Shown here piece by piece: positions 1 through 64,000 of a stretch of 64,000 nt of DNA. Every line of letters starts with the position of its first letter. Position 1 is the first letter of the stretch. This DNA is from Chiloscyllium plagiosum. Its lineage: Eukaryota. Location of the stretch: positions 78,418,935 to 78,482,934 of the forward strand of contig NC_057718.1 in NCBI RefSeq assembly GCF_004010195.1. The letters are read 5' to 3'. Below the pieces are notes generated by a model. The model was not told the origin of the DNA, did no database searches, and saw nothing but the letters and a program-made list of their open reading frames with translations. The position numbers and the translations under genes are program-made.

Positions 1-134
1 AAGGAGTGTGAGTTTTTAATTGTATGGGAGACCCGTGCAGCTTGTGCTGTGAAACCTCAAGAGGTTTACATGGTAAATGCAACCATTACAAGCCAGAATG
101 GCCAGAAAGCCAATTTGTCAACTATTTATTCGAA
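1..134 (+). CDS. IGF2R: IGF2R (cation-independent mannose-6-phosphate receptor) internal exon, 5' part outside the window; repeat 14/15 boundary
   Basis: Frame 1 reads [44 protein letters not shown](K), matching human ...[22 protein letters not shown].... Donor GTAAGT at 135, phase 2. Confidence 0.95.
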
Positions 135-211
135 GTAAGTAATGTACATCTTGATAAGTTTTTGGTATTTTTAATTCAACTTGCATTTGTTTGTGCACAT
201 AGTTTACCAGC

Positions 212-308
212 GACAAAAAATGAAATTGCTGGAAAAGCTCAGCAGGTCTGGCAGCAGATGTGAAGATAAACCAGTTTAATGTTTCTGGTCTAGTAACCTT
301 TCCTCAGA
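212..308. mobile_element. Older family-A-related fragment; similar relics at about 1845-1935, 4230-4335, 5060-5390, 25001-25065, 33385-33550, 39050-39185 and 49600-49720
   Basis: Shared motif TGCTGGAAAAGCTCAGCAGGTCTGGCAGCA or its complement AGATGCTGCCAGACCTGCTGAGCTTTTCCA. Confidence 0.6.
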
Positions 309-592
309 GGTTTGCCATCTGTTGATATGGACAAGACCTGTTTTAACATAGTGCCTCTTTTAAAATAAGCTAACTTTTTAAAATATGAAAGATGTGCTTT
401 AAGAAAAAATGTTCTTTATCCCGATAAGCTTTTGTAAGCATTCAAATTATTGGAACAAAATGTAACACTGATATGATTAACTTTCCATGTTGATTTACCC
501 ATTGAGGGAGCTGTTTTATTTTAAATTAGTTTTGCTAATTGGCAATCATTGCTCTTTCAACATATTGCTGTCAATTCTTGCTGTCTTTACAG

Positions 593-777
593 ATTGTACA
601 AAGCTTCAGGTGATATTAGATCAAATGGTGACTCCTATATCTATGATATCCAGCTTTCTGGAATCTCGAATCCTGAAGATCTTAAGTGCCAAGACTCCAA
701 TATCTGTCAGGTCAAAACTAACCAGCACTATTTCAGATCCATTGGAATAGCTTCTAAAGCAAAATATTACCTTGAAG
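593..777 (+). CDS. IGF2R: IGF2R exon, repeat 15 N-terminal half
   Basis: Acceptor ctttacAG (591-592). Reads LYKASGDIRSNGDSYIYDIQLSGISNPEDLKCQDSNICQVKTNQHYFRSIGIASKAKYYLE, versus human LFRASGDMRTNGDNYLYEIQLS.... Donor GTAAAT at 778. Phases fit both neighbouring exons. Confidence 0.95.
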
Positions 778-1116
778 GTAAATGTGTAATATACAATAAT
801 TTTGATTTTTTTTTCCCAAAACTTGTTTCCTGAAGGCCAATTGTTCCTGTTTATTGTCAGAAATGATCTTGACATCATATAAGCAGCATCTATGTAAACT
901 TGCTGGACGTTTTTCTATTTTTATGGAAAGCTTTCAGTTTATAAAATATGCCAACTTTGCAATATTTCTGACTACATTTTGGTTCAGCACATCATCCAAT
1001 GTTGCACTGAATTCAGTGTTGCTGAGGTAGATGTAAAGCATCCAATGCACTTGAGAAAGAGCATAGAAGTTCTCCAAAGTGTCATGGCCAGTATTAGATT
1101 AGAATTTTTAAATTAA

Positions 1117-1389
1117 ATTAGATTAGATTACAATGTGGAAACAGGCCCTTCGGCCCAACAAGTCCACACCGACCCACTGAAGTGCAACCCACCCAGACCC
1201 ATTTACCCCTTCACCTAACACTCCGGGCAATTTAGCATGGGCAATTCACCTAACCTGCACGTTTTTGGATTGTGAGAGGAAACCCACGCAGACATGGAGA
1301 ATGTGCAAACTCCACACAGTCGCCTGAGGCGGGAATTGAACCCGGGTCTCTGGCGCTGTGAGGCTGCAGTGCTAATTGCTGTGCCACCG
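1117..1389 (-). mobile_element. HE1-like V-SINE
   Basis: Reverse complement of the 60648 element with an internal deletion and a (GATTA)n tail. Confidence 0.88.
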
Positions 1390-4300
1390 AGTGTGTCTCC
1401 CTCAAATGATTTAAAATAAATTTAAAGTTACTCCGCCATTGGTACATTGCTGTTTGTTGGAACATGCAGTGTGTAAGTAGATTGCTGTATTCTCTATGTT
1501 GCAAGAGTATACCCGTTATGTTGTTTTCACTTTGAGAAAAAGTAAACAGCTGAAATAGATTGCTTTATAGGAAGGAAAGGAAAGTTTAACAAAAATCAAA
1601 TACAGGACACAAACCATAAATTCAAGGAACAAAGTTGAAGGACTCATCTACCACTGTTACAAGATGACAAATAAGTTGATTAAATATTGAAAGCTACAGT
1701 CGGAAACAGAAGATATGGATGATGGGAGTGAGAAAGGGCAGTTGAGGACGAAAGAGTATTTTGCTTGTAAATGTACTTGGTTTCATGTAGTGTGTTAGGA
1801 TTAGCATTATTATTACAGCATAACTTCATTTATAAAGTTTGTTAAAGACTGCAGATCAGGAGCGAATATAAAAGTGCTGGGAAAAACAGAGGTCTGGCGG
1901 TATCTATGAAGAATGAAACAGTTAAGATTATGTGCTGAATGTTACTAAAATTGGTTTTGTAATTTTCAGGAAATTGTGGATGGTTTTCTGTACTCTGTAG
2001 ATTCTCTGCATCTAATCTCACTATATATGCACCATGCCTCAATGGCACCTCATTCGTGTTATAGTGCACTCTGCAATAGCAGAAACACTCACCACTGCCA
2101 GGCTTTGCCAGGATCTCCTGAGGTACCTGCACCTGGCACCATATGTAAAACCCAGCTACACACCAGCTTTAAGCTCTGCTAGCCAGGACCTGTCCTTTGC
2201 CCTGTATATTGTGGAAAGGGAATGAAAAAGGAAACTTCTGAGGACACAATTGGCACCAATGGCACTTTTTTTGCACGTACAAGGTCACATTCATAAACTT
2301 GTTGACATTTGACATTGATATTGCCTTCCTGGTTAACTGCCATTCTAAGTGCAGCTCCAAGAATTGAGCTGTGTAGATTACCTCTCTTTGAAAACTTTTG
2401 CTGTTTTTAGATAAAAGAAATAACAAAAATCTTCATTTACTTATGGAAAGGTCAGAGCTGAAGGTTCCTTCAGAATGCAGAGCTGTCAAAGTGTCTATTT
2501 CCTTGATACTATTTCCTCCAGGTAGGTGCTGTGCAACACTGTCACAGACACAGTATTGCACAATACTATCTCAAACCCATACCAACTGCTGGAGCAGGAC
2601 CAAGTTCAACCTTGAATTCTGGTCCACTTTTTTTCTTCCTTTTTATGCCCACTGGAGCAACAGCAGTACTGAGCATCCACACGTTTCCCACTCTCTCACC
2701 TCTTCTCTTCTCCTCTCTCTCTCTTTCTCCCCCCCCCCCACAAACTCCAGCCTTACGGTTCTCTTTTAACATCACCACGGCAATACAGCTTAGCCGTGCT
2801 GACCTTTTGTGCCACATGACCTGTACCCTAATTGAAGCCAAGATGGCTGTTACCTTTGACCACCCCTCCACCAATGTCCTCCAATGCTTTAACATCTCTT
2901 GTCCTTATAGTTGAGTTTCCCCTTTACAAATGTCCCCGCTAAATTAAGCATAAGGCCTCAAAGTCCCACAGTTGATTTTGCCAGCTTCCTTGCCACAATA
3001 GTAGCCCCGATAATGACTCCTTGACATCCATTGAGCTGACCCTTGGGTCAGGTTGCAATCCATTCCCCGTTGACTGACTAACTTTGAATGGATAGCCCTA
3101 AGTGATGTGTGACTGGACCCTTGACTGACTTTCTCTGTGAATTCCTGGACTGCTTGCATTGGACTTAAGAACAGCCACGATAAGTCAGTTCTTTAAGTGA
3201 TATGGAACCTCTGACCTAGACTTCCTCAAGCGGCTGACTGACCATGCTCAAGCTCTTGGACTCAACTTAAACAATGCCTTTGACTGTGGCTGGATCACGG
3301 CAGAGAAGAGAGTTTCCCTTGACTGAAAACTACTCCCCTGAGACTTAGACACAGCTATTTGTTTGAAATGTGCAGTGTTCTTGTGACATAAGATGCTAAT
3401 ATAGTGTAGTTATGATATTTATGTTTTTCAGTGCTGTACGGCAATGGGTCCACCCTCTTGATAGATCACTGACAGCTATGACAAGCTTGTCAGGCTTTTT
3501 GTTTGCACTAAATGGCAAAGCAAAACCGAAGTACTACATGCCTTTAAATTCAGACTAATGCAGCAAAGTGTGAAAGAGCAATGATGTGAGCATTCAAGTA
3601 GGCACAAAGTGAGTGGGTGTGTGCTAAGAGAGCAAGTTCTAAAATGAGGCCTGGTCCAATCCATGAGATAGGTACTTGTCACTGCCTGCAAACAGTCACA
3701 GCTACTGAATTGCAAGGAAAGGTGGCAGCGCACTTCAAAATGGAGTATTGAAGTAGAGAATTGCATTCTGTGTGGCTCGGAAGTATGCCATGATGTGGCT
3801 GGTGTCCAGTGCCAGTCTCTGGACAAGGAGTGTGGTTGGTCATTGCTCCTGGACCCTACCTGGAAATGTTGGCGGTCTGTTACCCATGTTGGAGGCCCAA
3901 AGGAGCAAGTAATGACCTGAGCTGCTAGGTACCTGCTGACTATCATATCAGGAATTATCACCATCTAGTTTCTAACCAGTGCAAGGGGCCAAAGGAAATT
4001 ATAATTCAATCAGATAAGCTTAGGTGATAAAAATGTGTAAATACATGCAAGTCAACCTTTTACCACTCATTAGTGCGATTCTTATCTCGCCATGCAAAAT
4101 TCTGTTGCAGAATGAACTTTTCCTCTATGTTGAGAATCTTATTTCTTAATTAGCTTTACTTTCCCCATTACCTTGCCAATGCCCATATCGTTTAGATGTT
4201 GTAAAAATTTCAATCCTTTGAGTTCAGTGTAAATCTAGGCCATAATGGAAAGGAGTCCATCTTACTGGACTCGTTATCTGTTTCTCCCTCTATGGATGCC

Positions 4301-5455
4301 ACCAGACCCACTGAGCTTTTTCAATTCTTCCTATTTTAATCTTGCATTGTCCAAAAGGAATATTCAATCTTCTCCAGGTGTTCTTCCCGTGTATGACAGA
4401 CAAAAGGTAGCGGGGGCAGGGGGCAATCAACTCAAACCCCTTTATAACTCTTTCAGCACCAATATTCAGTATGAAATATATATTTATTTCAACATTTGCT
4501 TAATTCATGTAACTTAAATTTCAATTTCAACTTTAACTCCCAATTTAACTTCACTTTACCTTACTTTAACCCACATTTAACCCTAACTCTGTAACTTTAA
4601 CTCTAGTTTGGCTTGAAACAAATACTATCCCAATTTGAGCAGAGTGGCCAAATTTGTCCTGTGTAGATCTTGGCTCATAGCTCGCTCTTCTCTGAAGATA
4701 ACTTCAGGTCCTGTGCTTTTCAATTTTTGAGTCTTGAAGACGATGACTCCTAGGCAATCTTTATTTATTCTGCTAATTTTTATTCCAGAATGTGCTCATT
4801 TTCAGAAACTTCTCTGATACTCGGTCAATAAATTGACTAAATCCTGATCACGCCATTCAACTCCAATAAATGGAGTTTGCTGGTAAGCAACTCCCACAGA
4901 TTTATACCAAGTCGTATCCAGCCACATACCACGTTCCGTAAGTCCAGCAGACCACTGGCACATCCCTTATTCGGTCAACGTAGGAAAAGACAGGCCACAG
5001 TATGTCTTGGGTGCAGTTTTAACAGAGGTCAGCGTATAACCTACTTGACCAAAGTTCCTGACATGCTTGATTGTAGCTCTTAATCAGCCTCATAGCCATT
5101 GCTCCTGCTGGCCACCTGACCACACTTCGATTTCTGGTGTCTGCAGTATTTTGATTTTATGGCAGGAAGGAGTCTGGTATCTGGAGTCTAAACAACAGTG
5201 CGACAAAACTAAATTGCTGGAAAAATACAGATCTGGCAGTATATGTGGAGAGAAAGCAGAGTGACCCTTCTCAGGTTGGACTCACTTGACTAAAAATGAT
5301 TAATTTTGCTTGCTTTCCACAGATGCTGCCAGACCTAGTTTTTTTTCTAGCAGTTTGTTTTGTTTCAATCTTAAATATCCACAGTTCTTTTTGATAAAAT
5401 ATTGGTAAATGTCTGTTCATCTGAGAAGTGCAAAGTCAAGTGTGAATTGAGGGGA

Positions 5456-6066
5456 TGATTTTATGGACCAGGTCAGACCCACTCAAAACAGTTCGGGAAG
5501 GTAGCCCAGACCTAACGTTTCTAGTTGTTTTAAGCAGGTGTAGAGTGGATATTCCAGGAGTGATGCAGATGGTCAAACCACTCAGTTTTAAACAAAACCA
5601 ATTATTTACAGATTACTGAATGAAGCATAAGCAAAAGAAAACATAATATAGAATAATTTAATCTATTCCAATTTTCTTCAGCATCCCCATATAAACACCT
5701 TGGCAAAAAGGTAAATTCAAACGCAGGTTCTTACGAGAGAGAGAGAGTTTGCAGAGATGATCAACTCGGGATCATTGGCTGAAACGTGGAACCTCTTCCA
5801 CTGCAGCTGTTTCTCTAGGCCCTTAGCTGAAAATTAAAAACCAAACTAGAAAAATCCTTGAACTGGGAGAACTGGCCACTCCCCTTTCTTTGTATAAGTT
5901 TTTTTAAAAAACCTAAAAGCTTTTTCCCTGCTTGTTGCCTTAGGCAGTAGCTGTCAGCTGTAATCAGTGATCTAATCCCAGACAAATTGGAACCTCCTGC
6001 CTTTTACAGCCCCTTTTGGAAAAAAAACCAAGGGCAATGTAACCTTGTTAAAGTAGCAGCATCACA
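5456..6066. mobile_element. Possible solo LTR interrupting a CR1 relic
   Basis: Non-coding block of about 610 bp bounded by TG...CA. The flanks (GTGAATTGAGGGGA / ATGCAAAGATGCTTCAG) join into a CR1-like sequence. Confidence 0.3.
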
Positions 6067-8746
6067 GAATGCAAAGATGCTTCAGAGGAAATTAAATAAG
6101 CTAAGTGAGTGGGGAAAGCAAGTGGGATACAATGCAAAGGGATATGAGGTTATCCACTTACTGAAAAAAGTGTCTTTTTATCAATACTGGGAAATGTTGA
6201 CTATCAAAAGGATTTGGATGTCAGTTGTGAGTCACTGAAAGTTAAACATGCAGGTACAATAAACAATTAAGAAAGCACTGGTATGTTATTGTAGTAAAGA
6301 TGGCTTACAGCAGTTGTATTGGACCTTGGTGAGACCACACCTGGAGAATTGTGAGCAGTTTTGCTCGCCATACCCTACAGAAAGGTGTACTTGCCATTGA
6401 GTGAGTGCAGCAATACTAATTCCAGGAAGGGAGTGATTGTAATATAAGGAAAGTTGTGAAACATTTGGTTAGTCTTCTAAAATCTATAAAATGGAGGTAA
6501 GGTTGTGGGAGCATACCAAATTCTTAAAGACTTTGACAGGGTTGATGCAGAATGTCTCCCCTGGCTAGGGGTGAATCCAGGGCAGTAAGGATTGTTAATC
6601 TTTGAAATTCTCTACCCTACAGGATTTTGGAATCCGTTATTGAATATGGTAATGACTGACAGATTTCTACACGCTAAAACCATCAGCTATATGGGGATAG
6701 TGCAACAAAATAATATTGAAGTAGATCAGTCATAATTTTATTGAATAGTGGAACAAACTCCCATCCTCCTGTTCCTGTTTGTGATCCTTTACCTCAACAT
6801 CTGTTGGCATGAAGTTTGATCGCATGTTTGGGTTTATGGGTTTTTTTTTTTGTCCAACTTTGTCTTGAAGTACCATAGTTTGCAAAGATGAGCACATTTC
6901 CACCATGAGCTGTTAGCTAGGAGTAAACTGAAGTATGCATTGGTGTTGTCAGTATGGTGTGGCAGAAGGTTATGCAGGGATGTAAGAAAATCTGTATCTG
7001 TGTTAAAAAAGAATTCTGACCCCTCTCTTCCCTGATGATCTATTTAGCATTTATATGCCTCGTTTCCTATGTCACGTAGTTCAGATGTTGTCGTCAATCT
7101 TCCTTTGTTTGAAAGGCTGTCCACTGTTTCTTCACAAAAACTGAATTTGTCAACTTGTCAGAGATACGTTACAAGGGAGTATACTAGTTAAAGGATGCCT
7201 GTGAAGTGTAGAATATTTTTGTTGTAAAGAGAATAAATGATTTGCAAATATGTATTCATCCCAATAAAATCCCAGAATGTCCAGAATCCATCTCGATTTA
7301 GACAAAGTCAAAAGAGGTAGTGATGTACCTGCCAATGATTTCTGAATTAGACTTCTGGGTTTATTTGTTTAAAGCTTGTGTAAGAACCACTAGGCATGTC
7401 CACCATGTGGTTAATGAACTATAGATAACTTGAATCATTTCAAATTTTAGTAAATGCAGACCAACCATAAAAATTTAAACAGGCTAGTGGTGAGCTTATT
7501 AAAATTATTCATAAGGTGCTTCCATTTTTTAAAGAAAAGGTTATGTCATTAACAAATAATCTTGATCTCAAATTTCAAGTACTGATACGGCAAGTAAATA
7601 CTTTCCTTAAGTGTCTGGACACTTTCTTTGGGCCTGTTGCTTGAGTTCATTGTTGCTAAAATGAAGAGGTTAATATGAAGTCAGACCAAAGAGCTGTAGT
7701 AGTTAGTTGAATATTTAATATTTCTTGTATTAATGGACCAGCAAGACGACAGATTTTGAGGGCAAGAAGGTTTCCACATTTGGTTTCAGCATATCACACT
7801 GGCTGACTTCCACAAAATAATAATTGGTTTGTGCTTGTTTTCATCCTCCCCAACCGAAACTCTTCTGAGGGAGCCTCTTTAAGCCTACACTTTGAAATTT
7901 CTGCACACCGGCTGTTCCTAGTCACATTTTTAAAATACTGTTCAACATTCCGAATCATTGTCTATTGATTTTGAGGAATTAAGGTTTCACACAAATAATG
8001 ATAAATTAAGCTGAATCCCTTTTGAATTTCTTTTCCCTGTCTGCTGTCCTCTCTGAATCTTGAATTCTCACCTCCATTGTCTGTTTATAAATGTCTCATT
8101 CAAGTATCTTTGTGTCTGGAAGTGTCTGTTTGCAGTTATGTCATCAAGTGACTTGTCGCAGCCATATTTGCTAAGCTTTTTGTGTCTGGTTGGTTTTTCA
8201 ACAAAAGCTTATCATGATGTCTTTATTCATGACACCTGTCAAATCTGTAATTTGTGAGGATGTTGATAACCAGTGCGCTCTATGGTTTCTTGTCTCTCTT
8301 CAGCCCAACCTGTCACATCGCAAAGTTCTTTGCCTTGCTATTTCTCTGTTACCATTTTTTCCAAGCATATACACTCCCTATAACTTTGCCCTATCATTCC
8401 TGAGAAATACACTTATGGTACATCTTTTGTTCTTATTTTCATCTTTATTAATTGCCACTGGTAGCTTAGGCACTCAATCTTCCTTTCCAACTAATTTTCT
8501 ACACTGGTCAACACTTCAACAGTGTCAATCTATTTTTAGTTTGTCAACACTGTTTTGCATAAGTGTAATTGATTACGCATCTTAAGAGTCCTGCATCTTA
8601 CCCAGTTTAACACTGCCTAAAATTTCTTTAGAAAACACTTGTTTGTTCCTTTTAACTTCAAAACTTGAACATCTAATGTGTATCCAGGATGCTTTGATTT
8701 GTTTTGCTTCCATATTGTTTTTTTTGCCTAATTTTATTTTGTAAGA

Positions 8747-9241
8747 TCATAGTCATAGTATTTACAGCGTGTAACCAGACTCTTCAGTCCAACTTATCCA
8801 TTGTGACCAGATATCCTAAATTAATGTAGTCCCATTTGCCAGCATTTAGTCCATATCCCTCAACCCTTTTGATTCATATATCCATCCGGATGCCTTTTTA
8901 AATGTTGTAATTGTACCAATTTCCTCTGGCAGCTCATTACGTACACTCACCACCTTCCATGAAAAAGTTGTCCCTTAGGTCCCTTTTAAATCTTCCTCCT
9001 CTCACTTTAAATCTATGCACACTATTTTTGAACACCTCCATCCCAAGGAAAAGGCCATGTCTATTTACCCTATCCATGACCCTCATGATTTTATAAATCT
9101 CTAAGGTCACCCCTCAGCCTACGACTCTCCAGGGAATATAGCTCCAGTCTATTCAGCCTCCCTATAGCTCAAGCCCTCTGAAGCTGGCAACATCCTTGTA
9201 AATCTTTTCTGAACTCTTTCAAGTTTCACAACACCCTTCTT
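8747..9241 (-). mobile_element. CR1 LINE 3' fragment
   Basis: Collinear with the CR1 3' ends at 10775, 34946 and 47628. Confidence 0.85.
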
Positions 9242-10518
9242 ATCATCTTGGTTAATGATTCACAATGGCTGCTATGTTGTAACTTTCAATTCATTTGTCA
9301 ACTTGTCTGACATTGGGACAGGAGTAAGCCCTCAGCCTGTCATACCTGCTCCACCATTCAATATGATTGTGGCTGATTGAACACTTTGCCTTTTACTCAA
9401 GTCTTCACTTAACAGCCCTTAACACCACTGGTATTCAAAAATCTTATCAATCTCTATCGTAGCCATACTCGGACTGAATTTCCGTAGCCATCTGATAAAG
9501 CATCCCAAAGGTTTACAACTCTCTGGGAAGAGTAATTTCTCCTCTTAGACTTAAGTGGTGCCACATTATTTTTATTTGTGCACCCTCATTCTAGACTCCC
9601 CAGGCAGCGGGACACATCTTGCCTGCATTTAGACAGCTGATGCAAATTGGGGATAAGGTGGTTCAGGTATAACATGCATTTTGTCAATGCGAATTGACTA
9701 AACACAATTGAAAAATTTGTGGACACTGCTTGGATAATGTGAACTTTCTACGGAATGGTATAGTGATTTTTAAAAAATATATATATAGTGATCTTCTAAC
9801 AGCGTGATTTTCTATAGCGCGACTTGCAGAGGAACACAACTGTAATGTTATAGCAGAACTGCCTGTATTTTCCAGAATTTTGAAGAATGAGCAATTCTCT
9901 TTTTTTAAAAACTTGTAAATTACTTAAATAGGGTAGATTTAGGCAGTGTTCTTTGTAATTGTTTCTGAATGCCTGGACCTCCACAGACTCCAAACTACAG
10001 AATTTTGGAAGATAATCACCAGTGCATCAATCTCTGGCAACTTCCTTCACTTGAGGAGGAAGGCCATCAGTTAATAAATCCCCAGATTTATTTAATTTAG
10101 CTCAATTTGTTTCTCCCATACATTTGTCTTCTGCTAATTTCTTTAACTCCTTATTCTCCCTAGCCATTTGGATCTCTCGTTCTGGGAGATTTCTGGGATG
10201 TTCCTCAGTGAAAGCCGACATTAATAAATCATTTAACTTCTACTATTTCTCTATTGCACCTTTAAGTTCTCTTGACTTTCTTTAATGGACCCGCATTCAT
10301 TTTTGGCAATTATTTCCTTTTTACATATCTAAATGTTTTTAGGTTTTTTTTTGTTACTATATTGCATTCATAATCTGTTCTCTTTCCTTTTTTGGCTTTC
10401 TGGTCCTCCTTTTTGTTGTTTTAAAATTCTCCCAACCCTCAGAATTATTGCTATTTTTAGCAACTTTGTAGGCCGCATCTTTAATCTTATGCAATCCTAA
10501 ACTTCCTTTGTTAGCCAT

Positions 10519-10718
10519 GATTCGGAGATGCCAGTGTTGGATTAGGGTGTACAAAGTTAAAAATCACACAACACCAGTTATAGTCCAACAGGTTTAAGTG
10601 GAAGCACACTAGCTTTCGGAGCGACGCTCCTTCATCACCTGATAAAGGAACGTCGCTCCGAAAGCTACTGTGCTTCCAATTAAACCTGTTGGACTATAAC
10701 TGGTGTTGTGATTTTTAA
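10519..10718. mobile_element. Family-B palindromic PLE-like element with hammerhead-like core
   Basis: Inverted arms of about 86 bp at 10551-10637 and 10640-10724. TSD CTTTGTTAGCCAT (10506-10518 and 10719-10731). Arm core is TGATGAAGGAGCGTCGCTCCGAAAGCTA. Confidence 0.85.
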
Positions 10719-10771
10719 CTTTGTTAGCCATAGTTGACAGCATATGTAGTTGCTCGAAGTCATGCAAAAAT

Positions 10772-11698
10772 TATAGAGTCTGTCATAGAGATGTACAGGG
10801 CAGAAACAGACCTTTTGGTCCAAATTGTCCATGCTGAGCAGATATCCCAACCCAATCTAATCCCACCTGCCAGCACCTGGCCCAGATCCAAACCCTTCCT
10901 ATTCATATACCCTTCCAGATGCCTTTTTAAATGTTGCAATTTTACTCTCCTCCACCACTTCCTCTGGCAGCTCATTCCATACACATACCATACTCTGCAT
11001 GAAAAAGTTGCCCTTTAGGTCTGTCTCATATCTTCCCCTCTCACCCTAAACCTATGCCCTCTAGTTCTGGATTCCTCCACCCCAGGGAAAAGACTTTGTC
11101 TATTTATCCTATCCATGCCCCTCATGATGATATAAACCTCCTAAGGTCACCCCTTAGCCGCTGACATTCGAGGGAAAACAGCCCCAGCCTGTTCAGTCTC
11201 TCCCTATAGCTCAAGTCCTCCAACCCTGGCAACATCCTTGTAAATCTTTCTGAACCCTTACAAGTTTCAGAACATCTTTCTGATAGGAAGGAGATCAGAA
11301 TTGCACACAATATTCTAAAAGTGGTCTAACCAATGTCCTGTACAGCTGCACAATGACCTCCCAACTCCTGTACTCAATATTCTGACCAATAAAGGAAAGC
11401 ATACCAAACACTGCCTTCACTATCCTACCTACCTGCGACTCCACTTTCAAGGAGCTCTGAACCTGCACTCCAAGGTCTCTTTGTTCAGCAACACTCGTCA
11501 GGATCTTGCCATTAAGCGTATAAGACTTGCTAAGGTTTGCTTTCCCAAAATGCAGCACTTCTCATTTATCTGAATTAAACTCCATCTGCCACTTCTCAGC
11601 CCATTGGTCCACCTGATTAAGATCCCGTTGTAATCTGAAGTAACCTTCTTTGCTGTCCACTACACTTCCAATTTTGGTGTCATCTGCAAACTTACTAA
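10772..11698 (-). mobile_element. CR1 LINE 3' fragment (RT C-terminus and 3' UTR)
   Basis: Minus-strand SKFADDTKIG, LHFGKAN, QRDLGVQV, LYRTLVRPLLEYCVQF and RLRGDL. Confidence 0.92.
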
Positions 11699-14647
11699 TT
11701 CTTTAAAGACAATCCATTGCCTACATACAGTCATGCCTTCTCATATAATGTTCCACTCAACCTCAGCAAATTTGTTCCATGTGCTTCAGAATGAACTAAC
11801 AATTGTAAAGCACTCCAGAAACTCATGCTTATCATCCAATATATGTGTAGTGTATGGAATTATCTTATGTTTGGGTTAAAAATCAATGGAACGTTAACAG
11901 AGCTTTTGATCCAGGTCATATATCTCATTGAATTCAACATTTGAATTTGCCAGAGGTTATAGTAAGGCAGGACAGGGAATGTATTGCTGGCATTCACTCT
12001 CATTGCCCCTCTAAAGTTCCTTAACTAGGGTGTGAGCCATGTATTACATTAGTACAGAAATCCTGGAGATGCTGTTTGTCATTTGGGGTTTTGGCATAAG
12101 TTACTCTGTGGTTCTGAGTAGAGAATCACTGAAAGTTAATAATTTCAATTTCCCCATCTCATTATGATTTCAAAGCTCTTTTAAAGTTAAAACTTGTGAC
12201 AAGGTTTTAAGCACCGATGTAATAAATTTCATGAACAACAAAACAGACCCTATTAGGGAGGAGAAATGGAGATACTGTTAAATATTTATAGAACTCTTTC
12301 AAATTCTGAATTTGAAACACGAAATAAGCAATTGTCTTCACACCCCAATGTGTCCCAATCTCAACTCTTTACATCAGCTGAATTAAAATGTTTGTTCTTG
12401 GGTGCTTTGTTTCCAATTTGGGGAGGGGTGAGGTCAATGAATACCCTTTTAGTTTTGTTAATTGAGCAGCACTCCAGCTCGCCACTGTGCCCAACAAAGA
12501 GCACTGCAGTCAATTGCAATATCAATCCTTTCTCGACACTGAGGTGAAACTTCATTGCACTGTTGCAAGCACCCTTGTATCATCGATCTTAAAAGGATGT
12601 CATATTCACAACTTTTAAAACTTAATTGGTGGAACATTCTTCCTTGACTTCTGTTAAAATCTTGGACTGTAAAACAAATCTGAGGACAATCTGTCTTGAT
12701 TTGTCGTTCCAAGACTGTCCCTCCTCCTTGAAAGGACAAAAAGAAGCATTCCAGATTAAGAGGTGTCACTACTCATCTGATAACATTCAAAGATGTTCTG
12801 ACAGGAATAGGCCTTTCTGAAACAAAGGTAGGGATCACCTGAAAAACAGTTACGTCACAAGGTCTCAGTCTGTTCCTTTCAGAATCCACCAATACTAGCC
12901 TCTGAGTAACAGTTTAGATTGCAAGTAACTACCTTTTGTGATGTGCAAGAAGTCCATCTCTTGAAGACAATCCTGCAACAGTTTATTTTATGAGCTTAGC
13001 TATTGAATCCCTTGAATGAGACACTATGGAAGGTGAAAAAGCTTTCATCAGCCTTAGTGCTTTTCCTCCAAGACAAGCCAGTCATGTGAATTATGAATCA
13101 TTCTTAGTCAGTCATCCAGCACTGAACCAGACTCTTCAGTCCAACTTGTCCATGCTGACCAAAGTTTCCAAATTAAACCAGTCCCATTTGGTCCATATTC
13201 CTCTCAATCTTTCCTGTTCATATACCTGTCCAATCTCTTTTGAATGTTGTAACTGTACCTGCATCTTGTCTAAATTTTCTCCTTCACTGGGCCTTCCTTG
13301 CCTGTGTTTGTATATCTGGGTGCATGATTGATTTAACATTAGATTTTTGGATGACTCTGCAAGATGGCGGCGATTCTGTAGAACTGCTGTGGACAGCTCT
13401 GCCTAACAGCCAAGGCATACTGGTGTTTTTCGCCACCCCTGGCAAACTTGTGGTGGAAATCTTAGATTAAAACTTTACGGAACATATTTGTTAATATTTG
13501 GGAGTGAGAAGGATGCCAAAGGGAAAAGGAGCAAGCAAACAGCAGCAGGGAGGATACTCCCCTGCAGCACCTACAATACCAGAGACTGCAGCAGCCTCTC
13601 CTGAACCCCCCGTGGGGACCTGACAGACACTCAGGAATTGGCTGTGGCAGCGATGGAGAGACTTGCCTTGAAAGTTGGGGCTGCAATCGAGGAGATCCGT
13701 GGGGTGATTCGTGCCAAGGTCCAACCTATCACATCCATGCTTCAGAAGCACGAGTAGGAGATCCAGGGCCTCTGGGAGAGGCTGGTGGAGGTGAAGGAAC
13801 TAAAGCCTCAGAAGCTGGATGGGGGTCCTCATCCAGTCTGAACCAGGTGCTGGAGCGAGAGGTGCGGGCCTTCTGAAACCATATCAACGACTTCAAATTG
13901 AGGTCTGAGGATAAATCTCTGAATTGTCGGGCTCCCAGAAGGTGAGCAGCCCGCTGGCTGCCGAAGCTTTTGGGCCTTCACATAGAGTCCAGCAGGCTAC
14001 AGATTGAAAGGGCGTATCGGGTTAGTGCACAGGTCAGGGCCAGTCCAGTATCCCCACCCGGTCCTAGTGCACTTTCACTCATAAGGACAAGCAAAAAGTC
14101 ATAAACTTCCAGATCCCTGGGAAAAGATCCACAGGCGCTGTACAAAGGGTCAAAAATCATGTTTTTCCAGGATTTTTCAGCAGTTGTAATCTGAAAGAGG
14201 AAGTCCTTCGATGAAGTTAAAAAGAGGCTGAGGAACCTGGTCATCCAGTACTCCATGCGATACCCTGCAGTACTTCGTTTCAGCCACAAGGACTCAGTTT
14301 ATACATTTGACTCGGCGAATAAGGCTTAAAAACTTTGTGGGCACTTTAAAATAGACGGATTGGCCTGAAGAATATGGTTAATGTTTGTTCTCTTTTCTAT
14401 TTTTCCCCATGTTTTCCCTTTTTTATAATTCGTTCCTTTCTCCCTAATAATTTCCTTTTTTGGAAAGGGGGAAAAGACTTTGGAATAAGTTCCTATTTTT
14501 TTTAATAAGTGGATTTTCTGATGGGAAATTTTGTATATGTTCTTTGTTGTGTGTCTCCCTTTTTTTGGGTAGGGTAGTGCCCCCTAAGGGCAGGGGGAAG
14601 AGTCTTCTATTCAAGGTTCTGTAGTTGGTTTCCTTTGTAGTTTTTTG

Positions 14648-14783
14648 GTAGTAATTGTTTTATAGTTAGAGTAGTTTTTGTATATATAGTTTTTCGATTC
14701 TGAGTCTTTATTTACTGTAGTAATTGTTTTATAGTTAGAGTAGTTTTTGTATATATAGTTTTTCGATTGAGTCTTTATTTACT
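14648..14783 (+). repeat. Tandem duplication (69 + 67 bp) in the L1 inter-ORF spacer
   Basis: GTAGTAATTGTTTTATAGTTAGAGTAG...GTCTTTATTTACT occurs twice with a 2-bp indel. Confidence 0.9.
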
Positions 14784-16016
14784 TATGCTTGGTGCTTTGT
14801 AAGCAGGGTTCTCCCTCCAAGGGGTTCAAGGGTGTCTGAAAGGGATATGGCTAAGTGTCTTATTAAATGGTGCACCTAGAACATTAAGCGAAGTCATTCA
14901 CCTATTAAAAGGAAAAAGTGCTTTCTAGCCTTAAGAGGGAAAGGATTGATATCACTTTGTTGTAGGGAACCCATCTTGATAATGGGGAACACCTGAAATT
15001 ACAATAGGGGGGTTATGACCAGGTATTCTTTACATCCTTTCCTACTAAAAGTAGGGGGGTGGCAGTAGTTATCCAGAAAAATCTTCCATTCACATTATTA
15101 GAGCAGGTGAAAGATGAGCAGGGCCGGTTTGTGATACTTAAAGCCCTGCTGCATGGGGAGGAATATGGCATTTTAAACGTCTACTGTCCTCCGGCGCATC
15201 CCCTCAATTTTTTGATTAATGCTTTCTCTAAGTTGAGTGCTTTTGGAACACGGCACATTATTATGGGGGGGGGGATTTTAATTGTCTCTTGGATCCGACA
15301 GTGGACCTTGTGGGCCTCCAACTATTTCTTCGCAGGCCAAGCAGGTGGTTGACCTACGCGAGGAGTTGGGGCTGGTGGATATTTGGAGATGTCTTCACCC
15401 TACCAGCAGGGACTTCACCTTTATTTTTCAAACCTACGTAAATGTCACACAAGGATTGACCTCTTTCTGGCTCCCTTGGCCCTTCTGGATTCGATTGAGT
15501 TGTAAAATTGGGAATATAGCTATCTCTGATCATGCAGCAGTATACTTGAGGTTAAGGCCAAGAGTAAAGGGCTAGGCTTGTGGCATTGGCATTTGGACCC
15601 TTTTCTCCTTAAGAATTACAAATTTGTGCAATACTTTTTGAAGGAGTTTCAGGAATTCTTGACTATTAACTCAGGCACAGCTAGAAGTCCATCCGTGCTA
15701 TGGGAGACTGCTAAGGCCTTTGCTAGGTGATTAGCTATTTCCTATTTGGCTAGCCGGAAACGACAGGAGGAACAGCAGCATCTACTTGAGACGCGATTGA
15801 AAGCCGCAGAGGCAGCACATTTTGCGCAGCCTTCGGTGACTAAGCTACAGTGGATCGCGGCCCTTCGGCTGCCTTGAATTCAATACTGACACTAAACGCA
15901 AAGAAAGAACTTGCTTTTGCTAGGCAGAGGCTGTTCGAATATGGCGATAGGCCAGGAAAGTATTTACCATACGTGACTAGGAAAAAGCGTGCTCCCCAAT
16001 CCATTACTGCAATCAG

Positions 16017-16198
16017 GCAGCATCCAAGGAGCTTCGAAATCGACGTTTCGGGCAAGAGCCCTTCATCAGGAATAACGATGAAGGGCTTTTGCCCGAAACG
16101 TCGATTTCGAAGCTCCTTGGATGCTGCCTGAACTGCTGTGATCTTCCAGCACCACGAATCCAGAATCTGGTTTCCAGCATCTGCAGTCATTGTTTTTA
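16017..16198. mobile_element. Family-A short palindromic PLE-like element nested in L1 ORF2, with hammerhead-like core
   Basis: Perfect 16-bp TSD CCATTACTGCAATCAG (16001-16016 and 16199-16214). 54-bp inverted arms at 16014-16067 and 16077-16130. Minus strand 16042-16069 reads CTGATGAAGGGCTCTTGCCCGAAACGTC. Confidence 0.85.
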
Positions 16199-17244
16199 CC
16201 ATTACTGCAATCAGACAGGGTCCTTACATATGATGCTAAAAAGATTAATGAGGCTTTTCGGAGCTTTTACTCTGAATTGTATCGGTCTGAAGGTTGCGAA
16301 GACAGGAGTGCTAAAATGGAGAATTTTTTTAAGAACCTGGACCTCCCAGGGGTAACCTTGGAACAGGCCTGTCTTCTTAATGCCCCCTTGATAGTTCAGG
16401 AAATACAGGAGGCAGCTAAGCAACTTCAGAGTGGGAAAGCGCTTGGCCCTGATGGTCTTCCAGGTGAGTTTTACAAGGAGTTTATAGGGATTCTGTCAGG
16501 GCCGATGTTGGAGATGTACAATCACTCCTATATGCATGAACACCTGCCACCATCTTCGAGAGAAGCTAATATTTCCTTAATTCTTAAGAAGGGGAAGGTT
16601 CCTGAGGATTGTGCCTCATACAGGCCCATCTCTGTAGTAAATTCAGACTTCAAGATTCTATCCAAGATCCTGGCGCTGAGATTGGAAAGGGTGTTGCCCC
16701 ATATTATTAGAGAGGACCAGACAGGTTTTATAAGGGGCCGTAGGTCCTCTAATAATATTAAAAGGTTGCTGAATGTGGTCCAAGTTTGTCAGCAGCGATC
16801 GATTCAGGGGTTGGTGATTTCCTTAGATGCAGCGAAAGCATTTGACCAGGTGGAATTGACGTATCTTTTTTGTGTCTTAGAACTGTTTGGGTTGGGTGGA
16901 GTCTTTGCTAGGTGGGTGGAGGTTTTATATTGCCACCAACTGGGTGAAGTCTGGGAATTTTATGATTGGTAGGGGTAGTCGGCAAGGCTGCCCCTCTCAC
17001 TGTTGTTGTTTACATTGGTGATAGAGCCACTGGCAGAGGCTATTTGTCAGAATGTCCACATAAACATTCCGGAAGTGGGATCAAGAGCACACAAGGTTAC
17101 ATTGTACGCAGATAATATCCTTCTGTTTTTATCGAACCTGATCACCTCCGTACCCAGTTTGATACAATGTATCAATTCATTTGGGTCTATTTCAGGATAT
17201 AAGATTAACTGCAAAATCAGAGGCTATGCCTTTGGGGAACCTTA

Positions 17245-17420
17245 AGGATGTGCCAGAAGTTGAAGGTGGCTCTAAGTTCCCTTTTAAGTGGTCACGGGCA
17301 GAGTTCCGATACCTAGGCATTTTTATTACCCCAGGATGTGCCAGAAGTTGAAGGTGGCTCTAAGTTCCCTTTTAAATGGTCACGGGCAGAGTTCCGATAC
17401 CTAGGCATTTTTATTACCCC
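17245..17420 (+). repeat. 88-bp tandem duplication in the L1 RT
   Basis: AGGATGTGCCAGAAGTTG...TTTATTACCCC occurs twice with one substitution and shifts the frame. Confidence 0.92.
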
Positions 17421-19270
17421 CAAGTTTGATCTGTTATTTCGGACTAACTTTGCTCATTGCTCGACAATATTAGGCGAGATCTCCAGAGATGGAAGGCTCT
17501 TCCAATTTCATGGCTGGGCCAAATATATCTCCTTAAGATGAATGTTCTTCCTCGTTTGCTTTATCCCATGTGTATGCTCCCTATAATGTTTCCCAGGTCA
17601 ACGCTGCGGTAGCTTATCGGGTGGTTTGGTTCCTTTGTTCCATCGTGGGTGGTCCCTCATCAAACTTACTAAATTGCAGTTGCCTTGAGGAGGGGGAGGA
17701 GTTGATTTCCCAGACATCAGAAGGTATCAATTGAGTTCCCTGCTGTCCTTTGTCTGTGATTGGGTAGGTAACGATCCAGACTCAATATGGCTGGATATTG
17801 AGGCCTCCCAAGCAAAGTGCCCTCTTATTAACCTGTTGTTCATGGATAAGATGAGGACAGTTACGGACCACTGCCGGAACCCCATTGACATTAGTACAGT
17901 CAAGGCATGGAGGGCGATGCGTCATAGTGAGGGTTGTTTATCCAAGACTTCACCACTTACACCTATAGTTAGCATGCCAGGGTTCTGACCAGGGATGATG
18001 GACTCAGGGTTCAAACTATGGACAGGGAGAGGAGTTTCTAGTTTGGGAGACTTGTTTGAAGGGGAAGTTATGATGTCTTTTGAGCAACGGGCCGCAAATA
18101 CAGGTTGCCCTGCAGAGACCTTTACCGTTTTTTTCAGGTTAGGGATTTCATCCAGAAGAAGACTATGCTTCTCACTACGCCCTATAAGCCCGATACAGAG
18201 AGGTGGTTGCTACGTTCCACAAACACCTTTCGGTTAGTGCCCTTTATCGCCTGCTGGGTGGCAGGGCCTGGCAGGATATTAACCGGTTATGAGAGGTCTG
18301 GGAGCAAGAGCTGGGAATGGAGATATCGTCTGAAACCTGGGAGAATACTCCAAAGATCTCAATCTGTAACAGGACATGTACTATGCAGTTAAAAGTTCTG
18401 CACAGGGCTCATCTGGCACCAGACCGTCTGGCGAAGTTTAAAACCGGGGAATCTTCAGTATGCCCCAAATGTAAAATAAGTGTAGGTACTCTTACCCATT
18501 GCTTCTGGACATGCCACAGGCTCCGTGTTTATTGGAGCGCTGTGGCGGGAGAGATAGGGAGGGTATTGAGGACTGAAGTCAAAGTATACCCAATATCTCT
18601 CCTCTTTGGTCTACTGAATTTACCATCTTTAGACAGGCATGGGAAGAAACTATTTAATATTCTTGCATACTGTGCAAGGATACTTCTGTTTAAATCCACA
18701 AAAATCTTTGTTTTTTTATTTGTCCGTGCCTTAGAAGGTTAAGAAATAAGCTGCTCTTTTTTGAAAGCGTATTGATCATGGAAAATAGATTGAACATGGA
18801 TTTCGTTAGTTCTGTCGCCTTGTCCGTAATGTGCTTCATTGGGCCTGATATTACAAGCAGTGTGTTGAAGAGGATGGTGACATAATGTACCTTCATCTTG
18901 GTGCATCTGACATTTGCTTCAATAACTAATTTTCAATTCTTCCTGCAACAACTTTGTGGTTTAAAAATCCTGATGGGTATCATGTTTTTATTTAAGTGTT
19001 GATGGTGTACTTCCCCTTGGCAAATATCTCAATCATAAAAGCTCTTAATTATACCTAAATCAAATGTTTCTTTTCTTTTCATCTCATCTCTCTTCTCCCC
19101 CAGCGCCCCCCCGAAATGTTCTTCAACTTCAATCCTCATGTTAGCATTTTCCCTATGTTTTTGTAACATGATTAACAACAGTATTTCCAACACAGGTGAC
19201 CACCTATAATATGGAGGCCTTTATTGATCTGGTGATGTAGCTTTTCATTTCTATTCGCTTTTGTTTCCAG

Positions 19271-19457
19271 ATGATGACCTGGATATAGTTTTCTCTTCTA
19301 ACTCGGTGTGTGGCCGCGACAAATCCAAGAATGTCTCATCCACTATAATACTTCACTGTAGTGAATTGACAGGGGAAGGGAACCCAGACTTCCTTCATGA
19401 AACTTCAGACTGCCAGTATCTGTTTACCTGGTACACATCAACAGTCTGTGCACTAAC
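19271..19457 (+). CDS. IGF2R: IGF2R exon, repeat 15 C-terminal half
   Basis: Acceptor tttccAG. Reads [61 protein letters not shown], versus human DGDLDVVFASSSKCGKDK...HETADCQYLFSWYTSAVC. Donor GTGAGT at 19458. Confidence 0.96.
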
Positions 19458-19621
19458 GTGAGTTTCTCCAGAAAGACTGACTTGATTTTTTTTTCAGTTT
19501 TCCTGCTTCTACATTTTCGTAATTACTAAATTTTTATTGTACTGGACTAAGAACCATCTTTAAAAATCTATGGAAGCTTTCAAAGCTTTTAAACTTAATC
19601 TCACTCAACATGTATTTGTTT

Positions 19622-19846
19622 GGTCATCATGGTTTGGTATTGCTAGTGTTGGATTGGGGTGGACAAAGTTAAAAATCACAAAACACCAGGTTATAATCCA
19701 ACAGGTTTATCTGGAAGCACTAACTTACGGAGCGCTGCTCCTTCAGGTGGTTGTGGAATAAAATATACTGATGGAGCGGTGCTCCGAAAGCTAGTGCTTC
19801 CAGATAAACCTGTTGGACTCTAACCTGGTGTTGTGATTTTTAACTG
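19622..19846. mobile_element. Family-B palindromic element
   Basis: Same AAGTTAAAAATCACA...GGAAGCACTA...GCTCC arms in inverted orientation. TGTATTTGTTT is duplicated at 19611-19621 and 19847-19857. Confidence 0.8.
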
Positions 19847-20464
19847 TGTATTTGTTTAAGTATTTTTGCAAATAATATGCATTTATTTCCCAAGATTATA
19901 TTAAAGTTTTCTCCTTCAAGAGTGTACTTCATTTTGGATATTGAAATGTGTTTTGTATTACATCAAACATTATAAATGGGAATAGAGAATGGAAATGCAT
20001 TCTGACTGACTTATATGTAAGGTGTGAAAATGAAAGGCATTAACAAATTAATGTGTGCAGTTGGCCATATGGCAGAGGTTTGCAGCTTGCAAAAAGAGAT
20101 TTTGCTTGTAAAATAAAATCTCCAAATTTAATTACTCAAAAAATACAAATTTGACCCTTCATTTTTAGATGAACTATAGTAGAAGTCTTGCACAAATAAT
20201 AAAGTACATAAGTAGAGTGTATAGTTGGAGACCAGGAGGTCCTATTTCATGCTTTAACCCGAAGGAAAGCTAAATCTGTGTAACTGAAAGCTTGATAGCC
20301 ATATGATAAAAAAGGTTGAACCAAAAATGGTAATGTAAGACTAAGCAACAAAACAATGCCCCCAGGATACAAAGTATGAGACCTTTGCTTTCCAGAGGAA
20401 ATTATCAATTTGTTTGCTTAACATCCTCACACTGACAAACTAATTGTGCTTGTGTATAGTACAT

Positions 20465-20880
20465 TCACTTTTAGTCGGAAGGCTGTGGGTTCAAGTTATA
20501 CTCCATGTATATCTAGGCAGGCATTCCAGTGCAGTGCTAAGTGTCTTATTGTTGGAAGTGCCACCATTTCAGATGAGATTAATCAAAGGCATGCCTGAAA
20601 TGCACTTGATCGCCTACCACTATTTAATTATAGGCAGGACAGTTCTCCCGTGGAACCTGACCAGTAATTCTTCCAAACCTTAGCATCACCCTCCCAAAAA
20701 CTGACATCACAAGAGGATTATCTGGCCAGTTTCACGTTTCTATTTATGGGAGGTTTCTGTATACAATTTGGTGCTACGTTTCCTATGTTTTAACAGTGAG
20801 TAGCTTTGAACAGTACTTTGAATATAAACTGTTTCAGGCATTTTAAAGTATAGAAGGTGCTACACAAATGCAAGTTTCTG
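20465..20880 (+). mobile_element. DeuSINE (SacSINE1/AmnSINE-like) relic; probable further relics at about 985-1095 (+), 12610-12890 (-) and 40920-41150 (-)
   Basis: B-box-like GTGGGTTCAAGT, then TCCAGTGCAGTGCT...TTGGAAGTGCCACCATTTCAGATGAGA resembling the Deu domain, and tail AGGTGCTACACAAATGCAAGT. Recognised from memory of the consensus. Confidence 0.55.
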
Positions 20881-21088
20881 ATGTACTTCACTTTTTAAAA
20901 AAAAGTATAAGGCAAAGTGCATGAATTGATAGGATTGGCCTTGTAGTTTGCTGGAATTAGTTTTTAACAGGATTCTATACTGTAGATATGCAGAAAAAAT
21001 GTAGATGAGGAACTTTTGCAGTCAGTTGAAAAGTCTTGTAAGTTGAATAAGTGCAGACTGTCTAATTTATTTTTCCCGTTTGCTGCAG

Positions 21089-21247
21089 ATCTGTCAATCC
21101 TGCGATTCCAGATGATAAGTCACAGAATGGAGATAATATCAAGGGTTTGTCCAGAAGAAGCAAAGCTGTGGGAGCAGTGCTCAGTGTGTTGTTGGTGGTA
21201 CTGACTGCCTGCCTCCTCATCTTATTATTTTATAAGCAGGAAAGAAG
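21089..21247 (+). CDS. IGF2R: IGF2R transmembrane exon
   Basis: Acceptor tgctgcAG. Reads [53 protein letters not shown], versus human [35 protein letters not shown]. Donor GTATGA at 21248. This frame is not in the ORF track. Confidence 0.95.
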
Positions 21248-21509
21248 GTATGAATAAAATGAATTTCATTTTAATTAGAGTACTGCACTCCCTCTTCGAC
21301 TTGTCAGGCTCATTTTAAAAGCTATAAGTAGATTGAAGGGGGAGTAAACTACGGTAGTCCTCTTTTTGTATTCACCTAAGTACTTCAGTGTCCACTCTGT
21401 CATGATATTAATTACCCAAGAAAAGAAGGGGGAGGGGAGAAATGACCTATTTCAGGAAGATTGGAAAGCTTTTCAATCAAGTTACAAAGTTTAGCTTGAG
21501 GGTAGAAAT

Positions 21510-22783
21510 TTAGCTTGTGGTGAAGAGTTGCTTTTCAGACTGGAGGCCTGTGACCATTAGTGTGCTGCAAGGATCAGTACTGGGTCCACTGTTTTTGATC
21601 ACTTGTATAAATAGTTTGGAAGTGAACATACGAGGTATGTTAGTAAATATGCAGATGATGCCAAAATTGGTGGTGTAGTGGAAAGCGAAGAAGGTTACTT
21701 CAGACTACAACAGGACCTCGTTCATATAAGCTGACGGGCTAAAGAGTGGCAAATGGAGTTTAATTTAGATAACTGTGAGGTATTGCATTTTGGTGGAGGC
21801 AAATCAGGGCAGGACTTGTACACTTTGGGATCTGGAGTGTGTTGCTGAACAAAGACCTTGGAGTGCAGGTTCATAGTTCTTTGAAAGTGGACAGGGTAGT
21901 GAAGATGGTGTTTGGTATGCTTGCCTTTATTGGTCAGTGCTGGATTAGAGTGGCGCTGGAAAAGCACAGCGGGTCAGGCAGCATCCAAGGTGCAGGAAAA
22001 TCCATGTTTCGGGCAAAAGCTCTTCATCAGGAATAGAGGGCTGATCTATTCCTGATGAAGGGCTTTTGCCCGAAACATCGATTTTCCTACTCCTTGGATG
22101 CTGCCTGACCTGCTGTGCTTTTCCAGCACCACTCTCTAATCCAGACTCTGGTTTCCAGCATCTGCAGTCCTAGTTTTTACCCTTTTTGAGTCAGTGCATT
22201 GAGTATAGGAATTGGGAGGCCCTGTTGTGGCTGTACTACATTTGGTATACTCTGTTCAATTCTGTTCTTCCTGCTAATAGGATAGGTGTTGTGAAACTTG
22301 AAAGGGTTTAGAAAAGATTTACAAGGATGTTGCCAGCGTTGGAGGGTTTGAGCTATAGGGAGAGGCTGAATAGGCTGTGGCTATTTTTCCTGGAGCGTCA
22401 GAAGCTGAGGGGCAACCTTAAAGGCTTAAAATCAAGATGAACCTGGATAGGTCAACTAGTCAAGGTCACTTTTCCTCAGGCTAGGCAAGTCTAAAATTAT
22501 AGGACATGGGTCCCTTCAAAATGTTTCCCCCCTCAGCTTAAACCTAAGGGGCAACCTTTTCGCACACAGGAAGTGCATTATGGAATGAGCTGCCAGAGGA
22601 AGTGGTGGAGGCTGGTATAATTACAGCATTTAAACGGTGTCCGAATGGGTATGTGAATAGGAAGGGTTTTGAGGAATATGGGCCAAATGCTGGCAGATGC
22701 GATTATATTAATTTAGGATATCTGGTCAGCCTGGACGAGTTGAACCAAAGGATTTGTTTGTGTTGTAAAACCGTATGACTCTA
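21510..22783 (+). mobile_element. CR1 LINE 3' fragment interrupted by a family-A element
   Basis: Decayed QGSVLGPLF, KYADDAKIG and KDLGVQVH motifs. 3' UTR ends TATGACTCT. Confidence 0.88.
21941..22180. mobile_element. Family-A palindromic element nested in CR1
   Basis: Inverted arms of about 90 bp around about 22035-22045. CTGATGAAGGGCTTTTGCCCGAAACATC at 22052. Flanked by GTCAGTGC on both sides (imperfect TSD up to about 17 bp). The host CR1 resumes after it. Confidence 0.85.
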
Positions 22784-23511
22784 AATTGTAGGTGACTGAT
22801 TATCCATGATTCAAAATTAGATTTTATCAAACCCTCAACCCATCACCCTTTTGTAATAATGCTGCAAGTCTCCCTCGCTCAACATGTGTCTGGCAAAAAT
22901 GTTTCAACAAATGTCTGTGTGTCAACTACAATGGTGCGAAAACAGCAGAAGAAATACTTTGTGGCATCCAGCTTGATTCTTAGCCCTTTGCATCAGCAGT
23001 CAAAATAAGATCCTAGGTCTGTATAGTGTCTGTTGGAGGGGACTTTGATATGATTTGTCTAAAGATGTTTTTTTTGAATTTTAGGGTATTTTTATTGTCA
23101 TTACTCATCAGTGATAGAGTCCTCTATTAATATTGCCTTCTGTTGACTGGTTTAAAAATATTCTCCTTCATAGTTTTTCCCCCTCTTCCCCATCCCACTC
23201 TGGAAGCTGCTATCTCCCCAGTGTTGCCCTACTGCTGTTGTGCTGCCCTACTCCCCACTCCAGCCTCTTTCTGGCAGCCGTTGCCTCCATACCATTCCCT
23301 TGCAGTTTCTTTAATCTGTCCCAAGTAAAAGGCTTGCCAAATACTTGCCAGCTCACTTTTTTCCCCCTACACAACCCTTGGTGCTCCTCCAGTCCCCTGT
23401 TTGTGAAATGAAACAAGTATTTCACATGGAGTCCTGAATAACCAAAATGCAGTCCTTTGTTTTTAATCTTATTGCCCAATTGATGCTTATTAGAAAAACA
23501 TTAGAAAGGGG

Positions 23512-23700
23512 GTTAGTTAGCTGGAAAACTGATTTGCAAGGCAGAGTCAATTCCAGTGCAGGCTGAGGTTACCGCCACAAAGGTTCTGCCTTCTCAACCT
23601 CTCCCCTTGCTTGAGGCATGGTGACCCTCAGGTTAAACAGCTGCCAGTTGTCCTGCCTCTGAGGGCAATCCACTGGTCTGGTAGAATTATGGCGACTTTT
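23512..23700 (+). mobile_element. Probable tRNA-derived SINE relic (family not assigned)
   Basis: GTCAATTCC B-box-like motif followed by GGCTGAGGTTACC...GTGACCCTCAGGTTAAAC...TATGGCGACTTTT. Confidence 0.35.
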
Positions 23701-24095
23701 ATTGAAAAGCACTTGCTTCCTCTAACTGTCTTGTACTGTCTAGTTAATGTTAATGACTGACCTTTGACTAAATTAATAATCAATTCCTGGTCTAGTGATG
23801 CTCTCAATTAAATTTCTTCTTTGTCTTGCCCCTCCTGCCTCTATTCTTTGTTTTTGCAAACCTGTCTGTCCTATTTCTGGACTTTTGCACATCCCTAATT
23901 TTCATGACACTGTCATTGTCAGCCATGCCTTCTGTTACCGAAACCTGAGCTGGGTAATTTCTTCCCTTTACCTCTCCATCACTTAAGGTGATCCTTAAAA
24001 CCTAACTCTTTGACTATGCCCTTTGTCACTTAGCAAGAGATCTCCGGATATGCATGATGTCAAATTTTATTTGTTAATGCTGCCATGAGACAACA

Positions 24096-25001
24096 TTTGT
24101 TTTGTTAAATGTGCTGTACAAGTGCAAATTATAATAATGAAGTAACATCCCTGTAATTGTTGCATTGAAGATTCTGCATGGATATATTAGTTGTATTTTT
24201 CCACCTTTTAACTTGCAGCCTATCTTTGAAAAATTCTGTACCTCTTTCTAGGGAAATTATTATGCAAAAAGTGACTGGTTGTTGCAGAAGAGGAGGTGGA
24301 GTTGCATACAAATACACAAAGGTAAAACTTTCTAAACTTTGTGTGGGCTTTTTCTATGTGGGAAGAAATGATAGTTAAGGACAAGTACAGAAGACAGCTG
24401 TAGCTATTATTTAAAGGTATGCACTTGAAATATATTAATTAGTGAATTTAAGTGCAAAACTATTAGGCTAACCTGATTGGACAGGAGGGTAGGATGGCGT
24501 CGCTACAATAAATCAGTATGAAAGTGGGAGGTTAGTTTATCACCAGAGTAATTGAAAGAATTTGATGTATCTCATGTATCTCAAAACATTTCACAGGTAA
24601 TAGGTTTGATTTGAAGTCTGATACTGTTATGCAAACCAGAGAAGCAACCAGTTTGTGCAGGGAGAAAATTACCAAAATATTTTGGATTATTGTATGGGAT
24701 AAGTGATAAGATTGCTCTTCAAAAAATGCCGAAGGATTTGCATTACTTCCTAAACAAATAGGGTGCTAAGTATAGAATCTGACCTCTTCAAATCAAAGCA
24801 CATTGTAGCACACCTTCAATGTTGCATTTTCGTGGTGCCTTAAATAATGTGCTCCAGTTTCTGAAGTGAAGCTTTGATTCATGATAAACTGATTTGTCTG
24901 AGTGCATTATCACAACCAAGGCTGACACGGCTGACTAAGTTTTGTTTTGTTAAATGTGCTGTACAAGTGCAAATTATAATAATGAAGTGACATCCCTGTA
25001 A
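24096..25001 (+). repeat. 61-bp dispersed direct repeat (24096-24156 and 24941-25001)
   Basis: TTTGTTTTGTTAAATGTGCTGTACAAGTGCAAATTATAATAATGAAGT(A/G)ACATCCCTGTAA, one mismatch. Confidence 0.92.
24252..24321 (+). CDS. IGF2R: IGF2R penultimate exon (juxtamembrane cytoplasmic tail)
   Basis: 70-nt exon between ctttctAG and GTAAAA. Reads EIIMQKVTGCCRRGGGVAYKYTK, versus human ETVISKLTTCCRRSSNVSYKYSK. Confidence 0.95.
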
Positions 25002-25443
25002 CGTCAATTCTCCTGCTCCTTTGCTGCCTGACCTGCTGCGCTTTTCCATCAACACATTTTTCAAAGCTGATATATAGGGCCTATATGCCATATATTCTAC
25101 ATCATAGTATCATTATCTTAGTTTTTATTACTGTAAGGCAATGTCAAAATTTTGAACTTTCTAAATTGATCTAGCTTCATTAGGGTTTAGAAGAATCTCA
25201 TTTAATTGTAAAAGATTGAGGTGATTTGATTGGAATAATGTTGAAAAATTGTCTACTGGTCAATGCATCCAAAACATTAAGGAGCTGGCTGATCATTTAG
25301 GACTAAGGAGAGATTTTTGTTTGCTGGCATGTTTGAGGAATTTCCATAGTTGATTACATTTAAGGCTAGGATAGAGATTTTGGTCTCTAGGGAAAATAAG
25401 GGTTAAAGGAGTAGGCAGGAAAGTGAAGTTTAATCTGAAGATC

Positions 25444-25737
25444 GTGGTTAGCACTGCTGCCTCGCAGCACCAGGGTCCCAGGTTTGGTTCCAGCCTCTGG
25501 CGACTGTCTGTGTGGAGTTTGCCCATTCTCCCCTTGTCTGCGTGGGTTTCCTCCGGGTGTTCCGGTTTCCTTCCACAGTCCAAAGGATGTGCAGGTCAGG
25601 TGAATTGGCCATGCTAAATTGCCCGTAGTGTTAGGTGCATCAGTTAGACGGAATAGATCTGGATGGGTTACTCTTCGGAGGGTCAGTGTGGACTTGTTGG
25701 GCTGAAGGGCCTGTTTCCACACAGGGAATCTAATCTA
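25444..25737 (+). mobile_element. HE1-like V-SINE, slightly 5'-truncated
   Basis: Collinear with 60666-60952 and ends AATCTAATCT. Confidence 0.88.
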
Positions 25738-26715
25738 AAAAATGATCGTATTGAATGATGGAGCAGACCTCACAGACTGGTAACTTCTCCTATTCCTTAT
25801 TTTTGTGTATTTGTCACTACTTTCCATTGTGTAGCATTCATAATTGTAAACAAAAAATTATACTCCATCCATGTGCATGTCTCCTGTAAGAAAGCATAGA
25901 ATGCTGTTAGGCTCTCCGAAGGACAGCTAAAGTGGCCTCTGCGCAGTAGCGGACAGCAACTTATAAGTTGTTATTAATGTCCCAAATACATACATGGTCA
26001 CCTTTTTACAGTAACTGGCTGTGCCCTGAAGTTAGAATTGTGACTGCAGCAGTTAACAGCTTTCAGTGAGGACTTCATTAAGAAGTTCCAATATCACGCT
26101 GGTTTTTCTCCCCAAAATTCAGATAGGGGAATTGCTCTATGATATGCCCCCTGTGAAAATTGTGACTCCAATTCTCCCAGTTGTGCTTGATTCCAAGAGA
26201 AATGTTGACGAGCACACCAACATTTGGAGCCTAGGAACAGCTGGTTTGGGCAGAAAATCAGCAAAAGAACACACGTCTGCTATATTACACCCTACATACT
26301 TTGTTTCGTGTTTCAATGAATTTAACATGCAGTTTTTTAGCAATAAGTAAAAGTAGTCAGTCATCAACTAACACGTAAGCAGTTTGATTATCCTTTCAAC
26401 TAGCACTATTGAGAAGTCATGCTTGCAGAAAAATGTGTATTGCTTAAAGCAAGTTGTCAAATGGAATATTAAGCTACAAAATAGAAGTACTAACATCAAG
26501 ACTATGCTGCACGTGAGGTGAATAATTATAAATTTATTCAGTCTTTCCCACCAGCTGGATATCTATCCTTTGCCATTTAGCCATCGGTATCCAGCATTGG
26601 GTGACCATTAAAATAAGATTAATTGAAGCTGTTCTATTGGATTTCTTTAGATTAAAGGCTAGGGTCTCAGTAAAATCAGGCTGGGAAGTTATTTTGTATT
26701 TTTTTCCCCAATCAG

Positions 26716-27156
26716 ATTAATGGGCAAGAGGACGGTGATGAAAATGAGACTGAATGGTTGATGGAAGAAATCTCCTCGTCTGAGAATGGACAGAAACCAG
26801 CAAAAGAGTATCAGCAAAATGGCTTGACCCATGTCACTAAAGCTGTAAACGCTGATGTATTTGGGTCATTCCCACTGGATGATCAGGACAGTGAAGATGA
26901 GGTTTTGACTGTGCCACAAGTGAAAATCAGCTCAACCAGAACAGGAGAGCCCAAGATCAGGGGTAATCAAAAGCAGCGGCATCCACAAAACAAGCACTTT
27001 CATGATGAAAGTGATGAGGATTTACTTGGTTTAAATAATGAAAAGAAGGAAACAAAGGGAAAATTGAAACCACAAATGAAGCAAAACAGGCCAGCAAATG
27101 ACTCCACAAATATCACTTTTCATGATGACAGTGATGAGGACATGCTAAAGGGTTAA
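26716..27156 (+). CDS. IGF2R: IGF2R last coding exon (cytoplasmic tail) with stop codon
   Basis: Acceptor ccccaatcAG. Reads INGQEDGDENETEWLMEEI...DDQDSEDEVLTVPQVK...TFHDDSDEDMLKG*, matching the human ENETEWLMEEI, DDQDSEDEVLT and FHDDSDEDLLHI motifs. TAA at 27154-27156. Confidence 0.96.
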   Translation: MNGQEDGDENETEWLMEEISSSENGQKPAKEYQQNGLTHVTKAVNADVFGSFPLDDQDSEDEVLTVPQVKISSTRTGEPKIRGNQKQRHPQNKHFHDESDEDLLGLNNEKKETKGKLKPQMKQNRPANDSTNITFHDDSDEDMLKG

Positions 27157-28055
27157 CCATTGTGCCTATCTAATAGCCTGATAGGACACCCAGCCCAGCA
27201 GTCTGGATGAGAGGAACTTGCCTGTCATTTATTCTGCTGAATGTTTGAATAACCCTGCTGATTTTTTTGCAAATTATACGCAAGAAGGGAACTGCATAAA
27301 CGCTCCTGATTGTTTACAATAATGTGTAAAGGGACAAATCTTTGATTTCCTAGCATTTGCCTGAGGGATATTTATATATTAAAGCTTGTGCACATGGCCA
27401 TTTCTTTGGGGCAATAATTATTGCACCTAAGTATTGCAAAGAGCTCTATGATGCTTTCTTTAGCTTTGACCTTATTCTTCTGACAATGAGAAGGAAGGGG
27501 AGCAGAGTAAAAGAATATTTGTTACTTTGCAGCTCAATATCTTTGATTAGCTTCCATGAAGCACTGCCCTTTTTGCGTCAATATTTATTGCAAGTTAAAA
27601 GAGGAAAGGGTTAGTGAACACTGGTACTTTCTTCATCCTCCCAACCAGAACCGGTACAGTGATGTAGGGAAATGCAGAGGGTTTGGACATAATCATCATT
27701 TTTGGAAAATTGTTTGATTCATATACTGAAAGGAAACATTTGACAAAAGGCTACACAGTGTTGCAAAAAATGTGTTAAATGCAAGTATGAAAGTTGACAG
27801 GAAATTTATTCAAGATGTGTCGGCTCTAATCCTTTTGCATGACCCTCCTATGAAGTATTTTTACAATATTATTGTGCATATTTGATGGATTGATACCAAA
27901 GTGCAACAATGTGTTGGGCAGGTGTTTTTTTTTTGTATCTATTTCTGTTTTGGGTTCAAAGGTTTTTAATTATTTTCAAATCAAAGATGTGTGGTTTTTT
28001 GTTTCTACCGAAGGTTTGATAATTTTGTTGTAATATGAAGCACAACACCCATTTC

Positions 28056-28061
28056 AATAAA
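28056..28061 (+). promoter_or_regulatory. Probable IGF2R polyadenylation signal (3' UTR about 0.9 kb)
   Basis: AATAAA about 900 nt after the stop, following a U-rich stretch with no recognisable repeats. Its use is not demonstrated. Confidence 0.5.
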
Positions 28062-28880
28062 AGATGAAAATATTCCATTCTTGTAATGCTCCACGTAATA
28101 CTTTGTCATTTCATCAGTGCATTCGCATAAAATGCTGCGTCTTTTCACACACTAAATTTTAATGTTAAATTTGATTTAAAATTAGTTGCAGCATTTGCTT
28201 TCTTTTGAAAGTATGTTCATTTTCTCATTAAGTTTTTGATATTTATAAGATTAAAGAAAGAGAAACAGCACTTTATAAGCAACTTGGGTATAATCTTCAA
28301 ATGATCTGTTATTTGCCAGCCTTGGCAATGTGATCCATATTTTGGAAAGTGCAGCAAAAAAGAGTCATGAATGCATGTGTGTACATCCTGCTGCAAAATG
28401 CTTTTTTTCCCTTCATTCTCCATCCATGCAATTGCACATTCAGTTGAAACCCTCCTATTTTAATGCAGCATAAATCCGTGTCACCTCTTGTTGTGCCATT
28501 CTTTGTTTTCAGAATTGTTTATGAAACTTAAAGTATGATCCTCTGGTTTCTTTCCAGTTAGCAATTATCAGTTGCCTATTTTGTCCTAATGCATACTCAT
28601 GTCCTAGAACATTGACTTTTTTTTGTTGTTTCCACTTTCTGTAATAGTCTCCCATTTTAGAATGATCAGTATTGCCAAAAATTGTTTCTTTTAACTTGGT
28701 CTGACTTGAATAGTTACTTCTAATTGTCCCTAATTACCCTTGAGTGAAGATAGTGATGAAGGTGCTGCAACCTTGAACGGTTGCAATCTGTGTTTTAGGT
28801 GGACCTCCCCTGGGCCATTAGGTGTGGAATTTCAGGATTTTGACCCAGTGACACTGATGGAAGGGTGATATAGTTCCAAG

Positions 28881-29007
28881 GCAAAAGTGAGGACTGCAGA
28901 TGCTGGAGATCAGAGTCCAGATTTGAGTGCTGCTGGAAAAGCACAGCAGGGGCAGCATCTGCGGAGCAGTAAAATCCACTTATCGGACATAAGCCCTTCA
29001 TCAGGAA
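28881..29007 (-). mobile_element. Family-A single-arm copy
   Basis: Same GACTGCAGATGCTGG...GCTGGAAAAGCACAGCAGG...CCCTTCATCAGG sequence. TTCCAAG is duplicated at 28874 and 29008. Confidence 0.75.
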
Positions 29008-30681
29008 TTCCAAGTCAGGATGGTGAGTGGTTTGGAGGGAACTTATGTTGGTGTTCCCATATATCTACTACTCTTATCCTTCCAGGTGGAAGTGGGTGTA
29101 GCTTTGGAAGGTATGATCTAACACTTTTTTTGCTAAATTTCTACAGTGCACATTATAGATACATACTGTTGCTCCTGAACGTCAGTGGTAGAGGAAGTGG
29201 ATATTTGTGGATGTAGTGCCAGTCAAGTAGGCTGCTTTATTCTGGATGGTGTCAAGCTGCTTAAGTGTTTGAAGTTACACTCAGCCAGGCTAGTGGGGGA
29301 ATATTACAGCACACTCCTGACTTGTGTAATATATAGATTGAGGACTAGCTTTGGGAAGTCAGGAGGTGAGTTACTTGTGGCAATATTGCCAAGTCCCGTT
29401 GTAGCCATAATTTATTTGAGTCCACTTGAATTTCTGGTCAGTGGTTTCTCACCACCTCCCCACCCCCATACAAAGATATTGTAATAAAATGATAGAGTAG
29501 ACAAGAAAGAAATTACAAAATCATGACAATGGACAATAGGTGCAGGAATAGGCCATTCAGCTCTTCGAGCCAGCACCACCATTCATTATGACTATGGCTG
29601 ATCATCCTCAATCAGTATCCTGCCTTATCCCCATAACCCTTGATTCCACATGGACATAAGCCTGGTAATTCACATTAGTGGGTAAATAGTTATAAATTAA
29701 TTATAACTGAAATACATTAAAGCAAAATCAGTCAATTTATGTATTAAAATAGGAAATGACTGAGGGACAACACAGCTGATGCGTCAGTTTCATGTAACTG
29801 TGCTATCTTGATTTGCCTTGTTTCTGTAAGGATGCTGCCATGCCAGTGATATCTTCCAGACCTGGAAATCCAAATTCTATGGAGGATCCAGTAAAGCTGT
29901 CATTAAAATTAATTACTTGGTAAATGAGAGTTAATAAACATTTACAACTGAAATATGGATGGTGGTATCTGACATAGATGTTTGTGACATAAATATGCAT
30001 GTTTATTTACGCCACATTGAGCAAATGCATAAACTGTTGCCATGTTAAACTCAGCATTGATTTTTACTTTAGATGATTGGGAACCTTTGAAGCAAGGTTG
30101 AGAGCTATAATATTGAAATTACTACTTCATTTTTAGACCAATCCAGGATTAACCTTTGGGAAATCATCTACCCTTGAGGAAATTAGCTGGTGTTTATAAC
30201 AATTCTGTAAAGGATGTCCTGTTTCTCAAAGCTTTGTATCCAATTCTGAGCTCATTTTGCCATTGCAGCCCATCACCTTTTCAGAATAATTAAAGTGAAA
30301 ATTTGTTCTTTTTTTTTTTGTTTCGTGGGTTCTTAAATACCACAATTGTGCAATTTTAACCTTTTTTGGGTTGAAAAAATACAATTGGCCAAGGCAGCCT
30401 TGAGGATGAATTCAGAGTACAGAGGGGATGGTGTCATGGAACTACTAAGGAACAACTGTTTGAAATCTCCGAATGTGTAATGAGATGAATGAATCTTGAG
30501 TAAAGAATTTTTTTACCACAAGGGTGATCATAACATGATAGAGTTTTACATTGTATTTGAAGGTGAGAAACTTGGGTCTGAAACTAATACCTTAAAGGCA
30601 AATGGAAAAGCTAGGATATAGTTAACTGCAGTGAATTGGAAAAGTGGGTCAAAGGGAAAGATGGTACATAAACAGCAGCAA

Positions 30682-30845
30682 ATACAGAGAGCCTTGATTA
30701 TCCGAATGACACGGATGGGAAGTATTTTGTTTGGGTAATCGAATATTGGATAAACAAATGCTGGATAACTGTTTAGTCAAACATCAGGACCTTGCGATCT
30801 TGATTGGATAATACGAAATTCAGGTAATTGATGTTTGGATTGTTT
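30682..30845. mobile_element. Probable Tigger-like MITE fragment
   Basis: Starts TA-CAGAGAGCCTTGATTATCCGAA, with repeated internal TGGATAA subterminal motifs. Confidence 0.4.
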
Positions 30846-30904
30846 AAGATATTTTTCAACTCAACAAAGATGTACTCCATTGAGAGAAACAAAGGAAAGC
30901 TAAA

Positions 30905-31033
30905 GATAAAAATCACAACACCAGGTTTTAGCCCAGTAGGTTTATTTGGAAGCACTAGCTTTTGGAACGTTGCTCCTTCATCAGTTGGTTGTACAGTTGG
31001 GCTATTACCTGATGTTGTGATTTTTAACTTTGT
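30905..31033. mobile_element. Family-B element, internally deleted; a further arm lies at about 31820-31935 with intact CTGATGA at 31853
   Basis: Reads AAAATCACAACACCAGG...GGAAGCACTAGCTTTTGGAACGTTGCTCCTTCATCAG...TGTTGTGATTTTTAACTTTGT. Confidence 0.7.
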
Positions 31034-31149
31034 ACATCAGCATCAAATCAAAACTAAAGATGAAATCACATTGAAGGTAAAAGCAAACAGTGCTGCAATA
31101 CAATGGGTAGGAAACGAAGTTGAAGATGTAAAATATATGTAAAGACATA

Positions 31150-31585
31150 TGGTAGATGCAGGTTTGCTCGCTAAGATGGAAGGTTTGTTTTCAGATGTTT
31201 TGTCACTGTACTGGTAACATCTTCAGTGAGTGTCCAGATGAAGCACTGGTGATGTAGCCCCCTTTGTTTGGGTTTCCTTGGGTTGGTGATGTATTTCCTG
31301 TGATTATGTCATTTCATATTTTTCTTGGGGTGATAAATGGGATCCAAGTCACACTTGATAGAGTGCCGGTTGCAATGTCATGCTTCTAGGAATTCCCGTG
31401 TATGTTTGGCTTGTCCTAGGATGGATGTGTTGTCCCAGTCAAAATGACCCACTCTCATTAGTATCCTTACATACGGAATTCTGAGAAGCATGGCGTTCCG
31501 ACCGAAACACACTCAACAAACACATTATTTGGATCCCATTTACCATCCTGTGAGAAAAAGAACAGGAAATGATGTCACCACAGGA
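31150..31585 (-). mobile_element. Penelope-like element 3' relic (GIY-YIG C-terminus plus pLTR) with inverted partial duplication
   Basis: Minus strand about 31353-31446 translates HFDWDNTSILGQAKHTREFLEA*HCNRHSIK. A plus-strand inverted copy (...EAWRSDRNTLNKHI...) lies at about 31474-31580. A hammerhead-like motif is on the minus strand at 31191-31229. Confidence 0.75.
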
Positions 31586-34500
31586 GTTATACATTGAAAT
31601 GTGGGGTGTGTGTGGTGGAGGAGGGTGGCAGTTTGTGTTTGTGAGTATATGAGCGTGTACAGGGGTCGAAGTCTGTGAGAAGGTGTGTGTGTGCACTTAA
31701 ACTTGTTGAGCCCCAGTGTATCTCCACTTTGTCCAGGCCCTGGACTGAGTAGGTGCTGGGAGTATCTAGAACTGGAGGACACAGTTTCAACATACTGTAT
31801 AATTTCAGTTATATCACATTATAAACTTTTGCTATAAATTCTCCACAACCACCTGATGAAGGAGCAGCTCTCAAAAAGCTAGTGCTTCCAATTAAACCTC
31901 TTTGACTATAACCTAGTGTTGTGTGATTTTAACTGAAATCTTTGACTATTGTACATAATGTAGCCTTCACTAAGCACTACTGATCTCCTAAGAGAATCAC
32001 ATTTCCATATCAGTTCAAAGTTATTGGAAACTTGAAATTAATTTTGAGCCTAGATTTTCCATCATTATTGGTAGTATGAATCTAATTTAGGCAGTTCTTT
32101 TTTTAAAAAAAACAACAGGTCACATCTTGATTGTGTAATTTATTGATTTTTTTTCCTTCATGATCTGGTTGAATCTTTTCATTTTCATATTGTATTGATG
32201 ATCTGTCATGCCATCTGTATGTAGAGTCCTCTTTCAGGATTGGGAGGTGGTGTATTTGGAGGCTGAGGGGTACTGGGGGCTAATACAATTGTGTTACATG
32301 GAGAACTCACTGAAATGTCAGTCTTAGATTTCCTCGAGCTAACTAGTTTCAGTGCTAAACAATTATTATCTCCAACACATACAAATCGTACCATGGTCCC
32401 TTGACATTCAATGGCATTACCATTCTGGGAGTTACCAGTTTAGCATGTGGCCACTTGCATTGCAGATGGCACATGAAGAGCTGAAGTCATCCAATCCAGG
32501 ACATCACCCATGTACTGAACTTCTGCCCTGAGAAATCCATTCCTGGTGGCAACATAACCCTGCACACTGCCTCAGCTGAAATTGTTGAATAGATTGTTAA
32601 TTTAGCATCAAATGTTAGTCATTCCCAGCCATGTGATTTTTGAAAAAAAATGTTTATTATCACTAATAGGAAAGCTTTTAGAAACCATCGTTTGGGGAAA
32701 ATTACCTAACATTTAGATTAACTTTCCCATATTAAGTCCATGTTTATGTTTGACTAATCTGAGTTTTTGATCAGGGCAGATGATGTTATATGTAAGAATT
32801 TTCAAAAGGCCTTTGATTTTAGAGGGATTATTACACTTCTGGGCAAGATTTACACCTATTGGAATTAAATAAAATGCTTTAAATTATATAATGCCTTTCC
32901 TGAACATCTTGTAATATTACAGTGCAGCAAGACCTGGAAAATATGACAGCAATTTTATCCTGCATGTACAATGCTTCAGTCGGCCTCTGATCATAAATAA
33001 GCAGACCTATGCCAATCCATCAGATTATGCTGATATGATTATGGCCTTAGCTCAACATCCCTGTTTGCCTCCTTATTCTTTAATTTCCTTATTGATAAAA
33101 ATCTGTCCAGCTCAGTCTTGAATATATTTAATGACACAGTCTGCACTAGATTCATGAGAATTCTAAGGACTGTGGAGGAAAATGAGTTCTAAGGAATTCT
33201 GTGGAGGAAAATGAATTCCAATGTTCTGCCTCACTGGACTAGAAATCAATCCTTGCTATTCCCAAAGTCGTCATAAAACTTTAAGATTTTAAGTGCATTT
33301 AATTCCCCAATTTACTTGTCTCTTCAACCTCGGTTGACAGAAACTATTGATCAGGTTTCTGTTCTTAACATAAATTATTTAAAAGCTGAAAGAACTGTGC
33401 ATGCTGTAAATCAAACAAAAACGTAAATTGCTGGACAAGCTCAGCAGACTGGCAGCCTGAGTTCTGAGGAAGGCACTCTCAACCCAAAGCATTTGTCTCC
33501 ACAGATGCTGCCAGACCTGCTGAGCTTTTCCAACAATTTGATTTTGCTTATGAATTACTTATTAGAATTAAATTGATCCTAGCAACATGTGCACAATTGT
33601 GAACCATCAGCAAGTAATACTAGTTAAAATGCTAGATTTTTGGAGGCATAGGGTAGCTGGTTCATACTTATTTAAAATTCAGAACTTTTATAAAAGTCTA
33701 CGCTTACAACAATGATTGAAGAAAGAAAAAACGTTTTCTTCAGGTTTAAAGTGGTTTTGCTGCTGAGAAAAGGTGCAGTTCCTGAACTGCTGGTGATCTG
33801 ATTGCTTATTCCCATCTTATTCACAGATTTAAGATGTTCTGTTATGAGAGAACCAGACAGTTGATGGAAGGCAAAAGATGCCTTTAGCGTTGAGAACTGG
33901 TCATTGGTCCACGGACTGATCAGCTACTTGTGGGTTGATTCTCCATTTGTACACAGACCTGACTCCAAACCTACACTTTCTACTGCTGCTTGAACTAGCA
34001 GCTGTCTAAACAGTGCTTGCAATGAGCGTACGATTACTTGATTTTTAAAACTGCAGTAATCGTTCAACCATTCTTGGTTTTAAACCAATTCTTTTCCCAT
34101 TCAGTGCATACTCAAAAAAACAAAATCATTATTTACGCTGTCCACAGGGTTTGCTGAGATGATCATTTTGGGACCTTCTGCATCTTTTGATATACCAGCT
34201 CCAGGTATTCCCACTTGTTTGTAGGAGGCACACTGTGATTGGTTCATACTTGCATTTCTGACTTGCTGAAAGCTTTCGCTCTTTACCAGTGACTGATGAG
34301 GGGAAACAAACTGGCTTTCTTCAAGCTTGGTATTTAAAACAAAAATTCAGGAGGACAGTTCCTTCCTTGCTAGAGATTTGTTGACTTCTAACCAAGCATT
34401 CATACACTTCAGCTGCCTGGGAGCCAGTCACATACTGGTAGGCAGAGAGCCTTTGCCATTGGTTTGTGGACTGGTGACCAGTTATCAATCAGTTACTAGT

Positions 34501-34945
34501 CAAATCTCCATTTGTACGCACCCTTTTGCAACTTGTTTGCTTAGACTAACTACACTACTTGATCAAATAGCACTTACAATAAGTATCAAGTTACCTAGAG
34601 ACTTATTAAAGCTATGAATGAATACATCAGTGGGAATAATGGTCTGCTTTAGCACAGACTAAATTTTACCAGCTTGAAAGGTGCAGATGTGTTCAGCTTG
34701 GTTTTAGTGCATTGCTTTCATGTTGTAAATAGTGAGGGAAAGTTTGAAGTATTTGAATCCTGAGACATTGTAGGCTGAAAGCTGTTATTGAATTATGCCA
34801 TTGACAACTAGGTTTGGTACAGCTTAGACTGGTTATCTTTAATACTATTTAGTGTATGTGTTCTGGTGCCAGTGTTCTATCATAAGACCATGTAAGGTAG
34901 GAGCAGAAATAGTCCATTAAGCCCATTGAGTCTGCTCCTATATTT

Positions 34946-35947
34946 AGTCATAGAGATGTGTACAGCATGGAAACAAACCCTTCGGTCCAACCCGTCCATG
35001 CTGACCAGATATCGCAACCCAATCTAGTCCCACCTGCCAGCACCCGGCCCATATCCTTCAACCCTTCCGATTCATATACCCATCCAAATGCCTCTTAAAT
35101 GTTGCAATTGTACCAGCCTCCTCCACATCCTCTGGCAGCTCATTCCATCCACATACCACCCTCTGTGTGGAAAAAGTTGCCCTTTAGGTCTCTCTCATAT
35201 CTTTCCCCTCTCACCCTAAACCTATGCCCTCTAGTTCTGGACTCTCCAACCCCAGAGAAAAGACTTTGTCTATTTATCCTATCCATGCCCCTCATAATTT
35301 TGTAAACCTCTATAAGGTCACCCTTCAGCCTCCAAAGCTCCGATAGGAAGGAGACCAGAATTGCACGCAATATTCCAACACTGGCCTAACCAATGTCCTG
35401 TACTCAATACTCTGACCAATAAAGGAAATCATACCAAACGCCTTCTTCACTATCCTATCTACCTGCGACTCCATTCTGTTTGTTCAGCAACACTCCGTAG
35501 GACCTTACCATTAAGTGTATAAGTCCTGCTAACATTTGCTTTCCCAAAATGCAGCACCTCACATTTATCTGAATTAAACTCCATCTGCCACTTCTCAGCC
35601 CATTGGCCCATCTGGTCAAGATCCTGTTGTAATCTGAGGTAACCCTCTTCGCTGTCCACTACACCTCCAATTTTGGTGTCATCTGCAAACTTACTAACTG
35701 TACCGCTTATGCTCGCATCCAAATCATTTATGTAAATGACGAAAAGTAGAGGGCCCAGCACCGATCCTTGTGGCACTCCACTAATCACAGGCCTCCAGTC
35801 TGAAAAACAACCGTCCACCACCACCCTCTGTCTTCTACCTTTTGAGCCAGTTCCTATCCAAATGGGTAGTTCCTGTATTCCATGAGATCTAAGCGTGCTA
35901 ATCAGTCTCCCATGGGGAACCTTGTTGAATGCCTTACTGAAATCCAT
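34946..35947 (-). mobile_element. CR1 LINE RT fragment inserted into an older CR1-type tail (about 34880-36420)
   Basis: ORF 35459-35947 reads DFSKAFNKVPH...SGVPQGSVLGPLLFVIYINDL...SKFADDTKIGG...WQMEFNSDKCEVLHFG. Confidence 0.93.
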
Positions 35948-37264
35948 TTAATGAGATTGTGGCTGATCTGATGATCTTCAGTTCCACTTTTCTGCTTTCC
36001 CATGTAACCCTTGATTCCCTTACTGGTTAGAAATCTGACTATTCCAACCTTGAATATTTTTAACAGCTCAGCCTTGACAGCCCACTGAGCTTAAAACAAA
36101 TCCAGATTCACCTCTGACTGAGAGAAGTAGCTTCTCCTCTGATTCAAGTGGGATACCCCTTACTCTGGTCCTGGACGCTACCCTGTCAAGCCCCCTAAGA
36201 ATCTTGAATATTTAAATAAGGTAATCTCTTATTTTTCTTAACTCCAATAAGTGCAAAATCAACCTACTCAACCTCTCCTCATAAGGCAATCCCTCCATAC
36301 CCAGGATCGACCTAGTCCACCATTGCTGGACTGTCTCCAATGTCAGTGAATATATTTCCTTCAATAAGGGGACAAAGTCTGTTCACAATATGATAGATAT
36401 AGCCTGACTAGTGTCTTGCATAGTTTTAAATTACCAGGTCAAAGAACATGAGAAGAACAAGGAAATTGTAATCTGAAATTCCTGAGGTTAGAAATTTCAC
36501 TATCCAAATAGTTACATTAGAGCATGTTTGAATTGTTTATACCATTTGTAATCTTTTACTTCTGCAATGTCCTGCACTAAAGTTAAACATTATAATTTAT
36601 TTTGGGTCACAGGTTGCAACTTAGCCAAAGTAAACTTAAAATGCTTGGTTCCATCAGTCATTGATTTCTTAGATTTTCGATTTCTCCACTGAAATCTAAT
36701 AACCCAAGTTGGTACTTCAGATCTTGGGAATGTTGTAAAACACTTTTGACGTCTAAGCTGGCAGTTAGTGAGGCCATTGTCGGTAATGTTTGTTGAAAGG
36801 TCTTGATCATTATTGATGCATTGACTTAAATTCCTGTTGAATTGTGACTTGAATATTTTCAGACATTCTGGAATTGCAGGCAGAGCAATCAGATTTACCA
36901 AATTAATTTCATTATGAAAGATCCCCTTGCATCTGATCAAGAATTACATAAACAAGGACAGGATCAGTTTCAAATACGGTTTTCCTTCCCCTTTCATGGA
37001 GCAAATCTCATAATTGGGATTGAACAAGGCGATAGAAAAAGCAACAGCTCCAACATTTCTATAAAATTAATCTTCCTTGTACTGCTCTGGACCTAGAATT
37101 CAGGCATTATTAAACCAATGGCTGTAAAAGTGTCTCAGTTGAAATATAAAGATCTGTGATAGGTATAAATAGAAATTGTAATTTCTGACTTGTTTCTTTC
37201 TAAATTGCCTCACTCATCTAAAAATATATGTTGCTCAAATCACCAGTGCCGCAGTGAAAAACTG

Positions 37265-37820
37265 TAACGATCTCCTCAGAAGACAGGCACCCAATGTAAC
37301 CGATAGAGTGCTCTTTGTCCTCCAGTACTTCCCCCAGAGCTGAGTAACTACACCAGGTTCTTTGCAGCCTTCAGCATGTCATCGATGACAACTAGCATCT
37401 CATCAGGGTCATCCTTACACCGCCACTTCTCATCTTCAAGCAACTGCCAAACCTTAAACAGACCATTGTTCGCAGCAAATTACCCAGTCTTCAGGACACA
37501 CCTTGTCATGGCAACTGTTGCAAGACATGTCAGATTATTGACATGGATACTACCACCACATGTGGGAGCATCATTCACCACATGCATGGCAGATACGCAT
37601 GTGACGTGGCCACTGGTGTCGACCTTCTATGCTGCAGGCCAGGATGCCCTGAGGCATGGTGTATTGATGAGACTATGCAGATGCTATGACAATGGATGAA
37701 TGGACATGCAACAATCTCCATACCTTTCCAGTGGAGGAACTTCAGTGATCAAGGACATTCAGCTTTTGATCAAGAAAGCGTCCTTCAGGCAGATTTCAAG
37801 ATTCACAACAGCGCAGAGTG
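37265..37820 (+). mobile_element. Penelope-like (Neptune-type) element relic: linker, Cys-rich motif and GIY-YIG endonuclease
   Basis: One frame reads TDRVLFVLQYFP...PPLLIFKQLPNLKQTIVRSKLP...PCHGNCCKTC...GRYACD...DLLCCRPGCPEAWCIDETMQML*QWMNGH, a decayed VYLIxC...YIGETxQxLRxRMNGH. Contains in-frame stops. Confidence 0.8.
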
Positions 37821-38179
37821 GCCGTATCGCGGTGGTCTTGTTTAACCACAATATGATGCCCCATGCCTATGGTTAGCAATGTAACCATAAAGTTAATGTG
37901 GATGGTCTATTTCAATTTCTGGTCAATGGTAACCACCAGGCTATTGTTCTTAGGAGATTTAGTAATAGCATTGCCATTCCTGTTTGCAGTGGGATTGGAG
38001 AGGGCCGGGGGGGCAGCTGGGAAGGTAAATTAATCCTATACAAATTTACTTCGTGAATAGGCGGAGTGCACGCTGAGCAGGAGCGGACATGGGATGGCCG
38101 AGTAAATGAGGTTATGTATTTGGGCAGTTCCTTTACACGAAACGCTACTTAGAGGGTGGATGGGAGACACTACCTATGT

Positions 38180-38900
38180 TCTATTGAATATCAAGGAGCA
38201 ATGATTAAATAGCTATTTGTTGGCAATTGTCATTAGCTGGTAATTGTGTGGCACAAATATTACTAGACAAGTATCAGCTAAAGCCTGGATGTTGCTCAGG
38301 CCTTATTCCATGTGGACACAAGCTGCTTCAGTATCTGAGGTATCGAAAATAATGCTGAACATTGGTGCAATCATCAATAAACATTCCCACTCTCGACCAT
38401 GTAATGGAGGGAAGTCATCGATGAAGCAGCGGAAAATGGTTGGGTGTAAGACACAACTCTGAAGAACTCCTGCAGAAATGTTCTGGACCAGAGGTAACTG
38501 ACCTCCAACATTTTTGTTTGTGCCAGAAATGATTCAGTCCAGAGAGAAATTTTGTCCTGAATCCCATTGACTGTGTTTAGTAGCGGTCCCTGATGAAATC
38601 TTGATCAAACGTTGCGTTGAGCTCACAACGAGAGTTCAGCTTTTTTGTTCATAGTTAGGCTAAAGCAGTAATATGTTCAGGAGTGGAGTGGACCTGGCAG
38701 ACACCAAACTGAATATCAGTGACAAGGTTACTCATTTGCAAGTGCCATTTGATAGATCAGCAAATAAAATTTTCCATCACTTTGATATGATCAAAAAATG
38801 ATTGATTTATTGGTAATTGGCCAGGTTAGATTTGTCCTGCTTTTTATGCATTGATCATACTTTCCTACTTGTCAGGCTGGTGCCAATGTTGTAAGCTTTA
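38180..38900 (-). mobile_element. Decayed CR1/L2-group LINE RT fragment of a second family; probable 3' pieces at about 28690-29470
   Basis: Minus strand about 38365-38480 gives ISAGVLQSCVLHPTIFRCFIDDF...GMFIDDCT, a decayed GVPQGSVLGPxxFxxFINDL...MFADD. Confidence 0.6.
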
Positions 38901-41900
38901 ATGTTAGTTTAGGATCACTTAAGTGGAACCTTATTGAATACCTGTTGCAACTTTTATATAAATCCTACACACGATAAATTAGGAAACTGGTCCATACACA
39001 TTCCTCTGCCACTACTTAATAGCTCAAAAAAATTAATTAGGTTCGTTAAAGTTCTGGAGAAGAATCATACTAGATTTAACATGTTAATTCTGTTTTTCTC
39101 CCCAGAGATGCTGCCAGACCTGTGCAGCTCCCCTAGCATTCTCTGTGGTTTGTTTCAGATTCCCAGCATCTGCAGTATATTGCTTCCCTTGGAACTTACC
39201 TGTCAAATCTATGATTTGTTTCCCTAATCAACTTACTTTCTAAGTGCTCATTCAATATGTCTTTATAAATCTAATAACTTGTTGACCCAGATGTCAGTTT
39301 TGCCCAAAATGTCTCCCATTCTGCCCTAATTTTAAAGCTTAAAGATTGCCATAACCACAAACCGATGTTTTTGCTAGCTTTTTTTAAGTAGGAATCAGAC
39401 CTCAAAGATTAGTTAGGTCAGACCACCATTCCTCAAAGAATGAGGGTATGAGGATCCTGGGGCATTCATGCTCCATGCCGAGAGCTCCACAGCAGTCATT
39501 ACAGCTCACAACATAGACAACCTTGGACTGTATTGGCTGGCACATCTGAAGAAAGCAATTTCTTCATTGCCTTCTGAAATGCTATGATCACTTTATATTG
39601 GAAAGCCACTATTGACCTCGTCTCAAAGGACTTTTTAAAGATTGTAGCCAAATTTAGAATTCATTTCCCAGGGAATTGATAATTCCTAGGAATTGCAGAA
39701 TGTCATTGATACTCTGTGGCTGTGGACATTTATTATTGCTCTTGTTTTAGCCTAAAGGAGAGCTCCTATAATTTATGCACTTCTCATTCAATGTGAGACT
39801 TGTTTTCTGTAACAGCAAAAGAAATAGTGACCATGTTCTTGTTATAGCATCCATAAGTATGACATCAAAAGACAAATTACTCCTTTTTCCCTTCTAAGGG
39901 AGATGTTGCATGTTGAAATATATTTGGTGCTAGTGATATATCAAAGTGATTAAAGCAAAATCACCCAAATGGTGTCAAGAAGGTGGTTAACAACATTGAC
40001 TCATAGTCTGATGGTATTTGCCAAAATCTGTTAGCATCTAATTTTGTGAAAAATATGCTATTAGTGACTCTTGCCAGATTATCATCACTGAGGACAATAG
40101 CCTTCTTACTGGATTACTTTGTTTGATGATATAATATTTCAATATAGCTTGAGTTCTCCATTTGGCTTGGGAACACATTACATAGTTGGCATTGTGACAA
40201 AAGTGATATCACTCCACTGTGCAGCATACTGTCAATCTCAGCTTTAGCTTTCTCTAGCAATGGTAATTGTAGTCTTCCTGGAGACATTGGCTTGGCTTCC
40301 AGAAGTAATGTAATGTGATATTGTTCCTTGAGCTATCCGAGACCTTTTGGAATCCTTGCCAAAATTCCATCCCATTATCCTCCTGTAATACAGCAACCCT
40401 CTTAGCATAAAACATAATTGCATACATGCTACTTTAAAAAGATGTTGCTTGGTTCTTTAAGGTACAGTCAGCTCTTCCATCACACAATGGTAACACGATA
40501 GCACCCGCACGATAGCACGATAGAAAAATCATGCTTTAGAAACAACACTTCGTGTTGGTGACTTAAAAGTTCATGCTTTACAAATAGCCTCCCCAATTCG
40601 TCAATCGCGTTACAGAGAATTTGTGGTGAGGAAATACATGCTATTAGTCAGAGGGAAATGGGCCTGGGTGCGTTACTCTTCGGAGAGTCAGTGTGGACTG
40701 GTTGGGCTGAAGGGCATATTTCCATACTGTAGGGAATCTGGGGAAAAAAGCAGTGACTTGCACAGCATCTTGTTGATTTCTCATCCCCTTGTGGCTAAGC
40801 ATAGTAGTGAACTGATCTTATACTTCCTCATTAGACAAGGGCAGAAAATACCATTGCAGATTTCCAGTCCATCCTATGAGTCTAACCTCAATAAAACTGA
40901 AGCAATTTAATTGTAATCCAAGGGATCTTGAGTATGATCTAGTGATTATGGCCGTTAATTGGCTGGGGCTGCCAAGCCCAATGCTGACACATCAATACCC
41001 AATCTGTTGTGTAAATCTGAAGAACTGTTGATCAAAATTCCTGTTCACATCTCCAATACCAGCAAAATCAATCCACAACTACTAATGCCTTAATTGCAAT
41101 AAAGAGCTTCAAGGCTCTTCACCAGACTACTATCAATTACCAAAATGACTCCAAGTCTCACAAGGAGACAATGGGGCAGACAATTAAGATATTGGTGAGA
41201 GATATGTCTCAAAGGGTGTTTTAAAGAAGGAGGGAGAGAGAGAGAGAATTCCTGAGTTCAGGGCCTAGGCAGTTGATAGCTTGGCTAACAAGAAATTAAA
41301 ATTGTAGATGTGCAAGAGGCTAGTATTTATAAGACACATCTAGGAAGTTAAACTAGAAGTTTGTGGAATGGAGAAAAGGATGAAGCCATGCAGGAAATTA
41401 AAAACCAAGGGATGAAGATGTTAAAATTAAGACACTGCTCAACAGGAGATGGCATGTCAAATGGCACAGTGATAATGGGGGAATGGAGCTTTGTATAAGA
41501 TAGAACATGAGCAACAGTGTTTTGGATGAGTTTGATTTACAGGGTGTGGAAGATGGGAGCCTGGCCAGGCATGCCTTAGAATTGTGAAGTTTAGATTTAC
41601 AGCGACATGACTGAATGTTTCAGCAGCAGATAAGCAGAGACAGGAACAGTCCGATGATTCAGACATGGAGATAGACAATTTTAATGATTCCATGGAAGTG
41701 TACTTGAAAGCTCAACTCAGATGAAATATGATAGCAATGTTGTGAACTGTCATCAATCTTAAATTGAGAGGTATGGAAATCGGTGGCTAGGAAATCGAGT
41801 TTATAGTGGTAACCAAAAACAACAGTTTTGAATTCTCAATATTTTATAGAAGGATAACTCTGCTCATACCGTGCTGAACATCAGATGAGCAGTTCAGACA

Positions 41901-43929
41901 ATGTAGAATTGGTAGAAGGGTTAAGAGCAGCAGGGATGAAGTTGGGTGTCATTAATGTACATATGGAAATTAATGTTGCAATTTCACATCTTGCAAATAA
42001 GAAACAGGATGGAGTCGAGAATAGATTTGTGGGGAGACACCAATGATAAGAGCTTCTCTACATAAATCTTTGCAAAGATAAGCATGTGCCTAAGTGAATG
42101 CAGTGCCACCATTTGGATTATAGAGCATGTGTTTAGATGAGAATGTTTTAGATAACTGTAATAAAAGGCTGCAGACAAATAGGACAGCATCTTTCCAGGT
42201 ATTGGCAAGATGGTTGAGAAAATCATGAGATAGCTAGTGAGGAGCTTTTTTTATACCGACAGCAAAAAACTCCATATTCCCACCAGGTGGTGAATGGCAA
42301 GATGTGACTCTCAGCAGTGAACACTGAGAGATCTATTTTCATGCATTAACATCTCGTTACTATCAGACCTAAGTTTTATGCAGTTTGTCATTCTTCTGCC
42401 TGGTAGCAAGAACCTAGACAGTGGCATTTCCCAATATAAAAGTCAAAGTGGTTGCTTGGCACCTCCAGCTTGTCCCTTGCTCTGCTGAGTCACTATTTTG
42501 GACACTAGTCACCAACATCTCAGGGCTTGCTCCAGAGGCAGCAACTGCTGATACCTCTTGTCCATTGGACACATACCAGCCTCACTGCACCTATTTGGCA
42601 TATTTCCGATGCACTTGCAACACGGTTCTGTGTTATGGAGTGCACTTTGGAGCACACCGGCCCCTTTAATTGGAATGATATTGCAGGGACAAACGTGCTA
42701 CGGGACAAGCACTGAATTCAGCCTGGATATGGATCTGGCTGCACCTTGATTTCTTAGTGCTCATGCAGATCAAAGTGGTGAGCGGAAATGTTTGGAATCT
42801 CAGTGCTGATGGATTCGACAGAGTGCCAGGAAGAACTGAATATGGAGATTTGGGGAGGGCACCTTAAATAACAAGCTGAGCCTGTGTCTAACTGAGCCGT
42901 CCATGACCTTGCATTTCCTTCCATATTCTACGACTTATAAATGTACACTGGAAATAGAAAATGACTGGGACCACACCTGAAGTAGGCAGAATTAATTTTT
43001 CTTTGAAGTCACTTAGCGAGGTGAGTCATAGTCTTTCCTGAGGGTCAGTGAAATAAAGATCAAATGGCTATCAAAGATCACTGCTGTGACAGGGAGGTAG
43101 GGAATTGGAGGCAGCATGCAGGAATATAGAGGGGGTAATAAATGTGAAGGGTGAACCTCAACAAATGAATGATGTGAGACACTTCAAGAGTAAGTGTATT
43201 AATCAACATTGAAGAGTCTGTGATTATCGCATGTGCATGTGAAATGCATGCAGTTTCTAATTGCATAGAATATAAATCCTTGTCACAAGCAATCTTGATC
43301 ATGGCACTGGTTACTGCTGATTTAAAATTGGTCATCTCTATAAAACAAAAATAATCACAGGTGACCTTAACAGTGGCATTTGCAGGCCACAAAGCTCAAT
43401 ACTACAAGATCTCAGAGGCTGCACAGGGGCACAGTACTGATTTCCTTATGAATTGTAAGCATTCAACAACATGCTCTTATGTGCAATGATACCATAAGTC
43501 TCCACACTTATACAACACTTGAAATCTGCTACTGTCTCTTTACGACAGATGCTGCTTTCATTGGTATAAAGAACTTTTGTCAAAGATCTATGTAGAGGCA
43601 TTCCATGGTCCTCCATGTCGGAGTCCTCCATATCCCACTATATGAATGACTAAGCTAAATTGTCATTTGTGAGTGATGCTTACATTACTAAGGAATTATT
43701 CTGTTTCTTATACTGCCCACACATGTTCATTGGAAATGTGACCAATGGATCTAGACCCTGCAGGAGATATCATCACTGTTGCTATTGTGAAGGCCCAGGG
43801 AGGTGGAGAAACAGATGCACCAGCAATCCCAAGACTAGCAATAACTTCCAGTAAATGCCAATCAGGCTCCATATGAAGAGGTCTCAGCTGAAGGTCCCTT
43901 CACAATGTGTAAAAGGTTCAAGAGTCCCA

Positions 43930-44185
43930 GAGTCTATTTTTCTCAATGCCATTTCCTCCAGATGAGTGAGGTGCCACATCACCACATACTAAGGATGTCC
44001 CAGGGCACTGACACAGAACTGTGCCAACTGCTGGAGGGGGATGATTGACATGAAGGAATGGGCAGCCACGCTATCCCATCAAGGTGACAGATACATTAAA
44101 CGTTCATGCAATGTTTCCAGGAAGTCACCGAGGACCTGTGTGAGATATCTCAATCCTCAACCCACAAATGTATGAAATTTGTTCC
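43930..44185 (+). mobile_element. PIF/Harbinger transposase relic
   Basis: KVTDTLNVHA / FQEVTEDLCEISQSSTHKCMKFV resembles the HARBI1-type HTH segment (ALxFxAxGxFQxxxGDLCGISQxSAxxCI). Frameshifted. Confidence 0.55.
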
Positions 44186-45741
44186 TGATCACACCACGTC
44201 ATCTTGTTTCTTAGTGATGAGGTTATGTAGGAACACAGGAACAGCAGTAAGTCATTCAATCTCAAGCCTATTGCACCATTTAATGAGTTCAAGGCTGATC
44301 TGTGGCCTAACTCCCTATGTCTGTCGTTTGTCCAAATCCCGTTATAACTTTGTTAACAAAGAATTATCTATCTCAAATTAACTAACAACTGATATAGCAT
44401 CAACTACCCTTTGTATGTAAAAGTGCCTCCAAACATCTCTTCTGAAAGGTCTCGCCCTAATTTGAGACAATGTTCCCTAGTTAAAGAATCTCCAGTCAAT
44501 GGAAATGGTTTATCTTTCTTGTTAATATCTTGAAGACTTTGGTCAGATCACCTCTTAACCTTCTAAATTCTGGAGAAAACAGGCCTAAATTCTATAATCA
44601 CTCCTCATAACCCTTAAATTCCAGGTGTCACTCTTATAAACCTACAATGTACTCACTCCAGGGTCAATATATCTTTCCTAAAGTATAGTGGCCAGATCTG
44701 CTCATTGTACTCCAAGTGAGGTCTAACCAGGATTTTGTACGACTTTTCCAATTCTCATAGGGGGGTATTAGAGATTAGAGCTACAACTGGAGTTGTGGCC
44801 TTTGTCAACAATGTTGGTTTCTTCCAGGTGCAAGGGCAATCGACTTTGAGAGAGCCACTTTGGCAGACGTCTTCAATGGAAAAGGATTCTATTAGTTCAA
44901 TGTACAGTCACCTGTGATCATCAGCACCACATCTTAGAGTTCTGTACCAAATACCCTCGAAGCTATCTTTTTGCCTATATCCTTAATAACTTTTGTTCCT
45001 CCTTCCTGTATATAATGGTCTGACATTGAATGATGAGAAAATGTTGGGCTACATGAAGTAAGATGTAATGAGACTAAGAATGGGTAAGCTGTGTGGCTTG
45101 TTTCTTAATTAACAACAGTTGTACTAATGCACTAATATAATGTACAATGAGGTGTCAGCCATGCCACCTTTTGCACTGTGAAGCATTTATTTCTGGTTGA
45201 CCTCTGATTATTTTCAAGGTTAAGGGCAGCTTCAGACTACCAATGCTTGAATTGGGGCACTGTGGGTTTTAAAGATAGTACCAGCTCAAAGACTGTGATG
45301 AATACTTCCACCTACAATGAGTGGGAGATAAGAATGAGCAGGTGCCATGGAGGCATGATGCGTAGGTATGAGGATAGCATAAGGAAATTCACCAGGCCTC
45401 ATGGAGAGAAAGTCTTCGTGAAACTTGTCAAAACTGACCCTTGGCTGATTTTTGATAAAATTATATCTATAGAGAAGCAGAATAATAATTTACATTCACA
45501 ATCACATACTATTACCCTTTTATTTTGCATCAGCTAAAAAGCTTTTGTTTTGTTGGTGCTGCTACATTTTATCTTATTTCTGTATGCAGTTTCTCAGGAA
45601 ACATGAAGGTGTTTGTAAAACAGTCATAAATATGATAGGTGAGTGACAATCTATCCAAGTTATTTGGGTTCTATGATAAAATCAGATTACTTTGCTTTAT
45701 TACCTCCAATGGCACTGCAAACCCAATGCAATGTAGTGGAA

Positions 45742-45861
45742 GGTGAAAAGTGTGGTACTGGGAAAGCACAGCAGGTCAGGCAACATCCAAAGAGCAGGAC
45801 AGTCGACATTTGGGCATAAGCCCATCATCCAGCATCTGCAGTCCTCACTTTCTCTCAATCA
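45742..45861. mobile_element. Family-A internally deleted copy
   Basis: Contains GAAAGCACAGCAGGTCAGGCAACATCC...CCAGCATCTGCAGTCC. Flanked by CAATGT(A/G)GTGGAA at 45729-45741 and 45862-45874. Confidence 0.7.
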
Positions 45862-46139
45862 CAATGTGGTGGAAAGTGGGTCTGTGGGAATGTGTAATAT
45901 ACTTTTTACTTCAACTTTTTTCTTCAGAGAGGTAAGGAGCTTTCATATGCAAAAAAAAAATTCATGTTTTTTCACTAATCAGTACACATGTTGAAATTAC
46001 TTACAATATTTCCACAAGTTGCTTTGAATCTCATTAACTGATGTATGGGCAGCTCAAAAATAATACATTTTTTGAAAAAAATCATTAAAGCATAGGACTT
46101 TGAGTTGTGTATTAAACTTGAAGTTTTGAAAAGTGGTTA

Positions 46140-46261
46140 CCAATAGTAGTTTGTAATTGCTCTGAGTAATTCAGCGTCACGTTTCATTTGTTCATTCATT
46201 TACTAAATTGGCTAACTCTTCAGTTTACACAGTTGATTGGTAGACCAAGATTTCACATTGG
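46140..46261. promoter_or_regulatory. Candidate proximal promoter of the SLC22 gene
   Basis: CCAAT at 46140, ATTGG at 46207, 46236 and 46257, and a CGTCA half-CRE at 46175, all within about 220 nt upstream of the ATG. Confidence 0.3.
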
Positions 46262-46356
46262 TTTGTTGGGATACACTACTGCAGGTCTTGTGCAAGCAGG
46301 ACATTCAGTCACTGTCAATTTGCTTTTTTCACTTATTGTTGAACAGATACATCATA

Positions 46357-46767
46357 ATGTTGACTTTTGATGATGTTTTGGAAGAAGTAGGAGGATTTGG
46401 ATTATATCAGAAGATCACATTCTTTTTTGTATGCCTGACCTCAGCGGCGTTCGCCTATCTCTATGTTGGATTTGTTTTTTTAGCAGTTACTCCTGACCAT
46501 TGGTGCAGGAGTCCTGGGGTGACTGAGCTGAGAGATAAATGCAACTGGTCTCTGGAACAGGAGAAGAATTATACGTTACCTGTGGGGCAATCTGGCAGCT
46601 CCTCATACAGTCAGTGTGAGACATACGATATTGACTGGAACTCTTCTTCAGGCAGCTGTGAAAATCCACTGCTTTTTGTCCAGAATGGATCCCAAGATCT
46701 ACCACGTACAACTTGCCAGGACGGGTGGGTTTTTGAAAATGGCTCCATCTCCAGTATTGTGACGGAG
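46357..46767 (+). CDS. SLC22 organic cation transporter (OCT1/OCT2-like) coding exon 1: TM1 plus large extracellular loop
   Basis: ataATGt start. Reads MLTFDDVLEEVGGFGLYQK...VGFVFLAVTPDHWCRSPGVTELRDKCNWSLEQEKNYTLP...QCETYDIDWN...CENPL...CQDGWVF...SSIVTE, 137 codons, then GTATGT donor (phase 0). Six loop cysteines and the exon end match the OCT subfamily. The paralogue (SLC22A1/2/3) cannot be resolved by eye. Confidence 0.93.
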
Positions 46768-47067
46768 GTATGTTTTAATTTTAGTTAGAAACATTAATTC
46801 CAATTATGTTGTTAATATTGCATGCTGCTAACTTAATATGTCAACTCTTGCTAATGATACACAGTTGTTAAAACATCAGTGTCCAAATTGCAATCATGAG
46901 AGTTTGCTATGCTCTAAATGCTGGAACTCCCTCCCAAAATCTCTGTTGTTTCATTTTTCTCTCCTGCTTCTATGGCACCACTTAAAATCCCCATCTTTCA
47001 ATCGTAGTATCTTCTAATGGGGTTGGGAGCCAATTTTTTTTGTCTGTTTAAACTCTGCTTTGGCACC

Positions 47068-47288
47068 ACAGTCAGTTCTGCCATAACGCAATAGTTCCGT
47101 TCTCATACAATCCCGTGTTATACAAAAATTGCGTATTAGCAGCGCCATTTAGACTAATGGACCGAAATCGCTTTATAACCAGTACATGCTTTAAAAGTTC
47201 ACTCTATAGAAACAGTGTCCCCGAATCCGTCAATCACATTATAACAAATTTCCATTAACAAAACACGCATTACAGCTGAATGATCTGT
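47068..47288 (+). mobile_element. Tc1/mariner (Tigger/pogo-like) MITE; related copies at about 9655-9868 (-) and 40463-40625 (+)
   Basis: Imperfect TIRs CAGTCAGTTCTGCCATAACGC ... GCATTACAGCTGAATGATCTG followed by TA. Internal sequence is shared among the three copies. Confidence 0.55.
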
Positions 47289-47627
47289 ATTTACTGTAAT
47301 AAACAATTTGCATACTGGAATTAATGTCAGTAATTAAAGTTACACTGCACTGAGTCCTGTTGTGAAATGGGCTTTCAACTCACCGCCTTTTGACTCAGAT
47401 GAGTGAAATCACTTCACTTTGACACATTTAAAGCTATTTATAAGTGAATGTGCACATGGCTATTTGAAACATTCATGAATTTCTACCTATGTGCTAACAG
47501 TTAAATTCATATTAAAACTTGTGCGGCTATACTAAGTGGAATTGAATTTGAAATCAATTCCTTCACAGCATTAGGAATCCGTTTCATAGGCTGTAAGCAT
47601 GCCTTTTGTTTTTAATCTGCATTTAGA

Positions 47628-49222
47628 GTCATAGAGTCATAGAGATGTACAGCATGAAAACAGACCCTTTGGTCCAACCCGTCCATGCCAACGAGATACC
47701 CCAACCCAATCTAGTCCCACCTGCCAGCACCTGGCCCATATCCCTCCCAACCTTTCCTATTCATATACCCATCCAAATGCCTCTTAAATGTTGCAATTGT
47801 ACCAGCCTCCACCACATCCTCTGGCAGCTCATTCCATACACATACCACTCTCTGCGTGGAAAAGTTGCCCCTGAGGTCTCTTTTATATCTTTTCCCCCCT
47901 CATTCTAAACCTATGCCCTCTAGTTCTGGACTCCCCAACCCCAGGGAAAAGACTTTGTCTATTTACCCTATCCATGCCCCTCATAATTTTGTAAACCTCT
48001 ATAAGGTCACCTCTCAGCCTCCGATGCTCCAAGGANNNNNNNNNNNNNNNNNNNNNNNNNNNNNNNNNNNNNNNNNNNNNNNNNNNNNNNNNNNNNNNNN
48101 NNNNNNNNNNNNNNNNNNNNNNNNNNNNNNNNNNNNNNNNNNNNNNNNNNNNNNNNNNNNNNNNNNNNNNNNNNNNNNNNNNNNNNNNNNNNNNNNNNNN
48201 NNNNNNNNNNNNNNNNNNNNNNNNNNNNNNNNNNNNNNNNNNNNNNNNNNNNNNNNNNNNNNNNNNNNNNNNNNNNNNNNNNNNNNNNNNNNNNNNNNNN
48301 NNNNNNNNNNNNNNNNNNNNNNNNNNNNNNNNNNNNNNNNNNNNNNNNNNNNNNNNNNNNNNNNNNNNNNNNNNNNNNNNNNNNNNNNNNNNNNNNNNNN
48401 NNNNNNNNNNNNNNNNNNNNNNNNNNNNNNNNNNNNNNNNNNNNNNNNNNNNNNNNNNNNNNNNNNNNNNNNNNNNNNNNNNNNNNNNNNNNNNNNNNNN
48501 NNNNNNNNNNNNNNNNNNNNNNNNNNNNNNNNNNNNNNNNNNNNNNNNNNNNNNNNNNNNNNNNNNNNNNNNNNNNNNNNNNNNNNNNNNNNNNNNNNNN
48601 NNNNNNNNNNNNNNNNNNNNNNNNNNNNNNNNNNNNNNNNNNNNNNNNNNNNNNNNNNNNNNNNNNNNNNNNNNNNNNNNNNNNNNNNNNNNNNNNNNNN
48701 NNNNNNNNNNNNNNNNNNNNNNNNNNNNNNNNNNNNNNNNNNNNNNNNNNNNNNNNNNNNNNNNNNNNNNNNNNNNNNNNNNNNNNNNNNNNNNNNNNNN
48801 NNNNNNNNNNNNNNNNNNNNNNNNNNNNNNNNNNNNNNNNNNNNNNNNCCAACAACTTGCCCACCACCGGGGTCAGGCTCACCGGTCTATAGTTCCCTGG
48901 CTTGTCTTTACTGCCCTTCTTAAACAGTTGTTCCATATTTGCCAGCCTCCAGTCTTCCAGCACCTCACCTGTGACTATCGATGATACAAATATCTCAGCA
49001 AGAGGCCCAGCAATCACTTCTCTAGCTTCCCATAGAGTTCTCGGGTACACCTGATCAGGTCCTGGGGATTTATCCACTTTTAACCGTTTCAAGACATCCA
49101 GCACTTCCTCCTCTGTAATCTGGACATTTTGCAAGATGTCACCATCTATTTCCCGACAGTCTATATCTTCCATATCCTTTTCCACAGTAAATACTGATGC
49201 AAAATATTCATTTAGTATCTCA
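47628..49222 (-). mobile_element. Young CR1 LINE spanning the assembly gap, in SLC22 intron 1
   Basis: Right of the gap reads KSPGPDQVYPRTL...LFKKGSKDKPGNYRPVSLT. Left of the gap is a CR1 3' UTR with a (TATGACTC) tail in the same orientation. Confidence 0.9.
48036..48848. other. Assembly gap (813 N)
   Basis: Run of N, flanked on both sides by the same CR1 copy. Confidence 1.
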
Positions 49223-49497
49223 ATTGTCTGCAGTCAGCAGAGATGGCACTTAATTAACATCACCTAATAAATTCGGACAAACCTGATATATCGCCATCCT
49301 AGTCAGTGTATAGTGTGTTTGACTCCTTGCATAGAATGTGGAAGTTTCATCAGATTACTCTCAGAATCAATTAATCTAATTAACCTTGACTTTGATTTCT
49401 GGTTGATTTGACCAAATGTACAAATTCTGCCTAGTGTCCTGATGCATCTCAGGGTCACCTCCAGAGATATAGTAGTATTTAAAAGCAATGCTGTGGA

Positions 49498-50065
49498 TGA
49501 ATATAGACATAACTCTAAATATTGAAGACTATTCTTTTCATCCTTGCATCAAAACCTGCAACCTTCTTGGTTCTGATATACCTGGCATCCCAACATTTGA
49601 TGAATCTTCCCTGCAAAGAAGAATGATAGTGAGCAGTCGTACCAGATTTGAAATATTAACGCTATTTGTCTCCACGGATGCTGCAAGGTTTGCTGAGTTT
49701 CTCCAGTATTCTCTGTGTTGTTGCCGTGTCAGAAATCTGGACTCAGGTATGCCAACAATTTAGAATTCCTTGAATAGAAGATTCTGTACCTGTCTGGGGA
49801 CTGAATGAATCAATAGTGTATTGTTGTTGTACCCTATTGTGGGATCTGTTGGCTGACCCTGACTACAAAATAATTCAGTTTCAACTGAGTCAATTCAGAG
49901 GAAAAAGAAACTTAAGCATTATACACAACCAAAAACACATTTTGATAAGTTTCTCACCCTGACTGATCATCTTTGACTTTTTTTAAAGACTGCACAACTG
50001 AATATAGACATAACTCTAAATATTGAAGACTATTCTTTTCATCCTTGCATCAAAACCTGCAACCT
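49498..50065 (+). repeat. 67-bp dispersed direct repeat (49498-49564 and 49999-50065)
   Basis: TGAATATAGACATAACTCTAAATATTGAAGACTATTCTTTTCATCCTTGCATCAAAACCTGCAACCT, identical, 501 bp apart. Confidence 0.92.
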
Positions 50066-51599
50066 CCTTGATTCATCATTTTTGCCTTTTCATGGTTGTG
50101 GAGTTTGCATTTCCATTACTCCATCTGAAGGATACTCCTGGTGTTACACTTGGTGATGGGAAGAGTGTGTTAGAAGTCAAGTCCCAATACTCTGAGCCAA
50201 ATCAAATGTCTGTCTTTTCAAATGCCTCAGTGTCTTACTTAGTCACCAAAATGGTCAATTTGATTCTTTTTATTAGTTATCCAGAATAAAAGAGACTTTG
50301 CCAGGTTTATTCAATCAAACCCAAATTAGCACTTTTACTAAAGCAAAATGTATTTTTACATGACGTTATTTATTAAAGTACTATGTAGAATTAAAGACAT
50401 CCTTCTTTATCCCAAACAAAAACACATGTATGGACAGGATGAGCTGAGATGATGTGTAGAAGTAGTGATGGTTTCGCTTCTCAACAAGATCTGATTGATG
50501 TTAGTCACAGGGCAATCTGAAAATAATTTTCTCAATTCAGCTAGGAAGCAGTTAGGAATCCTAATATTTGAAACTTTCAGGACTCAGTACAGTCCAGAGA
50601 CTGTTGCTGGACAACATTCAGCACAAGGCCTATTCTAAACACATTCTGCTTCTCTTGCAATTAAGAGCGTAAAAGTAATGTCTTAGCTCTCTTTTAAAAG
50701 CTTTGCTTTTCAAAGTAACTTGCTTTTTTTCATAAACAACAAATAACCCCACAATTCTCATTGACATTATTTTTTCCAAGAAATTATATTGTAAGTCCTT
50801 TGCAAGCCAGGAATTGTCCAGATCTTTCAATTTCCAATTCTCATAATGCATAAATGTGTTTTCTCAACACTGGTTTTAATTATTTTGTGCGAAGACACAT
50901 TTCCTGACCTTGAGCCCTGAACATAATCTTTAGCAGTTTCACACAGCACATATTCTTGCTTTGAATTTACTTCAGGTGTAGTCTTTGTATCCTCTTTTGA
51001 ATCAGATTTGTCAGTGATTCCATTAAGTCCGTTAGTTATACATGAATTAATTTGCCTTGTCATGTATCTGTTTGTAAGGTAGTGAGAGTCCTTTTCTTTT
51101 TGTATAGTATTATGTGTACTATGATTTTACTTATGTTGAACTGTATTTCATGGTCAACCACTCAATAGATAGACATTCGTAACACTAATAATATTCTACC
51201 TCTAATTATTGCACCTCTATATCTCTAACTGAGCTATATAAGTTGATAAAAGGAATCCACAAAGTGCTTGCAGAAAGAAAGTTTCCTTGTGGGACAGTCT
51301 AGAATGAGAGAATAAGGGATAGCAGAAGCAAAACACAGATGAGGTGAAATTATTTCTCACAAAGGATGACAAATCTGTGGAATTTATACCCCAACGTGTC
51401 ATGGATGCTGGAGAACTAAATAAATTTAAAGGGAAGATAGGCAGACTTTTAATTATTAAAGGGTTGAAGGGTTATGGGGAGTAGGCAGGTAAATAGAGTT
51501 GAAGCTGAAATGAGATCAGACGTAATTGTATTAAATGGCAAATCAGGCTCAAAGGACTGAATTGCCTGCACTTTCTCCTTGATCTTACATCTCAAAACA

Positions 51600-51918
51600 G
51601 TTCCAGAGTGATCTCGGGACCTCGAGAACCTGGAGGTAATGCCCAGTGCAATCTGGAGTCAATGCCCAATACGGACTGGAGGCTACATGCAGTGTTAGAG
51701 GGCAATTGTTCTGAACTTTTCATTTCTCTATTTTCTAATTTATTTCTACAATCTACAATGTTGCACTTTTGATGTCTTTATTTTCTATTTTTTTTTCCCT
51801 AAGAACTCGTACTGAAAAATTGGACCTATGTACCTTTGTACGTAAGATGACACTATAAGTGAATAAGTGACAACTTGTAAACTTTTCACTGTACTCATTT
51901 GAGTACATGTGACAGTAA
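51600..51918 (+). mobile_element. Retroposon 3' end; an inverted copy lies at about 54218-54720
   Basis: TTTTCACTGTACTCATTTGAGTACATGTGAC...AATCCAATGCAATT is the reverse complement of about 54218-54275 and contains the stem-loop TGTACTCA-TT-TGAGTACA. Confidence 0.6.
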
Positions 51919-52784
51919 AACTAATCCAATGCAATTCACTTATGTTCCTATATTGTTCTTATCCTTGTGCTTTGAACCATCTTTTAGAATGAAGAAGCAG
52001 AGTGTGGAGCTCCTATGGAATTTTGAGCTAGTTCTAAGACTGGATTAAGCTGTCAAAGATATGGAAATTCAATCAATAATGAAGGATGGGAAAGAAAGAA
52101 AGAGAGAGACTTGAATTCAAACATTGGGAATGAAATGTTGCCTGTTGTTAATAAAAGCCTTTAGCAAATAGACAAAAAGAATAAGGAGTATTTGAATGAT
52201 AGGTTTGAGATATAAAACCTGAGACTAAGATCATTATGGTGTAGAAGTAATAATTGAAACAAGGCTTGAAGAGGATGTTTTTGGAAGGTAACATTTCTGG
52301 TTTTGAGGTGTTCTTGAAAGAAGGAAAAAAGAAGGGTGAAGGAGTGTCAGTTATTATAGTACCGATGTGGGATGATGCAGTTGGAGGGTTAAAGACAATT
52401 TATTTTGTTATAATTGAAAAGGTAAGGAGATAAAGGGGCAAATGTGCAACAGGTTACAGAAGGCTGCAAGAAAATAGAATATTGATAATGGGAGTTTCAG
52501 TTATTCCAAGATAGGAGTAGAATAAGCAGAAAATAGAGGTATTTGTGAAATGTGTACAAGAAAACCTTTTTGATCAATGTGGTTCCTATTAACACAGAAG
52601 GACAAGGCGATGGATCATATTTTGGGGATGAAACCTTTGGATCAATAGGTTAACTATATCTTTACTTGAGTCATCATGACATTAGGTGTTTAATTATGAC
52701 ATTAAAGCACATGGAACTGAAACCCAAGTCTTTCAGATGGCAAAGATTTATTTTCATATTATCTTTCACCTTCTGTAACCAATC

Positions 52785-54028
52785 TGCCAGGATTGGATAA
52801 AGTCAGCATAGTTTACAAAAGGGAAATCATGCTTGACAAATTTACTGGAAGTTTTTGAGGATGAATATCGGAGAATTGATTGGGGTTAAGTGAATATCGT
52901 TGCCTTGAACTTTCATAAGGCTTTTTTAAGGTCCCACATTAAAAGATTACCATGTACAATTAATGCTCTAATTTACCACTTAAATTACAGAGAACAGCTT
53001 GGAAGGTGGGAAGCAAAGAGTAGGAATAAATGGCATGCATTTGCTGACTCATCCAACTTCTCCAAATCACACTGATGCAAGTGACCAACGGGCAACTGTC
53101 GAGATCAGTGCTTGGACCAGAGCTATTTGCAATTTATATTGATTATTTTGATCAGGAAATTAAATGTAATTGCCAAGTTTGCAGACAACTAAAAGCTAGG
53201 TGGGAGGGTGAACTATGACATCAGCAAATTGGAGAAGTTGAATAAGTAGGCAAATCCATAGCTGATGAAGTATAGTGTGGATAAATGTGAAGTAGCAAAA
53301 ACAGGAAGACAGATCTGAATGCTGACAGACTGGGAGGTACAATGACATCTGGATGTCTTGGTCCACCAGTCACTGAAAGTAAACTCGTAGATGGAGTAGA
53401 CAATGAAGAAGAGAAATGGTATGTTGGCCTCCATAGAAAGAGGAATTGAGTACAGGTTCAAGGCTACCTTTCTACAATCGTATAGGGCCTTCTTCAGACT
53501 ACACCTGAAATATTGTGCAGCTTTAGTCTCCTTATCTGAGGAAGTTCTGGCTATGGAGGAAGTGATTCTTAGGACGGTAGGGCTGACCTGTGAAGAGAGA
53601 TTGGATCAGTTAGGACTAAAATCACAGGGGTTTAGAAGAATAAGGAAGGAATCTCATGGAAACCTGTAAAATTCTAACAAGACAGGATAAACACAGGAAA
53701 GATGTTCCTGAAGATGAGAGAGTCCAAAACCAGGGCTCACTATTTAAGAATATAAGGTAGGCCATTTAGAACTGAAATGAGGAGACGTTTCTTCATCCAG
53801 AGAGTGCTGAGCCACCTAGGATTCTCTCGCACAGAAATTGGTTGAGGCTAAAACATTTAATGGTTTCAAGAAGGAGTTAGATATAATTCATAAGTCAAAA
53901 AGGATCAAAGAGTACAGGGCAAAAGTAGAAACAGAGTACTGAGTTGAATGATCAACAATGATCATACTGAACTATAGAGCTGGCTTAAAGGGCTCAATGG
54001 CTTACCCCGTTCCTATTCTCTATGTTTT
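52785..54028 (+). mobile_element. Old CR1-type LINE fragment; more decayed upstream sequence from about 52200
   Basis: Decayed KSCLTNLLE, NFHKAF, KFAD and RLHLKYC motifs. Tail CCTATTCTCTATGTT. Confidence 0.75.
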
Positions 54029-55039
54029 AATCTAGCAATGAGTAGACTCAAAGAAGTGGCAAAAATGGAACCCTGGAGTAAAGCTCAGTGGCAGTATAGT
54101 GCAGTGGGCAAAGGATTTCAAGTTTTATGTAGTTATTGGCTTGCAGTGAGGGAAATTCCATGCAACACTAAAAAAAGGAAGGGAAAAAATAACAGGGAAT
54201 AAGGCACGCAGAAAAAAAATTGCATTGAATTAATTTTATGGTCACATGTACTCAAATGAGTACAGTGAAAAATTTATAAGTCACCACTTACAACAACATC
54301 TAAAGCACAAGGGTACCTAGATACAACCCTTAGTACAGAATAGATAAATGAAGGAAAAGAGGTTACATTGCAACTATGCATTGTATGACCATAGGTCAGA
54401 AAATAAAAGGAAAGTTAAAAAGACAAACATTAGTCTCTCTCTAAAGGCTCTCCGCAGTAGACTGACACAGGGGGCCTCCACAAGGTCTGTCTGCTGGCTG
54501 CCGCCACGCTTACACTGGGCCACTGACATCATGCACCTGTACCAGGCCCGAGACATCCCTGCCACCCTGCTCCATCCACTGGCATCTCTGGTGATCATTG
54601 GCTCTGCTTCAGAGGCCAGGACTGGGTGTTTGAGGCTGATAGAAAGGAGGAGAGGGGGAGAAAAAAAGATAAAGTAGTAAATGAATGGGCGGAGTGGAAG
54701 ATCTCCAGCTGAAACGCCCTACTCTGCCACCACCTTACCATCTCAAAATCAGCCTGACACTGAGTTGGAGATTACTGCAGAGTAGAGGTCCTTATAGAAA
54801 TGGGAAATAAAAAGGCACACAATGGTCATCAGCAGAAATGTGGAAAGAAACAAAATGCAGTCTCACAATAAGGGACCTTATTGATGGGAGCTTTGCCCAG
54901 CCAGTATTACTAAGAGCCATGAGTTCAAAGAGAGAGACTGTATCAGAACTACATTAGTAACATAGAAAGTTTAAAAACAGACCACTGCAGTCCATTGGAT
55001 TTCAAGGATTAGAAGATTAGGATGAATTCTTCATAGGGG

Positions 55040-57253
55040 ATATAAAAAGTGGTCAGGAGGAAATTGAGCAAATTTGTAGGGAGATCTCAGTTATCTATAA
55101 GAATAATAGAGTGGTAATGGTAAAGTATTTTAACTTAGACTAGAACTGCTAAGTGTTAAGGGATTGGATAGAGAGGAATTTGTTAAAGGTATACCAGAAA
55201 ACTTTCTAATTCAGTAGGGACAGATGGAAATTGGGAAGCCTTCAAAAATGAGATGGTGTGTTCAGGAAAATATGTCCCTGTTGGGGTGGAGAGCAAGGCT
55301 AGTAGATGCAAGGAATACTGGATGACTGAAGAAATTGAGGCTCTGGTCAAGAAAAAGAAAGAAGCATTTGTCAGATATAAACAGCAGTGATCGAGTGAAT
55401 CCCTAGAGAAGTACAAGGGCAGTACAAATTTACTTGAGAGAAATCAGGCGGGCAAAAAGGGGGACATGAGATAGCTTTGGCAAATAGGATTGAGGAGAAT
55501 CCAAAAGGTTTCTTTTGGATTCATTAAGGACAGAAATACATTAAGGACAAATGGGTAACTAGGGAGAGAATAGGGCCGCTTAAAGATTAGCAAGGCCATT
55601 TACATGTGGAACCACAGGAGAAGGTGGAGATAGTAAGCAAGTATTTCACATCAGTGTTTACTGTGGACAAGGATATGGAAGCTAGAGAACTTGGGGAAAT
55701 AAATAGCAATATCTTAAAAAGTGCCCATATGACAGAGGAGGTGGTGCTGGATGTTTTAAAATGCATAAAGACAGATAAATTCCCAGGACAAGATTAGGTG
55801 TTAAAACTTGTTGGGAAGCTAGGAAAGTGATTGCTAGGCCCCATGCTGAGATATTTGTATTATCAATAACCACCGCTGAGGTGCCAGAAGACTGAAGATT
55901 GCTGAGCCTGACATCAGTGGTAGGCAAGTTGTTGGACGGAATTCTGAGGGATAGGATTTACATATATTGGAAAGGCAAGGACTGATTAGGAATAGTCAGC
56001 ATAGTTTTGTTCTTGGGAAATCATGTCTCACAAACTTGATTAGGATTTTTGAAAATTGGCATAGAAGATTGATGAAGGCAGAATGGTGGACCTTGTCTAT
56101 ATGGAGTTTAATAAGACGTTTGACAAGGTTCCGCATAGTAAATTGATTAAGAAGGTCAGATCACATGGAATACAGGGACAACTAGCTATTTGGATACAAA
56201 ATTGGACAATAAGTAGGAGACAGAGGATGATGGCTTTTGGGACTGGAGGCCTGTGACCAACAATGTACTGCAGGGAACAGTGTGCTGGGTCCACTGCTTT
56301 TTGCTATTTGTGTAAATAATGTGAATGTGAACATAGGAAGCAGAGTTAGTAAATTTGCAGATGACACTAAAATTAGTTGTGTAGTAGGCAGTGAAGAAAG
56401 CTGTCTCAGAGTACAATGGGATCTTGATCAGATGGGCCCGATGAGTTGCAAATGGAGTTTAATTTAGATAAATGTGAAGTGCTACATTTTGGTAGGGCAG
56501 GATTGATATACTTAATGGTAAGATCCCGGGTAGTGTTTCCAAACAAAGGGACCTTCGAGTGCAGGTTATAGTTCCTTGAAAATGAAGTTACAGGTAGACA
56601 GGGTCGTGAAGGCAGCATTTGGTAAGTTTGTCTTTGTTGGTCAGTGCATAGAGTATGGGAGTTGGGATGTCATACTAAGGCTGAACAGGAATTAGTTAGG
56701 CCACTTTTGGAATATTGTATTTAATTCTGGTCCCCTTGTATAGGAAGCATGTTGTTAAATTTGAAATGGTTCCGAAAAGATTTACAAAGATGATGCCAGG
56801 GTTGGAGAGTTTGAACTATAGGGAGAGGCTGAATTAGCTGAGGCTTTTTTTCTCTGGAGTGTCAGAGGCTGAGGGGTGACCTTGTAGAGGTTTATAAAAT
56901 GATGGGCATGGATAGGGTGAGTAGTCAAGGTCTTTTCCCCAGCAGGGGAGTCCAAAAGTAGGGGGCAGAGGATTAAGGTGAGAAGGGAAAGATTTAAAAG
57001 GGACCTAAGGGGTAACATTTTCGCACGGAGGGTGGTGCATGTATGGAATGAGCTGCCAGAGAAAATGGTGGAGTTTGGTATAATTACAACATTTAAAAAG
57101 CATCAGAACTTGTATATGAATAACAAAGGTTCAGAGGGATATGGGCCAAATGCTGGCAAATGGGACTAGATTAATTTAGGATATCTGGTCAGCATGGATA
57201 GTTGGACTGAAGGGTCTGTTTCCATGCTGTACATCTTTATGACTGTATGACTC
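55040..57253 (+). mobile_element. CR1 LINE, about 2.2-kb 5'-truncated copy
   Basis: Decayed YFTSVFT, DKFPG, KSCLTNL, FDKVPH, SVLGPLLF and SKFADDTKI motifs. 3' end TATGACTGTATGACTC. Confidence 0.9.
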
Positions 57254-59587
57254 AAAGTGCACTACAGGATTTTGGCTCCTCTGATTATACTGTCATGACC
57301 AAGCTTGAAGGGGTACACTACCTTATTTCCTAGTCCCATTCTTCTACAGCCCATAATAAAACTTAAATCTAATTCAGGTAGTGATTTGGCCAATTATCTA
57401 GGTCTCAGACTGTATCTGGTTTAATTTGAAAAACAAGTATTTAGTTTCTGTAATTATTTAGAAAATATTAATGACCTATTCATTACCAAAAAAATTACTC
57501 AAACAGAGACACCAAAAAAATGAATGTTAGGACAATACAAATATATCCAACTGCCCTTCTAAAAATCCCACAACTCAAACTATTGTGGCAGGCTGAAATA
57601 TTTTTGCTGGAGACAGTGAGATGGATTCTGAGTTCCACTTTCACTGGTAAAGATAATTTCTAGTTGATTTTCATTCCCATATTTTGTTGACAGGAGTTTA
57701 AAGGAGTGAGGAAGCAAAGGTATATTTTCTCAGATTCCCTTTAATTGTCTGACCGTCTAGGTTCGGAGCACAAAAACGTTATTTCACCCACAAACTGGGT
57801 GACCGCTCTTGGGAAGTCTCATAGGCTGTCTCTATCTGAACCTCTGTTTCTTGCAGATGCTTCATTGTTGGTGTGAACAAAACTGCTCCTTTGCAAAGTG
57901 CCCCTTTCAAAAGCTCACAATGTATAAGAATGTACTTATCAATTAATATTTAGACCTCACATCTTTAGAACAACACCAATTCACAAACTGCATACTGGCG
58001 TGCAGATATTATGGCGAAAGATGGCAAGAAAACTAATTTTAAGTTGGATACAAAGGCAGGTGTGTCTGTTGTTTCAGATTCAACATTGTGGTTGAGGCCA
58101 AAATTATCTGTCGTCATCTTTTTAGCTTTGCAGCACAGGAGTTAGTAAAATCTGAGTGAGACACAAGATGGAGTTGTTCGTTGTTATAATGGGAAAGCAA
58201 TCACTGATATTTTGAATGTCATTCCTAATTATCACTATACTTTAGTAAATGGAGATTCTTGTCTGGCTTTGCATTTTCTTCATTTTGTAGTTACAGAAAA
58301 TATAACAATAATAGCAACTACACTTAGACACAGATTCCTTCCTGTGATGAAGGTCAAGATATTACAAGAAATAAGAGAGAGATTGACATTCTGAAGTCTC
58401 AGCTGCTCCCAGCTGCATTTAAACATCTAGTAGAGATGAATGGGACCTTGGCAATATTTCAGGAAACTCAACTGAAGGCAAACAGCCTGGTTGTGTCATA
58501 GTCGGGCAATAAACAGGCAGAAACAGTAAATGCCCTAATGCTAAAAGGAACAGCAAATGAAGAAGAGCTTATAGTAGTTTAACCACAAACAAACACCAAC
58601 AAACTGGCAGATTCTCCAAAGGCAACAAGATGACTACAATGTCTGAGAAGTAATAGTGCATCAGTCCCATCTACCTTCAAAAAGAGGTTGGAATATTGTT
58701 GGAGATTGATACCTTAACTAGAAGAGACTTTTTGGTTGTAGGAGTTAGGAAGTGACAGTAAAGTGAAATGTTGATGGTTAAATGGAATACAGCAGATGAA
58801 CTTGGAGGGAAATGTGGAGTAAAGGGTTAATCTAAAAGGATTAAAGTCATCTTTAATAATGGATACTCAGCTTGTGCATAACATCTATGTCATGATAATG
58901 TCAGAATAGTGACAGATACTTGTTGATAAAGCAAATGTGTAGAGTGTATGAGGTTTTATTTCTTGCACCCTTTACTGTACTGTTATATGTAATAAAACCT
59001 GTTAACAGTCACTTAGAGTGCAGACCTTATCTTACTGCAAACAGAAGTAAACATATTGTAGTGTAGGAGTGCACAAATGCAGAACTGCATTTAAAGAGCA
59101 TCATGCAGAAGTGTTGGTGATGCAGCAACTCTCTCTGAAGACATGCTGGCTTCTCTACCTTTTTTATTCTTCATTCACGGAATGTATGTATAGCTTGCTA
59201 GGCCATCATTCATCGCCAAGAGGGCAATTCAAAGTTAACTCAGTAAATCTTACTAATGAACCAGTCTTTTTAAAATGACAATCAACAGTAGTCACATGAT
59301 CACCGTTTGGACAGTTTGTTTTTCTTCCACACTTTTGTTGGATTCAAATTTCACAATTTGCCAAGAACATTAACCTGGATTACTAGTCCAATAATATTAA
59401 CACTACTCCCCCACCTCACCAGTAAGTCCCTTATAAATGAAATACATGATGCTGATGCTGAACGTTTGGGCAAACCTGCAGCTCAGAGTATCTCCCAAAG
59501 GGTCCCATATCTTTCAATCTTCTGGTTCATTCTATTGTTGATAGTGGTGTACTCCTATTTTTGGATTTTTGGCTTTTTTCCCTCAAC

Positions 59588-59955
59588 TGTCGGAGGCTGA
59601 AGGGTGACTTACAGAGGTTTTAAAAAAATCATAGGGTGAATTGCTGAGGTCTATTTCTCAGGTTAGGGGAGTCTAAAACTAAAGGGCACAGGTTCAAGGT
59701 GAGAGGGGAAAGACTTAAAAAGGAACTGAGGGGCAACGTTTTCCCACAGAGGGTAGTGCAGATATGGATCAAGCTGCCAGCGGTGGTGGTGAAGCAGGTA
59801 CAATTACAACTTTTAAAAGACTTGTGCTTGGGTACACGAATAGGAAGGAATTAAAGGAATATGGGCCAAATGCTGGCAAATGGGACTACATCAGTTTAGA
59901 ATATCTAGTTGGTGTGGACGAGTTAGAACGAAGGGTCTATTTCCATGCTGTATAA
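59588..59955 (+). mobile_element. CR1 3' fragment; other CR1-type relics at about 6067-6785, 13098-13262, 44230-44740, 51330-51580, 61000-61620 and 62070-62850
   Basis: Collinear with 56860-57235. Confidence 0.8.
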
Positions 59956-60647
59956 CGTGATGATTCAATCTTCCTCTTCAAGGAGTTTTGATGATTTGGG
60001 TCCTGGAGGTTCATGTCTTGAATCAGTTTTCCATTAAAAGTTATCATTGCCATTACTTTCATGTCAGCATTGTGAGAAGGTGCCATCCCACTCCACCAAT
60101 AAGTTCACCTATCAAGGAAATGATGACAGAGCAATATATCCGGTTTGTCTTCCAAAACTATGTGCAACACTTTTGAGATTAATGCTCTAAGAGAAAGTTT
60201 TGGAAAGTTGGAGTGGGAGGGGAAATGTTGGAAGTAGGATTTGGATGGAAACTGTAAATAGTTCATGAGGTCAATAGTTTGAGAGAAGAGTAAGCTTGAA
60301 GAGGAAGGAAATGTGTAGTAAAGAGTTAATTATACATTTAACTGTAGCAACTGAGCATGCAAATAAGTAGCAATGTCATGATGCTTCAGATGATAGAGAA
60401 CTAGAACAGAAGTCTATAGGGTTTCATAGAAGGCAATTCCTGCCATCTTATGTTTAGAATTAATAATGTTCACTTAAATGGGTGTAAACTACCTTCTCTC
60501 AATAACCCATATGTGATCATATTACAAAATCAGGCAAGTAAACCACTCTTCTGCGGGGAAGCATTTGAGAAATAGTCAATTAGAGTTAAAATTACACCTG
60601 AGAAAGACAAGAAAGCCAAATGTATGAATACATAACAGTAGATTTTT

Positions 60648-60952
60648 GGGCGGCACGGTGGCACAGTGGTTAGCACTGCTGCCTCACAGCGCCAGAGACC
60701 CGGGTTCAATTCCCGCCTCAGGCGACTGACTGTGTGGAGTTTGCACATTCTGCCCGTGTCGGCGTGGGTTTCCTCCGGGTGCTCCGGTTTCCTCCCACAG
60801 TCCAAAGGTGTGCATGTCAGGTGAATTGGCCACGCTAAATTGCCCGTAGTGTTAGGTAAGGAGTAAATGTATGGGTGGGTTTCGCTTCGGCGGGTCGGTG
60901 TGGACTTGTTGGGCCGAAGGGCCTGTTTCCACACTGTAATCTAATCTAATCT
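60648..60952 (+). mobile_element. Full-length tRNA-derived V-SINE (HE1-like)
   Basis: A box TGGCACAGTGG, B box GGTTCAATTCC, V-domain GTGGAGTTTGCACATTCT...GGTTTCCTCCGGGTGCTCCGGTTTCCTCCCACA. CR1-like tail GGGCCGAAGGGCCTGTTTCCACACTG followed by (TAATC)n. Confidence 0.9.
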
Positions 60953-61627
60953 GAAAAGATTTCAATGAGTTGAAGAAAAACCTTATACAGATGGATTAGA
61001 ATTAAAATTTGAGCAGGTAAACAATAATTAAACAATGGGAGATTTACAAAGAGTAAATGAGTGGGGTACCCGATGAACATATTCCTCGATCGGGGAAAGG
61101 AAGGGCACCAAAGCTAGAACTCCATCCATGACTAAAGATTATAGAGATTAAAATGAAATTGAAAAGTGAGGTGTATCACAAATGTTGCATATGAAAGACA
61201 CAGATCACAAAAAGAAATAAGAAAGGAGTCTTTAAGAATAGATTAGCAGCTAACATAAAATAACTATAATATAAGTAATCATTAAAGATAGAGTGCACCT
61301 GATATCGGTCCAAGTAGAAAATGATCTATTGGGATAAAAATATCTATTGGAGACCGTGCAAATGGCTGAGGTATTAACTATGCACTTTGCATCTATTGGT
61401 TTCACCCAAAGGGGGTATTATTAATCTAGGAGATAGAAATAATATTCAATAAAAAAACAAAGACAATGTATTTAAAATCTTGCATTAAAAAATGACCCAA
61501 TCAGGTGTATCCTAGATTACTGAGGGAAGTAAGGTAGAAGTTGCAAGGCACTGATCATAATCTCGGGCACCACATTCTTTAGAAATGGGGGTGGTGCCAG
61601 AGGATTGCAAATATCACACCCCATTAT

Positions 61628-61951
61628 GGGCAACATGGTGGCTCAGTGGTTAACACTGCCTCACAGTGCCAGGGACCTGGGTTTGATTCTAGCCTTAGGC
61701 AACTGTCTGTGTCGAGTTTGTACATTCTCCCCTTCGCAGGTTTCCTTCTGTTTCCTCCTACAGTGCAAAGATGTCCAGGTTATGTAGACTGGCCAGGTTA
61801 AATTGCCCGTAATATCCAGGGATATGCAGAATAGGTGTATTAGCCATGGAAAATGCAGGCTTACAGGGATAGGGTAGGGGGCTGGTCTGCCTTCCAGAGG
61901 GTTGGGCTCAACAGGCCAAATAGACTGCTTCCGCACTGTAGGGATTCTATG
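61628..61951 (+). mobile_element. Older diverged HE1-like SINE
   Basis: GGGCAACATGGTGGCTCAGTGGTTAACACTGCCTCACAGTGCCAGGGACCTGGGTTTGATTC head and a decayed V-domain. Confidence 0.75.
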
Positions 61952-64000
61952 AAAATGGGGAGAGAGGTCAACCCAGCACTTATATATATTTGTATACTCC
62001 AAGAAACTTTGAGACAATATCAAACCCTTAGAAAAATTATGGATTATTAAATGATCATCAGCTTATAAGACCAGACAACCCAGGAACAGAAGTAGGCCAT
62101 TCAACCCATCTGGTTTACTTTGCCATTCAGTGAAGTCATGTCTGATCTGATAATCCTCAGCTCCACTTTCCTGCTTTTTCCCTATAACCCTTGATTCCTT
62201 TTCTGATTAAAATTCTGTCTGTTTCAGCCTCAGACATGCTTCATGGCAGAACCTTGACAGCCTCTGTTAAAAAGAATTCCATAGTTTCACAATCCTCTGC
62301 GAGAAGGAATTCCTGGCCCTCCGTGTCTCAAATCTATAACCACATTTTCTGACATTATGTCCTTGGACCTAGGTTCTTCCACAAATGGAAGCAACCTTTC
62401 CACATCTACCTTGTCAAATTCTCTGAGAATCTTGTGCATTCCAATGAGGGTACCTGTCAATGGTCTAACTAAGGCTCAAGCTATTCAACCTCTTCTCATA
62501 GGACAGTTGTTTTTTTGTGATGCACAGATTAGGACTTACAAATCCTTCTATTGTGTAGCTTTCTGAAATCTTTCTCCATTTAAATAATATTCAGCTCCTC
62601 TATTCTTCCTGCCAAAATGCATAATCTCACATTTCCTCCCATTATATTCCATCTGCCAAGTTTTCACCCATTCACTTGTCTCCAGCTCTCTGTAGAAACT
62701 GTGTCATCTTTACCACTTCCTTTCCCAATTGCTTTGGTCTCAATGGCAAACTTTACTATAGTATCTTCACTTTGCACGTACAACTCCTTAACAAATTGTG
62801 GGCCAGCACTAATCCCTGTGGCATACCACTAGTTATAAGTTGTCAGCCTGACTATGTTCCTCCCCTTATCCTAAATCTCTGATTTGTTAAAGGCAAATGT
62901 TATTTGATGAACTTGATTTGTTTTTTGCTGATCTATTGGTGGGATAGGATGGGGGCAACATGGTTGATGCATCCTGTTCCTTAGGTCAAAATCCTGGAAC
63001 TCCCTCCCTAACATCATTGAGAGTGTATCTATACCACATGGATTGTAGGAATTCAAGGAGGTGACACATCACAAGCTGCTCAAGGGCAAGAGTTTGGTCT
63101 TAAATTGTAATCCTTCCTTGCCTTGAGCTCTTGATATTTAGTTTGTTTGGTAAGGTATGATGATGAGTATTAATGAGTCAAGTTACACCATCAACAAGAT
63201 GATTAACAGCAATAACCCTCTTAATTGGCAAATTGCTGCTACCTAGTGAGAAACGTGCCACGTTTCTTGTGAAAAACGTAGGTGTCGGAGTCTGTTGCTC
63301 CTGATATAGAGATAGACCTCACCACTCTTCTTGTCTGATTTGGCCACATATCTTGCCACAGCCTACGCCACTTAGACTCCTATATGATTCTGGCCTAAGT
63401 TTCCGGGCCATGATTCTTAGCTTCATTATAAGTACGAAATCAAGGAAGTTATTCTAAACCTGTAAAGAATGCTGGTTAAGCCTCAGCTAAGACATTAGAG
63501 CAAATTTTAAACCCCTAAAACTGATGGTTTGATTGGTCAATTTGCAGGACTTAGGATATGGGATAAATTGGCAACTTGTTCCCAGGAGGCAGCTTGACCA
63601 TTTAAATATTATAACAAGGCTGGGACACCTCCCATTCCACTTCTTTTATCAGTCTATTATTGGCAGGTCAAGCCTTAGGGAACAAGCAACTAAAGTATAG
63701 GTAAGCATAACCGGTGGGAAGCAGTGAGAGTCCTTATAGCATTGCAGTGTAGTTGCACTCTAGCAATCACATCCACCAGAAACTGCTTCCATGGAATTGA
63801 ACTCTATTCCTCACTGATAGGTAATAGAATAACAGACCCTGTATCCCGCCCTGTCCAGCCCGACATTACATCCTCACAATACTTAGACTAGCAGCTGCAG
63901 GCACCTTACCTGGAACTGCGGTCTTCTCCAAACTGTTATCTATTCAACTAGAAGCAAATCCTGTAAACCAGGTTGACTTCTGGACTGGAATCACATCAGA

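What the first reader, a model, noticed from the sequence alone, without database searches (positions are those of the whole stretch)
10506..10731. Family B: a sequence-unrelated palindrome family with the same hammerhead architecture and compensatory changes
Seen: inverted arms of about 86 bp and a 13-bp TSD, with other copies at 19622 (11-bp TSD), 30905 and about 31850. The composite core is CAC-CTGATGA-A-GGAGC-(loop)-GCTCC-GAAA-GCTA-GTG. Compared with family A, stem II changes GGGC/GCCC to GGAGC/GCTCC, the stem III palindrome changes ACGT to AGCT, and the cleavage triplet changes GUC to CUA (still NUH). CTGATGA and GAAA are kept, and CAC/GTG gives a 3-bp stem I. No single copy shows every position intact. 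Inference: covariation between two otherwise dissimilar families argues for a real RNA structure, and for two independent PLE lineages producing palindromic satellites.
Basis: partly seen in the sequence, partly recalled or inferred. Interest (0 to 1): 0.75.

Follow-up and report, generated by a model that had tools for sequence, protein, structure and literature searches.

The report
Mirror-image Penelope stub with polyA signal
This 226-base stretch in an intron of a vertebrate IGF2R gene is a real insertion of two back-to-back copies of the ribozyme-bearing end of a Penelope-type jumping gene, a known layout that was likely built on the spot from two short DNA copies of one RNA, and RNA reads show that this family's end also carries a working polyadenylation site.

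Summary
B1 has 93%-identical head-to-head arms and a 13-nt TSD. In two related species the flank alignment stops exactly at the TSD end, as expected of an empty site. Thousands of contigs keep CTGATGA, GGAGC/GCTCC, GAAA-GCTA and CAC/GTG as majority letters. The same core sits beside Neptune-type RT and endonuclease fragments in two marine contigs.

These are not satellites and not ribozyme dimers. Copies are dispersed, their centres differ, and only two of four are long palindromes. All six ribozyme-bearing arms are broken, and the hairpin is predicted to sequester stem II.

The layout (inverted pLTR, one-sided 30-40-nt tail, variable TSD) is the published Penelope-like signature, here in miniature. 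It most likely arises by twin priming from two internal reverse-transcription starts: in 3 of 5 two-armed copies each arm holds sequence the other lacks.

Two additions. Poly(A) is added 13 nt after ATTAAA/AATAAA inside the arm, upstream of both insertion ends. A 7-10-bp stem links that region to the tail in families A and B.

The scan has reported this kind before (66 notes, at least 10 genomes, including this genome). My one word search found none mentioning polyadenylation.

The parts
10506..10518 (+). TSD, left copy (13 nt); its last 2-3 nt also match the family's long 3' end
   Evidence: contigs of two related species align up to 10518 and then continue with 77 and 96 unaligned letters (table 8)
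10519..10637 (-). B1 long arm: 3' end of a PLE pLTR with tail
10519..10556 (-). Tail (32-40 nt) between the long family end (10516-10518) and the short family end (10552-10556); AC-rich in the sense strand
   Evidence: loose ends into unique flanks at both places; tail defined in PMC8557442, PMC3846280, PMC11167929
10538..10590 (-). Predicted long-range stem (7 bp in this copy, 9 bp with majority letters) pairing the stretch after the poly(A) hexamer with the tail
   Evidence: majority letters at 10542 and 10544; predicted only
10578..10598 (-). Family polyadenylation signal (hexamer 10598-10593, mutated in this arm) and poly(A) addition site near 10580
   Evidence: poly(T) loose ends at 10578 (391 reads) and 10581 (332 reads) of 1,788 RNA reads laid
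10607..10638 (-). Minimal hammerhead of the long arm; C3 replaced by G at the junction, predicted inactive
   Evidence: family majority at 10638 restores C3
10634..10643 (.). Inversion centre: ATCA-CC-TGAT, with a 4-nt microhomology shared by the two arm starts
   Evidence: sequence; C31849T variant gives this upstream context
10634..10718 (+). B1 short arm, no tail; hammerhead 10636-10670 with G8A, a stem II mismatch and a stem I mismatch; ATTAAA at 10679-10684
10719..10731 (+). TSD, right copy; its first 6 nt also continue the arm
19611..19857 (.). B2: long arm 19622 to about 19767 (minus), short arm about 19768-19846 (plus), 11-nt TSD; both ribozymes carry 3-nt core deletions
30900..31070 (.). 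B3: short-ended arm with ribozyme 30902-30992 (minus, G12A) and a long-ended arm without ribozyme, 30996 to about 31053 (plus); probable degraded TSD (two 8-nt exact pieces)
31796..31934 (+). B4: single arm ending at the short end; runs at least 57 nt upstream of the core with a deletion of about 20 nt at 31842/31843; G12A; no TSD found

Best explanation
B1 is a dead-end insertion of two short, head-to-head copies of the hammerhead-bearing end (pLTR) of a Penelope-like retroelement, probably of the Neptune type, likely made when the element's enzyme cut both target strands 13 nt apart and primed one cDNA from each cut on the same kind of RNA. Shown: insertion between TSDs, empty site in relatives, two preferred family 3' ends about 35-40 nt apart, one arm using each end, a min-hammerhead majority sequence, and poly(A) addition inside the arm upstream of both ends. 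Inferred: the two ends are internal reverse-transcription starts, as in anole Poseidon. Because polyadenylated RNA stops before them, the template would be a 5' leader or a read-through pLTR. One primer pairs 6 nt with the short start and the other 2-3 nt with the long start. Both cDNAs end near the front of the ribozyme, probably close to the RNA's 5' end, and anneal through ATCA/TGAT. The ribozyme was selected in the parent element. In the palindrome it is broken and is predicted to be locked in the hairpin.
For: Empty sites end exactly at 10518 in organisms B and C, and the filled junction is seen in another sample of organism A (table 8). Long end: loose ends at 10516-10518 in 116, 335+495 and 64+40 contigs. 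Short end: 10552-10556 in 41+45 and 15 contigs (listed rows only). 5 of 5 two-armed copies in the window (B1, B2, B3, A16, A21) have one long and one short arm. In 3 of 5 (B1, B3, A16) each arm holds sequence the other lacks, so neither is a fold-back copy of the other. The arms of one insertion share private variants (B1: 1-nt deletion and GT insertion; B2: G in the hexamer region), and centres differ between insertions. The single-arm B4 also stops at the short end. PAc nicks and extends both strands and starts at two internal sites that flank the tail, the main one 111-118 nt into an ORF that begins at stem II (PMC11167929); B1's long end lies 112-114 nt after stem II. The same ribozyme core lies next to a PLE RT piece and a CX4CxxC + CCHH GIY-YIG with a C-terminal stop in L001 and L002. 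Poly(A) loose ends: 960 of 2,394 and 723 of 1,788 RNA reads, only on the ribozyme strand.
Against: No B-family ORF was found, and the decayed Neptune-type piece at 37234-37764 has no pLTR attached. The link to L001/L002 rests on the ribozyme. Downstream similarity is significant for only 2 of 5 B arms (1 and 5 of 500 shuffles), and those loci are rearranged. B2 and A21 also fit fold-back, and later deletions could mimic the 3 of 5. 5' ends are not fixed: most laid copies continue upstream of the core, B2 runs about 19 nt and B4 at least 57 nt upstream, and no RNA 5' end was seen (table 6 empty). A16's short arm ends about 30 nt earlier than A21's. PAc primes without homology in vitro, whereas these junctions show microhomology. 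Poly(A) reads come from one sample and from unknown loci, possibly host genes ending in B copies.
Confidence: 0.62

Rival explanations
1. Fold-back self-priming: one cDNA loops back at a short palindrome near the ribozyme and copies itself (the model offered for inverted pLTRs in Adineta).
For: The centre has a quasi-palindrome. PMC3846280 proposes self-priming for head-to-head junctions. B2 and A21 are compatible. Private variants shared by both arms are expected.
Against: In B1 the loop bases lie on the short arm's cDNA strand, which lacks the tail that the long arm has. B3 and A16 likewise have arms with mutually exclusive sequence. The short end is a family-wide peak that a single-arm copy also uses.
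Confidence: 0.15
2. Remnant of a full insertion (inverted pLTR, pLTR, ORF, pLTR) whose ORF was lost by recombination between the direct pLTRs.
For: Full PLEs have this arrangement with tail and TSD, and solo pLTRs are ascribed to recombination (PMC3846280).
Against: Both arms are cut at the ribozyme's front rather than keeping a full pLTR, though upstream pLTR exists in the family. The copies are dense: 4 B and 3 A insertions in 64 kb.
Confidence: 0.1
3. A non-autonomous palindromic element (retrozyme- or satellite-like) that is itself transcribed and re-copied: the first reader's view.
For: Two opposite-strand joints occur in high-depth contigs of X4 (depth 210 and 362 against about 6 for the flank), which may be repeated junctions. 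Retrozymes are reported to derive from PLEs (bioRxiv 2026.07.22.740005).
Against: No tandem array. Centres differ. 0 of 6 cores are intact. Stem II is unpaired in the hairpin. Retrozymes are defined as head-to-tail tandems.
Confidence: 0.08
4. A MITE or other DNA transposon that happens to contain a hammerhead-like motif.
For: Long inverted repeats with TSDs.
Against: TSD length varies (13, 11, 16). The termini are asymmetric. Single arms occur. The same core lies beside PLE genes.
Confidence: 0.02

Closest known systems
EN+ Penelope-like element insertions with inverted pLTR, one-sided tail and TSD (Pen2a_Av, PMC3846280; general scheme PMC8557442)
   Same: Head-to-head inverted pLTR, 30-40-nt tail on one end only, variable TSD, short palindrome or overlap at the inverted junction.
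   Different: No ORF and no second direct pLTR. Both arms are cut at the ribozyme's front, so the insert is only about 200 nt.
Minimal type-I hammerheads of metazoan PLEs (PMC4209133)
   Same: Core boxes, extra base after A9, G10.1-C11.1, palindromic 15.2/16.2, no loop 3. That paper also notes opposite-strand motif pairs 100-700 bp apart in Schistosoma.
   Different: Stem II is 5 bp with a 3-nt loop and stem I is 3 bp. The pairs here are adjacent. Cleavage was not assayed.
Poseidon from Anolis carolinensis, PAc (PMC11167929)
   Same: Two 3' ends flanking a tail, similar distance from stem II, AC-rich tail in a predicted stem-loop, AT-rich flanks.
   Different: B appears Neptune-linked. Its junctions show 2-6 nt of microhomology. 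The parts of that paper I read do not describe a poly(A) site.
Non-LTR retrozymes (bioRxiv 10.64898/2026.07.22.740005)
   Same: Short, protein-less, PLE-derived, type-I hammerhead; reported in one cartilaginous fish.
   Different: Retrozymes are head-to-tail tandems that can dimerise. B copies are dispersed, head-to-head or single.
L1 twin priming
   Same: Two primers from one staggered cut give an inversion joined by microhomology.
   Different: In L1 the inverted piece comes from further upstream and barely overlaps. Here both arms copy nearly the same 85 nt.

Membership tests
EN+ Penelope-like element insertion | pLTR carrying a minimal type-I hammerhead | tested here: met
   majority letters; criteria from PMC4209133
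EN+ Penelope-like element insertion | Inverted, 5'-truncated pLTR in head-to-head orientation | tested here: met
EN+ Penelope-like element insertion | 30-40-nt tail on one end only | tested here: met
   loose ends; 5 of 5 two-armed copies of families A and B
EN+ Penelope-like element insertion | Variable-length TSD | tested here: met
   13, 11 and (family A) 16 nt; empty site; none found for B4
EN+ Penelope-like element insertion | Parent ORF with PLE RT and GIY-YIG endonuclease joined to this pLTR | tested here: inconclusive
   no B-linked ORF in the window; same ribozyme core beside such genes in L001 and L002
Neptune (or Nematis) clade | CX2-5CxxC linker before a C-terminal CCHH GIY-YIG, in the parent | tested here: inconclusive
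   met for L002 (definition); transfer to family B is indirect; no RT tree built
Active hammerhead ribozyme | Intact core in the genomic copy | tested here: not met
   0 of 6 B arms in the window; met by the family majority and by L001/L002
Active hammerhead ribozyme | Self-cleavage after CUA as a dimer or with protein | not testable with these tools
   needs an assay; RNA depth shows no drop at the site, but short products would be missed
Non-LTR retrozyme / satellite | Head-to-tail tandem units, each with a ribozyme | tested here: not met
   none of 8 tandem-repeat rows overlaps a B copy; arrays elsewhere in the genome could not be checked
MITE / DNA transposon | Symmetric terminal inverted repeats and constant TSD length | tested here: not met

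The most novel reading that the evidence does not exclude
The pLTR of this family is a miniature LTR-like control unit: ribozyme, poly(A) hexamer, cleavage site and GU-rich element, followed by a conserved stem-loop that holds two reverse-transcription starts. Polyadenylation removes both starts from the mRNA's 3' end. Ordinary mRNA can therefore be copied only from its 5' leader, giving the masses of 200-nt twin-primed palindromes, and only read-through RNA gives full elements. As a by-product the family has scattered working poly(A) sites through the host transcriptome. This would explain why PLEs need tandem copies to move and why stubs outnumber full elements.
Probability: 0.35. Interest if true: 0.6.

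Novelty: new member of a known kind. Interest (0 to 1): 0.3.

Why it matters
The layout and the ribozyme are published features of Penelope-like elements, so the feature itself is not surprising. Its use is as a natural record of an unresolved step, namely how inverted pLTRs and one-sided tails form. Thousands of miniature copies with readable ends make twin priming versus fold-back testable by counting. The poly(A) site upstream of both insertion ends is the most useful new fact: it constrains which RNA can be the template, and it suggests that host transcripts may end in these repeats.

Tried and rejected
No whole genome was held, so there is no genome-wide alignment, R-scape-type test or parent search. 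Rfam at gathering thresholds gave 0 hits in the window, which is uninformative for minimal hammerheads. The core pattern gave 0 hits in viral contigs, 0 in prokaryote genomes and 2 in metagenomes. The homolog search with the L002 endonuclease gave 2 unnamed proteins of 92 candidates. Pfam did not recognise the L002 piece itself. The run search listed no RNA holder. Run X22 laid 0 reads, which is no test. Single-arm folding is not better than shuffles (z 0.46 to -1.29). The dimer calculation only shows that the AGCU duplex is weak (-2.5 kcal/mol). The automatic alignment of A, B and C ribozymes was out of register after loop II, so no pair counts were made. An apparent collinearity of B1 with A21 (26 of 2,000 mononucleotide shuffles) did not hold across 15 pairs. 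The idea that arms start at the ribozyme cut site was rejected: no window arm does, and only 1 of 8 listed opposite-strand joints and 0 of 8 fall there. A TATA-like hexamer about 40 nt before the core in intact copies is not at that place in L002 and is left as a lead. The tail stem is not significant in L002 (101 of 300 shuffles). The paper on dimer cleavage of PLE hammerheads (PMC5785218) is not held.

Full report
Setting. The window is vertebrate DNA. Exons at about 590-780, 19270-19455 and 26710-27150 match consecutive or terminal parts of the cation-independent mannose-6-phosphate receptor, IGF2R, and the exon at about 46360 matches SLC22A organic cation transporters. The exons at 590-780 and 19270 match residues 2164-2227 and 2227-2289, so B1 lies inside that one intron; B2 lies about 150 nt after the second exon. 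No whole genome was held.

Observation. B1 has an exact 13-nt direct repeat at 10506-10518 and 10719-10731; random flank pairs reach this in 2 of 20,000 draws. The arms align over 87 columns at 93% and fold at z = -20. blastn and nhmmer find the three other copies. B2 has an 11-nt TSD. B3 is asymmetric, with about 40 nt of inverted overlap and no ribozyme in its second arm. B4 is a single arm. The left arm of B1 is 32-40 nt longer than the right.

Insertion. Laying public data on 10300-10645, a 772-nt contig of organism B aligns 10300-10518 and a 268-nt contig of organism C aligns 10349-10518. Both then continue with 77 and 96 letters that do not align to the element. I could not see those letters, but the stop falls on the last base of the first TSD copy, as expected of an empty site. 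A contig from another sample of organism A spans the filled junction (10351-10553).

Ribozyme. On B4, 15,055 contigs of organism A, 12,800 of organism B and 2,394 RNA reads aligned; a fourth run gave none. No variant at 15% or more was listed in CTGATGA, the AAA of GAAA, GCTA or GTG, and B4's private changes revert to GGAGC-AGC-GCTCC-GAAA. Variation sits in loop II, at the closing base of stem II (C or T; wobble-compatible, but also what CpG decay gives) and at the first base of stem I. This matches the published minimal PLE hammerhead (PMC4209133, parts 1-2 of 4 read). All six ribozyme-bearing B arms in the window are broken: in B1, C3G at the junction on one arm and G8A on the other. PMC11167929 reports that C3G abolishes cleavage. 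In the B1 transcript of either strand, stem II has pairing probability 0.0. The palindrome therefore cannot be the dimer substrate.

Parent. A pattern scan found the core in 2 metagenome contigs and in no viral or prokaryote contig. Both hits also match letters that were not in the pattern (CAC before, AGTG after) and have AATAAA shortly downstream. L001 holds an RT piece (Pfam RVT_1, E 1.5e-5, below the curated cut-off). L002 holds a CX4CxxC linker plus a CCHH-type GIY-YIG ending in a stop, 44-47% identical to two unnamed proteins in which it is C-terminal. That architecture marks Neptune or Nematis (PMC8557442 passages). The loci are rearranged and share 677 nt, so they count as one family. 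Similarity to B beyond the ribozyme is significant for 2 of 5 arms. The window's own Neptune-type fragment (37234-37764) has no pLTR. A Neptune-type parent is thus likely but indirect.

Two 3' ends. Contigs leave into unique, AT-rich flanks at 10516-10518 (116 in X4; 335 and 495 in X13; 64 and 40 in X16) and at 10552-10556 (41 and 45 in X4; 15 in X16). X13 also lists 427 at 10524 and X16 lists 38 at 10534; 605 rows were not shown. The stretch between the two ends is the PLE tail (30-40 nt on one end, PMC8557442; 31 nt in Pen2a_Av, with inverted pLTR and 9-nt TSD, PMC3846280; passages). In PAc the tail lies between two reverse-transcription starts, and both strands are nicked and extended (PMC11167929, main text read; supplementary figures not readable). 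All five two-armed copies of families A and B in the window have one long and one short arm.

How the mirror half forms. Fold-back requires one arm to be contained in the other. In B1 the short arm holds the stem I 5' strand and C3 that the long arm lacks, while the long arm holds the tail; B3 and A16 are alike. B2 and A21 do not discriminate. The short-arm junctions overlap the TSD by 6 (B1), 4 (B2) and 4 nt (A16), and the long-arm junctions by 0-3 nt, which suggests that priming at the short start uses base pairing. At B1's centre the two cDNA ends can anneal through ATCA/TGAT. Why the cDNAs end near the ribozyme's front is not shown. An RNA 5' end there is my inference; B2, B4 and most laid copies run further upstream, and no RNA starts were seen.

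Polyadenylation. In one poly(A)-primed single-cell run (about 2% read), 443 + 517 of 2,394 reads laid on B4 and 391 + 332 of 1,788 laid on B1 continue in poly(A) from one site, allowing for ambiguous A's: about 31909 on B4 and 10580 on B1. The two read sets overlap. The site is 13 nt after ATTAAA/AATAAA and directly before a GU/U-rich run, on the ribozyme strand only. The listed DNA loose ends show no such A-tracts. The reads carry several subfamily variants, and only 3 were 95% or more like B4, so they come from other loci. The site is about 28 nt after the ribozyme cut and upstream of both insertion ends. A polyadenylated 3' end therefore cannot template these insertions, which fits internal initiation. 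Whether the RNAs are PLE mRNAs or host transcripts is unknown.

Tail stem. In all five long arms of A and B tested, the best long-range Watson-Crick helix (7-10 bp) starts 15-20 nt after the cut site and pairs with the tail. It is strong in two (3 and 1 of 300 shuffles), weak in three (29, 46, 34 of 300) and not significant in L002 (101 of 300). This is a lead for the protein-binding or initiation element, not a result.

Novelty. The architecture and the ribozyme are in print. Seven literature searches surfaced no paper on such palindromes in sharks or on a poly(A) site in a pLTR; the two listings were seen as listings or as passages for other terms only. Repbase, Dfam and subscription journals were not searchable. 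Also seen as passages only: PMC8969392, PMC5753468, PMC6765202, PMC2377424; bioRxiv 2026.07.22.740005 parts 1-2 of 5 plus passages. The scan has 66 notes of this kind in at least 10 genomes, several reaching the same twin-priming reading (mine was noted beforehand). A word search for polyadenylation among them found none. Verdict: a new member of a known kind, interest 0.3.

Noticed in passing
window 31190-31590: A third PLE-like family (C): an inverted pair of fragments that by eye resemble the end of a Poseidon-type endonuclease (recalled, no call confirmed it), with a decayed hammerhead core on the minus strand at 31226.
   Followed up: partly
window 37234-37764 (+): Decayed Neptune-type PLE ORF piece (linker zinc finger and GIY-YIG; tblastn E 2e-19) without a pLTR.
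   Followed up: partly
window 16001-16214, 21933-22197, 28885-29010: Family A copies: a palindrome with a 16-nt TSD inside an L1-like element, a palindrome with an 8-nt repeat inside another LINE, and a single long arm. The arms show no AATAAA/ATTAAA after the ribozyme.
   Followed up: partly
window 10705-10710 and 19827-19834: In both B1 and B2 the short arm lacks the same 2 nt of the TG run that the long arm keeps; B3 lacks it in both arms and B4 keeps it. Slippage or a mark of the short start.
   Followed up: no
joints 10514-10557 and 10515-10556: Three contigs join a long end to a short end tail-to-tail, the opposite of the usual arrangement.
   Followed up: no
joints 10567-10637 and 10597-10634: Opposite-strand joints in high-depth contigs (210, 362) and in 11 and 17 RNA reads: possibly repeated asymmetric palindromes, or alignment artefacts.
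   Followed up: no
window 31833-31838: TATAAA about 40 nt before the ribozyme core once B4's deletion of about 20 nt is allowed for; possible promoter, not at that place in L002.
   Followed up: partly
L001 967-1001, L002 1331-1365: An intact ribozyme core identical to the family B majority except in loop II, in marine metagenome contigs: deep conservation, transfer or convergence.
   Followed up: partly
window 10634-10718 within the IGF2R intron: The short arm is in the host gene's sense with an intact ATTAAA, a possible cryptic intronic poly(A) signal predicted to be buried in the hairpin.
   Followed up: no
window 33406-33558 and 53035-53259: Two further old inverted-repeat pairs (76% and 84% complementary); the first looks like another decayed ribozyme-centred palindrome.
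   Followed up: no

Follow-up and report, generated by a model that had tools for sequence, protein, structure and literature searches.

A palindromic, hammerhead-bearing insert in Chiloscyllium plagiosum and its probable origin as an insertion by-product of Penelope-like elements

The insert and its relatives in the window

The window analysed here is a stretch of 64,000 nucleotides of Chiloscyllium plagiosum DNA, in which the open frame of a LINE (non-LTR retrotransposon) is broken by a short insert (the 16k copy, Table 1). The insert spans 182 bp (16017-16198) between two exact 16-bp copies of CCATTACTGCAATCAG, just as the original prediction had it, and removing it together with one copy of the target-site duplication (TSD) restores a continuous LINE reading frame. 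The LINE matches RVT_1 at 60.6 bits in 16142-16969, just downstream of the insert, and zf-RVT weakly at 18293-18739. We observe an inverted repeat (16013-16067 and 16077-16131) with 55 nt per arm, 98% complementarity and a 9-nt gap; the hairpin that had been claimed is there, with a measured arm length of 55 nt in place of the 54 bp given. The last four nucleotides of the left TSD, TCAG, are at the same time the end of the inverted arm, and so constitute a microhomology at the junction. Both arms align to one unit, referred to here as family A: nhmmer places the left arm at 16006-16077 on the minus strand (HMM positions 4-76, E=6.5e-19) and the right arm at 16076-16200 on the plus strand (HMM positions 13-137, E=5.3e-45).

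Table 1. Positions of the insert, its parts, its host LINE and related copies in the window
Feature	Position	Strand	Remarks
Host LINE open frame	15008..18739	(+)	broken by the 16k insert; RVT_1 and weak zf-RVT
Left TSD	16001..16016		CCATTACTGCAATCAG; exact 16-bp repeat
Inverted (left) arm	16013..16077	(-)	unit positions ~4-64; outer end shortened; without tail
Minimal hammerhead motif	16042..16069	(-), read 16069->16042	CTGATGAAGGGCTCTTGCCCGAAACGTC; from descriptor scan
Direct (right) arm	16076..16198	(+)	unit positions 13-137, reaching the tail end; CT of the CUGAUGA box missing
PLE 'tail', extra ~35 nt	16164..16198	(+)	...CTGGTTTCCAGCATCTGCAGTCATTGTTTTTA; on the right arm alone in the 16k copy
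Right TSD	16199..16214		exact copy of CCATTACTGCAATCAG, 16 bp
Second palindromic stub	21939..22181		arms 21939-22037(-) and 22045-22181(+, tail-bearing); both hammerhead motifs decayed
Old family-A-like relic	24982..25056	(+)	nhmmer E=3.2e-08
Solo stub	28883..29010	(-)	unit positions 6-134; motif decayed
45.7k stub	45751..45855		near-complete inverted arm 45751-45832(-) fused to a ~25-nt (+) tail fragment

Three further copies, near 21941, 28881 and 45742, had been named as kin, and the kinship holds for all three. The TSD lengths of the first two also stand: the palindromic stub at 22k is flanked by GTCAGTGC at 21933 and 22190 (8 bp exact, 17 bp with 3 mismatches), and the solo stub at 28.9k by TTCCAAG (7 bp) at 28874 and 29008. 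For the 45.7k stub, the 13-bp duplication described earlier gives way to one of 16 bp with 2 mismatches, at 45730 and 45863. Some eight older relics had been suggested as well; nhmmer at E<0.01 recovers four more arms (227-308, 24982-25056, 33460-33535 and 39102-39177) and not the rest, and three of these four are accounted for by a sister Penelope-like element (PLE) family, not by family A. Over 264 kb around the window nhmmer finds 51 family arms, about one per 5 kb.

The hammerhead motif

The motif in the left arm is made up of CUGAUGA, a bulged A, GGGC-UCUU-GCCC, GAAA, C-G, U and C, with a predicted cut after the last C, at unit position 39|40, and corresponds to the CTGATGA-A-GGGC-TCTT-GCCC-GAAA-CGTC that had been read from the minus strand at 16069->16042. 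Its claimed membership of the PLE type of minimal hammerhead is borne out by its architecture: the CUGANGA box, helix II hairpin and GAAA box stand in type I order at 16069(-), with the one-nucleotide bulge, a G10.1-C11.1 pair (GGGC/GCCC) and palindromic 15.2/16.2 positions (A-C-G-U), and helix III is absent. Helix I, which had been called weak, offers two contiguous pairs (C-G and U-A) and more only across U-rich mismatches, as read by eye from the sequence and unscored. Helix II has 4 bp in family A and, by the descriptor scan, 5 and 7 bp in sister families of the neighbourhood, where the core is kept and the helix II sequences differ.

The hammerhead searches suggested with the original prediction gave two different answers. 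A minimal-hammerhead descriptor returned 15 matches in 264 kb centred on the window versus none in each of 50 first-order Markov simulations, and the motif is therefore not a product of chance; all 15 carry the 1-nt bulge, where the descriptor permitted 0 or 1, and the motif at 16042-16069(-) is the sole one to pass within the window. The Rfam hammerhead models gave no match in the window at gathering score, none in 15900-16320 at E<=10, and none at E<=1 for loci L085 (PLE-attached unit), L095 (motif of a sister family) and L054 (45-nt array), and the Rfam matches on these hairpins were weak ones to miRNA hairpins only.

Sequence variation and predicted folding bear on how the motif is to be read. 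Common variants within it are confined to N7, one loop-2 base and CpGs; none of 18 constrained non-CpG motif sites has a common variant versus 18 of 65 sites elsewhere (Fisher p=0.009). Invariance is just as complete in some parts of the unit outside the motif, GATGCTGCCTGA among them. There is no covariation to score in helix II of family A, where the stem never varies, and covariation is therefore uninformative. The palindromic insert is predicted to fold as a hairpin at -119 to -121.5 kcal/mol, and folding predicts that in a transcript across the 16k copy this 55-bp hairpin would hide the hammerhead core. In the minimum free energy (MFE) fold of a single arm, UGAUG is paired with CGUCG.

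The minimal hammerhead ribozymes of metazoan PLE pLTRs have CUGANGA and GAAA boxes, one unpaired base between 9 and 10.1, a helix II of 6-8 bp and a helix I of 4-5 bp, or 2 bp in D. virilis (Cervera & De la Pena 2014, PMC4209133). Family A has the same boxes, unpaired base and G10.1-C11.1 pair, likewise lacks helix III and has palindromic 15.2/16.2 positions (ACGU), is located in the PLE terminal repeat region, and occurs genome-wide mostly as solo motifs with some opposite-strand pairs. Compared by described features, it departs from these ribozymes in its helix II of 4 bp as against 6-8 bp, and its two contiguous helix I pairs can be set beside the 2-bp helix I described for D. virilis. Apart from the short helix II and weak helix I, the sequence supports the motif, a putative ribozyme, as being of the PLE minimal-hammerhead type. 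The minimal hammerhead carried by the 16k stub is of a kind already described for PLEs; a full-text literature search found no paper joining Penelope, shark and ribozyme.

The unit in Penelope-like elements

In long PLE copies, the ~137-nt unit follows a GIY-YIG open frame and a spacer of ~215 nt. Six long copies read ...NIIYCIRCSRCGLLYIGETGRLLAERFREHL...GINVDFNSFLISPSPTSS, a stop codon, the spacer and then the unit, and the original prediction of a PLE origin, together with its expectation of GIY-YIG-encoding PLEs that share the sequence, is thereby upheld. The open frame scores 24.8 bits against Pfam GIY-YIG (PF01541, cut-off 22.6) and has 58 relatives at E<=0.001, including proteins of 800-900 aa with precomputed RVT_1 and GIY-YIG-region domains, one of which scores 28.1 bits against RVT_1, under the 29.6 cut-off. 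The RT bodies of the long copies are runs of N in the loci examined, and the link to an RT rests on relatives from other organisms and on a decayed remnant at locus L031, where an inverted arm, an RT/GIY-YIG remnant (RT decayed) and the unit follow one another and where no Pfam family matched the frameshifted open-frame pieces. A further locus, L040, carries a family-A-type unit ~260 nt 3' of a GIY-YIG remnant. Long open-frame values that might have been taken for full-length PLE copies arise from runs of N and were set aside, and the visible flanks alone were used.

Coding roles for the hammerhead box itself were considered and rejected. Its TGATGA is not the PLE stop codon, as the well-preserved, translated copies L080, L082 and L085 stop ~215 nt upstream, and the ATG within CUGAUGA is rejected as a start codon of the kind seen in the Anolis element because its frame ends after 17 codons. 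A likelier PLE start codon would lie ~35 nt beyond the tail. RNA from one poly-A single-cell run and two contig sets covers the unit at L085:4447-5300 on both strands, with heterogeneous loose ends at the unit boundary; the poly-A single-cell data, which cannot show the 5' ends of short non-polyadenylated RNA, gave no sites there at which molecules begin or end.

The two ends of the unit behave differently across copies. The 5' boundary is sharp: HMM positions 3-11, which lie 1-9 nt ahead of CUGAUGA, are where 151 of 199 arms have their start, compared with just six for positions 31-41, around the predicted hammerhead cut site. A 21-nt word taken from this boundary has 23 genomic matches (a reversed control has none), and upstream of it lies either unrelated flank or an inverted arm. 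At the other end, insertions stop at alternative sites (unit positions ~100, 125 and 137), and the six long PLE copies end ~35 nt before the tail end, at ...ATCCAGAA(T). Where arms are paired, 50 pairs have the hammerhead inward and one has the tails inward; 28 combine a short end with a tail end and just two have two tails, so that the tail usually sits on a single arm. Of 26 distinct copies, 19 have an inverted arm that ends at ...ATCCAGAAT, and the palindrome centre is distinct in all 50 inverted pairs. The inverted arm of the 16k copy reaches no further than unit position ~64, which is no regular end site, and priming of the second strand at an RT start site does not directly fit this arm. 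Tandem forms are rare arrays with a 45-nt period, such as that at L054:298-542. Among 36 young copies, exact TSDs of 10-17 bp (mode 14-15) flank 22, of which one is doubtful, and allowing up to 2 mismatches adds seven more; the variable length that had been claimed, as in target-primed insertion, is what we find.

Much of this recalls what is known of PLE insertion, which involves internal RT initiation, a tail, and cleavage and extension of both strands (Frangieh et al. 2024, PMC11167929), and which, according to Craig et al. 2021 (PMC8557442), leaves an inverted 5'-truncated copy and a tail of 30-40 bp at one end. Inverted partial copies had been listed among the original grounds for a PLE origin, and Craig et al. 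give them as a known signature. Relative to these EN+ PLE insertions, family A has the same inverted arm on the 5' side, ~35-nt tail on one arm, alternating end sites, variable TSDs and extreme 5' truncation, and differs in consisting mainly of non-coding stubs of ~100-137 nt with one sharp 5' boundary. In family A the RT also seems to start upstream of the probable start codon; in the Anolis PLE its start sites are 111-118 nt into the open frame (PMC11167929).

Origin of the stubs and role of the motif

We consider it very probable that 16017-16198 is a short PLE end-fragment with a PLE-type minimal hammerhead motif, likely formed by target-primed reverse transcription (TPRT) of the first ~135 nt of the RNA, with the inverted arm likely added in the same event. 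The PLE RT would begin copying at an internal point shortly upstream of the coding region, as it does in vitro for the Anolis PLE, and on an RNA beginning 1-9 nt before CUGAUGA it would copy the leader alone; an internal RT start and a sharp RNA 5' boundary would therefore yield a leader-only, non-coding stub. The second arm may then be primed at the other cut strand or, in the 16k copy, at the 4-nt microhomology, after which the two cDNAs would be joined and the resulting stubs would be inert. Snap-back copying of the nascent cDNA is disfavoured as the source of the inverted arm, since a second arm made in that way should include the tail together with inverted flank, and most second arms end at the short end site.

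The original prediction had cast these palindromes as a mobile, non-autonomous family, and this is the part of it that we do not find supported. In a sample whose stubs were partly chosen by similarity to the window copy, 26 of 159 units are attached to PLE body sequence and 133 are stubs. Stub units are interleaved with attached ones, at least eight variable-region haplotypes are common to both, and a stub is the nearest neighbour of 25 of the 26 attached units, a result that is partly to be expected given how many more stubs than attached units the sample contains. With every palindrome centre different and the tail one-sided, the palindromes resemble by-products that arise afresh with every PLE insertion and not a SINE or MITE lineage. 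The stubs are most likely one-off products, and the 16k insert is probably an ordinary by-product and not a new self-spreading element.

An independent SINE- or retrozyme-like lineage, in which master stubs are transcribed alone and mobilised in trans by the PLE protein, seems to us very unlikely. The very high copy number (51 arms in 264 kb and 1728 first-look candidates), the sharp 5' boundary and a unit without coding sequence would all suit such a lineage, and a preprint by Li, Clavereau & Pollet (2026) derives animal retrozymes from PLE pLTRs. Family A and the non-LTR retrozymes are indeed alike in being hammerhead-bearing, non-coding and PLE pLTR-related, yet retrozymes, as described by Cervera & de la Pena (2020) and in that preprint, are tandem repeats that yield circular RNAs, whereas family A consists of dispersed single or inverted units. 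Against an independent lineage stand the haplotypes common to stubs and PLE-attached units, among which no separate clade is seen, and the fact that no two of 50 pairs have a palindrome centre in common. Stubs end where RT starts, and would therefore lack whatever lies 3' of the start site. The unit, whose first base lies 1-9 nt ahead of the hammerhead box, has no tRNA-like head of the SINE kind, and ARAGORN finds no tRNA-like gene in the window. Retrozyme repeats have a period of 170-400 nt, unlike the rare 45-nt arrays seen here. Transposase-driven movement of a fold-back DNA transposon (MITE), which the short length, 55-bp hairpin and flanking direct repeats might bring to mind, is already contradicted and deserves next to no credence: the arms are unequal and the tail one-sided where symmetric terminal inverted repeats would be expected, the majority of copies are single arms, TSDs vary from 10 to 17 bp in place of one fixed length, and the unit and a retroelement coding body form one contiguous sequence.

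Whether the motif acts as a ribozyme is a separate question from how the stubs arise. It is possible, though on balance rather unlikely, that it is a relic without a ribozyme role, kept for some other reason; within the PLE leader it might, for instance, bind a protein or form a structure for RT strand transfer. The silence of the Rfam models, the weak helix I, the single-arm MFE fold, arms that do not begin at the predicted cut site and the equal invariance of other unit blocks all lean this way, and the Anolis PLE inserted in vitro without need of the ribozyme and with no reads ending at the cut site (PMC11167929). On the other side, the variation that exists sits exactly where hammerheads tolerate change (N7, loop 2 and, from one family to another, exchanged helix II sequences), and the Anolis motif did cleave with its protein present, with core mutations abolishing cleavage (PMC11167929). 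That the hammerhead fold serves as an architectural signal for the PLE RT, and not mainly as a cutter, strikes us as distinctly improbable, and three observations point toward it: stubs have their boundary right at the opening base of helix I, what the rare 45-nt arrays repeat is precisely the segment that opens and closes with helix I, as though a closed helix had been hopped over by the enzyme, and no copies begin at the cut site. If it were true, the stubs, in their hundreds of thousands, would document how internal initiation and strand transfer proceed in vivo at a folded ribozyme.

Returning to stubs as by-products of PLE insertion, what we see is in keeping with the in vitro results on the Anolis element. 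For annotation, the hairpin-shaped, TSD-flanked, hammerhead-bearing mini-inserts found here would be PLE insertion stubs, and not MITEs, SINEs or microRNA-like hairpins, and they would represent a sizeable share of the genome if the density of about one arm per 5 kb seen over 264 kb holds elsewhere. Three steps of PLE integration are poorly understood, namely where the RT starts, how both cut strands are primed and how the two cDNAs are joined, and on all three the stubs would offer a large natural data set.

A unit from the end of a Penelope-like element

The ~137-nt unit that makes up the short non-coding insertions (stubs) of family A is the end region of a Penelope-like element (PLE). A search of the window's insert against the 3.56-Gb genome gave 1728 first-look candidates, 40 of which were scored, with 80 matches listed. 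The 26 distinct copies compared share a common plan, in which one copy of the unit (an arm) extends to ...CCAGCATCTGCAGTCATTGTTTTTACC, the other is inverted and shorter, the centre varies between copies, and a target-site duplication (TSD) surrounds the whole insert. In six better-preserved copies, a GIY-YIG open frame ends ...GINVDFNSFLISPSPTSS* and is followed by a ~215-nt spacer and then by the unit. Locus L040 has a family-A-type unit ~260 nt after the 50-aa piece NIIYCIRCSRCGLLYTGETG, and at locus L031 a frameshifted RT/GIY-YIG remnant is preceded by an inverted arm and followed by a direct unit. As a query, the 50-aa piece had 70,942 first-look candidates; 150 matches were scored, each with E<=7.3e-26. 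The PLE open frame matches Pfam GIY-YIG at 24.8 bits (cut-off 22.6) and has 58 relatives, the closest named being shark proteins; several relatives of 800-900 aa have both RVT_1 and GIY-YIG-region domains. The long copies read N over their RT bodies at every locus examined, so no complete element was observed here. GIY-YIG matches with open frames of 500-1500 aa were rejected as intact genes because N runs had been counted as open frame.

Ends, pairing and target sites of the insertions

A 137-position unit profile, built from 21 natural arms, matches 51 arms in the 264 kb centred on the window (~1 per 5 kb), 10 of them inside it; PLE body sequence is present in only ~7 insertions of the 264 kb, none in the window. 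BLAST and the profile search confirmed the related copies named in the original prediction, whose TSDs for these three were close to those measured here, and also found four weaker relics in the window.

Across all sequence examined, 151 of 199 arms start at positions 3-11 and only 6 at 31-41, around the predicted cut site, while 3' ends cluster at ~97-110, 124-127 and 132-137. The six long copies stop at ...ATCCAGAA(T); stubs mostly run ~35 nt further, which agrees with the optional 30-40-bp PLE tail described in Craig 2021 (PMC8557442) and with the two adjacent in vitro RT start sites of an Anolis PLE (PMC11167929). Hammerhead ends point inward in 50 of 51 adjacent opposite-strand pairs. Among these 50 inward pairs, 28 have a short end on one arm and a tail end on the other, and only 2 have tails on both arms; all 50 centres are distinct, and the unit 5' boundary is reached by one or both arms in most pairs. 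Of 36 young copies, 22 (one doubtful) are flanked by exact TSDs 10-17 bp long (mode 14-15), and allowing <=2 mismatches adds 7 more. At four loci (L006, L025, L035 and L050) the unit continues 60-135 nt beyond the tail, into ...GCAAGGATGCCTGCCTTGAAGAAG... / ...TCGTTGATTTTAACCCTACTGCGAATCCTCTTGCAAGGATGCC.... At L035 and L050, the 5' boundary of a second unit directly follows the run-on. These layouts hint at additional, less often used RT start sites and at template jumps. We read ...GCAAGGATGCCTGCCTTGAAGAAG... as a likely open-frame start, so that the unit would be leader sequence.

The window copy lies between TSDs of CCATTACTGCAATCAG (16001-16016 and 16199-16214; 182 bp between), and deleting the insert with one TSD copy restores a LINE open frame, with RVT_1 directly downstream (60.6 bits). 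Its inverted arms (16013-16067 and 16077-16131) are 55 nt each, 98% complementary across a 9-nt gap, the sole mismatch being a small internal loop of TCTT on one arm versus TTTT on the other. The left arm carries, on the minus strand, CTGATGA-A-GGGC-TCTT-GCCC-GAAA-CGTC; the right arm is without the first 2 bases of the CTGATGA box. The start of its second arm, at unit position ~64, has a TCAG microhomology to the target and seems to reflect priming there instead of use of a regular start site. The window also holds relics of a sister PLE family, which have just the block GATGCTGCC(A/T)GACCTGCTG..TTTCCAGCA in common with family A; as invariant as the ribozyme core, this block may be a protein-recognition site.

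The original prediction had taken the insert for a self-propagating palindromic element. We saw no sign of a stub-only lineage among the 159 units compared (those covering positions <=16 to >=88), 26 of which adjoin PLE spacer or body: haplotypes of the hypervariable positions 44-55 occur among both stubs and attached units, and 25 of the 26 attached units are closest to a stub, in a sample where stubs are more numerous and were chosen partly for similarity to the window copy. The window-copy haplotype, GATTTCGAAGCTCCTTGG, has a PLE-attached counterpart 1 base different in L088, and ARAGORN found no tRNA-like head. With every pair centre distinct as well, self-propagation of the palindrome is not upheld.

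Features of the unit profile, the window and other C. plagiosum loci (L handles)
Feature	Location	Detail
CTGATGA	profile 12-18	
Bulged A	profile 19	
Helix II	profile 20-23	paired with 28-31
GAAA	profile 32-35	
C-G-T-C	profile 36-39	
Related copy	21939-22181	BLAST and profile search
Related copy	28883-29010	BLAST and profile search
Related copy	45751-45855	BLAST and profile search
Sister-PLE-family relics	227-308(-), 33460-33535(+), 39102-39177(+)	
Other repeat, 2 copies	25296-25734(-), 60533-60940(-)	different abundant family; open frames ...LDCGRKPEHPEETHA...
Second reverse-transcriptase fragment	35462-35947(-)	RVT_1, 75.2 bits; other LINE-like element, unrelated to insert
N run, 813 bases	48036-48848	within the window's most AT-rich stretch (48001-50000, GC 0.24)
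Intact motifs, three non-A families	L099:4982(+), L092:9649(+), L095:583(-), L102:8668(-), L097:3804(+)	near window
Tandem array of hammerhead segment	L054:298-542	5.5 copies, period 45-46 nt
Tandem array of hammerhead segment	L048:1475-1597	2.7 copies, period 45-46 nt

The hammerhead motif

We compared the motif with the marks of metazoan PLE minimal hammerheads (Cervera & De la Pena 2014, PMC4209133). Family A resembles that type in having both boxes, 1 unpaired base after A9, G10.1-C11.1 and no helix III, and in its palindromic A-C-G-U, which would allow two copies to pair; it differs in a helix II of 4 bp, below the length described, and in a weak helix I. A descriptor scan gave 15 matches in the 264 kb, all with the bulge, against 0 in 50 simulations, while Rfam hammerhead models gave no match. 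By helix II, the matches form at least four sequence families (GGGC/GCCC, GGGTC/GACCC, GGAGC/GCTCT and GTTACCT/AGGTAAT), and among the three others only GGGTC has the family A-type inverted layout in the context inspected. The L097 motif of the GGGTC family lies in a palindromic arrangement, as does the L095 motif of the GGAGC family; after the GGAGC family's motif comes ...CCTGTTGGACTATAACCTGGTGTTGTGTGATTTTTAAC..., a further repeat that is very common near the window.

Common variants inside the family A motif are restricted to N7, one loop base and CpG sites: 0 of 18 constrained non-CpG motif sites have one, versus 18 of 65 elsewhere in the unit (p=0.009), although other unit blocks are equally invariant and conservation is thus not peculiar to the ribozyme. 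Predicted folds give a long hairpin on either insert strand (-119.1 and -121.5 kcal/mol) and, for a single arm, UGAUG paired with CGUCG, so the window-copy hammerhead is predicted to be inactive. Aligned RNA reads gave no indication of where transcripts of the unit begin or end. The two tandem arrays repeat the hammerhead segment alone, from the unit 5' boundary to ...GATTTTGC, a span from the first to the last base of helix I. They would be explained by a repeated template jump at GC(C) microhomology, and are in effect a naturally occurring minimal-hammerhead multimer.

Insertion of the element

The insertions have defined end sites, a one-sided tail, inward arms, unique centres, variable TSDs and a sharp 5' boundary. 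Under the mechanism we propose, RT would start internally, near the front of the element RNA, and copy back to the RNA 5' end, leaving a stub; a second cDNA would be primed by the other cut strand, and the two cDNAs would then be joined. The PLE affiliation, hammerhead motif and retroposition originally proposed are borne out by the GIY-YIG link, the published minimal-hammerhead marks and the variable TSDs, respectively. Both the PLE insertion architecture and the minimal hammerhead are known, and here they occur as an abundant shark family.
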